DNA from: Gammaproteobacteria bacterium
GTDB lineage: Bacteria > Pseudomonadota > Gammaproteobacteria > Arenicellales > JAJDZL01
Assembly (NCBI GenBank): GCA_022823625.1
Contig: JAJEHQ010000004.1
Span: forward strand, 8,851 to 72,850
Length of the DNA: 64,000 nucleotides
Direction: 5' to 3'
A program made the position numbers and the translations under genes. Below the pieces are notes generated by a model, which was not told the DNA's origin, made no database searches, and saw only the letters and a list, made by a program, of their open reading frames with translations. Positions 1-64,000 of the stretch are shown piece after piece; position 1 is the stretch's first letter, and the number at the start of each line of letters is the position of its first letter.

Positions 1-167
1 ATCTTCTTGGTATCGCGTTTTGCAGAGTCGCGATTAGAATTTGCCGAGTGGTTCAAGTTTTGCTGATGGATGTTTTATGACCCATTTGATGCTTAATTTC
101 GGTGCGCGCTCTGGAGAACTTCCAGCGGTTACCACCGAAGCCAGCAGAATTCTGAGTGAAGTAGCAT

Positions 168-734
168 TCAGTCAATCGGTATGCGAATCACCACACCACC
201 CATCACATCACCGACCTCAATATCGCTGCGAGGGGAATCCTGGTGGTTGTTGTGACAACTCGCACATGCTTCAGCGACTGCGATGTCTGCGTACACTGCC
301 GCAAAATACCACAGGCCACCAAGTTTTTCTTCACCGTAAAAATTTTCCTCGGGATTATCTGCAACAAACTCGAGTCCTTCCCTTTCCAAATCCGTTACCG
401 GACCATTTTTCTTGTTGATCGGATCCAGTGAAACAAGGGAATAGGAAAATTCTTCCGTCAGATCTGAAACGTATTCTGAACCGAACCTGAACATCTGTGC
501 CGGAAGCGGTAAAGCCGCATCGTCATCAAAATATTCCGAAGCAGTGATGACCTTTTCTTCTTCCGTGAGACGCTGAACTACCTTCTGAGTGTACACAGCC
601 CGATCAGCGGAGATTACCAGATATAGCATATCTGCTACTTGTTCATGCGAAAGGCCTTCCGCAGAGACATCCATAGTAATTGTGAACATCAACGAAAGTG
701 CCGAGATACCCAATATATTGAAGCGCCTTTTCAT
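168..734 (-). CDS. Secreted c-type haem protein, DUF3365/Tll0287-like
   Basis: 188-aa ORF with a signal-peptide-like N-terminus (MKRRFNILGISALSLMFTITMDVSA). A single C-terminal CxxCH (CASCH) is followed by GDVMGGVVIRIP, the layout I associate with DUF3365. It is the last gene of a same-strand trio. Confidence 0.65.
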   Translation of the reverse strand: MKRRFNILGISALSLMFTITMDVSAEGLSHEQVADMLYLVISADRAVYTQKVVQRLTEEEKVITASEYFDDDAALPLPAQMFRFGSEYVSDLTEEFSYSLVSLDPINKKNGPVTDLEREGLEFVADNPEENFYGEEKLGGLWYFAAVYADIAVAEACASCHNNHQDSPRSDIEVGDVMGGVVIRIPID

Positions 735-923
735 CGTCTTTCTCGCTGTTTTGTTAAGCTAATTCAGATTTTAGTGAATATTTGGAAATAATTGATCCCT
801 AAGAAAACCATTTGGTGTCAGATCTTCGTTCAATTTCAACTTCTGGCAGAAACAGAACTGTCCCCGTTGTAGCAAATTTCAAAGAACCTCGCCAGACTTT
901 TATTGTTTGTTGGAAAATTGTGG

Positions 924-2453
924 CTAATCGTCCTGTTTCTCCCGTTCTCTGAGTAACGCCCATTCGATACTTTCAACATGAACATCTGCCCGGCCGCGAA
1001 AGTTGCGCTTGATCAGCTCGTCGTCAGCAAGGGAGTCCAATGCAAACTTGAGTCCGTGACAGTCGAGACAAACAGGACGGATCATTTTTTCGTTCGGTCT
1101 GAGGATATCGTTTTGATTGTGATCAGTCACAAGATTTCCCCGCCTTTCTACTTTTGCCATATGACACGTTGCACAACTGACCCCTGTACCAAGACTTGCT
1201 TCACCTGCAACTTCCGCCAGCCACAATGTGTAATGCGGGCTTTTACGATAAGCCTCGCTGTGCATGTCGTCGTGACAGGTCAGGCAAGCGTCAACTGCGG
1301 CGTACGCAACATTGACAGAATGGGGGTCGTGGCAGGAACCGCAACCTACTGATAGATCAGCCGCTTCACTTCGCATTGGCAACCGCGCTTCGGCGACCGT
1401 CATATACATTGGAACTGCCGGGTCGGAAAACCACTCTTTAATGAATGAAGGCGTAATGTGTGCGAGTCCGTAAGAGTTCAGTTTGCCGTCGATGTCGCGT
1501 GGGTTTGCAATCTTGGGGTGTTGACGCATGCCATGTCGACCTTTACGAAAAGTATTCTGCTCGAATTTGTGACAATCGGCGCAAATTTTTTGACTCGGTT
1601 TATCTTCCCAAACAGTCTCAACACCAGCTGAATCTGAGCCATTTGCAATTGCAGGCGCATGGCAGCTGGTACAGTTGATTGCGTTTATTGCGTGAGCCGA
1701 ATCAGCCCAATCACGAAGGATGGCGGGGTTTGATAGTGCAGCTGAAGGGGCTTGCGCATCGTGGTGCATCAGGCGCTCGTCTTCGGAATTGTATGCGAGA
1801 CGCGCTTGACGGGTAAGCTCGTGAACAGGTCTTTGCGTGAGCCAATCTGTTTGTGCATGCTTAACCAGAAAATCGCTGTAAAGCACCCGGTTGTCATGGT
1901 AGTTGTGGCAACCCGAACTTGCGCACGTATCGAATGAAAGATCTGCGTGACTGGTTCGAATCAATCGCACGTCCTGGTCCCCTTCAGAATGGCATGCAAT
2001 GCAAAAGTTCATCGCGACCGTGACTGCACTTTCTCGCGTTATTTCCGGTCGATGCTCGGTGTGACAGGTTGTGCATAAACGTGCATCGAGCTTGTCCCAG
2101 AATTGTGCCATTCTCGGATTACGAAACTTCTTGCGCGGGTGGCTGTCATCAGATTTAGCCAGTTCATCTTCATGGCAAGTTCTGCAGGCCTTGTTCATGG
2201 CTTTCACAGCGGCTGCTGGGCGGCTGAAAATTGGCGCTTTATGACAGGTTTCACAAGCAACCTCTATCTGGTGGTGAGCATCAGTGGTTTGCCCCACAAG
2301 CAGCAGCTCACGATTGCCGCCAACCGTCATCCAAACCCCAACAATCACAATCGCAATCAGTGTTACCAGGAACCAGCTCCAAATAAAAATGAATTTTTTC
2401 GATATTCCAAGCAACTGCTCAATACAGATAGACGATAAGGATATGGACAACAA
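924..2453 (-). CDS. Membrane-anchored multihaem cytochrome c (10 CxxCH + 1 CxxxxCH)
   Basis: 509-aa ORF with an N-terminal TM helix (FIFIWSWFLVTLIAIVIVGVW). Haem motifs seen: CETCH, CRTCH, CTTCH, CIACH, CASSGCH, CTSCH, CADCH, CGSCH, CLTCH, CATCH, CLDCH. Confidence 0.85.
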   Translation of the reverse strand: MLSISLSSICIEQLLGISKKFIFIWSWFLVTLIAIVIVGVWMTVGGNRELLLVGQTTDAHHQIEVACETCHKAPIFSRPAAAVKAMNKACRTCHEDELAKSDDSHPRKKFRNPRMAQFWDKLDARLCTTCHTEHRPEITRESAVTVAMNFCIACHSEGDQDVRLIRTSHADLSFDTCASSGCHNYHDNRVLYSDFLVKHAQTDWLTQRPVHELTRQARLAYNSEDERLMHHDAQAPSAALSNPAILRDWADSAHAINAINCTSCHAPAIANGSDSAGVETVWEDKPSQKICADCHKFEQNTFRKGRHGMRQHPKIANPRDIDGKLNSYGLAHITPSFIKEWFSDPAVPMYMTVAEARLPMRSEAADLSVGCGSCHDPHSVNVAYAAVDACLTCHDDMHSEAYRKSPHYTLWLAEVAGEASLGTGVSCATCHMAKVERRGNLVTDHNQNDILRPNEKMIRPVCLDCHGLKFALDSLADDELIKRNFRGRADVHVESIEWALLREREKQDD

Positions 2454-3603
2454 GAAGAGCGGGCAAGGGAAGCAGAAAAACTATGTGGGTTTTGACGGGT
2501 GCCATACGCATTTTTTTTGTTACAGGAACCCCCCATTTCCTTAATTCGGATGATCCTCCAATCAGAATGCCAGCAAGTGCGCCTGCAATCAGTGCCACCA
2601 GATAAAACAGCATCAGGGCAGTGTTCAAATTCGCACCGAGGCGAAATCCGGTATGGAGAAAAAGCGTGAGGACACAAACAAATCCAAGCAAGATATGCGT
2701 GAGTTGCCAGGTGGAATAGTTTCCGAATCGGGTCAGCAGTCGATTTTTAAGCACAATGACAATCAATAATCCCACCAGGGTGAAACCAAGAAGCAAGTAA
2801 CCAGTCCATTGTTGCCATAGGGAATCGTTCCACAAGTATTCAAGCAAGGTAGGACCAAATTGATTTGGAATCGGTACCCGGGGCGACAAAAGAGTTGCAA
2901 CAGCAAACAAACATCCAATGATCGACAGAACGAAATTTGCTTTCTGCCTGCGCGCTGTCTGAGCCCGAATCTTCAGGATTTGCCTGCGCTCTATTGAGGC
3001 GATTCGATTAATCACCTCTCTTCCGATGAGATCGAGACGACGCAGAATTTTCATTCGCGGCTGACATTGTTTGATTTGCGAATCGCTCAAGATTTCAGGA
3101 AGCAATCCGCAGGCATCCACTAAACATGCGATGGCGGCATCTGCGGGATTAGGAATATTGTCGGACAGCACCACATCCTTAATTTGAACTTTGATGTCTT
3201 CCTTCGAATCCAAATCAGTCGTTTGAAAGGTTCGGGAACGAAACAGCCATAGAATATTTCTGTCTTTCTGTTCCACCGCCCCACTTTGCGCGAGACTGGC
3301 CAATGCAAGTTCTTGGATGGGAAGTGATCGACTTGAAGCGAGTGTCTCGATCCAATGCTCGGTATCGGCGGATTTGGAATGTGCATTTATTTCAGACAAA
3401 ACGCGATCCATTAATACATTTCCCATTGGCGTTTCATCCAAAACGATTAGCGAGTTCAGGTCGGTGTCAATTCGTCCTGAAAGTGAAAGGTCAAGCAGAA
3501 CAGCACCTGCAAGAACACTGTTGATGTACTCGTTCTGATCGGCAACAAAAATTCCATCCTCGTTTTCCAAAAGCAGGAGTATGTTGTCGGTAATTGTCAA
3601 CAT
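2419..3603 (-). CDS. GPP34/GOLPH3-like domain fused to a 5-TM, four-histidine (putative di-haem b) membrane domain
   Basis: The N-terminal half matches the remembered GPP34 pattern (ILLLLENEDG, LAGAVLLDLSLSGRIDTD, VLDETPMGN, PADAAIACLVDACGLL). The C-terminal half has 5 hydrophobic helices, two with H-x13-H. The start is set at the ATG at 3603 (M56 of the track ORF), because the upstream 55 codons read into an IS inverted repeat. Confidence 0.7.
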   Translation of the reverse strand: MLTITDNILLLLENEDGIFVADQNEYINSVLAGAVLLDLSLSGRIDTDLNSLIVLDETPMGNVLMDRVLSEINAHSKSADTEHWIETLASSRSLPIQELALASLAQSGAVEQKDRNILWLFRSRTFQTTDLDSKEDIKVQIKDVVLSDNIPNPADAAIACLVDACGLLPEILSDSQIKQCQPRMKILRRLDLIGREVINRIASIERRQILKIRAQTARRQKANFVLSIIGCLFAVATLLSPRVPIPNQFGPTLLEYLWNDSLWQQWTGYLLLGFTLVGLLIVIVLKNRLLTRFGNYSTWQLTHILLGFVCVLTLFLHTGFRLGANLNTALMLFYLVALIAGALAGILIGGSSELRKWGVPVTKKMRMAPVKTHIVFLLPLPALLVVHILIVYLY

Positions 3604-3637
3604 AAGGGGGATTATATGCTTGACTAAAACAGCGAAA
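3603..3637. repeat. IS1595-type terminal inverted repeat (left)
   Basis: TAAGGGGGATTATATGCTTGACTAAAACAGCGAAA matches the reverse complement of 4517-4550, with a 19-nt perfect core CTTGACTAAAACAGCGAAA. Confidence 0.7.
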
Positions 3638-3848
3638 ATTTTGCCCAAAAATGCCTTAAAAACGAAAACTATTTCCTTTCTGAGACCGGTTGTTTCTTTC
3701 GACTGTCTTTGCTTTCGTCCCTGCCCATTCTCAATGGTGGTGTTAAAAGCTTCTGGCGCGCAATCCATTTCGCTCTTGTATGCTCACCTTCGTTGCCTTG
3801 GCACTGCGACGGTTCCACTTGATCTTGTAACATAACCAGCCTCCCCCG

Positions 3849-4471
3849 TCAATGCACGCGACCGTCAGCGCTACCCGTCAACTCCCCGTCCATCAGCTGT
3901 CGACCCATCAATCCCGCCGCAACCGAGGCCATCTGATCCGATGCATCAGGCTCACGAATGTTGTGCTGTCCAGCCTTCAGTCTGTCTGATTCATGCTTGT
4001 TGCCTTCCAAACCACCAATACAGGTCTCATCCACCCCAACGTGCCAGACATCGAAATCCCGCTGCCACTGAGCACATAACGAATCTTGTGCAGCATACGT
4101 CAGGCAGTTTTCTGCGTAATTCCCAGATCCCGGTGCAGTTTCATCGACGACATGCCCTTTTCGCTGGTCACCAGAAGATAAATGGCAATCGCCCACTTTT
4201 GCAGTGGCACAGGGGAGTCCTCCAGCAGCGTGCCGTGGCGAAACAAAAAATGCCTGCGACAGTCTCGACACTGGCGCGGCAGTGGTTTGCCACTTGGAAC
4301 TTCGTAGGTGTTGGTACCGCCGCAACGGTGACACCCTGCAACACCGGCCTCCCAGATGATCGACTCAAACCACTTGCGTGCCGAGGTTTCATCGGGAATC
4401 ACCTGTATCAGTTGGAACAGCGAAATACCGTTGCGATGCGACTTGCCGGGGACTTTTCTGTTCGGCGCCAT
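3849..4471 (-). pseudogene. IS1595-family transposase, disrupted
   Basis: The N-terminal zinc-ribbon part (CHRCGG...CRDCRRHF...QKTA) stops at a TGA at 4100-4102, exactly where family members have Trp (QKTAW.MLHKIR, which continues in frame after the stop). The DDE start VDETCIGG...NKH lies in another frame (ORF 3849-4334). The tail is degraded. Confidence 0.7.
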
Positions 4472-4516
4472 TTGGATTGCTCAATTGGTTGAACTAATGG
4501 GCAAACAATCAATTAT

Positions 4517-4550
4517 TTCGCTGTTTTAGTCAAGTATATATTCCCCTAAT
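4517..4550. repeat. IS1595-type terminal inverted repeat (right)
   Basis: TTTCGCTGTTTTAGTCAAGTATATATTCCCCTAAT is the inverted partner of 3603-3637. Confidence 0.7.
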
Positions 4551-5020
4551 TTTTACTTAGTTGGATTGACTGTTACCAGATTACGATAAATTACTGAAGC
4601 GGCTTTGTGGCTTTTCTTCATTGCAGGAAATGTGCAGTGAATCACAGTCAACCGCTTGATCTATAATGATTATTGACGTGTGGCGTTATATTAACCACAA
4701 ACGTTCCAGGAAGGAGCAACTACGATTGCAACCATGTTGTAAGTCTGGTAAGTTTTGATGTTGTAAGGAGTACGATGGAGTGGTCAACTAACCGTCAATC
4801 CACATTGATGATCTATAGCTGTAACGCTTATGAGACTTGGACAAACGCCAAGTCAGATCGGGATGTCGACCGACTATTGCTGTCGGCCCTTTCAAATTTT
4901 CACGAGTTGCAACAAAGTTAATCCATTCCAAAAACAGATTCAAATTTGATTGGCAATATACCAACCGGTACTCCCTATTCACCAAGCGATAAATCGCTAA
5001 TCTGATTTACGGATTCGGTT

Positions 5021-6157
5021 TTGAACTCGATTGACAATTCACGCAATGCACCTGTCTTTGTAACCGGTGCAGCCGGGCATGTGGGATCAAATCTCGTGCG
5101 AAGGCTGCTTAATGATAGCATTCCAATTCGTGTGTTGCTAAGACACGAGGACAACAATGAAGGACTGAAAAATCTGGATGTTGAGTGCCACTATGGTGAC
5201 ATTCGAGACTTAAAAGCCACCCGGAACGCAATGGAAGGTTGCCAAGGTGTCTATCATGTTGCAGCGAAAATTTCTACCATCGATGGTAATCGTGACCATC
5301 GTCGGGAAATATTCGAGACCAATGTTCTCGGCACCCGTAACATTTTGCGAGCGGCGCGTGAGACCGAAGCAGGTCGAGTGGTGGTTACAGGCTCATTCAG
5401 TGCAGTCGGTTATGATCTCGACGACCCCTCCTTACCGAGTGATGAGGCGATGCCATTCTATCCCATGGTACGCACGATGCCATATGAGCGCAGCAAGTCG
5501 CAAGTCGAGCACGAGTGCTGGCGTGCAGCTGCAAAAGGTCAGGAAGTCATTGTCGCAACGTGTTGTGCTGTAATCGGCGGCGCTGATTTTTTTCCATCGC
5601 GACTCGGAAAAACCTTGTGCGACTACACCAATGGGAAACTGCGTGCTTACATCGATGGTGGATTCGAGTTTGTCGCTGCACGCGACATCGTACAAGGACA
5701 TCTGTTATGCATGGAGTATGGGCGCCCCGGGGAAAAATACATATTCAGCAGCGAGTTCAAAACCATCTCTGAAATACTGGATTTATACGAGGAGGTTACC
5801 GGAATACCGCGTCCAGCTCGACGGATACCATCCGCCGTCATGCTGGCTTTCTCGGAAGTGGCGAGTTTCTATCTGAGCCGATACCGTCCGGATTTCAATC
5901 AGCGGTTTACCCCTGGTGCCATCCGTCTGCTGAAGTTACGTCGTCATGCCAGTCTCGAAAAAGCCAGGCGGGAACTGGGCTATCAGTCAACCAGTATTCG
6001 AGAGGCGATTAATGACGCCTATGCGTTTCACTACAACCGTCCGAACGCAATAATAAATCCTGATGCAAAATTTCCCACAGAGAAATCCGAATTCGCAACG
6101 GCGAGTACCATGACTAACAAGAATCTACAGGCAACGCCACAAGGAGGCTCAACTTGA
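5021..6157 (+). CDS. NAD(P)-dependent epimerase/dehydratase-family reductase, SdmB-like (sterol C-4 demethylation partner)
   Basis: 378-aa ORF with a Rossmann motif (VFVTGAAGHVGSNLV) and a TTG start. It is translationally coupled to the downstream Rieske gene. The sterol role is inferred from context. Confidence 0.65.
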   Translation: MNSIDNSRNAPVFVTGAAGHVGSNLVRRLLNDSIPIRVLLRHEDNNEGLKNLDVECHYGDIRDLKATRNAMEGCQGVYHVAAKISTIDGNRDHRREIFETNVLGTRNILRAARETEAGRVVVTGSFSAVGYDLDDPSLPSDEAMPFYPMVRTMPYERSKSQVEHECWRAAAKGQEVIVATCCAVIGGADFFPSRLGKTLCDYTNGKLRAYIDGGFEFVAARDIVQGHLLCMEYGRPGEKYIFSSEFKTISEILDLYEEVTGIPRPARRIPSAVMLAFSEVASFYLSRYRPDFNQRFTPGAIRLLKLRRHASLEKARRELGYQSTSIREAINDAYAFHYNRPNAIINPDAKFPTEKSEFATASTMTNKNLQATPQGGST

Positions 6158-7257
6158 GTTCGCTGCATAATTCACCACCAAGTTTTGAGCAAGCTGGAAA
6201 TTTGCGTCAGAAAGTTCGGGCAACCGGCATGGACCCCGACTATTGGTACGCAGTCGAAGAAGTGCGTCGAATCAAACCTGGAACCGTAGTCGAAGTTATT
6301 TTTTGGAAACAGTCTATTGCGCTATATCGTGCAGAAGATGGATCATTTTACGCACTCGAAAATCGATGCGCACATCGCCAGCTCAAACTCTCACTAGGGA
6401 ATGTTCAAGGCTGTCGGCTTGTCTGCGCATATCACGGCTGGGAATATGACCAGACCGGTCGACGGGCCGATATCCCACAAACGAAGTCGGGCGGAAACAA
6501 AGGTCTGAAGCCTTCAATCAAGAGTTATCCTGTCAAGGTTCGCTATGGTCTAGTCTGGCTGTTTCCCGGCAAGGCTGAACGCTCTGAACAACGAGAGATT
6601 CCGGATATTCCAGAACTTGAAGGGCCAAAACGCTGGGCCTGCGTACCCCTCAGCTTCACTTGGTCAGCCCATCACTCGATGATTATCGATAACGTCAGCG
6701 ATTTCACGCACGCCTATCTTCACCGCAAGTATCGTCCGTTTCAGGATGCCGTCCTCACCCAATATGAGACGGTTGGGGATAACGTTCATCTTGCTTATGA
6801 CACGAAGGTCGGACGCGGGCGGATTTCAGGACTTTTTGTGGAGCACGACAAGATTGATACCAACAGCATGACGCTTTGCTTCCAATACCCCTACCAGTGG
6901 TCGAATACCGATGAGTGGATAAAACACTGGTTATTTGTTTTACCAATCGACGAACGGACCACACGAGTATTTTTTCTGTTTTATTTCAAATCTTTAAAAA
7001 TACCCTTACTGCCCATAAGAATTCCCCGCTTTGCAATGAGCGCAGTCATGAAAATCTCAAACCGCATGATGATTGCTCCCTTGTTAACTCAGGACAAAGT
7101 TGCCGTCGAGGCAGAACAACTGGGTTACGAGGCACACTGGGACGCACCTCCCATTGAATTCAATCCGGTTGTACGCGAGTTTCAAAATTTAACTGTTCGC
7201 AAGTGGGAAGAATACTTGGCCCGTGAATCCATGGAAAACAGTTTCGATAATGCCTGA
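6154..7257 (+). CDS. Rieske [2Fe-2S] non-haem oxygenase, SdmA-like (sterol C-4 methyl oxidase, bacterial type)
   Basis: Rieske motif CAHR...x17...CAYHGW. The TTG start at 6154 overlaps the upstream TGA (TTGA). AAGGAGG lies at 6141-6147, six nt upstream. Confidence 0.7.
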   Translation: MSSLHNSPPSFEQAGNLRQKVRATGMDPDYWYAVEEVRRIKPGTVVEVIFWKQSIALYRAEDGSFYALENRCAHRQLKLSLGNVQGCRLVCAYHGWEYDQTGRRADIPQTKSGGNKGLKPSIKSYPVKVRYGLVWLFPGKAERSEQREIPDIPELEGPKRWACVPLSFTWSAHHSMIIDNVSDFTHAYLHRKYRPFQDAVLTQYETVGDNVHLAYDTKVGRGRISGLFVEHDKIDTNSMTLCFQYPYQWSNTDEWIKHWLFVLPIDERTTRVFFLFYFKSLKIPLLPIRIPRFAMSAVMKISNRMMIAPLLTQDKVAVEAEQLGYEAHWDAPPIEFNPVVREFQNLTVRKWEEYLARESMENSFDNA

Positions 7258-8350
7258 ACCGAACTTTATATCGATGTTGACAACGCTGACGAGCCTGAAC
7301 CTGCTTGAAGCGGCGGGCATGGTTTTGGTATTCGTTGGGGTACTGTTTTTGGGTTCTGTAGTGGTACCTGGACGCCGAATCAAAGGTCCGGATATGGAGG
7401 GCGATACGCGCGAATATAAACTCAATGGTCTTGCGCTGTTTCTGATTACGGTATTTGTGACAGCTATTGTCCAGTCAATGGGTTGGTTTTCGCTTTCGGT
7501 GCTGTATTCGCAGTTTGCCGCTTTGTTCGTGGCTGCAAACGTATTCGCATTTTTACTTGCTACATGGCTTTATTTCCGGGCTACCCGTAATCAGGAAACC
7601 ACTACTGGCTTTTGGCGCAGATATTTTTTCGGTGCGCTGTCCAATCCGACCTGGCTCGGAGTGGACATTAAGCTATTTAGCTATCGCCCCTCTCTCATTG
7701 GTCTCGCACTCTTTAATGCCTCATTCGCCGTCATGCAATACGAAACTTACGGTGAACTGACGCTGGCAATGGTGCTATATCAAATCTTCACTTTTTTGTA
7801 TGTATTCAACTATTTCCAGTTTGAACAGGGAATGGTTCACACATGGGACATGATCAGTGAGCGCTTTGGATGGATGCTGATTTGGGGAGATTATGTCTTG
7901 GTGCCATTTTTTTACTGTTTGGTGGGTTGGTGGCTGGTGCACCCGTCTGATGTGCTGCATCCTATTACCGCAGTAGCAATTGTGTTGTTATTTGGATTCG
8001 GTTTCTGGCTATTTCGCGGCGCCAATCAACAAAAGCACCGCTTCAAACGTAAAGCTGATATCAGGATTTGGGGTCAACCCGCCCGTACCTTGGAAGGTCG
8101 GTTGCTGATCTCCGGTTTTTGGGGTGTTGGACGCCACCTTAACTATACGGGTGAAATTTGTGTCTACTTTTCATTTGCCCTGACCACAGGATTCGAGTCT
8201 TGGGTACCCTACCTCTTGCCTGTATGGTTGACTGTACTGCTGTGTCACCGCTCACTACGTGATGAGCAACGCTGTCGTGCCAAGTATGGCGATCTGTGGA
8301 CGCGCTACAAACAACGAGTCCGTTATTCAATGTTACCGTTTGTCTACTAG
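7250..8350 (+). CDS. Sterol reductase, ERG4/ERG24 family (probable C-14 reductase)
   Basis: Polytopic membrane ORF with the family C-terminus GFWGVGRHLNYTGEI...HRSLRDEQRCRAKYGDLWTRYKQRVRYSMLPFVY. The ATG at 7250 overlaps the upstream stop (ATGCCTGA). The track ORF starts at a GTG at 7223. Confidence 0.8.
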   Translation: MPEPNFISMLTTLTSLNLLEAAGMVLVFVGVLFLGSVVVPGRRIKGPDMEGDTREYKLNGLALFLITVFVTAIVQSMGWFSLSVLYSQFAALFVAANVFAFLLATWLYFRATRNQETTTGFWRRYFFGALSNPTWLGVDIKLFSYRPSLIGLALFNASFAVMQYETYGELTLAMVLYQIFTFLYVFNYFQFEQGMVHTWDMISERFGWMLIWGDYVLVPFFYCLVGWWLVHPSDVLHPITAVAIVLLFGFGFWLFRGANQQKHRFKRKADIRIWGQPARTLEGRLLISGFWGVGRHLNYTGEICVYFSFALTTGFESWVPYLLPVWLTVLLCHRSLRDEQRCRAKYGDLWTRYKQRVRYSMLPFVY

Positions 8351-8377
8351 CGGCAGTAACAAATCAAGGAAGTAACC

Positions 8378-9766
8378 ATGACGACCCTTTCCTCAACACA
8401 TCACACACCGCCACCGGCTAAGAATATTCCGATGCTGACCGGTGGATTGCCCTTGATTGGTCATCTGACGGAGTTTTTAAAGGATCCGGTTTCGATGTTG
8501 ATCCGTGGGTGGCATGAGCAGGGAGAGTTGTTTCAATTTCGTCTCGGTACGCGTAAATTCGTCTTGTTTGCCGGTCCCGAAGCGCATGATTGTTATTTCA
8601 GGGCGCCCCGAGATCACATGAGCGCTAAAGACGTCTATCAATTCACAGTACCAATTTTTGGTCGTGGTGTAGCCTACGACGTTTCCCCCGAACTGATGTC
8701 TGAGCAGTTGGGATTTCTCTACCCGGAACTGCGCGAATCCGCGTTACGCAAGTTTTCTGACATTATGTTTGAGGAGACAATGAATTTTGCTGATGCCATG
8801 GGCCAACAAGGAGAATTGGATTTACCACAGGCGATGAATCAGCTTACGATCAATATTGCCAGTCACTGCCTCATAGGTCCTGAGGTCCGTAATCAGTTGA
8901 ACGCTGGGTTTGCGGAAAGCTATCACGATTTGCAGAATGGAATCAACACCCTAGGCTTTTTCTTTCCTCATTTACCGACACCGGCGCATCGAAGTCGCGA
9001 TCGGGCACGGAAATCCATTTCCGAAATGTTTGAACGAATTGTCATGGAGCGACGGCGTACGGGTGCTAGGTCGGATGATTTCATGCAGAAAGTTATGGAA
9101 AGTCGTTACAAAGATGGCCGTGCGGTTACCGACGAAGAGATTACTGGAATTCTACTGACCGTATTGTTCGCGGGTCAGCACACTAGCGCAGTTCTTGCAA
9201 CCTGGACCTGTTTGGAACTTTTGAATTCGCCGTCGTACATTGACAAATTGCGGAACGAGATGCAGGAAATTTATGCAAATGAAAACGCTTCAAACATTGA
9301 CACCTTAAAGCAACAATCGTTGATGGAGTACACCATACGCGAAAACGAGCGACTACATCCGCCATTGATTTTGTTGATTCGAAAAGTACTCAAACCTGTG
9401 CAATTCGGTGATCATTCCGTACCCGCCGGCACCCTCGCCATGGTATCACCGGCAGCTGCTCACCGCTTGCCTCACCTATTCGCCAATCCAGACCGGTTCT
9501 ATCCGGAAAGATTTGCATCACCGAACCGCGAAGACAAACAACACCGCTACACTTTGATAGGTTTTGGCGGCGGTAATCACATGTGTATGGGGAAGCATTT
9601 TGCCTACCTGCAACTTAAAACGATCTGGACTGTACTGCTTGATCGCTTTGATTTTTTTACCGATCGAGACATTCCTGCCCCGAATTATGGCAGTTGGGTG
9701 ACAGGTCCCAAGGAGCCTTGTCGGGTTCGTTACCAACATCGCTCAAAATCTGGCATTTTCCATTGA
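8378..9766 (+). CDS. cyp51: Sterol 14-alpha-demethylase (CYP51)
   Basis: CYP51 signatures are present: YQFTVPIFGRGVAYDV, I-helix FAGQHTSA, and Cys loop FGGGNHMCMG. There is no fused ferredoxin domain (462 aa). Confidence 0.85.
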   Translation: MTTLSSTHHTPPPAKNIPMLTGGLPLIGHLTEFLKDPVSMLIRGWHEQGELFQFRLGTRKFVLFAGPEAHDCYFRAPRDHMSAKDVYQFTVPIFGRGVAYDVSPELMSEQLGFLYPELRESALRKFSDIMFEETMNFADAMGQQGELDLPQAMNQLTINIASHCLIGPEVRNQLNAGFAESYHDLQNGINTLGFFFPHLPTPAHRSRDRARKSISEMFERIVMERRRTGARSDDFMQKVMESRYKDGRAVTDEEITGILLTVLFAGQHTSAVLATWTCLELLNSPSYIDKLRNEMQEIYANENASNIDTLKQQSLMEYTIRENERLHPPLILLIRKVLKPVQFGDHSVPAGTLAMVSPAAAHRLPHLFANPDRFYPERFASPNREDKQHRYTLIGFGGGNHMCMGKHFAYLQLKTIWTVLLDRFDFFTDRDIPAPNYGSWVTGPKEPCRVRYQHRSKSGIFH

Positions 9767-12700
9767 GCAATAGTCTAGGATTCTATGACGTCGCCATCGT
9801 CGGCGCTGGTCCTGTCGGGAGCGTATGTGCCCTCGCCTACGCAAAAAAGGGCGCTCAAGTTGCTCTGTTCGAAGCGAATCCGAAGGCCTCCAAACGACTG
9901 GCCGGTGAGTGGTTGCATCCGCCGGCTCTTCGAATTCTAAACGAGGTCGGGGTTGAGATTGAATCGCAAATCGAAAGCGTCCCCGGCAACGGGTTTGCTG
10001 TGTTTCCGGAAGACGGCTCGGAACCGATTATACTTCCTTATGCGAACGGGTCCCGCGGTTTGGCATGTGAACATTCAGCACTCGTCTCGCTTCTTCATCA
10101 AAGTGTACAAAATGAGTCTAATATCGACTTTTTTGTTCCAGTTAAGGTTCTTGAAGCCACATCTGGTCAGATATCCATAGCTCTCAACGGAACCAATACT
10201 ACTGTCAACGCCAACCGAATTGTCGGTGCCGACGGTCGCGCATCAACTGTTCGCAAGTCACTGGGATTGCAGACTGGTCGGGTAACCTGCTCGCGTATGG
10301 TGGGGGTGATCGTTGAAGGGGAAGACTTGCAACTGAAGGGTTATGGCCATGTTCTGCTGGGTGGGCCAGGTCCGATTCTCATGTACCAATTGGGGCATGA
10401 TCGCGTCCGGATAATCGTCGATGTGCCGTTGAATCACTGGATTCCGCGTGACCGTATTGGGCTGTTGTCGGAAGCTTACGCCGATCGGCTACCTGAACAA
10501 CTCAGATCTGGATTTGTCGAAGCACTCCAGAACGGAAAATTTCATGCTGCAAACAATGAAATTAGAGCGCGAACGACTCATGGGAATTCAAACCTTGTTC
10601 TTGTAGGCGACGCAGTCGGAAATTACCATCCTATGACTGCGGTCGGCATGACTCTCGGTTTTGGTGATGCTTTCGATTTGGCGATGCACGAGAACTTTCG
10701 AGCATTTTCCTCCAAACGTCACTTGGCAACTCGCGGCCCTGAGTTACTGGCGATGGGTTTGTACGAGATTTTTGCTGACTATCGACGCGAATCAGCGGAA
10801 CTAAGGAGAGCGATTTATAGTAATTGGCGAAAACATCCTTTAGCCCGCAAAGGAACTGTAAGTCTACTTGCTTGTGAAAACACGTCGGTTGTTCATCTTT
10901 CTTTCACTGTTTCCACGATAGTCGCCCTTACGCTCCTTAGACAACTCCCGCGTAACTTTGAAAGACTACCCTGGAACCGTGCATTCAAAGTCATGAATGC
11001 TACCACTGGACGGTTGGTATGGCTGGTGCGCGGCATTATCGCCCAACGTAGAGACCGAAATAGAGGTGGCGAAAAAGACTTTCTTGCCCGTGATTCATTA
11101 GCCCGCGCATTCCTAATTTCCATTCCAACGAGATCCGATGATTCCAGGTCAATTCTCCAAAAGATTCATTCTCCCGATGTCGGTCCTGCCTTGGAGAGGG
11201 CTACAGAGCGTTTGTTGAGTCTCCAGAATGACAATGGCAGCTGGGAAGGAGAAATGGTTTGGTGTCCCATGCTCACCGCCCAATACGCTCTGCTACACTA
11301 CATTCTCGATCAGCCGCTGGAGCCACAACGACGACAACTTATCCTGCTTAGTTTCGAGAAGACTCGTCTTGAACAAGGGGTATGGGGTATGCACGAGCAT
11401 TCCTCACCTCATCTTTTCGTTACCACCCTTGTGTATGTCACATCGAGACTGCTTGGAGTCAGTCAAGATGATCCTTTGATCGAACCAGCGAGGCAGTTCC
11501 TGCAGGCAGAAGGGGTTGTCAATATTCCAAGTTGGGGCAAGTTTTGGCTAGCGCTGCTTAATCTCTACGACTGGGACGGAGTCCATGCTGTACTGCCAGA
11601 ATTGTGGCGACTGCCGCGTTGGTTTGTATTACATCCCTCTAAGTGGTATTGCCACACCAGGCTAATTTACATGGCTATGGCAACAGTTTACTCACAACGA
11701 TACCAAGCACCGATTACATCCACGATCACCTCTTTACGAGAAGAACTTTTTCCCCAAGGTTTTGACAAGGTGAATTTTTCCGAAGCCCGAAACAGTTTGC
11801 GAGAAGCTGATTTATTCTGCCGGCCGAGTCTGTGGCTTCGAGCCGGGTATTGCCTGACAAGAGCGTATGAAAAAGTTCATCTAAAGCGCCAAAGGACTCA
11901 AACTGTCGACAGACTGCTCAAACGAATCAAGTGGGAGTTGCAAACCACTAACCACACAAGCATATCTCCTGTCAGCGGTTTGCTCAATATTCTTGCCTTG
12001 TGGTTGCATGATCGGAATGACTCTGACATGTTGCAGGCGCTATCGCAGTTGGATGGTTGGATTTGGGAGGACGAGGAACAAGGTACGCGAGTTACCGGTG
12101 CAAGGAGTGCTTCGTGGGATACCGGGTTTGCGTTGCAGGCGTTGGCGAAGGTAGCTGAATTAGACAAGGTTCAGAACGCACTCACACATGGCTCTGAATT
12201 TTTGAGCCAAGAGCAAATTGTCAACAGTTTTCAGGGATATCAAGAGGCGAATCGTGCCGACCCTAAAGGTGGTTGGTGTTTTGCGGGAGGATGGCATGGC
12301 TGGCCGGTGTCCGACTGTACTGCAGAGGCTGCACTTGGAATTCTTGCTGTCCATGGCAAAAATTCTGACACCAGCACGTTGAGTGAAGCCGTACAGTTCA
12401 TGTTACGGAGCCAAAATCGAAATGGTGGTTTTGGCAGTTATGAATCAAAACGTTCAATGCTTGGTCTGGAGTGGCTTAATCCAGCTGAGATGTTTGGCGA
12501 ATCAATGACCGAGCACTCCTTTGTCGAATGCACTGCATCGTGCCTTAGCGCACTTAGTGAATTCAAGAGTCATTTCCCACAACTTGCAGACCAGACCGTA
12601 ACGAACGCCATTTCTAGAGGCGAAGCCTGGCTTCGCCGAACGCAAGCGAATGACGGATCATGGCGCGGCGTGTGGGGCGTTCAGTACATTTACGGCACCT

Positions 12701-13143
12701 TGTTTGGGATTCGGGGTTTGCTTGCGGCGGGAGCGAATCCTGGCGACCCGGCACTGCGACTGGCCTGCCATTGGCTGTTAGAGCGCCAACGCAATGATGG
12801 CGGTTGGGGAGAAAGTCACCGAGGCTGCTTCACTGGCCAATACATCGGGCTTGTGGAGAGTCAAGTTATCCAGACCGCGTGGGCTCTCATCGCACTGCTT
12901 GAGGCAGGTGACTCCAACTGGCACGCGATTTCAAATGGAATTGGCTATTTGCTCAACACGCAAAATGTGGATGGAACATGGCCAAAGCAAAATATGGTTG
13001 GTGTGTTTTTTCGCACTGCTCTGTTGGACTATGTACTGTATCGACAATACTTTCCTTTGCATGCATTGTGCCTCTACCAGCAACGACGTAAGATGCGTCA
13101 GTCGGTGAAAGTTGACACTGATTGCTGCACAGTAGCAGACTGA
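9763..13143 (+). CDS. Squalene monooxygenase - oxidosqualene cyclase fusion protein
   Basis: One uninterrupted frame. N-terminal FAD domain: YDVAIVGAGPVGS, VGADGRAS, GDAVGNYHPMTAVGMT. C-terminal cyclase: VSDCTAEA plus QW repeats (RSQNRNGGFGSY, RTQANDGSWRGVWG, ERQRNDGGWGES, NTQNVDGTWP). The start is uncertain. The TTG at 9763 overlaps the CYP51 TGA, and the track ORF begins at a TTG at 9694. Confidence 0.8.
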   Translation: MSNSLGFYDVAIVGAGPVGSVCALAYAKKGAQVALFEANPKASKRLAGEWLHPPALRILNEVGVEIESQIESVPGNGFAVFPEDGSEPIILPYANGSRGLACEHSALVSLLHQSVQNESNIDFFVPVKVLEATSGQISIALNGTNTTVNANRIVGADGRASTVRKSLGLQTGRVTCSRMVGVIVEGEDLQLKGYGHVLLGGPGPILMYQLGHDRVRIIVDVPLNHWIPRDRIGLLSEAYADRLPEQLRSGFVEALQNGKFHAANNEIRARTTHGNSNLVLVGDAVGNYHPMTAVGMTLGFGDAFDLAMHENFRAFSSKRHLATRGPELLAMGLYEIFADYRRESAELRRAIYSNWRKHPLARKGTVSLLACENTSVVHLSFTVSTIVALTLLRQLPRNFERLPWNRAFKVMNATTGRLVWLVRGIIAQRRDRNRGGEKDFLARDSLARAFLISIPTRSDDSRSILQKIHSPDVGPALERATERLLSLQNDNGSWEGEMVWCPMLTAQYALLHYILDQPLEPQRRQLILLSFEKTRLEQGVWGMHEHSSPHLFVTTLVYVTSRLLGVSQDDPLIEPARQFLQAEGVVNIPSWGKFWLALLNLYDWDGVHAVLPELWRLPRWFVLHPSKWYCHTRLIYMAMATVYSQRYQAPITSTITSLREELFPQGFDKVNFSEARNSLREADLFCRPSLWLRAGYCLTRAYEKVHLKRQRTQTVDRLLKRIKWELQTTNHTSISPVSGLLNILALWLHDRNDSDMLQALSQLDGWIWEDEEQGTRVTGARSASWDTGFALQALAKVAELDKVQNALTHGSEFLSQEQIVNSFQGYQEANRADPKGGWCFAGGWHGWPVSDCTAEAALGILAVHGKNSDTSTLSEAVQFMLRSQNRNGGFGSYESKRSMLGLEWLNPAEMFGESMTEHSFVECTASCLSALSEFKSHFPQLADQTVTNAISRGEAWLRRTQANDGSWRGVWGVQYIYGTLFGIRGLLAAGANPGDPALRLACHWLLERQRNDGGWGESHRGCFTGQYIGLVESQVIQTAWALIALLEAGDSNWHAISNGIGYLLNTQNVDGTWPKQNMVGVFFRTALLDYVLYRQYFPLHALCLYQQRRKMRQSVKVDTDCCTVAD

Positions 13144-13337
13144 CCTCAAACTTACCGGAACACTAATTTCGAAATTGAGGTTAATCTATCCGGTACAACG
13201 CATCAGACGGAATTGTTTCAGGTGCAGCGTGGCTCGCATTGCTCAACGGACCCAGCGCTTTCCTTTCAATCTCACTAACTCAATTCGACAGATACTGACA
13301 GCATCGCCGTTAGGTACGGCGATTGTAAAAAGCTGAC

Positions 13338-14399
13338 TTAACTGTTTGAATGATGGGGTTTACGTGCCAAAAAGTAGTACATTGTCGTAAATGTACCGGT
13401 TTCACCACCTTTGACAATTGCATCAGCCGCTCTGTTCAAAATGGTGCTGACCATACGAGCGCCTTTAGGAAACAGTCGTACTCTCTCGCCGATTCTCAAC
13501 ACCAGGTTGGTAATCGCACGTCCCGCAGGTGTACGGGGAATACTCCGGAATGTGATGTCACGTCCTTGCAAGGGGCGATACCAAGGTATATCAGAGTTCG
13601 ATGCGCTAGCTAAGTCGCGCGCATCAAGGACCTCGAATCCAGCCTCGCACAATGCTTCATATACCCCTTTCGTGGTGGATATTCTGGGCAGCGCATTTCC
13701 AATCTCAATGTCTCTGACAATTCGCCTGTGTTCTGCATTTTGCGAATCAAACAATTCAGTTACGCACCAATCGTACCCGGCAAAACTCGCTCCTGGGCGA
13801 AGAACACGCAGTATTTCTCCAAACGCCGCTGTCTTGTCTGGCGCATGGGGCATGGACTCGATGGCGAAAGCACCATCAAAGCAATCATTGTCTTCAGGTA
13901 TCTTCATGTAATCGCCATGAATGAAGCGGCACAGCGACTTGATGTCCTCAGCCTGTGTAACTTCTTTGGCGCGCTTTATTTGGTACGCGTTGTTGTTAAG
14001 CCCTACAAATTTAGCCCCTGAATAGCGAGCCAATTCAGCCATTGGTCCCCCTACTCCGCACCCCACATCGAGAATATGCATTCCAGGTTTCAGGGACATT
14101 TGGTCCGCAATAAAATGCTGATGCCTCAGTAATGACGCCTTAAAACTCTCACCTCGTCGTCGAGGTGCAAAGTGAAATGAATTGCCCCAACCAAACTCGT
14201 AGAAGTCAGTTGCCAAGTTGTAGTAGTGGTTGACAAATTTCTGGTAGGTTTCTTTTCGATGTTCTTCGCCAGACTCATAGATTTTTTCATATTCATTGAC
14301 CACAGAATCGACTTCATCATCGGACAGGGCACCGAGCAGCCCAGAAGAATTCAGTTGTTTGTCAAATACCGATGGTAAATCTTTATTTTCTTCAGCCAA
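13338..14399 (-). CDS. Sterol C-24 methyltransferase (Erg6/SMT family), paralog A
   Basis: Region-I motif FYEFGWGNSFHFAP, SAM motif ILDVGCGVGGP, then NNNAYQI. TTG start. Confidence 0.85.
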   Translation of the reverse strand: MAEENKDLPSVFDKQLNSSGLLGALSDDEVDSVVNEYEKIYESGEEHRKETYQKFVNHYYNLATDFYEFGWGNSFHFAPRRRGESFKASLLRHQHFIADQMSLKPGMHILDVGCGVGGPMAELARYSGAKFVGLNNNAYQIKRAKEVTQAEDIKSLCRFIHGDYMKIPEDNDCFDGAFAIESMPHAPDKTAAFGEILRVLRPGASFAGYDWCVTELFDSQNAEHRRIVRDIEIGNALPRISTTKGVYEALCEAGFEVLDARDLASASNSDIPWYRPLQGRDITFRSIPRTPAGRAITNLVLRIGERVRLFPKGARMVSTILNRAADAIVKGGETGTFTTMYYFLARKPHHSNS

Positions 14400-14445
14400 G
14401 CGAATGATCCTACTGAGTTGAAATAACGAAAGTCATTGAGCAAAA

Positions 14446-14455
14446 CTTCTAGAAG
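14446..14455. promoter_or_regulatory. 10-bp perfect palindrome CTTCTAGAAG in the SMT-A leader (candidate operator)
   Basis: It lies ~47 nt upstream of the SMT-A start. A near-identical element sits at the same relative position upstream of SMT-B. Confidence 0.3.
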
Positions 14456-14844
14456 GCTATCAACGGATTGATTTACAGTTGGGTGGAACCTATACATTGA
14501 TTTTTAAATTGCTCATTCACTGCAAAAATCATAAATCCAATACTTGAATCTTCAGGGCATTCGAATTATGCGCTGTCAGACAGTAAAAGGTAAGTGCCAT
14601 TTTGTGCATTGGAATCGTGCAACAACTGAACCAAAGCGTGACTCAATTTGAGCAGATTCGAGGTTGGTGAATAACGGATATCCTTAAATATTTGACTAAC
14701 TGCAGAAAATTAAACTGTGGTATTTTACGGTTCTCATTCGCAACTCACCAATTTATTGCACCATCAACTTCTTAAATTAAATCAAATCTATACTCGAACA
14801 AAATTCTATTTTTCAGTGGCGGCTCAGTTCAATTCTACTCACCT

Positions 14845-15663
14845 CTAACGGATACGCTTTATCGCTGTTTGCGTAAAGTTGCTTTCATCAAGGTCAGTCT
14901 TAAACTCCAGATCCGACCAAAGCATGTCGGTGCTCTTACCGGTAAGATGGTTCACCATCATGATCTTGCTAGCTTGCCAGAAATTATTGAGATACTTTTC
15001 GTAGTTCTCAAGGGTCATCGTTTTTAGGTGTGCGTTTCTACGGTCAAAGAAATGAACCTGCTGGACACGAAGCTCTTCCCGGTCGTACCAAACCAGATGA
15101 CGCGAATAACCTGAATCGGCGCTGACTGGAACACGCTCCAATACTGCACACTGCAAATCGCCGCAGGGTTCGTCGCGCAAGAATTTATGCGTATATTTCT
15201 CAATTTCAACCGCGCCAAGATCCTCGTAAGCAAACTCACTACCCATAAAGGAACCTGACTGTTTTGACGAACTGATCCGTTTTACTCGTTTGAGCGCGGG
15301 TAGATAAAGCCATTGATCATCAGGCTCGAACTTATGGGCATGAACTAGAAAGGCTGTTCCTTTGACGTCACGCGGCTCATCAAACACAAACAGGGAACGG
15401 TCGCCATCCTCTTCAACTTCCAGCACTTTCAACCGCACTTTGCGCGAAGATTCCTTACCCTGTTTGTTTCGCAAAATCATGGTAAGACTTGCCGTGTAAT
15501 TAACAAATCCATACTGCTTTTGGCGGGCTTCCATTGCAATTTGAAACCCTATTTCCTCAGCATTCTGTGCACTCACGGTGAATGGCGTCATAACCAATGC
15601 AAATACAGCAAAATAGATGCTAAGTGATCCGAGGTTGTAATTACGATGAGAAAGACTTTGCAT
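14845..15663 (-). CDS. LolA-like outer-membrane lipoprotein-sorting family protein (periplasmic lipid carrier candidate)
   Basis: Signal peptide present. The core DGDRSLFVFDEPRDVKGTAFL...DDQWLYLPALKRVKRISSSKQSGSFMGSEFAYEDL matches the remembered LolA_like family, which usually partners MMPL/RND permeases. Confidence 0.65.
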   Translation of the reverse strand: MQSLSHRNYNLGSLSIYFAVFALVMTPFTVSAQNAEEIGFQIAMEARQKQYGFVNYTASLTMILRNKQGKESSRKVRLKVLEVEEDGDRSLFVFDEPRDVKGTAFLVHAHKFEPDDQWLYLPALKRVKRISSSKQSGSFMGSEFAYEDLGAVEIEKYTHKFLRDEPCGDLQCAVLERVPVSADSGYSRHLVWYDREELRVQQVHFFDRRNAHLKTMTLENYEKYLNNFWQASKIMMVNHLTGKSTDMLWSDLEFKTDLDESNFTQTAIKRIR

Positions 15664-16209
15664 TTTTACCTCCTAATCACTACAACAGAAGAGTGGTAAA
15701 GGCCTGGGATATAAGGAAGTTACTGACCGCGACCCGACTCTGGAACATAGTTCGCGTGTCAACTGGTGTGACGGGTGCACGATTATCTTGACGTTGAACT
15801 TTAGTTTTCATCCTCGGCCGTGAAACAACGTTCAATCGTTTACGTCATCAACGCCATTTTTCATCATTGGTACTTTTGGTGATGTTATCCTGTCAAAAGT
15901 CACAACTAATGGTGTCGACCATCAGAAATACTGCACCAAAACCTTCCGACGGTGACTGAATATCGGTACGAACTCACAAGTCTTTGGCATAGATTTAATT
16001 GTATCACCTTCGATGGTTCCAAACGGACGGGGACCTGACGCGTCAGAAAAAGGGGCAAATTCAAGCTTGGATGAAATTTATGTGTGGACATGGGTTTTCT
16101 GTCTTTGTGGTAGTTTATCTTATTGATTATGTTTAGAAATTACCACAAATGGAAGCCTATTTGAGTTTGGCGAGTAATTCAAGCTGGGGAATGCAATAAT
16201 AATTCCGAT

Positions 16210-17283
16210 TTAACTGTCTGGATTATGGGGTTTACGTACCAGGAAAAAATATAGTGGTGTAAATATTCCAGTCTCACCGGCTTCGATGAATGCATTCCCC
16301 GCCCTGCCCAGAAATGTGGTGATTTTGTGAGTCCCTTTCGGAACTCCCCGTACTTTCTCACCTATCCTTAACACCAATTTGGTGACTGCACGACCGGTAG
16401 GTGTGATTAGAATATTTCTAAGTGTGAAGTCTGTGAAGTGACGACCTTGAAAGATGTTATACCATGGTATATCGGAGCCAGATATGTGAGCAAGGTCACA
16501 CGTATCGAGAACTTCGAATCCAGCCTCGCAAAATGCTTCACAAATTTCTGCTGCGGTGGAAATTTTGGGTAGTGCGGTCCCAATCTCAATGTCTTCAATA
16601 ATCCGCGTGTGTTCAGCATTCTGCGAGTCAAAAAAGTCGGTTACACACCAATCGTGACCCGCAAAACAAGCCCCTGGACGCAATACACGAAAAACTTCCC
16701 GGAACGCTGCTGTTTTGTCTGGTGCATGCTGCATGGACTCGATGGCGATCGCGCCATCAAAGCAATCGTTGTCTTCGGGTATCTGCATGTAATCGCCATG
16801 AACAAAATCGCACAACGACCCAATATCCTCAGCTTGCGTGATTTGTCTTGCACGTTTAATTTGGTACGCGTTATTGTTAAGTCCCACAAAACTAGCCCCG
16901 GAATAGCGGGCCAATTCAGCCATTGGAGCTCCGATTCCACACCCTACATCGAGTATATGCATTCCCGGTTTCAGGGACATTTGGTCTGCAATAAAGTGCT
17001 GATATCGGAATTTCGACGACTTAAGACTCTCACCCAATCGTCGAGGTGCAAAATGAAAAGATCTGCCCCAGACGAACTCGAATAATCCAGTTACCAGGTC
17101 GTAATAATGATTGACATATCTCTGATATGTCTCTTTTCGATGTTCCTCGCCAGACTCATAAATTTGTTGGTATTCATTGGCCACGGAACTAATTTCATCC
17201 TTGGACAGGTCTCCGAACAAACTGGAAGAATTCATCGCTTTTTTTGGCGACCGTGACGATGGTTTATTTTGATCAGTAGCCAC
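16210..17283 (-). CDS. Sterol C-24 methyltransferase (Erg6/SMT family), paralog B
   Basis: Region I is LFEFVWGRSFHFAP (Phe where paralog A has Tyr), followed by ILDVGCGIGAP. The GTG start is preceded by GGGAGGAG. Confidence 0.85.
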   Translation of the reverse strand: MATDQNKPSSRSPKKAMNSSSLFGDLSKDEISSVANEYQQIYESGEEHRKETYQRYVNHYYDLVTGLFEFVWGRSFHFAPRRLGESLKSSKFRYQHFIADQMSLKPGMHILDVGCGIGAPMAELARYSGASFVGLNNNAYQIKRARQITQAEDIGSLCDFVHGDYMQIPEDNDCFDGAIAIESMQHAPDKTAAFREVFRVLRPGACFAGHDWCVTDFFDSQNAEHTRIIEDIEIGTALPKISTAAEICEAFCEAGFEVLDTCDLAHISGSDIPWYNIFQGRHFTDFTLRNILITPTGRAVTKLVLRIGEKVRGVPKGTHKITTFLGRAGNAFIEAGETGIFTPLYFFLVRKPHNPDS

Positions 17284-17326
17284 ATCTCCTCCCTGAGTTG
17301 ATACTTCGAATTAAATTGATCAAGAA

Positions 17327-17334
17327 TTCTAGAA
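17327..17334. promoter_or_regulatory. TTCTAGAA palindrome in the SMT-B leader (candidate operator)
   Basis: It lies ~44 nt upstream of the SMT-B start, within a ~55-nt leader similar to that of SMT-A (shared CTGAGTTGA...ATTGA.CAA...TTCTAGAAG). Confidence 0.3.
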
Positions 17335-17644
17335 GACAAATAGCGGGAGCGCTACTGCCTCAACTTTGTCATCAACAAGCTTTCTAATATATTGTTATTA
17401 CGAAAATAATTGCAATATTTTGGTGTCACAGGCTTGACAGCACCCAGCAAATTTCATCGAAACCCCTGGCATCTGTATGGAGTTCTGATGTGAAGGATAA
17501 CACGACACATATGCTGGCAAACTGGCTTTCACTCAAATAATGGATTTTATCCTATGGCACACTTTGCAATACTACGTTCGCCGCTGCGATGGCGGCCACA
17601 AGTTGAATTGTCGTGACAAAGTCAGAAAATTCCTCCTATAGAAT

Positions 17645-17839
17645 CTACAAGTATTCGTATTCCGTCCGACGACTGGATTCGATTTCTTTAAATCGTTCGT
17701 ACGCGAATTGGTTCACTGAAACAAACACTGTTCGTGATGTCAATTCTCCCCTGTAATACTCAGCGTGGGGGTTGTAGGTCCTGTGTGATTCGTCAGTTTG
17801 GTCAAAGTAAAATGCTTTACCAGAGACGGCATGAGTCAT
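17645..17839 (-). CDS. Hypothetical small protein
   Basis: 64-aa ORF with no recognisable motif, divergent from 17870-18226. Confidence 0.2.
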   Translation of the reverse strand: MTHAVSGKAFYFDQTDESHRTYNPHAEYYRGELTSRTVFVSVNQFAYERFKEIESSRRTEYEYL

Positions 17840-17869
17840 TTCGAAGCAACATAAATTCGTGGGAATTCT

Positions 17870-18226
17870 ATGAGAATTGAGGACATTTCACAAATTGCAC
17901 TTTATACATTTGTGGTGTTGATTTTTTATGTTCCAATCTTTATTGCGCTAATGAAAAAACACTCTCATAGAATTGCAATTCTTTCAATTAACTTCGTCGG
18001 TGGGATCGCACTTTGGCATACCATTGCCGGTTGGATGGCTCTGAAAAAATCAAATACTCTCGTTGAAATTAACATCCGAATGTTCCTGTTAGTCGCGGCC
18101 GGTGCAGCAATCTGCTGGCTAGTTTCACTAATTTGGTGTTTCGTCGACCCAAAGAAGTCTAAGACTATTTCGGCAGTTTCTGATAGCGGTGAAACTGATG
18201 ACGAAAAGAATGCAGGGAGCAAATGA
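17870..18226 (+). CDS. Small membrane protein, possibly superinfection-immunity (Imm)-like
   Basis: 118 aa with three hydrophobic helices. The stretch IALMKKHSHRIAILSINFVGG resembles the Imm-family N-terminus. The match is weak. Confidence 0.35.
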   Translation: MRIEDISQIALYTFVVLIFYVPIFIALMKKHSHRIAILSINFVGGIALWHTIAGWMALKKSNTLVEINIRMFLLVAAGAAICWLVSLIWCFVDPKKSKTISAVSDSGETDDEKNAGSK

Positions 18227-18614
18227 TGATGTCCATGTTTGGAATAGTCGTTGAGGGGGAGTAGGCATATTATCGAATGTGAAAAGACCGACCAAACCCG
18301 TCGGGTTGCTGGTGGTAACGGGTGTGAGTTGGAGAAAGCTGGATAACCACAGTTAGGGACCAGTGCCGGTCGTCAACACGTGGGCCGCGGATCTAATTTG
18401 CTAAAATTGCAGACAGGTTAGCAAAAAAAGTTGTCCCAACTCCACCATTGGTGGCGCAGCTAGCGATAAATTTCGCCATACCAATATGTCAGTTGCTCTG
18501 CCAAGACGCTTTTCATTGGAACGTTGCAGATCAAACACCTTTCTTTGTAATTGACAGGTTCGGATAAAAATTTTCGTTCTCTCTCTTTAACCTGCATTGA
18601 TTGATTGTTGGTGG

Positions 18615-18690
18615 GGGCCGTTAGCTCAGTTGGCAGAGCAGTTGACTCTTAATCAATTGGTCCGGGGTTCGAATCCCTGACGGCCCACCA
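18615..18690 (+). tRNA. tRNA-Lys (anticodon CUU)
   Basis: 76 nt folding by hand into a cloverleaf: acceptor GGGCCGT/ACGGCCC, anticodon loop CTCTTAA, T-loop TTCGAAT, encoded CCA. It is near-identical in layout to E. coli tRNA-Lys. Confidence 0.9.
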
Positions 18691-18876
18691 GTTTCTTTTT
18701 ATTGACAAATTTGGGCATCTGGCAATTCTCTTTGGTGCGAATTGATCAGTACAATGTTTCTGATGCTTATGATTTCGTCGGATATTACCTGCAACCTACA
18801 GTTAGAATATTCTTCCCAATAGGTTATCCACGCAACCAAGTGTAGGTGTCAATCATTTATCGAGTGAATATTTGAA

Positions 18877-21207
18877 ATGAATGTTTATGAATTTTTCAAC
18901 TTGGTAGTCAGATACCGCTGGTTAACAATTTTTCTTTCGTTGCTGATTGTGGTGGTGTTCGCTGCGGGAGTTACGCGAATTGTTACTGTCGACGTAGATT
19001 TTCGAAATCACTTCAACAAAGATGATCCGCATTTGGTTAAGCTCGAAGAAATGGAGGATCTGTTCGCGCTTTCAGATAGCGCACTTGTAGTGATCGCACC
19101 CTCGACTGAAACCATTTTTACCCGTGAGGCACTTGCCGCAGTCGAACAGTTGACCGAACAGCTTTGGCTGACTCCGTATGTAGTTCGCGTCGATTCTTTA
19201 GCAAACTACTCACATAGCGAAGGACTCGAAGACGAACTAATCGTTGAACAGCTATTCGAAGATGCGATTTCGCTGAGTGACGAAGAGTTGGAGCGAATTC
19301 AGAGGATCGCACTCGATACGACGGATATCGCCGGTCGTTTTATTTCACGAGACGGTCGTCTCGGTGGATTTGTTATTAGTCTTGCACTTCCCGATAGTGA
19401 TCGAGAAGCAGCAAAAATTGAAGTTGTCGACTTTCTAAATGGCCTTGCTGTTGAAGCTCGCACCAGCAATCCGGAATTTGAATATCACCTCTATGGTGAT
19501 CTCTTTCTTAATCGCGCCGTCCGTGACGCGATCAATAACGATATAGCCGTTCTAGCACCAATTGCGTTTGGCACGATGCTGCTGGTCGCGTTAATAGTAC
19601 TTCGATCAATTTGGGGAATGATTGCGATCGTTGCCATGTTGATGACCGTGTTGCTTTCTGCGCTTGGGTTTACTGGTTGGACGGGTATGCCTTTGTTTGG
19701 AGAGAGTGGTGCAGCGTTGTTTGTATTAATGGCGATTGCCATCGCTCATTCGGTTCATGTAATTGAGGTAATGGCAGATGGTATGCGCTCAGGGATGTCA
19801 CGCAGGTCTGCCGCGATTCATTCCTTGCAACTCAACGCGTGGCCTGTATTTCTGACTTCACTAACCACCGCTATCGGTTTTCTCAGCTTGAATTTCTCGG
19901 AAATGCCCCCGTTTCGAGTCATGGGCAACATCGTCGCATTCGGAGCGATGTGCGCATTCGTATTTTCGGTCACACTTTTGCCTGCATTGTTGTCGATTAT
20001 GCCCATGAGAACTCGGGTTGCACCAGCAGGAAAACTATACTTTTTTGATCATCTGGCAAAATTTGTTGTTTCCAATAGTACCCGATTGTTGTGGACTTTT
20101 GTCATCTTAACAGCCGTACTCGTTGTCGGAATTACGCGCATCGAGCTCAACGAAAATCATTTGGAAATTCTAGATGAAAGTTACGAGTTTCGACGGTCCA
20201 CCGATTTCATAGTGGAAAATTTCTCAGCATTGGAGCCATTCGAGTACTCGCTTAATTCAGGTCGCGATAGCGGTGTTACTGATGTTGAGTTTCTGCGTAA
20301 TGTCGACGCTTTCGCACAGTGGCTTCGAATGCAGCCGGAAGTTTCTTACGTTGTGTCATTTACTGACGTTCTTAAGCGGCTGAATGAAAACCTGCATGGT
20401 GACGACCCCAATTTTTATAAGCTGCCGGAGGATTCTGAACTTGCCGCGCAATACTTGCTGCTTTACGAATTCTCTTTGCCAGTTGGACGCGATCTAAACA
20501 ATGTCATTGATGTCGAACGTTCCAAAACTCGCTTAACAGCTGTTATTAAAGGTTTGTCGATTGGTGAGAAGATTGAACTCGACGAACGTGCGAAATCCTG
20601 GCTGCATCAAAATGCTCCAGGTATGGCAACCGGAGCAACCGGAGTTACGATAGTCGGTGCATATTCGATTATGCGAAACATAGAAAGAATGCTGATCGGA
20701 ACTATCATTGCGATGTCCATAGTTTCGTTGCTACTGATATTTGTCTTTAGAAGTTTCCGGTTTGGTCTGATTAGCCTGATACCCAATTTCGTTCCAGCCA
20801 TCATGGCTATGGGTGTATGGGGATACGTCGTCGGACAGGTTGATATATCGGCTTCGGTTGTTACAGCAATTGCTTTTGGTATCATCGTGGACGATACGAT
20901 ACATCTTATGACAAAATACCTGAGAGAGCGGGCTAGCGGGAAGTCGCCTGAGGATGCTATCCGGCCGGTATTTCGAATAGTGGGCCGTCCGCTATTGACA
21001 ACAACAGCAATTTTTGCCTTGGGATTCATGGTGTTTGGAACGTCAGCACTGTCTGCCAATCAGACACTCGGTGTGTTGGTGGGACTAACTGTTGTAATTG
21101 CGCTGGTGGCGGATTTATTGCTGTTTCCGCCGTTGCTAATGACCTTGGACAAAACCAGGGGTAAACTGAGTGATTTTAAGAAAGGATCTTCTCATCACGC
21201 ACGCTAG
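18877..21207 (+). CDS. RND-superfamily MMPL/HpnN-type permease (candidate sterol exporter)
   Basis: 776 aa with the 1+5 / 1+5 TM pattern and two large soluble loops typical of RND permeases. The sterol role is inferred from context only. Confidence 0.7.
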   Translation: MNVYEFFNLVVRYRWLTIFLSLLIVVVFAAGVTRIVTVDVDFRNHFNKDDPHLVKLEEMEDLFALSDSALVVIAPSTETIFTREALAAVEQLTEQLWLTPYVVRVDSLANYSHSEGLEDELIVEQLFEDAISLSDEELERIQRIALDTTDIAGRFISRDGRLGGFVISLALPDSDREAAKIEVVDFLNGLAVEARTSNPEFEYHLYGDLFLNRAVRDAINNDIAVLAPIAFGTMLLVALIVLRSIWGMIAIVAMLMTVLLSALGFTGWTGMPLFGESGAALFVLMAIAIAHSVHVIEVMADGMRSGMSRRSAAIHSLQLNAWPVFLTSLTTAIGFLSLNFSEMPPFRVMGNIVAFGAMCAFVFSVTLLPALLSIMPMRTRVAPAGKLYFFDHLAKFVVSNSTRLLWTFVILTAVLVVGITRIELNENHLEILDESYEFRRSTDFIVENFSALEPFEYSLNSGRDSGVTDVEFLRNVDAFAQWLRMQPEVSYVVSFTDVLKRLNENLHGDDPNFYKLPEDSELAAQYLLLYEFSLPVGRDLNNVIDVERSKTRLTAVIKGLSIGEKIELDERAKSWLHQNAPGMATGATGVTIVGAYSIMRNIERMLIGTIIAMSIVSLLLIFVFRSFRFGLISLIPNFVPAIMAMGVWGYVVGQVDISASVVTAIAFGIIVDDTIHLMTKYLRERASGKSPEDAIRPVFRIVGRPLLTTTAIFALGFMVFGTSALSANQTLGVLVGLTVVIALVADLLLFPPLLMTLDKTRGKLSDFKKGSSHHAR

Positions 21208-21407
21208 CAAAGCTTAAGCGCAATTTGCAGAATCTCGCCGCGCTTACATCGAAATTACACATTCGATTTGGAGATGAGGTGCACACTTTAAAAGTGCTGA
21301 TTACTACACCCTGATTCATTTCAAGAGCAACTGTGAGGTTTCGAGAGTCAAAGCTCTCTTTATTGTCAAATTGAGACTTGGCCTCGACCGAATGACAACC
21401 TCTTCAC

Positions 21408-23417
21408 TCAGGCAGGAAAATCCTTCCATCGTTCTGCAATATGAATTTTCAGTTTTTTACTGACTGACAGGGAGGAATAGGCGTTGAATTTAAACTTGAA
21501 ATTCGGATCTGACAATTCGAGCCTGAAGTGATGTGCGATCATCAACAGATTGACAGCCATATGCTTCACCACCCAGCGTACCCCGAGGCACATATGGGTG
21601 CCCAGTCCAACTGGAGCAAATGAAGTACTGCGATGCGCGTTGGTGGGCGGAAGATAACGGTCAATGTCAAATTTGAATGGTTCTGGGAACGCCTCTTCCA
21701 TAAAATGTGCGGCCCCCATTACAATGAAAACATGTTCTCCAACGGGTAACTCGATGTCATCGACCAACCACGAATTTGACACGTTTCGAGGAATTAAATA
21801 GACGACAGGGTAAATTCGCTGACACTCAAGCACAAAGCGGTGAGTAACGTCGAAATCCGATAAATCTAAGGTCTCTGGGTCTGGATCGCCATTGGAAAAA
21901 ATGGCATCGGCTTCGCTGCGAATTTTTGCATACAAGTCGGGTTGTGTTACCATGGCGTAGATGGCGCAACCCATGAGATCGGAAAAGTACTGGCTTGCAA
22001 GCATCGGCGACGAGAGCATGAACCTCAAATTCGCCTCGGGGAAGAATTGCGGATCGCTGGCATACAAAGAAAGTGTTTCATCAGCAAGTTCCCAAGGTTG
22101 ACCAACCCGTTGTTCAGGCGTATGGTTCTGCTGAACTCTTTTGACAGCATCATCAACAGCTTTGCGACCGCGTTTCATTCGCGAAGTATTGAACAACAAT
22201 CTTGTCACAAACTTGGGTGGATTGAAAACGATGTGGATCATTTGAACCGCGTTCTTCCACTTCATTACATCCTCAAAAATATCGTTCGTTTCCGTACTCG
22301 TAAGAAGTGGCATGATTTGAGCATTAGATAATTTCCGTGAAGTTTCATACACTTGCACATGTGAACCCACTTTCCAATGACTCTTCATGTGGTTACGAAT
22401 CATATCGAAAACAGAATTCATCTCACTCTCAAGTTTCCTGACCGAATAGGCTCGCTGCAAAGCTCTACGCAAAGTGAAGTGATCGGATCCGTCTAGACTG
22501 ACTAGCACCCCGATACCGCCGTATTCATTTTCCACACCTTGATAAAACTTCTTCGATGTCAGGTACTGGCGCCCATTACGATGAACCCAGCGGTTGATAT
22601 CGATACCGGCAAGGAAAGTCATTGGCTGAGTTAAAGGTATGTTAATCCGAAAAACCGAACCATACTCTTTGGCGAAATCTGCAAGCATCGCAGGTATATT
22701 ACCGTTCCAAACGTGTCGATTCGATAGAATCTTAAGCAGTGGAACGGATGGTATTTTTTTCTTGAAACTGGGACGCTGCAGTAACGGAACAGCAATAGAA
22801 TCTTTAACAGCAGCAGCAATTGAGCGACCGATCAGTTCCATCTGACAGATTTGCTCAATTCGTTTTTCTGCTTTTTCATCAATTTCAAAGATGAAGTGAA
22901 ACAAACCACACGAATTAACAAGGCCGACAATGATGATGTCTCTCGGGAGGGGAATTGTGTTAGAAAAAATAGCATCGCTAATTCGCGACTTGATTAACTG
23001 ACTAGCTGTATGTTCTTGAGAGTATCCATGCCACGTCGCGGGAGCCAGCGTCCAGAACTCGCCTTCATGATGCTTCAGAATTTCCAATTTAACCAGACGG
23101 TCAAGCGTGGAATCAATTATGTCCTCCGCGTGGACAGCGAGTCGTTCGATCCAGTAGCGGGCATTGTGAGGAGTCTTGTCCTTCGAGATTGCCTTCAGAC
23201 AAAGATCTAAAACTGGATCACCAGTTTCTGTCGGGTCCAATACAAAAAGTGATTCAATGTCTGTATCAATTCGCGACTGTAGGGAAAGGTCTGCGAGTGC
23301 GGCTCCAATGACAGCGCAATTTAGGGACCAGCCGGGTACTTGATAAAAATAACCGGTCTGCTCGTTTAAAAGCATTAAAACCAGCTCTTCAGGCAAATTC
23401 AAACGTCGGGTCGCCAT
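21408..23417 (-). CDS. GPP34/GOLPH3-like domain - cytochrome P450 fusion
   Basis: Residues 1-~200 show the GPP34 pattern (LPEELVLMLLNEQTG, IGAALADLSLQSRIDTD, VLDPTETGDPVLD, PRDIIIVGLVNSCGLF). Residues ~215-669 are a full P450, with ExxR at ECQR and Cys loop FAPVGLGTHMCLG. Confidence 0.75.
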   Translation of the reverse strand: MATRRLNLPEELVLMLLNEQTGYFYQVPGWSLNCAVIGAALADLSLQSRIDTDIESLFVLDPTETGDPVLDLCLKAISKDKTPHNARYWIERLAVHAEDIIDSTLDRLVKLEILKHHEGEFWTLAPATWHGYSQEHTASQLIKSRISDAIFSNTIPLPRDIIIVGLVNSCGLFHFIFEIDEKAEKRIEQICQMELIGRSIAAAVKDSIAVPLLQRPSFKKKIPSVPLLKILSNRHVWNGNIPAMLADFAKEYGSVFRINIPLTQPMTFLAGIDINRWVHRNGRQYLTSKKFYQGVENEYGGIGVLVSLDGSDHFTLRRALQRAYSVRKLESEMNSVFDMIRNHMKSHWKVGSHVQVYETSRKLSNAQIMPLLTSTETNDIFEDVMKWKNAVQMIHIVFNPPKFVTRLLFNTSRMKRGRKAVDDAVKRVQQNHTPEQRVGQPWELADETLSLYASDPQFFPEANLRFMLSSPMLASQYFSDLMGCAIYAMVTQPDLYAKIRSEADAIFSNGDPDPETLDLSDFDVTHRFVLECQRIYPVVYLIPRNVSNSWLVDDIELPVGEHVFIVMGAAHFMEEAFPEPFKFDIDRYLPPTNAHRSTSFAPVGLGTHMCLGVRWVVKHMAVNLLMIAHHFRLELSDPNFKFKFNAYSSLSVSKKLKIHIAERWKDFPA

Positions 23418-23711
23418 AGTGTTACAATTGGTCCATGATCAATTTGTAGGTGGTTGATTTCACTCTGAAAAGTAACTATGTAGAGTAATTCAAATTATAC
23501 TCCTATTGGATTACTCGTAACTTATTCAAATTCAAAGCATTACCATAATTTCAATCTTTGAGTTCCTACTAGATTTGATACTTGCAGGGTATCGAGAACC
23601 AAAATTTACTGATCGTTTCATTGATCGATATAGTTTGCTTCATTTATTCTAAAGTGACGGCGTAAAAGCACTTGTATTTTGTTTGCAATCCAAAAAAAGC
23701 AGCGCGGTCAA

Positions 23712-24581
23712 CTATAATTCAATAATCATTGAAACCGGTTTGTGATCGGACCCCACTTCTTTCGAATGAATTTTTACGGACTTGATTCGATCGCTCAGCG
23801 AGTAGCGAACAAAACAATAGTCCATCCGCACATCTTTCCCTCGTCGCTCCGCTGTCGTTCCAGACATTTCGGAATTACCCGCCACCTTCCAGGCATCGAC
23901 AAAGCCCTCCGGATTAATCACGCGTCCACCATAATCAGATTTGATTCCGACAACTCGGGCGTACTCTTCGGAATCTGGTGTAAAGTTAAAGTCGCCCATC
24001 AAAATTGATTCGCGAGGCAGCGTAGATACATCAGCCTGCCCGGCAAAGTCGGTATTTGCAGATTTACCGGCAATGGGTCCACCCTCTCTCACCGCACGTT
24101 GATCAACATCAAGCAGTCTCTCAATCTGTTGCAATCTCACTTCGGTACTAATGTGAGTAAGGTGAACCGAATAAACTCTGATCCGATGACCGTTGCATTC
24201 GATAACCCCCTCCAGTGCACTTCTCTGGATACTGAGTGGACCAACTGAGGCGAATTTGGGTAGTAGATGATTTCTGGAGGTGATGATTGGACTTCGCGCA
24301 AGCAGCATGTTGCCAAACTGCTGACGCCGATTGATCACTTCTCCATCGGGAAGTATATCGTCCGCAGAAATATCAACACCAGCACCATAGACCCAGTGGT
24401 GATATTTGAGCCGCTTGGTAAGTTCCCTGACCTGATCAACATTGCCTGATCGAGGAAAAAATCGCTCCACCTCCTGAAGGGCGATAACGTCAGCGCTTTC
24501 CACAGCATGCGCAATGCGATCCAGGTCGTAAACTCCATCCAACCCGCGTCCGAACTGAATGTTGTACGTCATAAACTTCAT
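23712..24581 (-). CDS. Endonuclease/exonuclease/phosphatase (EEP) family protein
   Basis: MKFMTYNIQFG...VIALQEV...GSDHKPV are the hallmark EEP motifs. Confidence 0.75.
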   Translation of the reverse strand: MKFMTYNIQFGRGLDGVYDLDRIAHAVESADVIALQEVERFFPRSGNVDQVRELTKRLKYHHWVYGAGVDISADDILPDGEVINRRQQFGNMLLARSPIITSRNHLLPKFASVGPLSIQRSALEGVIECNGHRIRVYSVHLTHISTEVRLQQIERLLDVDQRAVREGGPIAGKSANTDFAGQADVSTLPRESILMGDFNFTPDSEEYARVVGIKSDYGGRVINPEGFVDAWKVAGNSEMSGTTAERRGKDVRMDYCFVRYSLSDRIKSVKIHSKEVGSDHKPVSMIIEL

Positions 24582-24655
24582 GCTGATTGTCCTGGATGTC
24601 CTGGAAGTGAACCAGTTGCGATTCGCTGATCAATGAACATAGCAAAGATTCAGAT

Positions 24656-25429
24656 TTACTCGAAAGAGGCTACACCGAACAAGTTAGCTTCCAAATCTGA
24701 CAAAATGGCAAAGGTACCAATACCTGGTTCCTGAATTGGACCATGTACGACTCCGCCGCCCAACCGTTTACATGTATCCAACTTTTTGTCTAGCTGTTCG
24801 ACATGAAAATAAGGCACCCAGACTTGCTGACCGCCTGTCTGTTCGACTCGATCGTGCAAACCGCCCACCAAGCATTCGCCATCCTTGAAATGCCAATACG
24901 GCTTTTTTTGCTTGGAGTCCTCTGCTTCCCATCCGAACGCATTGCCATAAAAATCAATTGACTTTTTCACATCTGTGCTTGCCAATTCAACCCAGCAGAC
25001 CGCACCGGGAACGTCCCCAACCTCCGACCCGCCATGCTCCAGAGGCTGCCACAAATGAATCACTGCACCGTTTGAGTCCGTACAAACACCCATACGACCC
25101 GCAGTCATGACATCCATCGGCTCCCTGCAAATGCTTCCTCCGGCAGCGGTCACTTGATCAATCGCTTCTTCAACATTAGGTACTAGAATGTACACGCCCC
25201 AATTCCAGGGGACACCCTCAGGTTTTGGAAAATTACAGGGACCTACTCCTGCAACCGGCACCCAGTTCAATGCTTTGTCGGTTGTGTTCAGGCAGGCGAG
25301 TGAATATACCAATTGTCCATCATCGTGCTGATCGATGTATTGCCAATCGAAAATTTCAGAATAAAACCTGCGGCCAGATTCAAAATCGTTCAAGAACGTG
25401 TCTGTCCATTTGATGTGGTTGAATTTCAT
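24656..25429 (-). CDS. VOC/glyoxalase-family protein (two tandem modules)
   Basis: 257 aa with repeated glyoxalase-like modules (FYSEIFDW..., FYGNAFGWE...). Confidence 0.55.
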   Translation of the reverse strand: MKFNHIKWTDTFLNDFESGRRFYSEIFDWQYIDQHDDGQLVYSLACLNTTDKALNWVPVAGVGPCNFPKPEGVPWNWGVYILVPNVEEAIDQVTAAGGSICREPMDVMTAGRMGVCTDSNGAVIHLWQPLEHGGSEVGDVPGAVCWVELASTDVKKSIDFYGNAFGWEAEDSKQKKPYWHFKDGECLVGGLHDRVEQTGGQQVWVPYFHVEQLDKKLDTCKRLGGGVVHGPIQEPGIGTFAILSDLEANLFGVASFE

Positions 25430-25477
25430 GACTACCTCATCCGAAAGGTATTAAACAATTTAGTATTCCGTTGTTTA

Positions 25478-26680
25478 TTAGTCCGGTGCAACGACCTGCA
25501 CCCAGTGCTTTACAGGTATTTCTGACTGGGATTCCAAATGCATCAGGCAGCCAATATTGGCGGTTGCTATGCACTCTGGCTGGCCATCATTTAGCGCAGT
25601 GAGTTTGTTGTTCAACAGTTGTTGTGAGATTTCCTGCTGCATCAAAGAATAGACGCCAGCCGAACCGCAGCAAAGATGACTATTGGCAACGTGCGTTGTT
25701 TCCACCCCATGCTGATTCAGAATTTTTTCAACTGTATTGACATTTTTCTGTCCATGCTGCAGGGTGCAGGGAGACTGGAATGCGACTTTTCCAAACCGTT
25801 TCCTTTCGGAAGGTACAGCCGCTTCAACCGAAACCTCCGAAAGGTCTAAAGTCAACTCGGATACGCGCCTTGCCTTTTCAGCATACTCTGGATCGCGTTT
25901 CAGTAAATCACCGTAATCCTTGATCGTCACGCCACAACCACTCGCGGTTGAAACAATCGCTTCAGCGCCAGATTCAATTTGCGGCCACCAGGCATCAATA
26001 TTTTTTCTGGCATATCGCTCAAAAAACTCTCGATTCCCCAAATGGAGCCCCAAGGCACCGCAGCAGGCATCGTTCGTTCGAATGGCACTGATCGAGTTCG
26101 CATCCAGATAACGCGCTGCGGCTACGTTAATTTCCGGTTTGGTCACTCGCTGGACGCAGCCCTGGTGAATGATCATTCTGCGTGAGTGAGTTGTTGCAGG
26201 CCATCGTCCGACCGGCTCTTTAGAAGGAATTTTCGTTCTAAGGCTTGCCGGAAGTACGGGGCGGCTCAAGCACGCAAAAAACATCATCACCTTCATCAGA
26301 GTGACATTGGGTACTACCAGTTGAAGCATCGCTCGCATCATCCGGTCAACAAATTTACGATTGACCTCATGATCAACTAACTCGCGTCCGATATCCAACA
26401 GTTTCCCATACTCTACACCTGAGGGACAGGTTGTTTCACATGCCCGACAGGTCAGACAACGGTCCAGATGAAGTTGCGTTCGCTCAGTGGCCTGCTCTCC
26501 CTCCAGTACCTGCTTCATCAGATAAATTCGCCCGCGCGGGCTGTCAAGCTCATTGCCCAATAACAGATAAGTCGGACAGGTTGCTGTGCAGAATCCACAG
26601 TGCACGCATTTTCGAAGAATGGCTTCTGCTTCCTGCCCCTGTGGGGTATTTAAAATGGCGTCTGTCAAGTGCGTTTGCAT
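25478..26680 (-). CDS. glcF: Glycolate oxidase iron-sulfur subunit
   Basis: Two ferredoxin-type clusters (CVHCGFCTATCP and CLTCRACETTCP) plus CCG domains. It follows glcD and glcE. Confidence 0.85.
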   Translation of the reverse strand: MQTHLTDAILNTPQGQEAEAILRKCVHCGFCTATCPTYLLLGNELDSPRGRIYLMKQVLEGEQATERTQLHLDRCLTCRACETTCPSGVEYGKLLDIGRELVDHEVNRKFVDRMMRAMLQLVVPNVTLMKVMMFFACLSRPVLPASLRTKIPSKEPVGRWPATTHSRRMIIHQGCVQRVTKPEINVAAARYLDANSISAIRTNDACCGALGLHLGNREFFERYARKNIDAWWPQIESGAEAIVSTASGCGVTIKDYGDLLKRDPEYAEKARRVSELTLDLSEVSVEAAVPSERKRFGKVAFQSPCTLQHGQKNVNTVEKILNQHGVETTHVANSHLCCGSAGVYSLMQQEISQQLLNNKLTALNDGQPECIATANIGCLMHLESQSEIPVKHWVQVVAPD

Positions 26681-26704
26681 AGAATCAGTCGAAGGCGTCG
26701 GGTT

Positions 26705-27787
26705 TCAGCAGTTCCCATACAGAATTCCAGGGTTCAAAATTCCTTTCGGATCAAATGCTGATTTCAATCTTGTGTGAATGCCCATTGCGGGTTCTGCAAT
26801 CGGGGCGAAACGACCGGTTGGCCAATCTGAATCCGGTTTGAACATTGTGGCGTGACCCCCAACTCTTCGCGCCGCATCAAACATCGATTCTGGGCTGCTG
26901 TCGTTATAAATCCAGCGCAGTGCACCACCCCAGTCCAACAAACATTCGCCACCCAATTCCAAAGAAGGGGCGGTCGCACTAACCGACACTCTCCAGAGAG
27001 ATTGATTGCGGTTAAAGAAATTGAGCTGATGCTCCTTCAGCTGTTGCCAATATTCTGCACCATCCCGGTCCGTTTCACCACCCAATTCAGAGGTGGCTGC
27101 GCGAACTCCGTTTTCCGTCCCTGAAAATCGAATCCTAAGTAAGCCTGCGCAGTGACTTAGACCCGAAATTGGCATCGGCAGTCCCATCAGGCGCACCATT
27201 TCGACATGAGCCGCACGTTTATCGAGTTCAAGCACCCGTGTCGTCTCTACCTCCGGCTGGGGCAAGACTTTCAGTGAGGCTTCACAAATGACACCTAGAG
27301 CGCCAAGCGCACCGACCATCAGGCGAGATACATCGTAGCCGGCAACGTTCTTGATCACCTGTCCGCCAAAAGACAAGTATTCTCCCTTGCCGTTAATGCA
27401 GTTGATGCCCAAAACAAAGTCTCGGGCAGAACCCGCAAATGGTCTCCTAGGACCGGAAAATCCACAAGCGATTGTTCCGCCCAGTGTTGCATCTTCTCCA
27501 AACCATGGTGGCTCAAACGCAAGAATTTGCCGCTCCTCAGCCACAACTTTTTCGATCTCGGATAACCGTGTCCCCGCTCTTGCTGTGATGACCAACTCTG
27601 ACGGTTCATATGAGGTAATCCCGGTGTGTTCACTGACATCAAGCGTTGTTCCAATGACGGGGTTGCCATAGAAAGACTTCGTTCCACCACCTCGAATCCG
27701 CAGTTTCTCTGAGTTTTGGTAAGCTGCTTTAACCGCTTTTACCAGCTCGCCAGAAACATCGGTTCCTACCACGTCAAAATCTCTCAA
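26705..27787 (-). CDS. glcE: Glycolate oxidase FAD-binding subunit
   Basis: Collinear with remembered E. coli GlcE (GGGTKSFYG, ITSYEPSELVITARAGT, NVAGYDVSRLMVG). The TTG at 27787 is chosen as the start. The track ORF extends to 27841 and would overlap glcD by 68 nt. Confidence 0.8.
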   Translation of the reverse strand: MRDFDVVGTDVSGELVKAVKAAYQNSEKLRIRGGGTKSFYGNPVIGTTLDVSEHTGITSYEPSELVITARAGTRLSEIEKVVAEERQILAFEPPWFGEDATLGGTIACGFSGPRRPFAGSARDFVLGINCINGKGEYLSFGGQVIKNVAGYDVSRLMVGALGALGVICEASLKVLPQPEVETTRVLELDKRAAHVEMVRLMGLPMPISGLSHCAGLLRIRFSGTENGVRAATSELGGETDRDGAEYWQQLKEHQLNFFNRNQSLWRVSVSATAPSLELGGECLLDWGGALRWIYNDSSPESMFDAARRVGGHATMFKPDSDWPTGRFAPIAEPAMGIHTRLKSAFDPKGILNPGILYGNC

Positions 27788-29252
27788 GATTACTATGCGG
27801 TAGATTGCCCTTGTGAACATGCATAGCGCCAAATTCCGCACAACGTGCCAATGTGGGTACTGCTTTACCAGGATTCAGAAGCGTATCGGGGTCTAACGCC
27901 GCCTTGACCTGATGAAATTGCTCAAGCACCGCATCTTCAAACTGCAGACACATCGGTCGCAGCTTCTCAACGCCAACGCCGTGTTCACCCGTAACAGTGC
28001 CACCGACTTCAACGCAAAGTTCGAGAATTTGATTGCCTAGCTCTTCAGTTTTTTCAAGTTCACCCTCGTTGTTTGCATCATACAGAATTAACGGGTGAAG
28101 ATTTCCGTCCCCTGCGTGAAATACATTTGCCACGCGCAGTCCAAATTCCTTTGAAAGTTCAGCTGTTCTAACCAGCACCCGACCGAGTTCGCGCCGCGGT
28201 ATGGTTCCGTCTATGCAGTAATAGTCAGGAGAAATTCGACCAACAGCCGGAAATGCGGCCTTGCGACCGGACCAGAATCGATCGCGAGTCTCTGCATCCT
28301 CGGCTACCCAAGTACCCATCGCACCTTGTGTACGAAAAATTTCTTCGACTTCACCAATTTGATCTGCCACTTCTTCTGCCGTCCCGTCCAACTCACAAAG
28401 CAGAATAGCTGCAGCATCAACCGGATAGCCTGCATGTACAAAGTCTTCGACTGCGGAGATCGCATAGTTGTCCATCATTTCAAGTCCAGCCGGCAAAATT
28501 CCAGCACCAATGACGGCCGCAACCGCATCTCCTGCATTCTCCACCCTGTCAAACGCAGCCATTACAACCTGGGCTACCGGAGGGATGGGTAACAGTTTGA
28601 CCAGAACTTCAACGACTACACCGAGCATGCCTTCGGACCCTGTCATCAGTGCGAGCAAGTCAAAACCGGGTGAATCCAAGCCTTCGCTGCCGACAGTCAT
28701 CAATTGCCCATCGACAGTCACCACTTTCAACTGCAAAATGTTGTGGACAGTCAAGCCGTATTTCAGGCAGTGAACACCACCGGAATTTTCAGCAACATTA
28801 CCACCAATTGAACAGGCGATCTGAGATGAGGGATCGGGCGCATAATAAAATCCCAAGTGGCGTACCGCATCGGAAATCGAGAGGTTCGTAACGCCGGGCT
28901 GAACCCTTGCAGTTCTAGCAGCGACGTCAACTTCGAGGATGTCGTTCATTCGCGTCAGGCTGAGCAGAACTCCATTTGGTAAAGGTAGTGCGCCGCCCGA
29001 TAACCCAGTGCCAGCACCACGGGTTACGACCGGCACCTTTCGATTCGAGCAGGCTTTCATCACATCCTGAACCTGCGATATGCTGGATGGCAGCACAACC
29101 ATAAGCGGAAGTTCACGGTAGGCTGTCAAACCATCACACTCGAATGGCCTGAGCGTTTCGGTTTCAGTCAGAACTGCATCTGCACCAACAATAGAGACCA
29201 GTTCGGTAGCGAGTTGCTCTGAAGAGTCGATTATTTCTGTTGCAGCAACCAT
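27774..29252 (-). CDS. glcD: Glycolate oxidase subunit GlcD (FAD-linked oxidase)
   Basis: 492 aa of the FAD_binding_4 type (VVTRGAGTGLSGGALP), first gene of glcDEF. Confidence 0.85.
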   Translation of the reverse strand: MVAATEIIDSSEQLATELVSIVGADAVLTETETLRPFECDGLTAYRELPLMVVLPSSISQVQDVMKACSNRKVPVVTRGAGTGLSGGALPLPNGVLLSLTRMNDILEVDVAARTARVQPGVTNLSISDAVRHLGFYYAPDPSSQIACSIGGNVAENSGGVHCLKYGLTVHNILQLKVVTVDGQLMTVGSEGLDSPGFDLLALMTGSEGMLGVVVEVLVKLLPIPPVAQVVMAAFDRVENAGDAVAAVIGAGILPAGLEMMDNYAISAVEDFVHAGYPVDAAAILLCELDGTAEEVADQIGEVEEIFRTQGAMGTWVAEDAETRDRFWSGRKAAFPAVGRISPDYYCIDGTIPRRELGRVLVRTAELSKEFGLRVANVFHAGDGNLHPLILYDANNEGELEKTEELGNQILELCVEVGGTVTGEHGVGVEKLRPMCLQFEDAVLEQFHQVKAALDPDTLLNPGKAVPTLARCAEFGAMHVHKGNLPHSNLERF

Positions 29253-29343
29253 TTTTTATCCAAATGCATGGGTGGCAGGGGCAAAATTATTATATCCTTG
29301 AGGTATCATTCCGGTCTGCGCCACCAACGGATGAATTGGAGAC

Positions 29344-29982
29344 ATGCAGCGAAGATATACACTGACCGATCGGTTAATCGGACATGCTGACGGCATGCTG
29401 CAAACGCTTGGCACAAAACCACAGGCGTCTCGACCGTCTCCCGCGGCCGATATGAGAACAGAATATTTGAATCCCACCGAACAAAAGGAGTCGGTTCGGC
29501 TGATGCGGGTCAATCACACTGGCGAAGTCTGTGCTCAGGCACTGTATCAGGGGCAGTCATTAACTGCACGATCCGCTGAATTGCGCATCACGTTTCAACA
29601 GGCTGCCAAAGAGGAAAATGATCACCTTTCCTGGTGTGCGGATCGAATCGAGCAAATGAATGGTAAAACCAGCCGACTGAATCCTTTGTTTTACACGGGT
29701 TCTTATGCGATCGGTGCATTTGCAGGCCTTTTGGGTGATAGGGTCAGTGCGGCTTTTCTGGCAGAAACCGAATATCAGGTCGTCGAACATCTGGATCGAC
29801 ATTTGGATCGACTGCCCATTCCAGACAGCAACAGCCGAAGCATCCTCTCTCAAATGCGAGAAGATGAACTAGCGCATGCAAAGACCGCAGAGCAGGCAGG
29901 CGCTATTCCACTGCCAAAGCCAGTCAAGGGTGCTATGCGCGTCATGTCGAAAGTAATGACTGGATTGAGCTACTGGGTATAA
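29344..29982 (+). CDS. coq7: Demethoxyubiquinone hydroxylase (di-iron Coq7 family)
   Basis: RVNHTGEVCAQALYQGQ, EENDHLSWC, AETEYQVVEHL and REDELAHA are the di-iron carboxylate repeats of Coq7. Confidence 0.85.
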   Translation: MQRRYTLTDRLIGHADGMLQTLGTKPQASRPSPAADMRTEYLNPTEQKESVRLMRVNHTGEVCAQALYQGQSLTARSAELRITFQQAAKEENDHLSWCADRIEQMNGKTSRLNPLFYTGSYAIGAFAGLLGDRVSAAFLAETEYQVVEHLDRHLDRLPIPDSNSRSILSQMREDELAHAKTAEQAGAIPLPKPVKGAMRVMSKVMTGLSYWV

Positions 29983-29991
29983 TAGCTTTCT

Positions 29992-30443
29992 TCAGCCTTG
30001 CTCCAAATCAATCGCTGATCGCATCCACATCCTACTGATGCTATGGCACAAAAAGGTATCACGAATTAGCCTGCTTTCATCTGTTCCGATGAATCGAAGT
30101 CGCTTTGCTCGCCCTATTGTAAGGATGAATAACACTTCATCGGAATGATGCCACGTTTGACCGGATGTATCATGCAAAGGAGCAGGTAGTTTGCCGTCGG
30201 GTTTCATGACTCTCCAGTTCGGTTGACCTTCTGAATTCACACCATGACAAACCGCACAGTGCTGCATACACACTATGTGTCCGAGTTGGATTAACTGTGA
30301 ATCGGTTGGGTCTGCAAAACATTTTCACCGAAGTCAGGGAAAGCAATTGTAAGAAAAGTGGTTATCGTTGCTGCTGACAGAATGCGGATACACCCATGCA
30401 CCAAAAATGCTGAAATATTTGGATAAGGTTCTCGGATATTCAT
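29992..30443 (-). pseudogene. Small membrane-anchored c-type cytochrome, apparently frameshifted
   Basis: A 50-codon ORF (30294-30443, hydrophobic N-terminus) ends at a TAA at 30291-30293. The haem domain (CAVCHG...LPAPLHDTSGQTWHHSDEVLF) continues in a different frame at 29992-30273. Confidence 0.45.
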
Positions 30444-30492
30444 GGGTTGTTTAAGTTCGTCGTGCCAAAATTTCCTGGACTAGCTCATCAAT

Positions 30493-31353
30493 TCATTCTG
30501 ACAATCGCTCATTTTTCTGATTCGTCAGAGAAGTTTCTTTGTATGTATTCACTAGAAACTTGAAATTGTTAGGTAAACTCAGTAAAAATAGATAGTTATC
30601 CATGGCTCTGTTTTGAATGTGACTTCCCTGCTCCCATCTGCATAGCGAAGCTGCCCCAATACCTGTAATTTTGGAAAATTCACGGATCGTTTGATTCAGA
30701 TTCAGTCGAATTTGACGAACTTCTTTGGGTGTCATGATTTTATGACCTCCAACAGTCTTTATTTTTTGGGGCGCAAATGTCTTTTGTTCAGATTGCAACC
30801 AATCAATTGATTGGTAGTGTAATCGTGCAATGGGGACCGGTTCGAAATTCGGAATTTTGTCTGTGATATTGACTACAGGTTTGTTCGTGTTGTCAATTCG
30901 ATTACGAATAGCTTGTAAATTATTTAATACTCTGAGCAAGCGAAGATAAAAGTCCATCGCTTTGTTTTGTATCAATGTACCGTTTTCCCATCTGCTGATT
31001 GAAGCCTGACCAATTCCAGTGGTTTTTGAGAATTCTTTTATAGTCAAGCCTGCACTTTTTCTCAATGTGCGTACTTCGTTTGGTGTGAACACCTGTAAAA
31101 ATTTGCAAATAGCATCGTGACACAACCGGTCACCTTCATGGTCCGTATACATGAAGTTACACTCTGTGCATTTATATACAGGTACCTCGGCGTGCAATTC
31201 TGTTTGCTTTTCCAAAGTTCCATAGTTGAAAAACTTAGTTTCATGTCTGGTTTGAACTTTGTCAGAACCGCACAATGCACATTGTTTATTTCGGGCAATA
31301 GTCCAATTTTTTGGTTTCTTGTCGGTATTCTTCATAAGTAAGATTCCAATCAA
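30493..31353 (-). CDS. MqsA-like antitoxin: zinc ribbon plus two tandem XRE-type HTH modules
   Basis: CALCGS...x37...CTECNF zinc ribbon, then two homologous HTH units (TPNEVRTLRKSAGLTIKEFSKTTGIGQASISRWENG and TPKEVRQIRLNLNQTIREFSKITGIGAASLCRWEQG). Confidence 0.6.
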   Translation of the reverse strand: MIGILLMKNTDKKPKNWTIARNKQCALCGSDKVQTRHETKFFNYGTLEKQTELHAEVPVYKCTECNFMYTDHEGDRLCHDAICKFLQVFTPNEVRTLRKSAGLTIKEFSKTTGIGQASISRWENGTLIQNKAMDFYLRLLRVLNNLQAIRNRIDNTNKPVVNITDKIPNFEPVPIARLHYQSIDWLQSEQKTFAPQKIKTVGGHKIMTPKEVRQIRLNLNQTIREFSKITGIGAASLCRWEQGSHIQNRAMDNYLFLLSLPNNFKFLVNTYKETSLTNQKNERLSE

Positions 31354-31715
31354 TTCGTTGAATAGTGAAAACTGCGACCAATCAAACCCATCCTTCCATT
31401 GGCAATTTCAAGTTTGATGTAAATATCGCGATTGACCGAATCCCCTGGCACGATCATCACGTAGCCAGTTGCACCTTCTGGATGGTCCAGAACAATCTCT
31501 TCAATCGGATGTCCCCTTCTAACAAGCTCTTTGATAAATTCCCAGCATTCTGTAGGCGAAAACACCGCTCCGGTTTCAGGATTCTCAACATTGTCAGGAT
31601 GCCATTTTGTAGGACGTTCTGATGTAAACTCCGTGAAAACCTGACCTTGTTTCAACAAATCCAAAATAATGAATCGCACGAAAGGATTAGCATACCTGCG
31701 CTCCCTCATTTGCAA
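31350..31715 (-). CDS. Putative toxin partner (MqsR-like position and C-terminus)
   Basis: 121 aa with a 4-nt overlap onto the antitoxin start. Toxin-first order as in mqsRA. The C-terminus IYIKLEIANGRMGLIGRSFH resembles the MqsR end VYLKITVIHDVLIVSFKEK. The family assignment is weak. Confidence 0.4.
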   Translation of the reverse strand: MQMRERRYANPFVRFIILDLLKQGQVFTEFTSERPTKWHPDNVENPETGAVFSPTECWEFIKELVRRGHPIEEIVLDHPEGATGYVMIVPGDSVNRDIYIKLEIANGRMGLIGRSFHYSTN

Positions 31716-31777
31716 TCCTTTTTCATATCATATGATAACATAAATCAAAATTCAATCTAATATGTGGTGATTATGAA

Positions 31778-32800
31778 TTGTGTGGCGTTTTAGCCAATGT
31801 GTTGCTACAATCTGATTCTTACTTTGACTACATTCACAATCTTTATTCAAGCATGATTCAACGAGAAATTGCCTTCAACAACGATTCTAGCGTCGAAGAT
31901 GAACTCATGCGTAGAGAAGCCTTCAATCATGTGCAGACTTTGTTTGAGACTCATGGATGCCTGACATCTCAGTTGATTCTGGCAGGTTTCTCATACAAAG
32001 GAGAGCGGATAGCCCTTGTCAACCCTGGTCAAGGAATTCATAAACCAAAGCAGATGCGTCATCTGCTTTCAATTAGAACCGTTTACCCTCGGAGGCGCGC
32101 TTATTATGATGATCAAACGCAAGCGTGTGCACAGTTTTACGCAGGGAGTAACTCTGTTGACTATTCTTTCATGGGTACCGACCCAAACGCACGACAGAAT
32201 CTTCATCTTCGAGAGGTATATAGAAACAAGATTCCAATCATCTATTTTCTAGGATTTAATCGGAGTCACTACATTCCAATTTTTCCAACCTTTATTACTG
32301 ACTGGGACCCACGAACACTTAAGGTCAGACTGGAATTCGCTGTTCCCAACCAGCACTCTGTTATTGTATTTCCTGAAGCGGGCGAACGTCGCTATGCGAT
32401 GCGCATACATAAACAAAGACTTCACCAAGCTTCTTTTCGAGACGTTCTAATCAAAGCCTACAGCAGTCAATGTGCCATTACAAGATTGGCTGTTCCACAA
32501 CTTCTGGATGCTGCGCACATTGTTCCTGACACAGACGAAATGTTAGGTCAGCCCATTGTTTCGAACGGTCTGCTCCTCTCGAAAACCCACCACGCCGCCT
32601 TCGATCAAAACCTGATTGGAATTGATGCAGATTACTGCATGCATGTGTCGGAACAATTTCTCCAACAAAACGATGGCCCTATGCTTGAATCTCTGAAGCA
32701 ACTCAACGGTAACAAAATTATCCTTCCCAGACGCAGAGAAAATTATCCTTCCCGAGATCGACTAGCACAACGTTTTGATAAGTTTAAATCCGCAGCATAA
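31778..32800 (+). CDS. HNH endonuclease with an N-terminal non-catalytic (possibly modified-DNA reader) domain
   Basis: C-terminal HNH_2-like core CAITRLAVPQLLDAAHIVP...NGLLLSKTHHAAFDQNLIGID. The N-terminal ~200 aa show a pattern (GIHKPK..LSIRT...YDD...Y.F.GTDPN...N..LR....IPIIYF.G) seen in Type IV-like HNH nucleases. The start is uncertain, with an alternative ATG at 31853. Confidence 0.6.
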   Translation: MCGVLANVLLQSDSYFDYIHNLYSSMIQREIAFNNDSSVEDELMRREAFNHVQTLFETHGCLTSQLILAGFSYKGERIALVNPGQGIHKPKQMRHLLSIRTVYPRRRAYYDDQTQACAQFYAGSNSVDYSFMGTDPNARQNLHLREVYRNKIPIIYFLGFNRSHYIPIFPTFITDWDPRTLKVRLEFAVPNQHSVIVFPEAGERRYAMRIHKQRLHQASFRDVLIKAYSSQCAITRLAVPQLLDAAHIVPDTDEMLGQPIVSNGLLLSKTHHAAFDQNLIGIDADYCMHVSEQFLQQNDGPMLESLKQLNGNKIILPRRRENYPSRDRLAQRFDKFKSAA

Positions 32801-33032
32801 GGAATGTTTCAATAGCGCACTGTTCGGTCAATCGTTGCGCCACAGAACAGACCAAATACGAGGATAAATCTGCAACAGCTGCAATACAGGAATAGGAACT
32901 CTAAGAGACGACCTAAATATGTTGATGCGAGCGATTAAGTGGTTGAAACAATTTAATCTATACGAAGTTTCGCCACTCTGCTATATAATTCCCCTTTAAA
33001 AACCGCAAAAATTTCTGAATAACTCGGGTTTT

Positions 33033-34355
33033 TCACTCTTCGGGGACATCCTGCAGTGTGCCATCCACTGTCAGAAATTGGCTACCTGACCCAGAATAAA
33101 ATGTAGAGTGACCACTTGAGTGCAAAATATTAAGCATATTGGGTACTCTACGACCCTCACTCTGCAGTCGTTCAACCACATTGTCCGGACCAAAGTAATC
33201 AAGCAATTCAAATGGACCCATTTTCCAGTTGAACCCCCAGCGCATTGCTCGGTCAACATTAACAATATCGTTTGAAATTTCCGGCACTAGGTCAGCAGCA
33301 TAGCAAAGCGTCTCAGATACCAGGTGCCACACAAAATTGCCTTCAGCATCAGAGTTGAACATCAGTACCGCAGCGTCCTGATCAACCGATGTTCCGGCAG
33401 CATCATTCCAGCCCCCGCTTGCTGGATCATACATCTGTTTCAATCGACTGCCATCTTCGTTTTTCAGCATTCGATAGAACCCACCGCCAGTTTTTCGGCC
33501 CAACTGCCCTGAGTCGAACATCGCTCGCTCTTCTGGCGGGAAAGCGAGGTATTTCCGCCCAGTATCATCCGCAGGAAGATTGTTGTCAAGGTTGGCGGCA
33601 ACTAGGTGCATGACATCCAAACCAACCAGATCGATCAGTCCATACAGGCCGGTTGATGGAATACCGAGTGCGGTTGACATAAGTGCATCAATCCGCTCAA
33701 CTGAAACTCCATTCTGACGGGCTTCGCGACCTTTATGAAAACCAGCCAGCATCCAAAAACATCCGATCCGATTGCCAATGAAATTGACGGTGTCCTTGGC
33801 ATACACCACTCCTTTGCCCAACTGATTTCTAGCGAATACCGCCAATGAATCAATCACATCGGACTCCGTATCCTCACTCGGTACAACTTCAAGCAGCCGC
33901 ATGACTTTAACTGGATTAAAGAAATGCGTTACCGCGACATCTTTTCGGAACCGCTCCGACATGCCTTCACAGATTGAATGAAGTGGAATGCCTGAAGTAT
34001 TCGTTGTGACGATTGAGTTGTCTTTTCTGATCGACTCAATACGGGTAAACATGTTGCGCTTCGCTTCAAGGTCTTCAACAATTGCTTCGCAGATCCAGTC
34101 AGACTCGGCAGCGAGTTTAAGGGATTCATCAAAGTTACCAGTTGTGATGAGATCCGCTGCACCGGGATCATCTAGCATGGGTGCACGGCCCACCAGCATA
34201 TTCCCCTTGCCTCGATCGGCCAATTCCTGAGAGATGTCCAGAAGGTTGGTCTTACAACCGGCAGATGCACAAGCCGCCGCAATGCCGCTTCCCATCGTAC
34301 CAGCACCTAAAACAGTAACTGAGTTAATTTCTCGAATGCTCACGCTTTTCCTCAA
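33033..34355 (-). CDS. 3-hydroxyacyl-CoA dehydrogenase family protein
   Basis: NAD motif VTVLGAGTMGSGIAAACASAG and collinear 3HCDH N- and C-terminal domains. Confidence 0.8.
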   Translation of the reverse strand: MRKSVSIREINSVTVLGAGTMGSGIAAACASAGCKTNLLDISQELADRGKGNMLVGRAPMLDDPGAADLITTGNFDESLKLAAESDWICEAIVEDLEAKRNMFTRIESIRKDNSIVTTNTSGIPLHSICEGMSERFRKDVAVTHFFNPVKVMRLLEVVPSEDTESDVIDSLAVFARNQLGKGVVYAKDTVNFIGNRIGCFWMLAGFHKGREARQNGVSVERIDALMSTALGIPSTGLYGLIDLVGLDVMHLVAANLDNNLPADDTGRKYLAFPPEERAMFDSGQLGRKTGGGFYRMLKNEDGSRLKQMYDPASGGWNDAAGTSVDQDAAVLMFNSDAEGNFVWHLVSETLCYAADLVPEISNDIVNVDRAMRWGFNWKMGPFELLDYFGPDNVVERLQSEGRRVPNMLNILHSSGHSTFYSGSGSQFLTVDGTLQDVPEE

Positions 34356-34377
34356 TTGAATGAATGTTGATTAATTG

Positions 34378-35601
34378 TCAAACCGACTGCGAAATTGGCT
34401 TTTGTACTTTCCATATGGGTCGTTCGTCAATTGGCCAGTGAAGAATTGCTGCGATGACACCCAGTGCAACACAAATCCACCAGACCAAATCATAGGATTG
34501 AGTGGCATCAAACAGCGCGCCACCAAGCCAAACACCAAGGAAACTTCCCACTTGGTGACTAAGAAAAACAAAACCGAATAAGGTTCCCATGTAGCGTGGC
34601 CCAAAAACCTGACCAACGATACCCGATGTCAGTGGAACAGTTGCGAGCCAAAGTATACCCATCGCTGAAGCAAATATTAACGCGCCAGCCGGTGATGGCG
34701 GCAGCAACACGAAAATGGAGATGACTACGGCACGTCCAAAATATATGAAACTCAAAATGTTTTTCTTGGTTGTCTTTCCTCCCAGGTAGCCCGCAATCAG
34801 TGTGCCAAACAGATTGAAAAGACCGACAAGCGATAACGCCCACGCTCCGATATTGGCAGATAGACCAACATCTGTCAGGTAAGCCGGAAGGTGAATACCA
34901 ATGAATGTGACCTGAAATCCGCAGACAAAAAATCCCGCTGTCAGATAGACATATCCAGAATGTCTGGATGCCTGAGTTATAGCTTCTCGCAGTGTTTGAT
35001 CCGGCCCCGAAACTTCTGGTTTTCCTGAAAGAAAAAAAGACAGGGAAAGCACTGCCAGGACAAGACAGGCCAATAGAAACAGTGTATGCTGCCAGCCATA
35101 GTTCAAAATCAGCATGTTGCTAATGGGTACCAGCAGAAACTGACCGATTGAACCGGCCGCGGAGACGATTCCCAATGCCAATGATCGATGTCGTTCTTGA
35201 ACGGAACGGGAAACCACTGCAAGAACTATGGCAAAGGTAGTGCCTGAAAGGCCGAAACCGATCAATGCGCCATTCGAGAAATAGAATCCGAGTGGAGTCG
35301 AAGCGAAAATCATCAGCCCCAAGCCGGCCACATAACATAGACCGCCAACCACTATCACCCGACCTGAACCGTACCGGTCTGCAATTGCTCCAAATAAAGG
35401 TTGGGAAAAACCCCAAACAATGTTCTGAACCGCAGCTGCGAACGCAAAGATACTTCGTCCCCAGTCATACTGCTCGGTAATTGGGACAAGAAACACACCC
35501 ATTGTGGAACGAATGCCGAACCCGACAAGAATGATCAGACAGGCGCAAGTCACAATAACAAGTGGATGAACCCAGTTGAATTGGGGTTTATTGGTATCCA
35601 T
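34378..35601 (-). CDS. MFS transporter
   Basis: 12-TM pattern. The ATG at 35601 (MDTNKPQFNW...) is preferred over the longer track ORF. Confidence 0.75.
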   Translation of the reverse strand: MDTNKPQFNWVHPLVIVTCACLIILVGFGIRSTMGVFLVPITEQYDWGRSIFAFAAAVQNIVWGFSQPLFGAIADRYGSGRVIVVGGLCYVAGLGLMIFASTPLGFYFSNGALIGFGLSGTTFAIVLAVVSRSVQERHRSLALGIVSAAGSIGQFLLVPISNMLILNYGWQHTLFLLACLVLAVLSLSFFLSGKPEVSGPDQTLREAITQASRHSGYVYLTAGFFVCGFQVTFIGIHLPAYLTDVGLSANIGAWALSLVGLFNLFGTLIAGYLGGKTTKKNILSFIYFGRAVVISIFVLLPPSPAGALIFASAMGILWLATVPLTSGIVGQVFGPRYMGTLFGFVFLSHQVGSFLGVWLGGALFDATQSYDLVWWICVALGVIAAILHWPIDERPIWKVQKPISQSV

Positions 35602-35923
35602 AAACTCGTGTCTGGTTGAAAAGAGGCAACTTTTTCGCTGACATGTAAGCCGGGAATAATACCAACCCGTCATCAACGAACAATTACGAAGCCTGACGGC
35701 GAGAGACAAAAGGTGCGGTCAATTGCGCTACGATGAGACAAATTATAGTAAGTCGGACTAAGAAATTAGTAACGCTAGACGAGTCAGTGATGAGTCATGG
35801 CGACAAACTACTCCCCGACACGCACCATACGCTAAAATTCACAATTCGAATCAATACCCCCTATGGAGTGGCGATTCTGCCACATTTGAATGTAATCTCA
35901 TATTGACTGAATTCCGGTAGACC

Positions 35924-37219
35924 ATGACAAATAAGTTCATGAAGTTCGATACGCTGTCCCTTCATGCCGGACAGCATCCAGATTCTGCAACCCGGGCACG
36001 AGCTACACCCATCTATCAGACTGCTTCCTATGTATTTCAGGATGCCGACCACGCAGCCTCGGTGTTCAATATCGAACGTACCGGACACGTTTACTCACGC
36101 GTTTCCAATCCCACCAATGCAGTTTTGGAGGAACGCATCTGCGCTTTGGAAGGAGGTGTCGGCGCGATTGCGACAGCGAGTGGTCAGGCTGCATTTCACC
36201 TTGCGCTGGCAACCATTCTTTCTTCGGGCTCTCATGTCGTGTCCTCTCAATCAATTTACGGAGGCTCACACAATCTGTTGAGTTATACCATGCCGCGTTT
36301 TGGCATCGAAACGACATTTGTTCACCCGCGGGATGTTGATGCAATCCGCGATGCCATTCGACCTAACACACACCTGATCTTTGGGGAAGTTGTCGGTAAT
36401 CCCGGCTGTGAAATTCTAGATGTTGAAAAAGTTTCTGAAATTGCACATGAGCATGGAATTCCGCTCTTAATTGACTCCACATTTACCACGCCATATCTTT
36501 GCAAGCCATTTGATTTAGGTGCTGATATTGTGTTCCATTCTGCCACAAAGTTTTTGAGTGGCCATGGCGTGGTGATCGGAGGACTGCTGGTTGACGGCGG
36601 TAAATTTGATTGGATTAGGTCAGGAAAATTCCCCACATTGACTGAACCCTATGACGGGTTTCACGGACTCAATTTTGCTGAAGAATTTGGGCCTGCTGCC
36701 TACATCACAAGAGCGCGCAAGGAAGGTGCAAGAGATTTCGGTGCTTGCATGAGTGCTACCACCGCCTTTTACGTATTGCAGGGCCTTGAAACTCTGCCGC
36801 TCAGGATGGAGAAACATGTTTCAAACACCCGAAAAATTGTTGAATTTTTGACTTCACATTCGGCTGTTGACTGGGTGAGCTATCCCGAACTTCCGGAACA
36901 CCCGGACTATGAACTCGCTAAACGACTGCTCCCAAAAGGAGCCGGAGCAGTCTTTGCATTCGGTGTCAAAGGTGGCCGTCAGGCGGGGCATCAATTGATT
37001 TCAAAACTGAAACTCTTTTCCCATCTCGCTAATGTTGGTGATGCAAAGTCGCTCGTCATTCAACCCGCTTCCACAACTCACCATCGAATGGATGCGCAAG
37101 CTCTGGAGGCGGCAGGCATATCGGAAGGCCTGGTGCGCCTTTCAGTCGGACTTGAAGACCCCGATGACCTGATCTCTGATTTGAACGCGGGCCTCAAAGC
37201 TTCCCAGCGCAATCTTTGA
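35924..37219 (+). CDS. metY: O-acetylhomoserine sulfhydrylase / aminocarboxypropyltransferase (PLP)
   Basis: FDTLSLHAGQ...TPIYQTASYVF...SRVSNPTN...SATKFLSGHG are typical of MetY/Cys-Met metabolism PLP enzymes. Confidence 0.85.
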   Translation: MTNKFMKFDTLSLHAGQHPDSATRARATPIYQTASYVFQDADHAASVFNIERTGHVYSRVSNPTNAVLEERICALEGGVGAIATASGQAAFHLALATILSSGSHVVSSQSIYGGSHNLLSYTMPRFGIETTFVHPRDVDAIRDAIRPNTHLIFGEVVGNPGCEILDVEKVSEIAHEHGIPLLIDSTFTTPYLCKPFDLGADIVFHSATKFLSGHGVVIGGLLVDGGKFDWIRSGKFPTLTEPYDGFHGLNFAEEFGPAAYITRARKEGARDFGACMSATTAFYVLQGLETLPLRMEKHVSNTRKIVEFLTSHSAVDWVSYPELPEHPDYELAKRLLPKGAGAVFAFGVKGGRQAGHQLISKLKLFSHLANVGDAKSLVIQPASTTHHRMDAQALEAAGISEGLVRLSVGLEDPDDLISDLNAGLKASQRNL

Positions 37220-37256
37220 TTGACAGCAACCAGATCACACAAGTATTGATTCGGTC

Positions 37257-38045
37257 ATGCAGGTTCAGGTGAACAACTCGTCGGTCTATGCATTTACTGG
37301 CGGTCGCGAAATTAACCCGGAGCGTCCGACCGTACTTTTTGTGCACGGCGCCTCGTTAGATCACACAGTTTGGACTTTGCCGGCGCGGCATTTTGCACGG
37401 CGCGGCTACAACGTGCTGGCTATCGATCTGCCAGGGCATGGCCTCTCAGAAGGTGATTGCCAGCCCGAAATTTCAGGTTATGCCGACTGGCTGATTGATT
37501 TTCTGGATGCAACAGGAATTGATGAGACAGCACTGGTCGGTCACAGCATGGGTTCACTGATAACTTTGGATTGTGCTGGACGCTACCGCGATCGAATTCG
37601 AGCCCTGGTGCTGGTTGGCACCGCAGTTCCAATGCCAGTCACCGACCAGTTGTTGGATGCCGCCAAGAATAATGTACATGAGGCGATTGAAATGCTAACA
37701 GCCTGGGGACATAGTCCTGGTGCCCATTTTGGCGGCAATGAAACGCCCGGTATGTGGATGATCGGTGGGCTTATTCGTCTTTTTGAGCGAGGCGGTATTG
37801 GTGTCCTGCACAATGATCTTTTGGCTTGCAACAATTACACAATCGGTATGGAAACAGCCCGCCAGGTGAAATGTCCTACAATGCTGATATTAGGACAACA
37901 TGACATGCTGACACCTGCAAAAGCAGCCAAAGCTCTGGCCGCGCAAATGACAGATTCGACAACCGTTGTACTTGAAAAAACGGGACACACCATCATGTCC
38001 GAAAAACCTGATGCATTGCTTGATTGCCTAATCAAGATTGTTTAG
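37257..38045 (+). CDS. Alpha/beta hydrolase
   Basis: HG oxyanion motif (FVHGAS) and nucleophile elbow GHSMGS. Confidence 0.75.
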   Translation: MQVQVNNSSVYAFTGGREINPERPTVLFVHGASLDHTVWTLPARHFARRGYNVLAIDLPGHGLSEGDCQPEISGYADWLIDFLDATGIDETALVGHSMGSLITLDCAGRYRDRIRALVLVGTAVPMPVTDQLLDAAKNNVHEAIEMLTAWGHSPGAHFGGNETPGMWMIGGLIRLFERGGIGVLHNDLLACNNYTIGMETARQVKCPTMLILGQHDMLTPAKAAKALAAQMTDSTTVVLEKTGHTIMSEKPDALLDCLIKIV

Positions 38046-38078
38046 TCTGAAACCTCCACTCAACCCTCTCAGCTGATC

Positions 38079-39179
38079 ATGGATAACACCCTCTCAGTCA
38101 TCTCAAACTGGGTAACCCAAATTTGGGTGCAGATCATTATTGTGCTGGTCATCACGTTGATTGCCAGTCGCATCCGCCATGTGATCCTCAATGGTGTCGA
38201 ACGAAAACTCTCGACAATCGAAAATATTTGGAGTACTTCGATTGTCGAGGCGCTTCGTCAACCTGCTGCTTTAATCATATGGATTGCTGGTGTCTCTTTC
38301 TCACTTGATCTTGTTCGAGCTGAATATCAAACCCCGATTTTTGATTCGATTCCTACGCTTAGAATTGTCGCGGTCATCGCAACACTGACCTGGTTTCTGA
38401 TGAAACTCGGTCGTTTTTATGAGCGCCACTATATTGAGAAAAAAGTCGCTGAAAATTCGAGTTACGATCGAACGACGGTTGAATTCGTCGGCAAGATTTT
38501 GCGAGCATCAGCTGTTGTTCTAGGTGCACTGGTCGCCATGCAAAGTCTAGGCTTGAGCATAGCCGGAATCGTGGCATTCGGCGGCGTCGGCGGAATTGCC
38601 ATAGGATTTGCTGCTCGTGAACTGGTAGCCAATTACTTCGGAGCAATCATGCTTTTTCTGGATAAACCTTTCCAGGTTGGAGACACCATTACTTCTCCAG
38701 ATAGAGAAATTGAAGGGACTGTCTTAGAAATTGGCTGGCGTCAAACGATCATTCAACGCTTCGATACGCGTACGCTCTACGTTCCAAATGCTGCATTTGC
38801 CACCATCTCTGTACGCAATCACACCCGGCAGATAAATCGACGAATCTATGAATATGTGGGAATCCGGTACGACGACTCTGCTCAACTTGAGGCTATTGTT
38901 TCAGACATCAGAGATATGGTAGAGAATCATCCTGAAATTGACCAAAGCAACTCTATCATGGTTAATTTCGATCGGTTCGCCGCGTCCTCTCTCGATATAT
39001 TCATTTACTGTTTCACTCGGACAACAGCATGGGCCGAATTCCAAGCTGTCAAGCAGGATGTGCTGGTGAAAGCGATGGATATCATCACCTCACACGGTGC
39101 TGAAATTGCATTTCCGACAACAACCGTTAATCTACCAACTGAAACCCCACTTCGGGTAATTACCAAAGAGGACGATTAG
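38079..39179 (+). CDS. Mechanosensitive ion channel (MscS family)
   Basis: N-terminal TM helices plus the MscS beta-domain motif PFQVGDTI...GTVLEIGWRQTIIQRFDTRTLYVPNAAF. Confidence 0.8.
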   Translation: MDNTLSVISNWVTQIWVQIIIVLVITLIASRIRHVILNGVERKLSTIENIWSTSIVEALRQPAALIIWIAGVSFSLDLVRAEYQTPIFDSIPTLRIVAVIATLTWFLMKLGRFYERHYIEKKVAENSSYDRTTVEFVGKILRASAVVLGALVAMQSLGLSIAGIVAFGGVGGIAIGFAARELVANYFGAIMLFLDKPFQVGDTITSPDREIEGTVLEIGWRQTIIQRFDTRTLYVPNAAFATISVRNHTRQINRRIYEYVGIRYDDSAQLEAIVSDIRDMVENHPEIDQSNSIMVNFDRFAASSLDIFIYCFTRTTAWAEFQAVKQDVLVKAMDIITSHGAEIAFPTTTVNLPTETPLRVITKEDD

Positions 39180-39397
39180 TCATTTCGGTCAATACGCAGA
39201 ACCGACAATGCCTCGAGAGTACATGGTCTCAGTTGCATGGCTAACCGAATTATTGGTCCGATAGGGTAGGCCCTACATCACAACAGTGCGACAAGACTAG
39301 GCTGAAGTTCTGCTCCCAATTATTGCTTTTTTCCGTCGCAAGTGTCGGATTTCAAACGCACATCTTTTAAGAGTCCCTGCCTGACTTTTTGATATAG

Positions 39398-39408
39398 TAG
39401 GCACTAAA
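39398..39408 (+). repeat. TAGGCACTAAA copy 1
   Basis: Exact 11-mer, 122 bp upstream of copy 2. Confidence 0.8.
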
Positions 39409-39519
39409 TATGAATTTATGATGCATGTCTACCGTCTGCATCATGGTTCAAAACGGCTTTAATTCTCGAATTGTCTGCACATCACCTGCAGATGTCTGCT
39501 ACAATAAGCAATTATTTCA

Positions 39520-39530
39520 TAGGCACTAAA
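39520..39530 (+). repeat. TAGGCACTAAA copy 2 (left flank of IS)
   Basis: Exact 11-mer immediately before the GC-rich IS block. Confidence 0.8.
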
Positions 39531-41263
39531 AAGATCCCTTGCACATTTCCACCACCACCTCTGTCTACAAAGGCAAAACACACCGCTGCCACCTGCTGCG
39601 GGAAACCTACATCGACGAAAACGGAAAACGACAGAAAAACACCATCGCCAATCTGACCCGCCTCGGCGATTCAGGCGTTGCGCTTCTCAAAGCCCATCTC
39701 GCCGGCAAAGCGCTGATCGAGCCCAGCGAAGCGTTCAGCATCACCGAAAGCCGCATCCATGGACCGGTCATGGCGGTGGAAAAAGCGTTCGAGATGCTGG
39801 AGCTGCCACAGCTTGTCAGTTCGACCGCCTCGCGCGAGCGCGACCTTGTGCTCGCGATGATCGCAGCAAGAATCATTCGTCCGAACACCAAGCTGGCGAC
39901 CGTCAGGTGGTGGAACACCACCACGATCGGCGAGCGCTTTGCAGTCAGCGACGCCGAGGTCGATGAACTGTATGCGGCGATGGACTGGCTGATGGACCGG
40001 AAAAACCGCATCCAGGGAAAGCTCGCGAAAAGGCTGCTGGAAGCCGGCGATCTGGTGCTGTATGATTTGAGTTCCAGTTATTTTGAAGGCAGCTGCTGTG
40101 CGCTTGCGCGTTTCGGTTACAGCCGCGACCGCAAGCGCGGAAAGATGCAGGTCAACTATGGACTGCTGTGCGACCGTTACGGGCGGCCGGTCTCGATCTC
40201 GGTGCATCCGGGCAATGTGGCTGACACGGCCACCGTCACTGCTGAGCTGAGACGTCTGCACCAGCGCTTTTCGCTTTCCAAGGTTGTGCTGATGGGCGAC
40301 CGCGGCATGATTGCCCGGGCCCAGATTGAAGCGCTCAGACAGTATCCTGACTTTGCCTGGATAACTGCGCTGAAGGCGCAGACGATCCGAAAACTGATGC
40401 GAGACGGTGTCATTGACGCTGAAGACACCGAAAGCCTGATTGAACTGCAGCATCCGCAGTATCCAGATGAGCGGCTGGTGGTGTGTCGCAATCGGGCGCT
40501 TGCGGAACGCCGCGCGCACAAGCGTGAGTCGCTGCTTGCGGCAACCGAGGCACAGCTGCAGCAGATTCGTCAGGCGGTTGAGGAAAAACGGCTTCAAGGC
40601 GCCGATCAGATCGGCTTGAAGGTCGGTGAGCAGATCAACCGCTACAGGATGAAAAAACACTTCATCTGCGAGATTGGCGATGAATCGTTTGGTTTTCGTC
40701 GAAACCATCAGAAGATTGAAGCGGAAGCCAATCTCGATGGCATCTACGTCATTCGCACATCGGTGTCAAACGCGGAGATGAGCGCACCGGAGTGCGTACG
40801 CGGATACAAGTCGCTGTGTCAGGTTGAACGGGCGTTTCGCACCATCAAGACGATGCATCTTCAGGTGCGGCCGATTCATCACCGCCTGGCTGACCGGGTG
40901 CGGGCGCATCTGTTCATCTGCATGCTTGCCTACTATGTTTCCTGGCATATGTGCGAAGCGTGGCGGCCGCTGACTTTTGCGGATGAGCGGCTTCGAGCCG
41001 ATGCGCAGACCCGCGACCCGGTGGCGGCGGCAGTCCGTTCTGATGAGGCATTGCGGAAAGCTGCCACAAAAACCTTGCCTGACGGCACCGCGGCACACAG
41101 TTTTGACACGGTGATGGAGAATCTTCAGACGATTGCCTGGAATCAGTGCAGCGCTGCCGGCGGCGATGTGGAATTTGACGTGGTTACCCGAGCCAGCGCA
41201 TGGCAGGAAAAAGCACTCGCGATGCTTGATGAAATCGAACAATTGCGCACCAAAGTGGATTTG
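39531..41263 (+). mobile_element. IS1634-family (IS4-superfamily) insertion sequence
   Basis: A single large transposase ORF in a sharply GC-richer block than the flanks. It is bracketed by the direct 11-mer TAGGCACTAAA (39520-39530 and 41264-41274). The exact ends are uncertain. Confidence 0.65.
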
Positions 41264-41266
41264 TAG
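39539..41266 (+). CDS. IS1634-family DDE transposase
   Basis: 575 aa. The N-terminus YKGKTHRCHLLRETYIDENGKRQKNTIANLTRLG is typical of IS1634-type transposases, and the DDE region appears intact. TTG start. Confidence 0.75.
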   Translation: MHISTTTSVYKGKTHRCHLLRETYIDENGKRQKNTIANLTRLGDSGVALLKAHLAGKALIEPSEAFSITESRIHGPVMAVEKAFEMLELPQLVSSTASRERDLVLAMIAARIIRPNTKLATVRWWNTTTIGERFAVSDAEVDELYAAMDWLMDRKNRIQGKLAKRLLEAGDLVLYDLSSSYFEGSCCALARFGYSRDRKRGKMQVNYGLLCDRYGRPVSISVHPGNVADTATVTAELRRLHQRFSLSKVVLMGDRGMIARAQIEALRQYPDFAWITALKAQTIRKLMRDGVIDAEDTESLIELQHPQYPDERLVVCRNRALAERRAHKRESLLAATEAQLQQIRQAVEEKRLQGADQIGLKVGEQINRYRMKKHFICEIGDESFGFRRNHQKIEAEANLDGIYVIRTSVSNAEMSAPECVRGYKSLCQVERAFRTIKTMHLQVRPIHHRLADRVRAHLFICMLAYYVSWHMCEAWRPLTFADERLRADAQTRDPVAAAVRSDEALRKAATKTLPDGTAAHSFDTVMENLQTIAWNQCSAAGGDVEFDVVTRASAWQEKALAMLDEIEQLRTKVDL

Positions 41267-41274
41267 GCACTAAA
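41264..41274 (+). repeat. TAGGCACTAAA copy 3 (right flank of IS; its TAG is the transposase stop)
   Basis: Exact 11-mer in direct orientation. Confidence 0.8.
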
Positions 41275-41765
41275 CGCTAATTTCGAACAGAATGATTCAT
41301 GCGCTAAGCGCTTGATTTAAAGATGGGATAATATACCCTAAGGGTCAGAACTTCAGACTAGGGCACTTCCGCAATACAAACCCCTGTTCCAGACTTAGCT
41401 GAGTATCAGCTAACTTACCAAACCCGATAATTCTTTCATAATTCGGCTCTTCAACGGCTGCAGCGGATTGAATCATTTCGGCAGCATGTAAGCCGCGAGT
41501 TAGATAAGGAGCCTGTGCGCGAAATTCATCATGGCTCGGACACCGATACAAATGTCCCCCATAGACAAAACCGGAAATTAAGACCGCAACCTGTTTTAGT
41601 CATCGCTTCGCAATTTCAAACCTGCAATTTGGGAGGATTTTATATAAGACTTTTGCGATTGATAGATATCATATTGTTTTACTTAGAGTAAATATGAACA
41701 TGATTTCACTTAAAACGGATTATTCTACCAATTATCATCAATTATTAATCTATTGGTCATGTCTT

Positions 41766-41804
41766 ATAATTCTAATTGTCATTATAAATAATTCTAATTG
41801 TCAT
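41766..41804 (+). repeat. Two direct copies of ATAATTCTAATTGTCAT with 22-bp period
   Basis: Exact 17-mers at 41766-41782 and 41788-41804, ending 14 nt before the ATPase start codon. Confidence 0.8.
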
Positions 41805-41818
41805 AAGCAACCATCGAA

Positions 41819-43039
41819 ATGTATGAGCGTTTCGTAGAACGAAAAATAAACGAAGCACTTTCGGATACACCAGTGGTTTTGGTTACCGGGCCGCGTAGAG
41901 CTGGCAAGACGACTTTAGTACGTAAGCTGGAAGAAGAGCGCCGAACCTATGTAACTCTGGACGATCAGATAGCTTTCAACGCAGCCAAGTTCGACCCGGT
42001 TGGTTTTGTCCGTGGATTGGACATAGCCACCATCGACGAAATTCAAAGAGTTCCTGAATTGCTACTAGCAATCAAAAAGTCAGTTGATGAAGATTATCGA
42101 CCAGGAAGGTTCTTATTGACCGGTTCCGCGAATGTAATGACCCTCCCAAGAGTAACAGACAGTCTGGCTGGAAGAATCGAAATCATTCAAATGTTGCCCT
42201 TGGCTCGTGCCGAAATAGAAAATATTACTCCGACATTTCTGGAACGCCTGTTTGACGGTAATCATGCACTGAATGGTCCCTCTATAGTTGGCGATGATCT
42301 TGTCCGACTTGTGCTGCTTGGAGGGTATCCAGAAGCTATCGTGCGGGATAGCGAGCGCAGGCGACAGGCTTGGGTGTGGTCTTATCTGTCTTCGATCTTA
42401 TCCCGAGACTTGAGTGATGTCGGAACTGTTGAGAAGATAGCTGATCTTCCAAAATTTGTCAGGATACTGGCTCAGCATTCAGGACAGTTGGCCAACTATT
42501 CTAAGTTAGGCTCTGGTATTGGTGTCAGCTATAAGACGGGGCAGCGCTATACAACACTGCTGGAACAAGTATTCTTGGTTTCGACATTGCAACCATGGCA
42601 TACGAATGTGCTGAAACGCATTGTTAAGACTCCCAAAATACATTTTCTTGACTCCTGTCTGCTTGCCGCGGTTCGCGGGTTGAATTTCGAACGAATTAAG
42701 ACCAATCGTGTCGAATATGGTGCACTACTTGAGAGTTTCGTGTACTCGGAAGTCCTTAAACTGATTACCGGTACAGACTTACAGCTATCTACTTATCATT
42801 TTCGGAATCAGCAAATGTGTGAAGTGGACTTGGTGTTGGAGCGAGACGATGGTATGATTGCTGGCATTGAAGTCAAGGCATCGGCAACGGTTAACTCGCA
42901 CGACTTTGCCGGTCTAAGGAGTTTAGCCACGGCGTGTAAGGGACATTTTGCAAATGGCATTGTTCTCTACGACAACGATAGTTACGTACCATTCGCGGAC
43001 AATATGGTAGCCGTTCCAATATCGTCCCTTTGGATGTAA
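41819..43039 (+). CDS. AAA-type ATPase with DUF4143-like C-terminal domain
   Basis: Walker A GPRRAGKTT. The length and layout match the common AAA_14/DUF4143 orphan ATPases. Confidence 0.7.
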   Translation: MYERFVERKINEALSDTPVVLVTGPRRAGKTTLVRKLEEERRTYVTLDDQIAFNAAKFDPVGFVRGLDIATIDEIQRVPELLLAIKKSVDEDYRPGRFLLTGSANVMTLPRVTDSLAGRIEIIQMLPLARAEIENITPTFLERLFDGNHALNGPSIVGDDLVRLVLLGGYPEAIVRDSERRRQAWVWSYLSSILSRDLSDVGTVEKIADLPKFVRILAQHSGQLANYSKLGSGIGVSYKTGQRYTTLLEQVFLVSTLQPWHTNVLKRIVKTPKIHFLDSCLLAAVRGLNFERIKTNRVEYGALLESFVYSEVLKLITGTDLQLSTYHFRNQQMCEVDLVLERDDGMIAGIEVKASATVNSHDFAGLRSLATACKGHFANGIVLYDNDSYVPFADNMVAVPISSLWM

Positions 43040-43316
43040 TAGTGATCTAGTCGACTTGATTATGTCAACAGGACTTTCAGTAATTCGGATAAACGGAGAA
43101 ACAGGTGGGAAACAGTCCCGGTCGCAAAATCGCGTTGCTGAATTGAAATAAATTACCCTCTAAAATTAATCCACTCAACTACGGCAGATTTAAATTCATC
43201 AAAGCTTCTTTATTAAATGCGTCCTAATGAAAGGTCTAACTTGCCTGCCATAAAGCATTCTTCCCGGGTGATGCGACATACTGGCATACAGATGTGTCAC
43301 AAATTCAAGCCATCGC

Positions 43317-44189
43317 CTATGACTGCTGCCTTCCAATTTTTACTTCTCGATGAAGAATATAGAGTGTGCTCATAATGATGATCGACGCACCAATCAGTGC
43401 CGAAATCTGCGGGATTTCATCAAATACAAAGTAACCAACTATCACCATGAAAATGATTCGGGTGTACAAAAAAGGTGAGACAAATTGTGCATCGCCCAAC
43501 GCATAACCGCGTACGTCCATATAGTTTCGAAGTGCCGACATCGCCGCAATCATGGTGAGAAGTCCCCATTCTGTCCAGTTGGGAGTCTGCCAGACAATGA
43601 TGGCAGGCGGTAAGCTGCCCACTGCCAAAATCATTGAGAAATAGAGCACGATAGTGCCAGGGTTTTCGGTTGAAGACAATTGTTTGCCCGTAACCAAAGT
43701 CAGCGAAAACGCAACAGATGCAAAAATTGGTGCGAACCACTTGATGCTTAATGGCTCCGGTAGATAGCCAATCACCAGCATTGCCCCCAAAAATCCGATG
43801 ATTGATGCCATGATCCGCCGAACGCCAACTTTTTCTTTCAGCATTGGGATGCTTAGAGCAGTCACAAACAGTGGCGTTGTAAAAAAGAGCGCTGTGACTG
43901 TCGTTAGAGGCAGGATCTGGAGTGAATAAAACCCTAGGTTTATGGCGACAACGCCAATCACCCCTCGTACAATATGCAGTTTAAGCCGCTTGGTGCGTAT
44001 ACTGAAATCTGAGCGTGGTAACGAGAATGCAAGAATAAGGAGTGAACCGATGACACCGCGTATGAATACCGCCTGCGCGGAGTGTATCGACCCGGCTAGT
44101 TCATGAACGCCGGAACTCATGGCCGTTGCAACTACGGCAGACCCGACGATCCAGGTGGCTCCCCGGAGATTGTTGGCAGCGCTAGCCAT
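43317..44189 (-). CDS. DMT-superfamily (EamA) transporter
   Basis: 290 aa, 10-TM, with two-EamA-repeat architecture. Confidence 0.7.
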   Translation of the reverse strand: MASAANNLRGATWIVGSAVVATAMSSGVHELAGSIHSAQAVFIRGVIGSLLILAFSLPRSDFSIRTKRLKLHIVRGVIGVVAINLGFYSLQILPLTTVTALFFTTPLFVTALSIPMLKEKVGVRRIMASIIGFLGAMLVIGYLPEPLSIKWFAPIFASVAFSLTLVTGKQLSSTENPGTIVLYFSMILAVGSLPPAIIVWQTPNWTEWGLLTMIAAMSALRNYMDVRGYALGDAQFVSPFLYTRIIFMVIVGYFVFDEIPQISALIGASIIIMSTLYILHREVKIGRQQS

Positions 44190-44233
44190 TTAATCTATCA
44201 CTTCAGTCCCTGACATCACAGGAGAATTTCAAC

Positions 44234-45013
44234 ATGGAACTCGGTCTCAAAGGAAAAAACGCGTTTGTGTGCGCCTCTAGTAAAGGTATCGGCAAGGGCT
44301 GTGCGCGTGCTTTAGCCGCAGAAGGCGCAAACGTCTGGCTTAACGGCCGAGACCCGAACACTCTGGAAGCGACCCAGCGTGAAATAGGAGCCATTGCCAA
44401 GGGAGATGTTGCCATCATTTGCTGCGACATCACGACAGAATCAGGTCGCGACAAGGCCTTGAATGAAACACCTGATCTTGATATTCTCGTCAATAACGCC
44501 GGTGGTCCGCCGGTTGGTGATTTTCGGGAATGGACTCTGGATGACTGGCGTTCTGCCCTCAACAACAACATGCTCACGCCGATTGATCTCTTCCAGCGCG
44601 TTATTGATGGCATGATTGAAAGACGATTCGGACGGGTCATCAATGTAACGTCATCATCTGTGAAAGCGCCAATTCAACACCTTGACCTGTCCAACGGTGC
44701 GCGCTCAGGTCTGACTGGTTTTTTCGCTGGCGCATCGCGGCAGGTCGCTCCTTTCAATGTCACTGTCAATGCGATTCTGCCAGGCCGCTTTGACACCGAC
44801 CGACTTCGTACCAGCATGACGCGAGCTGCCACTGAAGCTGACGAATCGATTGAAGACCTGCTGGAAAAGGGCAAACAGCACATACCAGCCAGACGCTTCG
44901 GTTCACCGGATGAATTTGGCGCACTATGCGCCTTTCTTTGCAGTACTCACGCAGGTTATATAACCGGGCAGAACATATTGATCGACGGCGGTCTGGTTGC
45001 CCTTAGTCCCTGA
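44234..45013 (+). CDS. SDR-family oxidoreductase
   Basis: Cofactor motif [10 protein letters not shown], then NNAG, with classical SDR length. Confidence 0.8.
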
Positions 45014-47420
45014 CTAAACCCAGTGGCAACTCCAGTCGCACGTTTTCTGGCAACAGGCATAGCTCGTCATTACAAGCCTGCAGTTGAAGATTCAGCTGCA
45101 GAGCACTGTCAGGCTCGCCCACTGCTTTGAATTCAACCGGAATCTGTACTGTCCCGCTCCAGGCCGATAGTGGGTCTGTTTGAAACGATAGATAAGCTTC
45201 ATCTGCCGGCGGATAAGTCACATTTTCTAACTGCCAATCTTCAGACACACTTGAGACCTGTGTGGCTATCAAGTTATCAGCCAATGGCTGATTGGACTGA
45301 ACATGCCAGCCATCTGCAAGGGCCACTTCGACGATTGTCTGTATTTGATTGTCGCTTCGATCCACTGCGCGAACCGTCGCTCTAACACTGCCAGAACCAG
45401 CAAATTCCAAAGGGCCAATTAACCCGTCCCGATGATCCTGCAAGGCTTTCAGTGCATAGCCATAGCTCGTTGGAATCTGCACAATTTCTGCTGCGAATGT
45501 TTGGAATAGTTGATCCGCAAGTCGGGCGTAAATTTGCTGACCTGTACGGCGATGCAGCTTGGACAGCGAACTTGCCGCAACAGAATTGCCCGATGGTAGC
45601 GATTCATCAAAGCGATCTTTGTGTCTGGCAATCAAATCCGCCGCATCGTTTTCTGAAACGAAAAAGAAACCACCTTTCTGCCGGTCCCAGAATTTCTCCA
45701 CCATCGAATCGACTATAGACTGACTCCGCTTAAGCCACAACTCGTCACCAGTTTCATCATACAAGGTAAGCAAGGACTGAGACAAATACGCATAGTCTCG
45801 AAGTTTGCCGGATTCGCTTAGTTTGTCATCACGTAAAATCCGAAAAAGATGTTTTTCATTCGGGTCCCAGGTGTGCATCCAGAGGCGTTCTGCAGCAGTG
45901 ATTGCGGCATTTAGGTATCGCGATTCATCCAAAATTGAACCAGCCTGGGCAAGCGTTGTAATCATCATGGCATTCCATGCCGTGATCACCTTGTCATCAA
46001 GATAGGGTTTGGGTCTGAGCTCTCGAGAGGCTCGCAGCTTTTCAACACCGACCGATAGTTTGTCTAGATAAGATTCGACATTAATTTCAGCCGCGGACGC
46101 ACGGTCTTCTGGAAGTTCGGAGAGAAATAAAATATTTCTTCCTTCAAAGTTGCCAACTTCAGTCACACCATAGTGATTGAGCACAATTTCAGCATCAGTG
46201 CCAACCGATTCGACGATTTCATCCACTGTCCAGAGAAAAAATGTTCCTTCACGTCCTTCGCTGTCTGCATCGGTTGCTGACCAAAACAGTCCTTGTTCGC
46301 CTCGCATGTCGCGCAGCACATATTCCAAAGTCTGCTCCGCAACCCGTCTGTACAATTTCTTTCCAGTCTGTGCAAAGGCTTTAAGGTAAGCTCGGGCCAG
46401 ATGCGCCTGGTTGTAGAGCATTTTTTCAAAATGCGGCACCAACCATTCATTGTCGACCGAATAGCGATGAAACCCGCCTCCAACGTGATCGCGGATGCCG
46501 CCCATCGCCATCGCAGTCAGCCTGTTTTCTGCCAATTGCAACGCAGTTTCATTGTTGTCCCGAATCGCAACATCCAACAACAGAAACAGTTCTGATTCCA
46601 ATGGGAATTTTGAGCTTGGCGGCGAAAACTCATCAAGCGCCTGGTCTTCCAAAAAGAGCTCGGTAACGAAATGGTCTATTTGCAGTTTTCCAATCTCTAT
46701 ATCCTGACTTGATGTCGCACCAAATGACTGGACTGCCTCGGTTACCTGGTTGGCAATTTTTTCGAGCTCCGCCTTGTCATTTTTCCAAACCAAATGTACC
46801 TCATTCAGCAATACCTCGAAATCTTCAGGTGGCACATAAACCAGTCCGAGAAAAGGTTTGCCCTCTGGTGTGACAAACATATGCAGAGGCCAGCCACCAT
46901 TGCCGCCCATAATCTGGACTGCAAGCAAATAAAGTTCATCAACATCGGGATTGATTTCCCGGTCCACTTTGATGGCGATGTAGTGCTCATTCAGCAGCTT
47001 GGCAATCTTTAGATTGTCATAGCTTTCCTCTTCCATCACGTGACACCAATGGCACGAAGAATAACCAATCGAAATTAACACCGGGCGGTCAAGCTGTCTA
47101 GCCAGCTCGAAAGCTTCTTTATCCCAGGCATGCCAGTTGACGGGATTATGAGCGTGCTGATTCAAATAGGGGGACAATTCCAATATCAGACGATTGACGT
47201 AATGGGGCGTACCATCCTCCTGAAGGTGCTTGGTTCGAATTTCGTGGTCTGTACTTCGGGATTTCCAAACCTGATCAATAGCCTGTCGAATTTCCATCGG
47301 CATTTCGGGAGCGCCTGGTAGTGGCAGAAATTGAGAATCGGCTAGTGCAGAAAGAGACCACAATAAACCGAGCAGAGGGACCAGACCAGAACATCCTGAT
47401 CGTAAAAGGAAAAAACGCAT
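45003..47420 (-). CDS. Secreted thioredoxin-domain (DUF255/YyaL-like) protein with DsbD-N-like C-terminal domain
   Basis: Signal peptide present. [16 protein letters not shown]...[16 protein letters not shown] is the DUF255 hallmark. An alpha-toroid middle region follows, then a C-terminal beta domain ending [12 protein letters not shown]. Confidence 0.75.
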
Positions 47421-47422
47421 TG

Positions 47423-48001
47423 TCAGAGTGCCCGATAGCGATTAAACGCAATCATGGCATCAACTCGCCCCCAAATCACTCCTAGAATCAGTCCTGTCGT
47501 GTGAGCAATATTGGCCACATTCGGGATTAGATTGAGCCAACAGGCAATAAACCAGATCATCATCAACGGTATGACGGCTCTTGGTATCACTCCAGCATAA
47601 CCGATGGGATTGAACTTCATCTGCATCCAAATATAGCCCACGAATGCGTACACAACGCCAGACATACCACCGAATGCCGGTCCAGAATACCAATATTGCG
47701 CCAAATTGGAAACTGATGCAGCGACTGCAAAAATGAACAGGTAAACCAACCATCCGCGGCGCTTTTCGATTGCTCCACCACAAACCCAGACCCACAGCAA
47801 ATTGAAAACTAGGTGATAGATGTCGAAATGAATAAATGCGGGCGTGATCAATCGCCACAGCTCACCTGATCGAATTTCATCCAATACCCCGAATGATGAG
47901 GCGGTGATCAGCGTCTTGGTTACGATCACGGCAGACTCACCAAAACCACTCAAAAGAGTGACAAAAATCGACATTCCTATCAGGCCAATAGTGATCTGCA
48001 T
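47423..48001 (-). CDS. Rhomboid-family intramembrane serine protease
   Basis: [10 protein letters not shown] (H..N motif), catalytic GGMSGVVYA, and a downstream His in NIAHTTG. Confidence 0.8.
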
Positions 48002-48034
48002 GTCTTTACCTAAGTCCGATTTTTCGATCTAAAC

Positions 48035-48403
48035 TCAATCATCAATTAATTCGATTCTGTCTGACGCACCTAATGTCACCACCCTACCGTCAAGAGTAGT
48101 AAATGTTCGGCCCTTGATGTCTTTTTGACGCGCCTTATAGCTGAATGGTTCTTCCTGTTGAGCATTGATTACGCGTATGGTGAGTATCGTGTTATCAGAC
48201 TGCCACTTGAAGAAGTAGACAATTCCGGAGGACACCGCGAGGATACCCGCCACTGTATAGACCACCCATTTTGAGGGTTTGTTCGGAAAAGCAGTGCTGT
48301 GTTTCGCTTTCTGTACAGCTTGGGACACGGGCCTGAATCGAGCCTGGTAAACAAGCAAAACAACCACGATCACCGCGATCGTAAATAGGAATTTCGTTAA
48401 CAT
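48035..48403 (-). CDS. Hypothetical two-TM membrane protein
   Basis: 122 aa with two hydrophobic helices and no recognisable motif. Confidence 0.4.
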   Translation of the reverse strand: MLTKFLFTIAVIVVVLLVYQARFRPVSQAVQKAKHSTAFPNKPSKWVVYTVAGILAVSSGIVYFFKWQSDNTILTIRVINAQQEEPFSYKARQKDIKGRTFTTLDGRVVTLGASDRIELIDD

Positions 48404-48644
48404 GAAAGTTCAGGCGTTTGGATTCAGACAAAAGACCGGGTGGACTGGCTTTCTTCTATTTTATGACAATCGGCTTTGTCAATCGTTTCTGCAAGAGCGA
48501 ATCCTACCAACAATCCATAGTCCTCTAAAGGTGACAAAGCGTAGGATAATTACGCCAACAACTTTGATCCCATGCCATGACTTCAGATTTCACGTCGATC
48601 AATAACCCGCGAATTCACCAATACCATCCAGACAAGCACTTTCC

Positions 48645-49859
48645 ATGCAGCGGTTGAAAATTACGATCGCGTTGATCTGTGTTGCTCACGTCCTAGGTAT
48701 GGTGCCGTTCGCGGTATATCCTACACTGATTCCGACCTTACAAATTGAGTGGGCAGCCTCTAACACTGAAATCGGTTGGGTGGCCGGGATTTACTTTGGA
48801 GGTTACCTGCTCGGTGTTTTTCTACTCGTACCCCTAACAGACCGTATTGATGCCCGAAAAATTTATCTCTATTCGATGGCATTAACAATGCTTGCACCTT
48901 TGGGATTTGCGTTTCTTAATACGGGTGTTGCCACCGCCAGCTTTTGGCGTTTTGTTCAGGGAGTTGCATTAGCCGGTACCTACATGCCAGGACTCAAGTC
49001 TCTGGTCGATGCAGTTCCTAACCACCTTCAAAGTAGAACTGTCGCAGTTTACACCATGTGTTTTGGTGTTGGTGTTGCTGTGTCGTTTCTGACTGCCGGT
49101 CTTTTGGCGGACATGATGACCTGGCAGTACAGCTTTGCTGCTTCCTCGATCGGAGCTTTGCTGGCGTTCTTCATCGCACTTTTGTTTCTCCCACAGTCAT
49201 CACCACTTCGGGCAAACGAAAAGTTTACTTTGCTGCCAGACCTTAAACCGGTGTTTAAAAATCGTAAGGCAATCGGATTCAGCATTGCCTACAGCGTGCA
49301 CAACATGGAGTTGTTTGTTTTTCGGTCATGGACGGTTACTTTTCTGGTTTTTGCGATGTCGGGTCGAGATTTACTGACTTTTGGCAGCAACTGGAATCCG
49401 GCCTTTATTGTCGCATGTGCCACGTTTATCGCCCAACCGTTCAGTGTGATTGTCAATGAAATTGCGGGTCGGATAAATCGTATCAAGGTCATAATTTCGG
49501 TCATGCTGTTAGCTGTGCTGACCGGGATTGCTCTTGGTTTCTCCAGCCAACTGTCAATGATTCTGATTCTGTGCCTGGTGTGTCTTTATGCAATCCTGTC
49601 GATCGCTGACTCCGCATCAATTTCATCCGCCGTCATTGCTTCAGCAGATGCCAGAGTTCGAGGCACAACCATGGCTGTACATACTTTGATTGGTTTTGTT
49701 GGCGCGTTCATTGGTCCCATAATTTTTGGTGTGGTACTGGACCTGGCTGGCGGCGGCCATAGTCCTACCGCCTGGGGTGCGGCATTTCTAACACTCGGTG
49801 TTATTGTTATGATTGGCCCACTGGCGATGCTGAAAATGTCGAATCGCGAACCAGTTTGA
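48645..49859 (+). CDS. MFS transporter
   Basis: 404 aa with a 12-TM pattern. Confidence 0.75.
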   Translation: MQRLKITIALICVAHVLGMVPFAVYPTLIPTLQIEWAASNTEIGWVAGIYFGGYLLGVFLLVPLTDRIDARKIYLYSMALTMLAPLGFAFLNTGVATASFWRFVQGVALAGTYMPGLKSLVDAVPNHLQSRTVAVYTMCFGVGVAVSFLTAGLLADMMTWQYSFAASSIGALLAFFIALLFLPQSSPLRANEKFTLLPDLKPVFKNRKAIGFSIAYSVHNMELFVFRSWTVTFLVFAMSGRDLLTFGSNWNPAFIVACATFIAQPFSVIVNEIAGRINRIKVIISVMLLAVLTGIALGFSSQLSMILILCLVCLYAILSIADSASISSAVIASADARVRGTTMAVHTLIGFVGAFIGPIIFGVVLDLAGGGHSPTAWGAAFLTLGVIVMIGPLAMLKMSNREPV

Positions 49860-49960
49860 ACTGCGCAAGAATAATTTTTTCGGGACAATGCGCGGATAAC
49901 AGAACATTTAGACAAAAAACCAGTCTGTTTTACTAGCCAACTATTTTCTGGAAATCCAAG

Positions 49961-51115
49961 ATGAACAAAAAAAACGAACTCAAACTAATGCACCCTGCTC
50001 ACATTCTGTCGTTGATCCTAACATTCGCAATCTTCTGGATCGCAATTCCCACCCTCGAGGCACAGACTTCTCCTAGATTCAAGGACTGGCCAAATACGGA
50101 CTTCGAAAACAGTGTAATCGAACTCTCCGAAATTCGATCAGGCGGTCCTCCGAAAGATGGCATTCCGTCAATTGATCATCCAGAATTTGTATCAGTTGAA
50201 TCCGCTATGGAATGGCTGAATCTTAGAGAACCGGTCATTGTTTTGGATATTTTGGGCGAGGCCAAAGCCTATCCCTTACAGATTCTGATCTGGCACGAGA
50301 TCGTCAATGACATGCTAAACGACCGATTCGTCGCCGTGACATTCTGCCCGCTTTGCAATGCATCCATCGTATTTGACCGAAATCTTGATGGTGAAATACT
50401 TGACTTCGGTACAACCGGAAATCTGCGAAAAAGTGATCTGGTAATGTATGACCGGCAGTCTGAGTCCTGGTGGCAGCAAATAACAGGTAGTGGTATCGTT
50501 GGGCACTATGCAGGGATTGATCTGGATTTACTGCCATCTCAAATCACGTCCTTTGAACAGTTCGCCCTAGCTTACCCTGAAGGTCAGGTACTGTCCAGGG
50601 ATACAGGCTTCAGAAGAAACTATGGAGACAACCCATACCGCGGCTACGATGACATCAACAACGTTCCTTTTTTACTCAGCGATCCCGCGGACTCCCGTCT
50701 GCCCGCTATGGAAAGAGTCGTCAATGTATCAGTCAATGGTAAACATCGGGTTTATCCATTCTCCGTAATTGACGAAGAGCCGGTCATTAATGACAGGTTC
50801 AACGGTGTTTCAATTGTAATTTTCAGCATGGACGATGCGGCTTCTGCACTCGATGAACGCAGTATTGCAGACTCACGAATCATCCCTTCTGCCACTGTCT
50901 TTAGACGTCAGTTAGATGAACTTCAGCTGGATTTTGAAAAACGTGACGACGGGAACTTTTATGACGTGCAGACTGGATCGCAATGGAATCTTTTCGGACA
51001 GGCTGTCGCCGGGCCGCTGCACGGTAAGGAATTAGTCGATGTCACCAATGGCGTACACTTTGCTTTTGCGTGGCTGGCATTTCACCCAGAGTCGGAAATC
51101 TATAGCAGCCTTTGA
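49961..51115 (+). CDS. DUF3179 domain protein (secreted)
   Basis: Signal/TM N-terminus and the motif TFCPLCNASIVFDR...FGTTGNLRKSDLVMYDRQSESWWQQ. Confidence 0.75.
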   Translation: MNKKNELKLMHPAHILSLILTFAIFWIAIPTLEAQTSPRFKDWPNTDFENSVIELSEIRSGGPPKDGIPSIDHPEFVSVESAMEWLNLREPVIVLDILGEAKAYPLQILIWHEIVNDMLNDRFVAVTFCPLCNASIVFDRNLDGEILDFGTTGNLRKSDLVMYDRQSESWWQQITGSGIVGHYAGIDLDLLPSQITSFEQFALAYPEGQVLSRDTGFRRNYGDNPYRGYDDINNVPFLLSDPADSRLPAMERVVNVSVNGKHRVYPFSVIDEEPVINDRFNGVSIVIFSMDDAASALDERSIADSRIIPSATVFRRQLDELQLDFEKRDDGNFYDVQTGSQWNLFGQAVAGPLHGKELVDVTNGVHFAFAWLAFHPESEIYSSL

Positions 51116-51317
51116 ATGGCATCAACTCATGATCCGAAAAAAATTGGTAATCTCAATATCCGCTCAGTAGACGCAAAGAGTTCAAGCACCGTTTGACGTC
51201 AGTTTTTGTGGCACAACTGGTGTCTAACCAAACTTTCAGGAAAGCCGACAAGCAAGCCTTACCCACAAGTGGGGCTTGCGATTCTGTCAGTTTCACGCAC
51301 CTGGAATAAATCGTACA

Positions 51318-52730
51318 ATGTGCGTTTTTGCGTTATTCTCGCACCACGTCATTCCGTACAAAATAAAAACCACTGCTTTGGTCATCTCCAAGCTCGAACT
51401 CTGGCCTATCATTCGCCTTGCAGCACCCGTGCTACTAGCCCGTGCAGGCGCAATACTGATCATCACCGTTGATGTTGCAATGTGTGGCTATGCAGGTACT
51501 AGGGAAATTGCATTCTATGGACTTGCAAACGGGCTTCATGTTTCGCTGATTCTCATAGGAATTGGATCGGTACTGCCTGTTGCAATTCTGACAGCAAGTT
51601 ATGAAGGGAATGGAAATTTTGCAAATTGCGGTGCGATCTGGCGTGTCGGACTGGTGCACGCACTTGCTATCGGAATTTCGCTCGGAATTCTCATGCTGTA
51701 TGGTGAGTACTTCTTCCGTCTGGTCGGCCAGAGTGAAGAGTTATCAGTCGGAGCCGGACGGGTACTGGCCATGCACGGCCTGGGACTGGCTGGACTTCTT
51801 TGCTTCATCACAACCTCTTTACTGCTTGAAGGATTGCAGCGACCGATACCTGCAATGGTTGTCACATTGGGCTCAAATTTGCTGAACCTTTATCTCAACT
51901 GGATGTTCATTTTTGGCAATCATGGTGCACCCGCAATGGGTGCAGAAGGCGCTGCACTCGCGACTAGTATTGTTCGCTGGGCTGGCTTTCTGATTTTATT
52001 GGGTTATGTGTTTTACGCTGTTGATAGATTCCGCTACGGCGTTGTCGGGAAGCTACGTCAATTTCGGGAATTTTCAAAAAATCTTCGCCAACTTGGCTAT
52101 CCAACAGCACTTGGTCATGGTATGGAATCCGCATCATTTCTGGTTATGACACTGTTTGCCGGTTATATGGGGGTTCTTGAAACCGCAGCCTGGACAATCG
52201 GGATGAACCTTATCACAATTGCGTTTATGATCGGATTGGGCTATTCGATGGCTGCTACTGTTCGCGTGGCTAATTTCCTGGGTCAGGGCAGTCCACAAAA
52301 AGCAGCTCTATCCGGTTGGACAGCTATGATTCTAGGTGCGATTTCTCTGAGTTTGATTGCAACGTTATTTTTTGCTGCACCTGAATTCCTGTCCCGGCTT
52401 TACAGCCAGGACCCGGAGGTTTTGACAATTGCCGTTCCGATGGTGATCGCCGCGGCATTTATTCTGGTTCTAGATGGCCTTCAGGCGGTCTCTGTTGGTG
52501 TGCTGAGGGGATATCAGGACATGTGGTTCATTACGCGCACACTGATTACTGCGTTTTGGGTGGTGATGATTCCATTTGCATGGCTATTCGGGATTCACAT
52601 GGGTGCTGGCCCAACCGGACTCATGTGGTCAGTGGGTGTGGCTTGCTCTGTCGCAATCTTTATAATGGTTTATCGTTTTCGGCGCCTGATCGTGAAATCC
52701 CTACAGGCTCACGGAATCGCCCACACTTAG
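51318..52730 (+). CDS. MATE-family efflux transporter
   Basis: 12-TM pattern with MATE-like repeats. The ATG at 51318 is preferred, and the track ORF starts at a TTG at 51276. Confidence 0.7.
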   Translation: MCVFALFSHHVIPYKIKTTALVISKLELWPIIRLAAPVLLARAGAILIITVDVAMCGYAGTREIAFYGLANGLHVSLILIGIGSVLPVAILTASYEGNGNFANCGAIWRVGLVHALAIGISLGILMLYGEYFFRLVGQSEELSVGAGRVLAMHGLGLAGLLCFITTSLLLEGLQRPIPAMVVTLGSNLLNLYLNWMFIFGNHGAPAMGAEGAALATSIVRWAGFLILLGYVFYAVDRFRYGVVGKLRQFREFSKNLRQLGYPTALGHGMESASFLVMTLFAGYMGVLETAAWTIGMNLITIAFMIGLGYSMAATVRVANFLGQGSPQKAALSGWTAMILGAISLSLIATLFFAAPEFLSRLYSQDPEVLTIAVPMVIAAAFILVLDGLQAVSVGVLRGYQDMWFITRTLITAFWVVMIPFAWLFGIHMGAGPTGLMWSVGVACSVAIFIMVYRFRRLIVKSLQAHGIAHT

Positions 52731-52744
52731 ACGACTGAACGGAC

Positions 52745-54154
52745 TCAACCGTTTCTGCCTCCCCACATTTTCAGCCAGTCCGGCATGGATTTTTTGCGGT
52801 TTTCGACTCTTTTGAAATTCCGTTTCTTGGGCCCGATGTAGAGCTGACGCGGGCGGCCGATTCTATGACTGTCATCGCCGGTAAACATTTCCTTCCAGTG
52901 CGCGACCCAACCCGTTGTTCGAGCAATGGCAAACAGCACTGTGAACATCTGTGTTGGAAAACCCAATGCCCGCAATATGATGCCAGAGTAAAAATCAACA
53001 TTCGGATAAAGCTTTTTCTCAATGAAATATTCATCTTCTAAAGCAATGCGCTCCAATTCCAGAGCGATAGGCAATACCGGATCTTTAATTCCCAATTCGT
53101 TCAGCACTTCGTGACATGTTTCTTTCATGACTTTGGCACGTGGGTCAAAGTTCTTGTACACCCGGTGCCCGAATCCCATCAAACGAAAATTGTCATTCTT
53201 ATCCTTTGCCCTGGCAATAAATTTCGGAATGTTTCGTTTATCACCGATATCACCCAACATGTTGAGTACTGCTTCGTTTGCTCCACCATGAGCCGGACCC
53301 CACAGCGATGCAATACCTGAAGCAACGCATGCAAATGGATTTGCACCAGAAGAACCTGCCAGACGTACCGTCGAAGTTGAAGCATTCTGCTCATGATCGG
53401 CGTGAAGAATCAAAATACGGTCTACTGCGCGCGCAAATATGGGGTTGATTTCATAATCCTCAGTTGGTACGGCAAACATCATTCGTAGCAAGTTTTCCGC
53501 GTAGCTCAATTCGTTCTTTGGATACATAAATGGCTGACCCAACGAATATTTGAATGCAAAGGCGCCAATGGTTGGCATCTTTGCAATCAGTCTGTGGGCG
53601 GCAATCATTCTCTGAAGTGGATCATGGATATCCGTATCTTCATGATAAAACGCAGATAAAGCGCCGACCACACCAACCATGACTGCCATCGGATGAGCGG
53701 AACGTTTGAAGCCGCGATAGAATGATGTCAATTGCTCATGCAGCATCGTATGCATCGTGATTGATTTTTCGAACTCGCGCTTTTCAATCTGGGCGGGCAA
53801 CTCTCCGTGCAACAGCAGGTAGCAGACGTCCAGATATGACGCTTCGGCAACCAGTTGCTCAATGGGATAACCTCGATGGAGCAAAATACCCTTTTCACCA
53901 TCGATAAATGTGATGCCTGACTGACAGGAACCCGTTGATGTAAATCCAGGATCATATGTAAACATACCCGTCTTGGCGTACATTTTCGATATATCGATAA
54001 GACTCGGGCCTTCCGTGCCGTCAAGAATCGGAAATTCGTATGACTGACCAGTGCGATTGTCAGTCATGGTTACGGAATTTTTGTCAACTGCCCTCGCGGG
54101 TAGAGTAACGACATTTTTTTGTTCTTGAGCCATAGTTTCACCGATATCTGTCAA
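52745..54154 (-). CDS. gltA: Citrate synthase (type II)
   Basis: [10 protein letters not shown] and [15 protein letters not shown] are present, and the protein is collinear with GltA. Confidence 0.9.
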
Positions 54155-54475
54155 TCATTCCACTTGACGCATTCGTGGACGAACTATTGTACTACGAGAC
54201 TTTTCGATGAGTCCGCATCCAGCATTCAAGCAGTCCGGTATTTATCCGGACACTAAGTGTTCTGTGTCTTTGGTTCGGCACATGGATAGATGGACTGGAA
54301 AAAATCACTGCCAAAAATGATCGATTCAGCCTGCGGTTGTTCGCTATAGACGGGAGTTGTCAATGTGAGACGAATAGAGTCAATGGTTCACAAGAAAATT
54401 TGATGGCGGCGGACGACCGATTTCCCATTGCTATTGAATTAAAATCCTTACATCCTATCACTTGGGCACACTTAA

Positions 54476-55102
54476 CACAGGCGACGAAATGATATTCAAT
54501 CATTTCGCAAGCAAATTGGTCTGAGACAATTTGAGAACAATGTGGTTGAGTGGTTCAAGGCTGCATCGGTTTGCGGTGGTTATACGCGCAGTGCATTAGC
54601 GAGGCAGTTGTGCGAGCTGATCGATTGGCGCAACAGCAAGGGCGAGTTATGAGAAGCGCAGGCGCGCAAGATACTGCCAAAACTAGCGAGCGAGTTGTCG
54701 GTCCAGTTGCCTGCGTCGTCAGTAGCGGTGCCGTTATCATCTCAGCTGCCTGATGTAATCACTGCTTGGTGTGTGTTTGACTTGCAGCGGGTGGCGAAGG
54801 CAGAACCTGAACGATTGGCATCAGAGGTGGTTGAAGCCTATGAATTGGAGTTGCGGCAGTTGCTGCTGCATGAGGTGGTGGACCGGCACTGTCCGATTCG
54901 TCCGCCGCCGCACCTGACGATTCTGGACTATGTGGTGGGGTTGGGCAGGATTGCCGGCTTCAGCCCGACAATAAGACAGCCGCTACCAGGCACCAAGAAG
55001 ATATGGCAGGCAAAAGTGAAATTAATGATCTCGATACAGGCAATCAACTACTACAAAGCAACGTTGCAGAATGAAGCCGACAGCAATCAACACACTGCGT
55101 AA
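54476..55102 (+). pseudogene. Remnant of a Tn5/IS4-like element gene (N-terminal HTH-like part joined to C-terminal tail, core missing)
   Basis: One frame carries an in-frame TGA at 54650-54652. The N-terminus RSALARQLCELIDWRNSKGEL*EAQARKILPKLASE is DUF4338-like. The C-terminus LGRIAGFSPTIRQPLPGTKKIWQAKVKL resembles the Tn5 transposase tail (ARLGGF...G...W.G). It is GC-rich and no DDE core is present. Confidence 0.5.
54676..54753 (+). repeat. 78-bp IS-derived segment, copy A
   Basis: Roughly 85-90 percent identical (aligned by hand, one 3-nt indel) to the reverse complement of 59063-59137. Confidence 0.75.
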
Positions 55103-55121
55103 AGTGCGTCCAAGTGATCGG

Positions 55122-56162
55122 TCAAAAACTGTATCGAATCGATGCAGTACTCGATGAGTCGTTGTTATCGATAAAAGCGTGATCGTTGACCGTTGCTTTG
55201 GCTTTAGATTGATTGAAGCCCAGATTGGCAGACAAGCCACGCGCAATATCGTATTGAATTCCAATAGCAGCAGACCGTTCTTTATTGTTGGCAATCTGGC
55301 CGGAATGACCCTCCAGAGAGAAACTCAGCTGCCCGAATTTTTTTCGAACCCCGACTGATGCATAGCGTCGTTCAACAGACGTACGAGCGATAGAAAAATT
55401 CTCCCGACCGACCCCGCAATCGAAAACTGTACTGCCATAGACCAATTCTCCAACTATTCCGATACCCCTTGTGCTGTATTGATCTGCTCCATTGGGAGAG
55501 ATGTACGTTCCCTTGTTCAATCGAAGTGTTAAACGATAATCCCGGGTACCGTATGGTCGTTGATACACCGCGCCAAAGTCGTAATGACTTTCGTCATCAA
55601 CTACAGAACTGAATACCCACGGACCAAAACGTCCTACATAGCCGCCTCCCCGCTCATCCAACTCACCCAGGAAATTGTCAAACTCCAGGTCCGCGTTTCC
55701 CGCTCCCCTGAAGCGCCGGGTTTGCTCCCGTACGACTCCCGATACGTTCCCAGCTAGAAACCTGCCCCAATAACTCCCAATTGATATAGAGGCGTTATCC
55801 ACATAATCGCTGTCGGTTGATAACCCGGAATCTAAATTATCGCGGTCCGTATACTGACCGAAATAGGATAAACCAAGATGCCAACGGTTTGGCAGTTGGG
55901 TTAGCGCGTTGATCTGAAAGTTCCCAGTGAAGTCGGTACTTGAATTTTTGTTTTCCCGATCTCGGTTCAGAGCGATGTCCAAGACACCACTTGCTGCGAC
56001 GGTGAAATTCCCAATCTGGGTAGCGAACGGCTTTTCCAGTGAGGATAGACGCTCAAAATTCAACGAGGTGGTCTGTGTTTCATCTGGAACATCTGCCTCG
56101 GTGATGCCGTATGCCAGTGCAAAGCTCAGTAGAATCCACCTGATTCTGTTTGCCTTGATCAT
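55122..56162 (-). CDS. Outer-membrane beta-barrel (porin-like) protein
   Basis: Signal peptide, alternating amphipathic strands rich in G/Y/S/N, and a C-terminal ...ASIRYSF with terminal Phe. Confidence 0.6.
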   Translation of the reverse strand: MIKANRIRWILLSFALAYGITEADVPDETQTTSLNFERLSSLEKPFATQIGNFTVAASGVLDIALNRDRENKNSSTDFTGNFQINALTQLPNRWHLGLSYFGQYTDRDNLDSGLSTDSDYVDNASISIGSYWGRFLAGNVSGVVREQTRRFRGAGNADLEFDNFLGELDERGGGYVGRFGPWVFSSVVDDESHYDFGAVYQRPYGTRDYRLTLRLNKGTYISPNGADQYSTRGIGIVGELVYGSTVFDCGVGRENFSIARTSVERRYASVGVRKKFGQLSFSLEGHSGQIANNKERSAAIGIQYDIARGLSANLGFNQSKAKATVNDHAFIDNNDSSSTASIRYSF

Positions 56163-56165
56163 TGT

Positions 56166-57551
56166 TCAACTTCTCGGCAGAAACGTGTTGGCATAGGCGT
56201 GCTTCGCAATTTGTCTGCCTGCCCACATTGCGTGATCGTGATCCAGTTTCCAGTGAACACCGCCGTAAATTCGGCTGAGTCCGTTTTCCTCCGCCATATG
56301 ACTCAAACTTGACCACCGGCGGGTTACACCAGACAATTGTGGCCACAACACTTCGTCTGGAGACCTGCCAGAAAAAGCAATTTTGTCCTGTCCGATCAGT
56401 AGACCGAGCATTTCCGCAGCCGTTGCTCCGAATGTGGAATGGCCAGACGTGTAAGCTGGAAATTCCGGTGTCGGGATATGGCTTCGCCAACCCGAATCCA
56501 GAAATACTCGAGGATCCGGATTATTGAAATCTTCAGCCATGACCCGAATGGCACTTTCAGGACGAATAATATCGTTGTGATATTTTGTATCCCAAGCACT
56601 GATCGAAGCATCGCATTGGCTCATTCCGAGCAGAGCGAATGCCTTGGCTAATTCAATAAACGGCAATTCTCGATGCTGCAATAATTGCATGCTGATATAG
56701 AGCATATGTCCCGGAGGTGTGATTCCCCAGGGGCCGTCTTCCCAAAACAACGCAATTTCCGATTCTTCAGCGGTTCTGGTTTCGCTGTGTGCCGCACCGA
56801 TGCGGCGCAATGTGTCGAACTCTTCTGCAAATTCCGGGCTTTCAGGGTCGTAAAAATCCGATAAACGAAACTGTGACCCACTCTTCATTGCCCACGGCTT
56901 GATTCGTCCGTGTCCGGGATACAAGCCCCGTGAGAAAGTTGAAAACGCTGGACCTGGCGTCGCACCGTAAAACGGTCCTGTTGGAATCCAGCAAAGAGCA
57001 TCTTGTCGACGTGGATAATCGTCAAGATAGTAATGTACTTTACTGGGTTCTGATCCGTCTCGAGTACGCTGATCAAGCACTCTGAAGGCCGCAGTTCGGC
57101 CCCATTCCACCCCCAGTGACTTTGCTTCGCCGTCTGCAAAGCGATTCAGAAATTCATTTCGTTCAAGAACAAACGGTTGCTGGAATGCTTCGGCTGCGGC
57201 GATTGAAAAAGCGACGCCGTAGGCAACTTCCGGGTGTGCGCCAGACGGACCGTCTCCAATTCGAAACGGCTCACTGTAAGATTTCGTAACACCGTTTGCA
57301 GCTAAAAAACCGGTAGCGGTAGATAGACCGTAGTTATACGCGGCACGGGGTGGAACAACTCGCTGATCGCGAACCTGTTGCAGGGTCGCATCGATCCAGT
57401 GAAAAACAGTATTGTTGTTTCCCGGTTCAAGGATTTGGGTTGTGTAGGAAGACCTGTGTCCGTGCTGCGCTACTCTCGGTGCAACACATCCGGCTAATGG
57501 CAAATACGGTACCGCTAAAGTTGACAGCCCGAGAAATTTTCTTCTTTGCAT
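56166..57551 (-). CDS. Vanadium-haloperoxidase / PAP2-superfamily protein, Tat-signal lipoprotein
   Basis: The three PAP2/VHPO motifs are present: KYHNDIIRP (Kx6RP), YTSGHSTFG (SGH), SRIYGGVHWKLD (SRx5Hx3D). The N-terminus is MQRRKFLGLSTLAVPYLPLAGC, with twin-arginine RRKFL plus the lipobox LAGC. Confidence 0.7.
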   Translation of the reverse strand: MQRRKFLGLSTLAVPYLPLAGCVAPRVAQHGHRSSYTTQILEPGNNNTVFHWIDATLQQVRDQRVVPPRAAYNYGLSTATGFLAANGVTKSYSEPFRIGDGPSGAHPEVAYGVAFSIAAAEAFQQPFVLERNEFLNRFADGEAKSLGVEWGRTAAFRVLDQRTRDGSEPSKVHYYLDDYPRRQDALCWIPTGPFYGATPGPAFSTFSRGLYPGHGRIKPWAMKSGSQFRLSDFYDPESPEFAEEFDTLRRIGAAHSETRTAEESEIALFWEDGPWGITPPGHMLYISMQLLQHRELPFIELAKAFALLGMSQCDASISAWDTKYHNDIIRPESAIRVMAEDFNNPDPRVFLDSGWRSHIPTPEFPAYTSGHSTFGATAAEMLGLLIGQDKIAFSGRSPDEVLWPQLSGVTRRWSSLSHMAEENGLSRIYGGVHWKLDHDHAMWAGRQIAKHAYANTFLPRS

Positions 57552-57993
57552 AGGTGTGTGTCTTTCGTGGTTCTTTATGTATTGACCATTAATTGTTTTG
57601 TCTGAACATGTTTAATCTCCAAAACGAGAAGGCTGACCATTCATTGATGAATAGCGACTCAAAAAAAATTCCTTATTTTCAACAGAAATTGGAAACAAGG
57701 AAATTGAAAAAGATTGCAAATATTATATTATTGCGTGAATGCACTAGAACCGGTTTCAGCGCACCCTGATCCGCAGATAAAAATCACACGAAAAGAAATA
57801 TCCTTGTATAAACATAGCTTTAGAAGTTTATCTTTCCACGGTTCACGTAGAGTCGACAACTGGTGCGGTGGGAAGTAGGACGCGGGGGAAAGTGTTGCTG
57901 GCAGTTTTCACCATAAGCTAGTGCCTCACTCGACACCGTATACTCTGTATCCAGTTTTATGCCGCTCATCAAACCAGACGTGCGGTTTTCCAC

Positions 57994-58621
57994 TCAGTTT
58001 GATTCGATCGAAAGAGTATCGATTGCGAACCAAAGGGAATCAAGAAATTCCATCAACCCTGCTTTTTGCTTCCACGGTTGTTTCGTTTTGGCCGGAGCAG
58101 CATCACAAAGCTCCATGGCCTCGCGCTTCTTCTCGAAATCGATTTCCGCATAAATATTGGTGGTGTCAAGACGGACATGGTCCAGCCAGGCACGGATTGT
58201 GTAGAGATCAACTCCCGCCGAAGAAGATGACAGACACTGCTGCGCCGGATGCAGTGTGGGGTTACTTTCCGATCGGCTAAACAGCCCACCTTTTGGGCAT
58301 TGCGTTCGACCAGACGATACACGCCGTAACGGGTGTACGGCTGTCTGCGCTGACTGACAAACAACATATCGGAAGGTTGTTTACATCCATCAGATGAGCC
58401 AGCATCTTTGTGGTTCTTGGCTACAGCGGGCATTACCGGACTTTACCACCTTTGCCGTGCAGTACAACCAGGGCATGCCGGTTATTTTGCTTATCCAGAC
58501 AAAAGTCTGTGACTCGTACCCGGGCAGCTTCCGAGACCCGCGCACCAGTGTTGTACAGAAACAGCAGCATTGCATGTTCGATCCAGCCACGATATCTTTT
58601 GACGTCAGTTGCCGCTATCAA
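57994..58621 (-). pseudogene. Tyrosine recombinase/integrase, 5'-truncated and frameshifted
   Basis: The catalytic-domain pieces lie in three frames: LLFLYNTGARVSEA...LHGKGGKVR, then LFVSQRRQPYTRYGVYRLV...VTPHCIRRSSVCHLLR, then AGVDLYTIRAWLDHVRLDTTNIYAEIDFEKKREAM (catalytic Tyr). The stop is at 57994-57996. Confidence 0.7.
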
Positions 58622-58659
58622 TGCTTCAATTTAGGACTTATGAACATAACTTGACAAAA

Positions 58660-59059
58660 TCAAGCAGCATATCTTCTTGACGGGTCATCTAGGTTGCCAA
58701 TGCAAACGCCTCTCATCCGTCCAATTGCCCGAGTCCCCAAGGCTAATCTATTTAATGCGGCATTGATGTCCGCATTGTCCGAGTGACCGCATGACACACA
58801 GTGAAACCTTGCCTGTGTCCTGCGGTTGTCCCTGTCAATGTGACCGGGTGTTACAGAAAAGTTGTTTCTGTTACCGCCAATCCGCTGTTAAAGGTCGCGC
58901 ATTCACCCGTTTTGGCTCCCCCAATGAGCACTTCCGACCCGAAGACCTGGCAATGCTCCGCCACCCCGCACGGTGGTAACTGCAACCGCTATGAGACGGA
59001 TCAATATGGGTATGCGCAAACACCAGTGTCTCACCGTATGCAACTGTGGATTCTCAGCA
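58660..59059 (-). pseudogene. TnpB/OrfB (IS605/IS607-type) C-terminal remnant
   Basis: Zinc-ribbon tail RRTQARFHCVSCGHSDNADINAALNRLALG in a 75-codon frame bounded by an upstream TAA. The upstream part is degraded. Confidence 0.55.
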
Positions 59060-59062
59060 TGG

Positions 59063-59137
59063 TCAGGCAGCTGAGACGAATGGCCCGCTACTGAAGACTC
59101 AGGCAACTGGACGGACAACTCGCTTGCTAGTTTTGGC
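59063..59137 (-). repeat. 75-bp IS-derived segment, copy B (inverted)
   Basis: Inverted partner of 54676-54753. It encodes ...PKLASELSVQLPESSVAGHSSQLPD versus ...PKLASELSVQLPASSVAVPLSSQLPD in copy A. Confidence 0.75.
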
Positions 59138-59262
59138 TTCCACTCGTCGGCAAATCAGCAAAAGCTCGGTGAGTTGCTGGAACAGTGTGTGCCGCCGAGG
59201 CCAAGGCGTATCAGGAGCAGCGGTGGTTCAAAGAGGCCCGCTGCAGTCATCCCTGTGTTTAA

Positions 59263-59442
59263 TCTGGGATCAATCATTTAGAGCACTGCGGACTGGACCG
59301 GGTCCGGGATCACGGCCGGCACGGATTTGCCCGCGCCGTGGCGCTTTCGGTACTGGTGGCCAACATCAAGCAGCTGGGCACGATCCTGCGCGACAGGGAG
59401 CGCAAAAGACTCGCCGGACGGCAGCGCCTGCACGCTGCCTAG
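59263..59442 (+). pseudogene. C-terminal fragment of an IS5/IS1182-type DDE transposase
   Basis: EHCGLDRVRDHGRHGFARAVALSVLVANIKQLGTIL matches the conserved ...GLDR.R.RG......V.L.V.A.N... tail. It is GC-rich, with a stop immediately upstream. Confidence 0.5.
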
Positions 59443-59815
59443 CCCGTTCACTCCCTTACTGGAACAAATATCCGGGAGTTCTGGAGGAACCGCTGTCGAC
59501 AAATTTCATGATTTTGTCTGATTGAGGCCGTTACCCGCCAAATTTCGCTCTGGCATCTGGTTGTTCGTCGTGTTCGATTTCACTGTTAGTCAACTTCGAC
59601 TGATTTCTCGGTTAAAATCGGATTGGGGGGTCTGGCAGACACTAGATATCATTTCACAGCCGCTGTTAAGTATGTTCAAGTGATTACCTTAATTCTGTAA
59701 GCGAGTCCCTGTTTGGCTCATAATTCTCTTCAGTGAAAATCAACAGAGCATCTTCAGCGAACGTGACTATGCACCTATATCTGCAACGAATCAATTCCGT
59801 CACCGATCAGATTCA

Positions 59816-60667
59816 ATGAGTTTGAAACTAAATGAAGGGTTCATCAAAACAGCAAACCTAAGACTGGGCGCGCTGATTTCCGATAACCGCGACGATCCGC
59901 CAGTGATTGCACTGCACGGCTGGCTCGATAATGCAGCAAGTTTTTCTCCGCTAGCGAATTTCTTATCCGATATTCGACTAATCGCGATCGATTTTCCTGG
60001 ACACGGTAAGTCTGAGCACCGTACCGGAGCCAACGCCTATCATTTTGTAGATTATGCTGCTGATGTCATTCTAGCAGCAGATGCATTGGGACTCGAACAG
60101 TTCACTATATTGGGTCACTCATTAGGAGCTGGAGTGGCAGCGATGATCGCTGCCACTGTACCCGAAAGAATCAAGCGTCTTGCAATGGTCGAAGGCCTAG
60201 TCCCAGTTACCGCGCCGCCAGAGAATATATCTGACCAACTTAGACGTCATATCAACGACACAAGGAAATCAGCATCGGCTCCTAGAATTTATGCGACTAT
60301 TGATGAAGCTGCCATCGCCCGAAAACGAGCGGGTGATCTATCAAGTTACGCTGCATCGCTTATAGCAACGCGCAACACTGTTGAAACACCGGAGGGCTAT
60401 ATCTGGCGGACTGACCGACGACTCACCATGCCATCTCCAGTCTACCTCACGGAAGATCACGTCCGCGCCTATCTGAGCAAGATCGAGTGCGATTCCCTGC
60501 TGATTCGATCAAACAACGGAATTCTAAAGCAGTGGCCAGATCTTGCTGGCCGAGAATCATATTTGCAAACTGCAAGAATCATTGATATTGAAGGGGGGCA
60601 TCACTGTCACATGGACGATCCTGAAAGTGTGGTCAAGCATTTGTCTCCGTTCCTCAATCGTACATAA
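59816..60667 (+). CDS. Alpha/beta hydrolase
   Basis: HGWLDNA oxyanion region, nucleophile elbow GHSLGA, and a C-terminal GGHHCHMD. Confidence 0.75.
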   Translation: MSLKLNEGFIKTANLRLGALISDNRDDPPVIALHGWLDNAASFSPLANFLSDIRLIAIDFPGHGKSEHRTGANAYHFVDYAADVILAADALGLEQFTILGHSLGAGVAAMIAATVPERIKRLAMVEGLVPVTAPPENISDQLRRHINDTRKSASAPRIYATIDEAAIARKRAGDLSSYAASLIATRNTVETPEGYIWRTDRRLTMPSPVYLTEDHVRAYLSKIECDSLLIRSNNGILKQWPDLAGRESYLQTARIIDIEGGHHCHMDDPESVVKHLSPFLNRT

Positions 60668-60753
60668 TTTCAGAATGACAAAAAAGTCAGATAAGCACAT
60701 GAGCGAAGTTCGCGTTAAAGGTCTTAGTTTTTGATTTCAGCAGGAAGAGATAT

Positions 60754-60900
60754 TTGAAAGCACTGTTCAACCGCATTGGCAGGAAGCGCTTTAGGAAACT
60801 TGGTATCGTCGTCTTTCTCTTTTTCCTGATCAAGGGTCTACTGTGGTTAATCGTTCCAGCAGTAATCATTTGGTTTGGATTTTTTGCTGACTCCACTTAA
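60754..60900 (+). CDS. Candidate 48-aa single-TM small protein (below the ORF-track cutoff)
   Basis: TTG start. A basic N-terminus (KALFNRIGRKRFRK) is followed by a hydrophobic helix (LGIVVFLFFLIKGLLWLIVPAVIIWFGFF). There is no other support. Confidence 0.2.
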   Translation: MKALFNRIGRKRFRKLGIVVFLFFLIKGLLWLIVPAVIIWFGFFADST

Positions 60901-61044
60901 TTTACCTTTAGATTGGAATCACCCAATCGCTAGGAATTATCCCGTGAACCGCAGCAGAACATCACTCTCTTGAATTCGGGCTAAGGGTGTCCATATATAA
61001 TTGAAATACCCAACCAACCTGAGCTTGAGTCCGAATTTGAGGTT

Positions 61045-61392
61045 ATGGCAGCAAAAAAGAAAAAGATGTATCGTGTCGTTTTTCACAACCAGTCGAAAGT
61101 GTACGAACTGTATGCCCGGCAGGTGTTACAGAGCGATATGTATGCATTCATCGAGATTGCAGACCTCGTCTTCGGTGAACAATCAAAACTCGTTGTCAAT
61201 CCTGGAGAAGAACAACTCAAGAGCCAGTTTGGTGGAGTCAGCCGAACGTTTATTCCAATTCATTCCGTGATTCGGATTGATGAGGTTGAAAAAGAAGGTG
61301 CGGCAAAAGTACACCTGACCGATGAAAAGGGCGTTGTAACACCCTTCCCGATTCACTACAAGCCGCCGCCTGAAGGGGTTTCAAGCGACTAA
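61045..61392 (+). CDS. DUF1820 family protein
   Basis: YRVVFHNQSKVYELYARQV...YAFIEI..LVFGE....VVNP.EE.LK..F.GV.RTFIP.HSVIRIDEV matches the remembered family pattern. Confidence 0.7.
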   Translation: MAAKKKKMYRVVFHNQSKVYELYARQVLQSDMYAFIEIADLVFGEQSKLVVNPGEEQLKSQFGGVSRTFIPIHSVIRIDEVEKEGAAKVHLTDEKGVVTPFPIHYKPPPEGVSSD

Positions 61393-61438
61393 TTGAAAAC
61401 TCGGCTTCAGTAGTGAAGCCATTACATGGTGTATTGAT

Positions 61439-61801
61439 TCAACTGAATTTTGGTGAGTCTTTTTCGTCTTTTTTTGGCGGCTCCAACTCACCCAAGGTCT
61501 GTATCGTCTGCTCAAGAAAGTAATCTTCTTTTCCGTCTTCCGGCCGACACAACTCATTCACACCGTGAGCGACTGAACGATACAACTCCTTTTGCTGTTC
61601 GTCTATCTTGCTGATGGCGGAAACCGTGTCGATAAAGTGACTGCGAACGTTAGCGCGATAGTCGTCATACTCTTGCTGTAGTGCAGCCAATTTGGCATCA
61701 CTGTTATTCTTACGGTTTCGATAGTTGGAGTAAACAAAACCGGCGATGACTCCAACTATCACACCTACAATAAGAAGAATCAATCCGCTGCCTGATTCCA
61801 A
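61439..61801 (-). CDS. YhcB/ZapG-like (DUF1043) inner-membrane protein
   Basis: N-terminal TM helix (LILLIVGVIVGVIAGFV) followed by a coiled-coil LAALQQEYDDYRANVRSHF. Confidence 0.7.
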   Translation of the reverse strand: MESGSGLILLIVGVIVGVIAGFVYSNYRNRKNNSDAKLAALQQEYDDYRANVRSHFIDTVSAISKIDEQQKELYRSVAHGVNELCRPEDGKEDYFLEQTIQTLGELEPPKKDEKDSPKFS

Positions 61802-61876
61802 CTGTTACCTGCCAATCTAAATTTGGAAATTCGTCAGTAAAAAAGGGGGCTGTGTTCCCCCTCTTTATACTCAATT

Positions 61877-63835
61877 TCAGACATTCGCCGCGGGGTTTGA
61901 AATTCCTATCGGTTCATCATCCGCATATTTGATCATCTGAACGTAGGGCTCCTTCCAGACTGTCCACTCGCCAGTCTCCCGGTCGAATTTCGAATTGACA
62001 AAACACTTCCAGTTTTCATCATCAATGTCCTGAAAGTCCATTCGATAGTAATAACCGGGATAACGCGTCTCTTCGCGAAACTGAATATGCTTCATATGAG
62101 CATAAGCAGTGATTAAGCGATGATAGTTTTCCCATGCTCTCAACAGTTCGTGGAGATCTTTCGCGCGCATTTTCAACGAGTCCTCACGCAACATTTCTAG
62201 TTTCTTTTCCGCAATTTCAAGCATTTTCGCATTCGTCTGGTACCACGTTGTCACACCCGCTACATATTCATCCATGATTTTCTGTAGCCGGAACTGGAAC
62301 ATCTTGGGTGTAATGTAATGCGGATTGATATCAATCGTAGTAGTGTAATCTTTATGTTCAAGATAGGTCTTGACTGGTCGATAAATCTCCTCAACAATTT
62401 CATCAATAGTTCGACTCAGCTCTGGTTTCCAGTCTTTGTTGTCCAGCGCGAACTTGACCATTGACTTGGCGGCGATTCGACCTTCTGCATGCGATCCGGA
62501 AGAAAATTTATGGCCTGACGCACCAACTCCATCACCTGCAGTAAACAGGCCCTTGACAGTTGTCATGCGATTGTATCCCCAGTGATAGTGATCGGGCGTA
62601 CCGGGCAAGTCTTCCGGTCCTGAGCACCAGATTCCCGCACAACCAGCGTGGGAACCGAGGAGATAAGGTTCGGTCGGCATCAACTCAGACATCTCCTTGT
62701 CCGGCTCAATGTTCTCGCCAGCCCAAACACCACACTGACCAATCGTCATATCCAGAAAATCTTCCCAGGCTTCAGCTTCAAGATGCTTGATTTCCTGAGG
62801 TGTCATTGTCTCCGCCAGCTTTGCCATTGCAGTTGGGGTATCGATGAAGATTGGACCGCGGCCTTCGCGCATTTCTTTCATCATCAAATGATTACGCAAA
62901 CACGTACCCATCTTCGGGCCATTGGCGTATTCATCGTAGCCGTGATCAGCAAGAATGGAGTAATTCTTCACCTGATAATCTTCACCATACGCATTCATCG
63001 CCTGAGCCTTGAACAGCAGGAACCATGCGCCCACAGGACCATAGCCGTCTTTGAATCGTGCCGGTACAAATCGATTTTCCATCAATGTCAGATGTGCACC
63101 ACACTCTGCTGCTATTGAGTAAGTCGATCCCGCATTCCAGACCGGGTACCAGGCACGGCCAGTGCCCTCACCCACTGAACGGGGACGAAAAACGTTCACT
63201 GCGCCGCCTGCGGCGAGTAAACAGCACTTGAACTTGTAGATGAATACTTTATTGTCGCGAACGCTAAAGCCTGCCGCACCCGCAACTCGACTGGGATCAT
63301 TAATATCGGAAATCAATTGCACGATAAAGACCTGCTCATTGATGTTATCGATACCCAGCGCTTTCTTGGCCGCTTCTGCAACAATCCACTTGTAAGATTC
63401 GCCATTGATCATGATCTGCCAGCGACCAGAACGTACTGGTTTACCACCTTCGGTCAACATCTTGCCTTCGTCACCTGACTGTTTCCAGATGGGCAACCCC
63501 CACTCTTCAAAATTGTGCACTGAATCGTCAACGTGACGACCGACATCGTAGACGAGGTCTTCCCGGATGATTCCCATCAGGTCACCACGTACATATCGAA
63601 CATAGTCAGCCGGATCGTTTTCTCCCATGTAGGTATTGATAGCGGAAAGCCCTTGTGCTACCGCCCCTGAGCGGTCCATAGCGGCCTTGTCAACAAGCTT
63701 GATGTTGAGGGCTTTGCCCTCTGCCCATCGCATAATTTCAAATGCGCAGCCGCAAGCGGACATTCCACCGCCGATTATTAGGATGTCAACTTCTTCTTCA
63801 ACTATTTCCGGATTACCGAACTCAAAGTCTGCCAT
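61877..63835 (-). CDS. aprA: Adenylylsulfate (APS) reductase alpha subunit
   Basis: DILIIGGGMSACG FAD motif, the AprA-typical RSGAVAQGLSAINTY and DYVRYVRGDLMGIIREDL, and a length of 652 aa. Confidence 0.85.
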   Translation of the reverse strand: MADFEFGNPEIVEEEVDILIIGGGMSACGCAFEIMRWAEGKALNIKLVDKAAMDRSGAVAQGLSAINTYMGENDPADYVRYVRGDLMGIIREDLVYDVGRHVDDSVHNFEEWGLPIWKQSGDEGKMLTEGGKPVRSGRWQIMINGESYKWIVAEAAKKALGIDNINEQVFIVQLISDINDPSRVAGAAGFSVRDNKVFIYKFKCCLLAAGGAVNVFRPRSVGEGTGRAWYPVWNAGSTYSIAAECGAHLTLMENRFVPARFKDGYGPVGAWFLLFKAQAMNAYGEDYQVKNYSILADHGYDEYANGPKMGTCLRNHLMMKEMREGRGPIFIDTPTAMAKLAETMTPQEIKHLEAEAWEDFLDMTIGQCGVWAGENIEPDKEMSELMPTEPYLLGSHAGCAGIWCSGPEDLPGTPDHYHWGYNRMTTVKGLFTAGDGVGASGHKFSSGSHAEGRIAAKSMVKFALDNKDWKPELSRTIDEIVEEIYRPVKTYLEHKDYTTTIDINPHYITPKMFQFRLQKIMDEYVAGVTTWYQTNAKMLEIAEKKLEMLREDSLKMRAKDLHELLRAWENYHRLITAYAHMKHIQFREETRYPGYYYRMDFQDIDDENWKCFVNSKFDRETGEWTVWKEPYVQMIKYADDEPIGISNPAANV

Positions 63836-63853
63836 GAGTAATTCCTAACGGAC

Positions 63854-64000
63854 TTAGTTTTGAATAAATTGACTCATATCACACGAGTGTGTTCCCTTGG
63901 TGAACAGCACTGAATGATCATCAATTTCGTTAAATACTGCTGAAGGTTTGTTGGCATAGGGTTCTGCCGACCCTTCTGGTGTCGTTCGAATGGGGAACTC
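63854..64000 (-). CDS. aprB: APS reductase beta subunit, C-terminal part (truncated by window edge)
   Basis: An open frame runs into the window edge and ends 18 nt before aprA. It contains FPIRTTPEG, which I recall from AprB tails. The call rests on position plus a short motif only. Confidence 0.5.
   Translation of the reverse strand, partial: EFPIRTTPEGSAEPYANKPSAVFNEIDDHSVLFTKGTHSCDMSQFIQN

Follow-up and report, generated by a model that had tools for sequence, protein, structure and literature searches.

What does a bacterial cytochrome P450 do with the fold of a Golgi adaptor at its N-terminus, in the company of sterol genes? The question is raised by a gene in a 64,000-nucleotide stretch of DNA from an Arenicellales bacterium (Gammaproteobacteria), analysed at its full length and referred to here as the window. 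An earlier note on this DNA described a GPP34/GOLPH3-P450 fusion of undescribed architecture, in which a lipid-binding head might place the P450 beside a sterol substrate or sense or deliver the lipid. We find that the architecture is real and the sterol link stands, while the undescribed status and a GOLPH3-like, phosphoinositide-binding form of the head are not supported. The fusion was published in January 2025 by Ferreira et al. (Microbiome 13:4, PMC11706023), who gave it the name GPP34_L, saw it in sponge symbionts alone, across many phyla, and proposed that it is a secreted PI4P-binding effector. The text of that paper nowhere mentions sterol, lipid, methyltransferase or MMPL. What we found here is the consistent siting of this known architecture beside sterol-modifying and lipid-export genes.

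Results

GPP34 and P450 domains are joined in one conserved protein

The fusion gene is a complete ATG-to-stop open reading frame of 669 amino acids on the reverse strand (21408..23417), encoding a GPP34_L member with an N-terminal GPP34 and a C-terminal P450 domain in a single polypeptide. Both domains exceed their curated Pfam cut-offs: the GPP34 match (PF05719) spans aa 8-205 and profile positions 1-199 out of 201 (E 6e-32, 111.8 bits against a cut-off of 29.1 bits), and p450 (PF00067) matches aa 231-653 (E 6.4e-34, 117.9 bits against 22.8 bits). These matches bear out the earlier claim of one 669-aa frame joining GPP34 to a full-length P450. The motifs it had been read from are all in place (LPEELVLMLLNE, GAALADLSL..RIDTD, VLDPTETGDPVLD and PLPRDIIIVGLVNSCGLF for GPP34; ECQR and FAPVGLGTHMCLG for the P450), as is the Cys codon at 21588..21590, which encodes Cys610. 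Structure prediction, proposed as a check alongside the profile searches, gave a GOLPH3/Vps74 fold in the N-terminal part and a P450 fold in the C-terminal part.

A sequencing or assembly error as the source of the fusion is ruled out, since the architecture and its junction are conserved in at least 120 database clusters and at least 574 loci encoding a ~675-aa fusion, counted among species-representative genomes. Both Pfam domains occur in all of the best 120 clusters, whose members are 52-90% identical to the window protein and 663-709 aa long, and proteins of Arenicellales MAGs (P0001, L001) are 90-92% identical, L001 being the nearest at 92%. The published GPP34_L family is the same in architecture, length and taxa (Chloroflexota, Latescibacterota, Nitrospirota, Gemmatimonadota, Proteobacteria and others), with no structural difference; the sterol-gene neighbourhood and residue-level analysis are not part of that paper (PMC11706023). 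The isolate prefixes of many of the related loci (SB06xx, APA, RHO, COS) match sponge-microbiome bin names, and among the bins named by Ferreira et al. are APA_bin_87 (A. aerophoba) and an SB0661 bin (I. ramosa) (PMC11706023).

The two domains are under similar constraint, with pairwise identities of 0.70 in GPP34 and 0.69 in the P450. They are joined by a basic linker (aa 206-230; 22728..22802, reverse strand) that includes LLQRPSFKKKIPSVPLLKI, averages a charge of +4.8 across the family when taken as aa 206-232, and contains the invariant prolines P211 and P223. The full-length model has a pLDDT of 83.5 and a pTM of 0.69, a value that does not establish a fixed domain interface. Neither a signal peptide nor a transmembrane segment was found at the N-terminus of the fusion, and a Tat signal based on an N-terminal 'TRR' was rejected because this motif is clade-specific and lies inside the first conserved helix of the fold. 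The fusion is also not of the P450-redox-partner kind (BM3 type, CYP51-ferredoxin): the fused N-terminal domain gave no redox-domain Pfam match, only that to GPP34. Promoter and terminator sites predicted within 21000..24000 were no more numerous than in shuffled sequence.

The GOLPH3-fold domain has lost the PI4P-pocket arginines

When modelled alone, the GPP34 domain (aa 8-205; 22803..23396, reverse strand) reached a pLDDT of 88.3 and a pTM of 0.87, and a fold search of this model against the PDB returned only GOLPH3 and Vps74 (E 2.9e-8 to 5.7e-5; TM 0.77/0.68 with 9qpq), the next match outside these proteins having an E of 0.7. Its full-length profile match and its fold with a projecting β-hairpin place it in the GPP34/GOLPH3 family. 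In GOLPH3, the PI4P pocket comprises W81, R90, R171 and R174, and the arginines are required for PI4P binding (Wood et al. 2009, PMC2806290). Only one of these four residues is kept in the fusion family, W81 as the invariant W30 (23328..23330, reverse strand). In the alignment to 9qpq, which has an E of only 4e-4 and an uncertain register in the second helix, R90 is replaced by V/I/A37, R171 by E98 and R174 by I101, and an alternative register set by hand puts D102 and L105 there, likewise non-basic. The domain is strongly acidic, with a family mean net charge of -18.5 (range -10 to -27), a poor fit to anionic-lipid binding. With the arginines replaced and this charge, the domain does not support a GOLPH3-style, PI4P-binding reading of the lipid head that had been suggested.

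The hairpin LKHHEGEFWTL (aa 114-124; 23046..23078, reverse strand) has strands at 114-117 and 121-124 in both models. H117, G119, W122 and T123 are invariant and position 121 is F or Y; C34, C170 and C191 are, like H117, conserved within the domain. The hairpin is the counterpart of the membrane-inserting, oligomerising hairpin of GOLPH3 and Vps74, where it mediates dimer and tetramer contacts (PMC2806290). GOLPH3 inserts this hairpin into the bilayer and binds client enzymes with an acidic face. The fusion domain therefore resembles GOLPH3/Vps74 (3kn1, 9qpq, 2zih) in fold, the W81 counterpart, the projecting hydrophobic hairpin and acidic character, but has neither the PI4P arginines nor the N-terminal COPI-binding tail. 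Furthermore, GOLPH3 and Vps74 bind client enzymes in trans, whereas the bacterial domain is covalently fused to an enzyme.

The window encodes a second, paralogous GPP34 domain (2419..3768) that is fused to about five transmembrane helices and is thus tethered to the bacterial membrane. We considered this protein as an additional sterol link and rejected it, since its gene forms a conserved trio of its own with those for a multihaem cytochrome c and a Tll0287-like protein, and no sterol genes were found near that trio in two loci (L081, L082).

The P450 keeps its haem residues and has a non-canonical I-helix

The P450 domain (aa 231-653; 21459..22727, reverse strand) was recognised by Pfam, family profile and Foldseek. 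By family profile, its nearest solved relative is Methylococcus CYP51 (6mi0/6mcw, E 2.7e-24), followed by terpenoid and steroid P450s including taxadiene hydroxylase, CYP46A1 and CYP90B1. By Foldseek, the full model has a TM of ~0.8 to both BM3 and CYP51. Identity to named P450 families is 14-18%. The profile match, the K-helix ExxR (ECQR; 21816..21827, reverse strand), a PERF-type arginine and a Cys-ligand loop of the form FxxGxxxCxG (21582..21620, reverse strand) make it a member of the P450 family; position 603 is V in the window and Y or F in the family. Across 121 sequences, C610, E531, R534 and R587 are invariant, as are G604, G606, H608 and G612 of the loop.

The I-helix motif ASQYFSD (aa 474-480; 21978..21998, reverse strand) is non-canonical when aligned to the CYP51 motifs AGHHTS and AGQHTS and compared over the 121 sequences. 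An invariant Y477 occupies the acid position, L/F478 stands in place of the usual Thr, and D480 is invariant, so that the H-T of CYP51 has become Y477 followed by L/F478 and the acid-alcohol pair ((D/E/H)-T) is missing. This pair serves O2 activation in most monooxygenase P450s, and ordinary O2 activation is therefore not assured. Some active P450s lack it, however, so the missing pair does not exclude activity.

The fusion is not the 14-demethylase of the sterol cluster. A genuine CYP51 is encoded in the window and is only 20% identical to the fusion P450, in which the AG(Q/H)HTS signature is replaced by ASQYFS. The fusion P450 shares with CYP51, including the Methylococcus CYP51-ferredoxin fusion (6mcw), its overall fold and its occurrence in bacterial sterol clusters, but differs in its family I-helix consensus AS.Y(L/F)(G/S)D and in that its fused domain is no redox partner.

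The fusion gene lies beside sterol and lipid-transport genes across phyla

A core sterol synthesis operon occupies 5021..13143 on the forward strand of the window. It encodes an SdmB-like SDR (5021..6157), the Rieske protein SdmA (6154..7257; 407 bits to NF052579), the C14-reductase ERG24 (7223..8350), the true CYP51 (8378..9766; E ~1e-102 to 6mcw) and a fused squalene epoxidase-oxidosqualene cyclase (SE-OSC; 9694..13143). On the reverse strand lie two sterol methyltransferase (SMT) paralogues with a Sterol_MT_C domain (13338..14399 and 16210..17283) and, between them, a LolA-like periplasmic lipid carrier (14845..15663), a gene present in nine proteobacterial and Poriferihabitaceae loci and adjoining the fusion in most of them. 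An HpnN-like MMPL/HAE3 RND transporter gene (18877..21207, forward strand) converges on the fusion gene, with 200 bp between the two. Given this orientation and a distance of 4-8 kb to the SMT genes, the fusion gene lies outside the sterol operon, which counts against a sterol role.

The ERG24, CYP51, cyclase, SdmA/B and SMT genes of the window match published sterol clusters of sponge symbionts (Kelly et al. 2022, PMC9531527; PMC10070321), which are horizontally transferred (PMC9531527, PMC10070321). In pairing an RND transporter of the inner membrane with a periplasmic protein, the MMPL and LolA-like genes follow the scheme of the sterol transporters BstA and BstB (Zhai et al. 2024, PMC10942540), with the MMPL protein matching BstA weakly (~30 bits against a cut-off of 1400). 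GPP34-P450, the KshA-type Rieske protein and the transporter go unmentioned as cluster parts in the texts of PMC9531527, PMC10070321 and PMC10942540.

We compared 80 loci from at least seven phyla whose fusion proteins are 51-92% identical relatives. Only four other gene families recur in at least 34 of them, and every one is of a lipid or sterol type. A Rieske oxygenase family, mostly KshA-type, is found in 54 loci, a count from a single-linkage cluster that also takes in SdmA-type copies of synthesis clusters; its representative has a KshA_C domain and KshA as the closest PDB entry (E 2e-29). Sterol C24-methyltransferase lies within 10 kb in 53 of the 80 loci and directly adjoins the fusion in 45 of 78 (on the opposite strand in 35 and on the same strand in 10). 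These SMTs carry Sterol_MT_C and the signatures FGWGESLHF, IDVGCGIGGP and YAIESTCHAP. An HpnN-like MMPL with Sterol-sensing and Patched SSD matches (51/80) and an FAD amine-oxidase-like protein (34/80) complete the set. A strictly sterol-type neighbour is present in 67 of the 80 loci, and its absence from the other 13 speaks against the sterol reading. The link survives rearrangement, and it extends over Chloroflexota, Latescibacterota, Nitrospirales, Gamma- and Alphaproteobacteria, Verrucomicrobiota and Gemmatimonadota. A complete sterol cluster (fused SE-OSC, CYP51 and ERG24), as in the window, is found in six of the 80 loci from four higher taxa (L003, L009, L022, L079, L030, L053), 1.4-8.5 kb from the fusion and mostly with SdmA/B, and a further locus (L007) has ERG24 and SdmA/B near the fusion. 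With its conserved SMT, steroid-type Rieske protein, HpnN/BstA-like MMPL and whole clusters across phyla, the sterol link proposed earlier holds in the window and beyond it, and is much stronger than the earlier note could know.

No conserved ferredoxin, reductase or other small ORF was found near the fusion gene. We considered a basic C-terminal tail of the neighbouring MMPL protein as a docking site for the acidic GPP34 face, but these tails are not basic (average net charge -1.3), which leaves the candidate site unsupported. Three more divergent GPP34-P450 subfamilies lie near sulfotransferase and PAPS synthesis genes, near an EcKL-type kinase gene, and in an uninformative context; a sterol link general to deeper-branching fusions was not confirmed at these three.

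Discussion

On balance, we lean towards reading the fusion as a putative intracellular sterol-tailoring P450 whose GOLPH3-fold domain serves as an adaptor that does not depend on PI4P; the sterol substrate, the location and the adaptor role are what we infer. The fusion gene would belong to a horizontally spread cassette of sponge-associated bacteria, comprising sterol C24-methyltransferase, KshA-type Rieske protein, FAD oxidoreductase, HpnN/BstA-like MMPL and envelope lipid carriers, which in this Arenicellales genome is joined to a full sterol pathway of the lanosterol type. The cytoplasmic haem-thiolate P450 may act as a sterol hydroxylase or desaturase. Its GOLPH3-fold domain would be an adaptor rather than a phosphoinositide reader, keeping two surfaces of GOLPH3: the hydrophobic hairpin, which may touch or insert into a membrane, and the acidic face, which may capture a partner. 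The proposed task of both surfaces and the basic linker is to keep the P450 on the cytoplasmic side of the bacterial membrane itself, the presumed site of sterol synthesis, methylation and hand-over to the transporter.

P450s require haem and reducing equivalents. This need, the lack of a signal peptide or transmembrane segment, and the membrane-tethered GPP34 paralogue in the window all point to an intracellular location. A sterol substrate is suggested by the synteny, the full sterol clusters and CYP51 as top solved relative. The invariant haem residues speak for a haem-thiolate P450. An adaptor role would fit a GPP34 domain that is as constrained as the P450 and keeps W30 and the hairpin residues F121 and W122. 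Eukaryotic microsomal P450s have an N-terminal membrane anchor, and the fusion has an analogous layout of N-terminal targeting element, basic proline-containing linker and catalytic domain. Microsomal P450s, however, anchor by a transmembrane helix, while the fusion has a soluble acidic domain of 200 residues, which might reach the membrane by its conserved aromatic hairpin or by way of a protein partner. Rosetta-stone evidence from the literature also favours the reading as a whole: a P450 gene is often found no more than five genes away from genes for GPP34 alone, and rare GPP34-Rieske and GPP34-ABC-ATPase fusions exist (PMC11706023). On the other hand, a net charge of about -18 should cause the domain to be repelled by anionic bacterial membranes, which argues against the proposed membrane holding, and the other contexts of the divergent subfamilies, the absent acid-alcohol pair and the lack of a conserved ferredoxin or reductase gene nearby argue against the reading as a whole. 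According to Ferreira et al. (PMC11706023), GPP34_L is absent from free-living bacteria, which include known sterol producers, and thus it is not part of core sterol synthesis.

It is unlikely that the P450 acts on something other than a sterol, such as a different terpenoid, a hopanoid, a fatty-acyl lipid or a secondary metabolite of the host, within what would then be a general lipid-modification island made up of the Rieske, MMPL and SMT-like genes nearby. The methyltransferases next to the fusion show both the C-terminal domain specific to sterol enzymes and the signature regions of SMTs, and similar SMTs from symbiotic bacteria have been shown to methylate desmosterol in vitro (Brown et al. 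2023, PMC10070321). Moreover, the fusion directly adjoins OSC/CYP51/ERG24/SdmAB clusters in four higher taxa, and its Rieske partner is closest to a steroid hydroxylase. A non-sterol substrate would nevertheless be consistent with the divergent subfamilies, which adjoin sulfotransferase or kinase genes and MFS transporters instead of SMTs, with the fatty-acid hydroxylase BM3 among the top Foldseek matches, with the low identity to named P450 families, and with MMPL/HAE3 transporters also carrying hopanoids and other lipids (HpnN matches).

We also consider it improbable that the enzyme acts on sterols but uses GPP34 as a sterol capture and delivery module, built on the former PI4P pocket, or simply to oligomerise through the hairpin as in Vps74 tetramers. 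Capture would suit the formerly basic pocket positions, now hydrophobic and acidic and highly conserved (W30, V/I/A37, E98, I101, D102, L105), and oligomerisation would suit the hairpin contacts seen in GOLPH3 and Vps74 (PMC2806290); either would account for a constraint equal to that of the catalytic domain. The full-model pTM, which does not establish a fixed domain interface, weighs against both. We know of no GOLPH3-family protein that binds sterols.

Finally, we find it very unlikely that GPP34 proteins, including the P450-fused form, are secreted effectors that bind host PI4P and block phagosome maturation, as proposed by Ferreira et al. 2025, who assign no role to the P450 part. The family is limited to sponge (and coral) symbionts of many phyla, absent from their free-living relatives and expressed in situ, and the domain truly has a GOLPH3 fold; type III, IV and VI effectors lack a classical signal peptide, so its absence here does not exclude secretion. 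However, the counterparts of R90, R171 and R174 are non-basic in either register, the net charge of the domain is -10 to -27, and the paralogous GPP34 domain in the window is tied to the membrane of the bacterium. The conserved neighbours encode lipid exporters and sterol enzymes of the cytoplasm or inner membrane rather than secretion systems, and a haem enzyme relying on bacterial redox partners would be an odd secreted cargo.

Returning to the sterol-tailoring reading, two features of sponge symbionts that were published apart, GPP34 and GPP34-P450 proteins (2025) and horizontally transferred sterol clusters with SMTs (2022, 2023), appear to be physically linked. If the link holds, a supposed host-manipulating effector family really belongs to sterol chemistry, and a concrete cassette of four or five genes could be expressed to learn which sterols these symbionts synthesise or alter. 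This bears on the long argument over whether sponges or bacteria are the source of the oldest animal biomarker sterols. More tentatively, and with considerable doubt, GPP34_L, SMT, KshA-type Rieske protein, FAD oxidoreductase and SSD-type MMPL may form a mobile sterol-remodelling and trafficking cassette that is the true content of the 'GPP34 symbiosis signature' of sponge symbionts from many phyla, modifying the symbiont's own or host sterols, with the GOLPH3 fold as a hitherto overlooked bacterial module that targets the P450 or handles its substrate and is older than its use in the Golgi. Were this so, the cassette might contribute to the unusual side-chain-alkylated sponge sterols behind the 24-isopropylcholestane biomarker debate. 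A bacterial, enzyme-fused GOLPH3 fold without PI4P recognition would also be informative for the evolution of the Golgi adaptor.

An intact fusion gene of a published family

Window 21408..23417 on the minus strand, which the earlier note had read as a GPP34 domain joined to a P450, is a 669-residue ORF running from ATG to stop without interruption. The profile search proposed there placed GPP34 (PF05719) at residues 8-205 (profile positions 1-199 of 201, E 6e-32) and a full-length p450 domain (PF00067) at residues 231-653 (E 6.4e-34), both far over the curated Pfam cut-offs. All quoted motifs were found, with the Cys610 codon exactly at window 21588..21590. The structure prediction it had also proposed gave an AlphaFold2 model of the first 215 residues (pLDDT 88.3, pTM 0.87) for which human GOLPH3 and yeast Vps74 were the only matching solved structures (E 2.9e-8 to 5.7e-5; TM 0.77/0.68 to 9qpq), the first other match falling at E 0.7, while the P450 part of the full-length model (pLDDT 83.5, pTM 0.69) is predicted to take an ordinary P450 fold, with a TM of about 0.8 to BM3 and Methylococcus CYP51. 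Together, the ORF, the Pfam domains, the motifs and both predicted folds confirm the fusion.

Looking for other such fusions, as the earlier note had advised, revealed many. Among 5.8 billion proteins searched, 949 relatives came up, and the best 120 clusters all carried both domains (120/120; 663-709 aa, 52-90% identity). HMMER, run exhaustively on representatives at 50% identity, gave 243 clusters with E up to 1e-30, including many full-length fusions just 24-37% identical to the query, and in genomes sampled at one per species at least 574 loci encode the fusion. Since the family is conserved across at least 120 clusters and at least 574 loci, a sequencing artefact is ruled out. The closest genome match (L001, 92% identity) was an Arenicellales (Gammaproteobacteria) MAG. 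Prolines in the inter-domain linker are invariant, and mean pairwise identity (0.70 for GPP34, 0.69 for P450) indicates equal constraint on the two domains.

The belief that this architecture was undescribed proved wrong, since Ferreira et al. 2025 (Microbiome 13:4, PMC11706023) had named it GPP34_L; the window protein belongs to that family as well as to the Pfam GPP34 and P450 families. They counted 656 such proteins, restricted to sponge symbionts, showed expression in Aplysina aerophoba, and found GPP34 genes in 16 of 20 bacterial phyla. Their paper makes no mention of sterols, lipids, methyltransferases or MMPL transporters.

A GOLPH3 fold without the PI4P arginines

In GOLPH3, W81, R90, R171 and R174 hold PI4P. 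Wood et al. 2009 (PMC2806290) probed this pocket with the double mutants W81A/R90A and R171A/R174A, and its alteration abolishes phosphoinositide binding. When the family profile was aligned to full-length GOLPH3 (9qpq), W81 corresponded to an invariant W30, R90 to position 37 (V, I or A), R171 to E98 and R174 to I101. A hand-derived register paired R171 with D102 and R174 with L105, and neither alignment placed a basic residue at the R90, R171 or R174 equivalents. The domain is acidic in 121 of 121 aligned members (mean net charge -18.5, range -27 to -10), and the linker is basic (family mean +4.8). The fusion domain shares with GOLPH3 the fold, the tryptophan and a projecting hairpin but lacks the PI4P arginines. 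Given these non-basic replacements and this charge, a GOLPH3-like, phosphoinositide-binding version of the lipid-binding head suggested in the earlier note is not supported, and the fusion would not be a GOLPH3-type PI4P effector. This residue-level argument appears unreported in the literature searched.

The retained β-hairpin (residues 114-124) has invariant H117, G119, W122 and T123, with F or Y at 121. As seen in its structure with COPI (bioRxiv 10.1101/2025.06.26.661719), GOLPH3 pushes the hairpin into the bilayer and uses an electronegative face to capture Golgi enzymes by their short basic tails. Sequence analysis of the fusion protein found no signal peptide or N-terminal transmembrane segment, and its stretch of highest hydrophobicity is the fold's buried core helix. 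C34, C170 and H117 are invariant, and C191 and H25 nearly so (C34, C170, C191 and H117 codons at window 23316..23318, 22908..22910, 22845..22847 and 23067..23069, minus strand); GOLPH3 has a serine at the position aligned to C34. Together these residues are candidates for a metal or cluster site.

A P450 outside the named families

The haem-thiolate loop (PYGLGTHxCLG in the family, PVGLGTHMCLG in the window protein), ExxR and the PERF-type arginine are invariant in the family. By family profile, the nearest solved relative was Methylococcus CYP51 (E 2.7e-24), followed by taxadiene hydroxylase, CYP102, CYP46A1 and CYP90B1. Since identity to named P450s is merely 14-20%, the domain falls, as judged from sequence, outside every named P450 family. 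Assignment to CYP51 failed on this identity and on the I-helix, where the CYP51 signature A-G-(H/Q)-H-T-S is replaced by A-S-x-Y-(L/F)-(G/S)-D with invariant Y477 and D480. Because of this replacement, the acid-alcohol pair is missing in the alignment to CYP51. Some active P450s also lack this pair, and we noted its absence as a possible pointer to unusual chemistry and no sign of inactivity. The protein also failed as a redox-partner fusion, and no conserved ferredoxin or reductase gene was found in the neighbourhoods of 80 loci.

A sterol locus beside the fusion

The fusion gene borders a complete bacterial sterol locus. The plus strand carries an SdmB-like dehydrogenase (5021..6157), an SdmA 4-methylsterol oxygenase (6154..7257; 407 bits to NF052579), an ERG24-type C14 reductase (7223..8350), a genuine CYP51 (8378..9766; E ~1e-102 to Methylococcus CYP51) and a 1149-aa squalene epoxidase-oxidosqualene cyclase fusion (SE-OSC; 9694..13143). 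The minus strand carries two sterol methyltransferases (SMTs; 13338..14399 and 16210..17283) and a LolA-like carrier (14845..15663). An HpnN-like MMPL/HAE3 transporter gene (18877..21207, plus strand) is convergent with the fusion gene, with 200 bp between the two.

Since the called TTG start of the SE-OSC overlaps the CYP51 3' end by 73 bp, its true start probably lies further downstream. A gene of the EEP (Exo_endo_phos) family (23712..24581, minus strand) precedes the fusion gene by 294 bp in the same orientation; this superfamily takes in sphingomyelinases and inositol phosphatases. Only L001 shares this neighbour, so the gene probably stands outside the system. A low-GC region (30001..32800; GC 0.405) with an MqsA-like/HTH gene and an HNH_2 endonuclease gene, and a DDE transposase further along (39539..41266), are possible mobile or defence elements.

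Conserved sterol-type neighbours across phyla

We took the 80 best loci of the fusion with 10 kb on each side and clustered neighbouring ORFs de novo. The loci span Chloroflexota/Dehalococcoidia, Latescibacterota, Nitrospirales, Gamma- and Alphaproteobacteria, Verrucomicrobiota, Gemmatimonadota, Poriferihabitaceae and Rhodothermaceae; 46 of the 80 are from Chloroflexota and are not independent. Besides the fusion, just four gene families occurred in at least 34 loci, all of sterol or lipid type: a Rieske oxygenase (54/80), whose representative carries KshA_C and has 3-ketosteroid 9α-hydroxylase as its closest solved structure (E 2e-29), in a cluster that also takes in SdmA-type copies; an SMT (53/80) with Sterol_MT_C and the signatures FGWGESLHF, IDVGCGIGGP and YAIESTCHAP; an MMPL transporter (51/80) also matching the Sterol-sensing and Patched profiles of the sterol-sensing domain (SSD); and a FAD amine-oxidase-like protein (34/80). 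Of 78 loci, 45 had the SMT as the immediate neighbour of the fusion; the two genes lay on opposite strands in 35 of these, typically ~50 bp apart, and shared a strand in the other 10. One or more strictly sterol-type neighbours lay within 10 kb in 67 of the 80 loci and none in 13, and the sterol association raised in the earlier note is therefore borne out as a gene neighbourhood.

Six loci, from Arenicellales (L003), Nitrospirales (L009, L022, L079), Opitutales (L030) and Poriferihabitaceae (L053), place the fusion next to a full synthesis cluster of fused SE-OSC, CYP51 and ERG24, in most cases joined by SdmA/B; the SE-OSC in these clusters of four higher taxa is 58-65% identical to the window copy. 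The envelope-transport partner varied with cell-envelope type: Proteobacteria have a LolA-like protein and an uncharacterised 449-aa protein, Chloroflexota an MFS protein with an LppX/LprG-type lipoprotein, and Latescibacterota AcrB/MFP/OMF. Because fusion identity between phyla (0.59-0.78) about equals that within phyla, horizontal spread would fit. Kelly et al. 2022 (PMC9531527) had already shown horizontal transfer for the sterol clusters that sponge symbionts carry, and in the work of Brown et al. 2023 (PMC10070321) symbiont SMTs of the same kind methylated desmosterol in vitro. Neither study mentions GPP34-P450, and the literature searched held no paper tying GPP34 to bacterial sterols; tight physical linkage of the fusion to SMTs, steroid-type Rieske oxygenases, SSD-type transporters and whole sterol clusters thus appears unreported.

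The typical Chloroflexota cassette (loci within L004-L074, e.g. L008 12048..19098) reads FAD-oxidoreductase(+), Rieske(-), fusion(+), SMT(-), MMPL-SSD(-), Rieske(-), MFS(-) and LppX/LprG-like lipoprotein(-). It thus contains two Rieske paralogues, along with a lipid export pair of LprG/P55 type. Within 10 kb of these cassettes there was no cyclase, and their bacteria may either synthesise sterols or obtain them from the host. One Arenicellales MAG (L002 10001..21942) encodes two GPP34-P450 paralogues 6 kb apart (48% identical over 98% of the query), each followed by its own convergent MMPL gene.

Related proteins in other contexts

Three look-ups of deeper-branching GPP34-P450 subfamilies found neighbourhoods other than sterol. 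One divergent fusion (L084 10001..19591) lies in a setting of sulfotransferase and PAPS synthesis genes, with two sulfotransferases, APS kinase/CysN, a PAPS_reduct-family protein and MFS transporters nearby, another (L083 10001..14637) adjoins an EcKL/APH-type small-molecule kinase and an MFS transporter, and the third neighbourhood was uninformative. Since these subfamilies adjoin other gene types, the sterol link would be a trait of the window's subfamily. Their contexts remain compatible with a tailoring enzyme that hydroxylates its substrate ahead of decoration and export, with hints of hydroxylate-then-sulfate or hydroxylate-then-phosphorylate pathways. Sulfated sterols are known metabolites of sponges.

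A second GPP34 protein in the window (2419..3768), with a GPP34 domain followed by ~5 transmembrane helices, belongs to a conserved family of ~393 aa whose next-closest relatives are the GPP34-P450 fusions. It sits in a three-gene module (168..3768, minus strand) with a multihaem cytochrome c (~490-510 aa) and a Tll0287-like protein; its true length is ~394 aa and its helices carry conserved histidines. The family travels with these partners and without sterol genes, so we rejected it as added sterol evidence. The module recurs in Acidiferrobacterales, Defluviicoccus and gammaproteobacterial MAGs, again with no sterol genes nearby (e.g. L081 10001..12689, with the Tll0287-like gene apart at 19478..19804, and L082 10001..13285). 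It suggests that bacterial GPP34 domains may partner with membrane haem or redox proteins, and the second protein would show such a domain working at the bacterium's own membrane.

Proposed function and its alternatives

We consider it rather probable that the fusion takes part in tailoring sterols or closely related triterpenoids, and somewhat favour a fuller reading in which it is an intracellular sterol-tailoring P450 with its GOLPH3-fold domain as an adaptor that does not read PI4P. The P450 would act together with the adjoining SMT, Rieske oxygenase and FAD enzyme, and its product would feed the MMPL export route. The adaptor mechanism, in which the hairpin would contact the membrane and the acidic face would capture a partner, is more tentative; basic C-terminal tails on MMPL as the partner site were tested with a negative result. 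What the analysis shows is the architecture, both folds, the haem motifs, the lost arginines, the acidity and the synteny; the sterol substrate, the intracellular localisation and the adaptor role we infer.

It is unlikely that the substrate is instead a non-sterol lipid or terpenoid, and just as unlikely that the GPP34 domain binds sterol itself or mediates oligomerisation only. Less likely still is the proposal of Ferreira et al. 2025 (PMC11706023) that GPP34 proteins act as secreted effectors, binding PI4P and blocking the maturation of phagosomes, against which stand the missing PI4P arginines, the strongly acidic domain, the cofactor needs of a P450 and the sterol- and lipid-type gene neighbours.

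The fusion and its neighbours form a small, testable gene set, which is why the finding would appeal to the fields of sponge symbiosis, bacterial sterols and sterane biomarkers.
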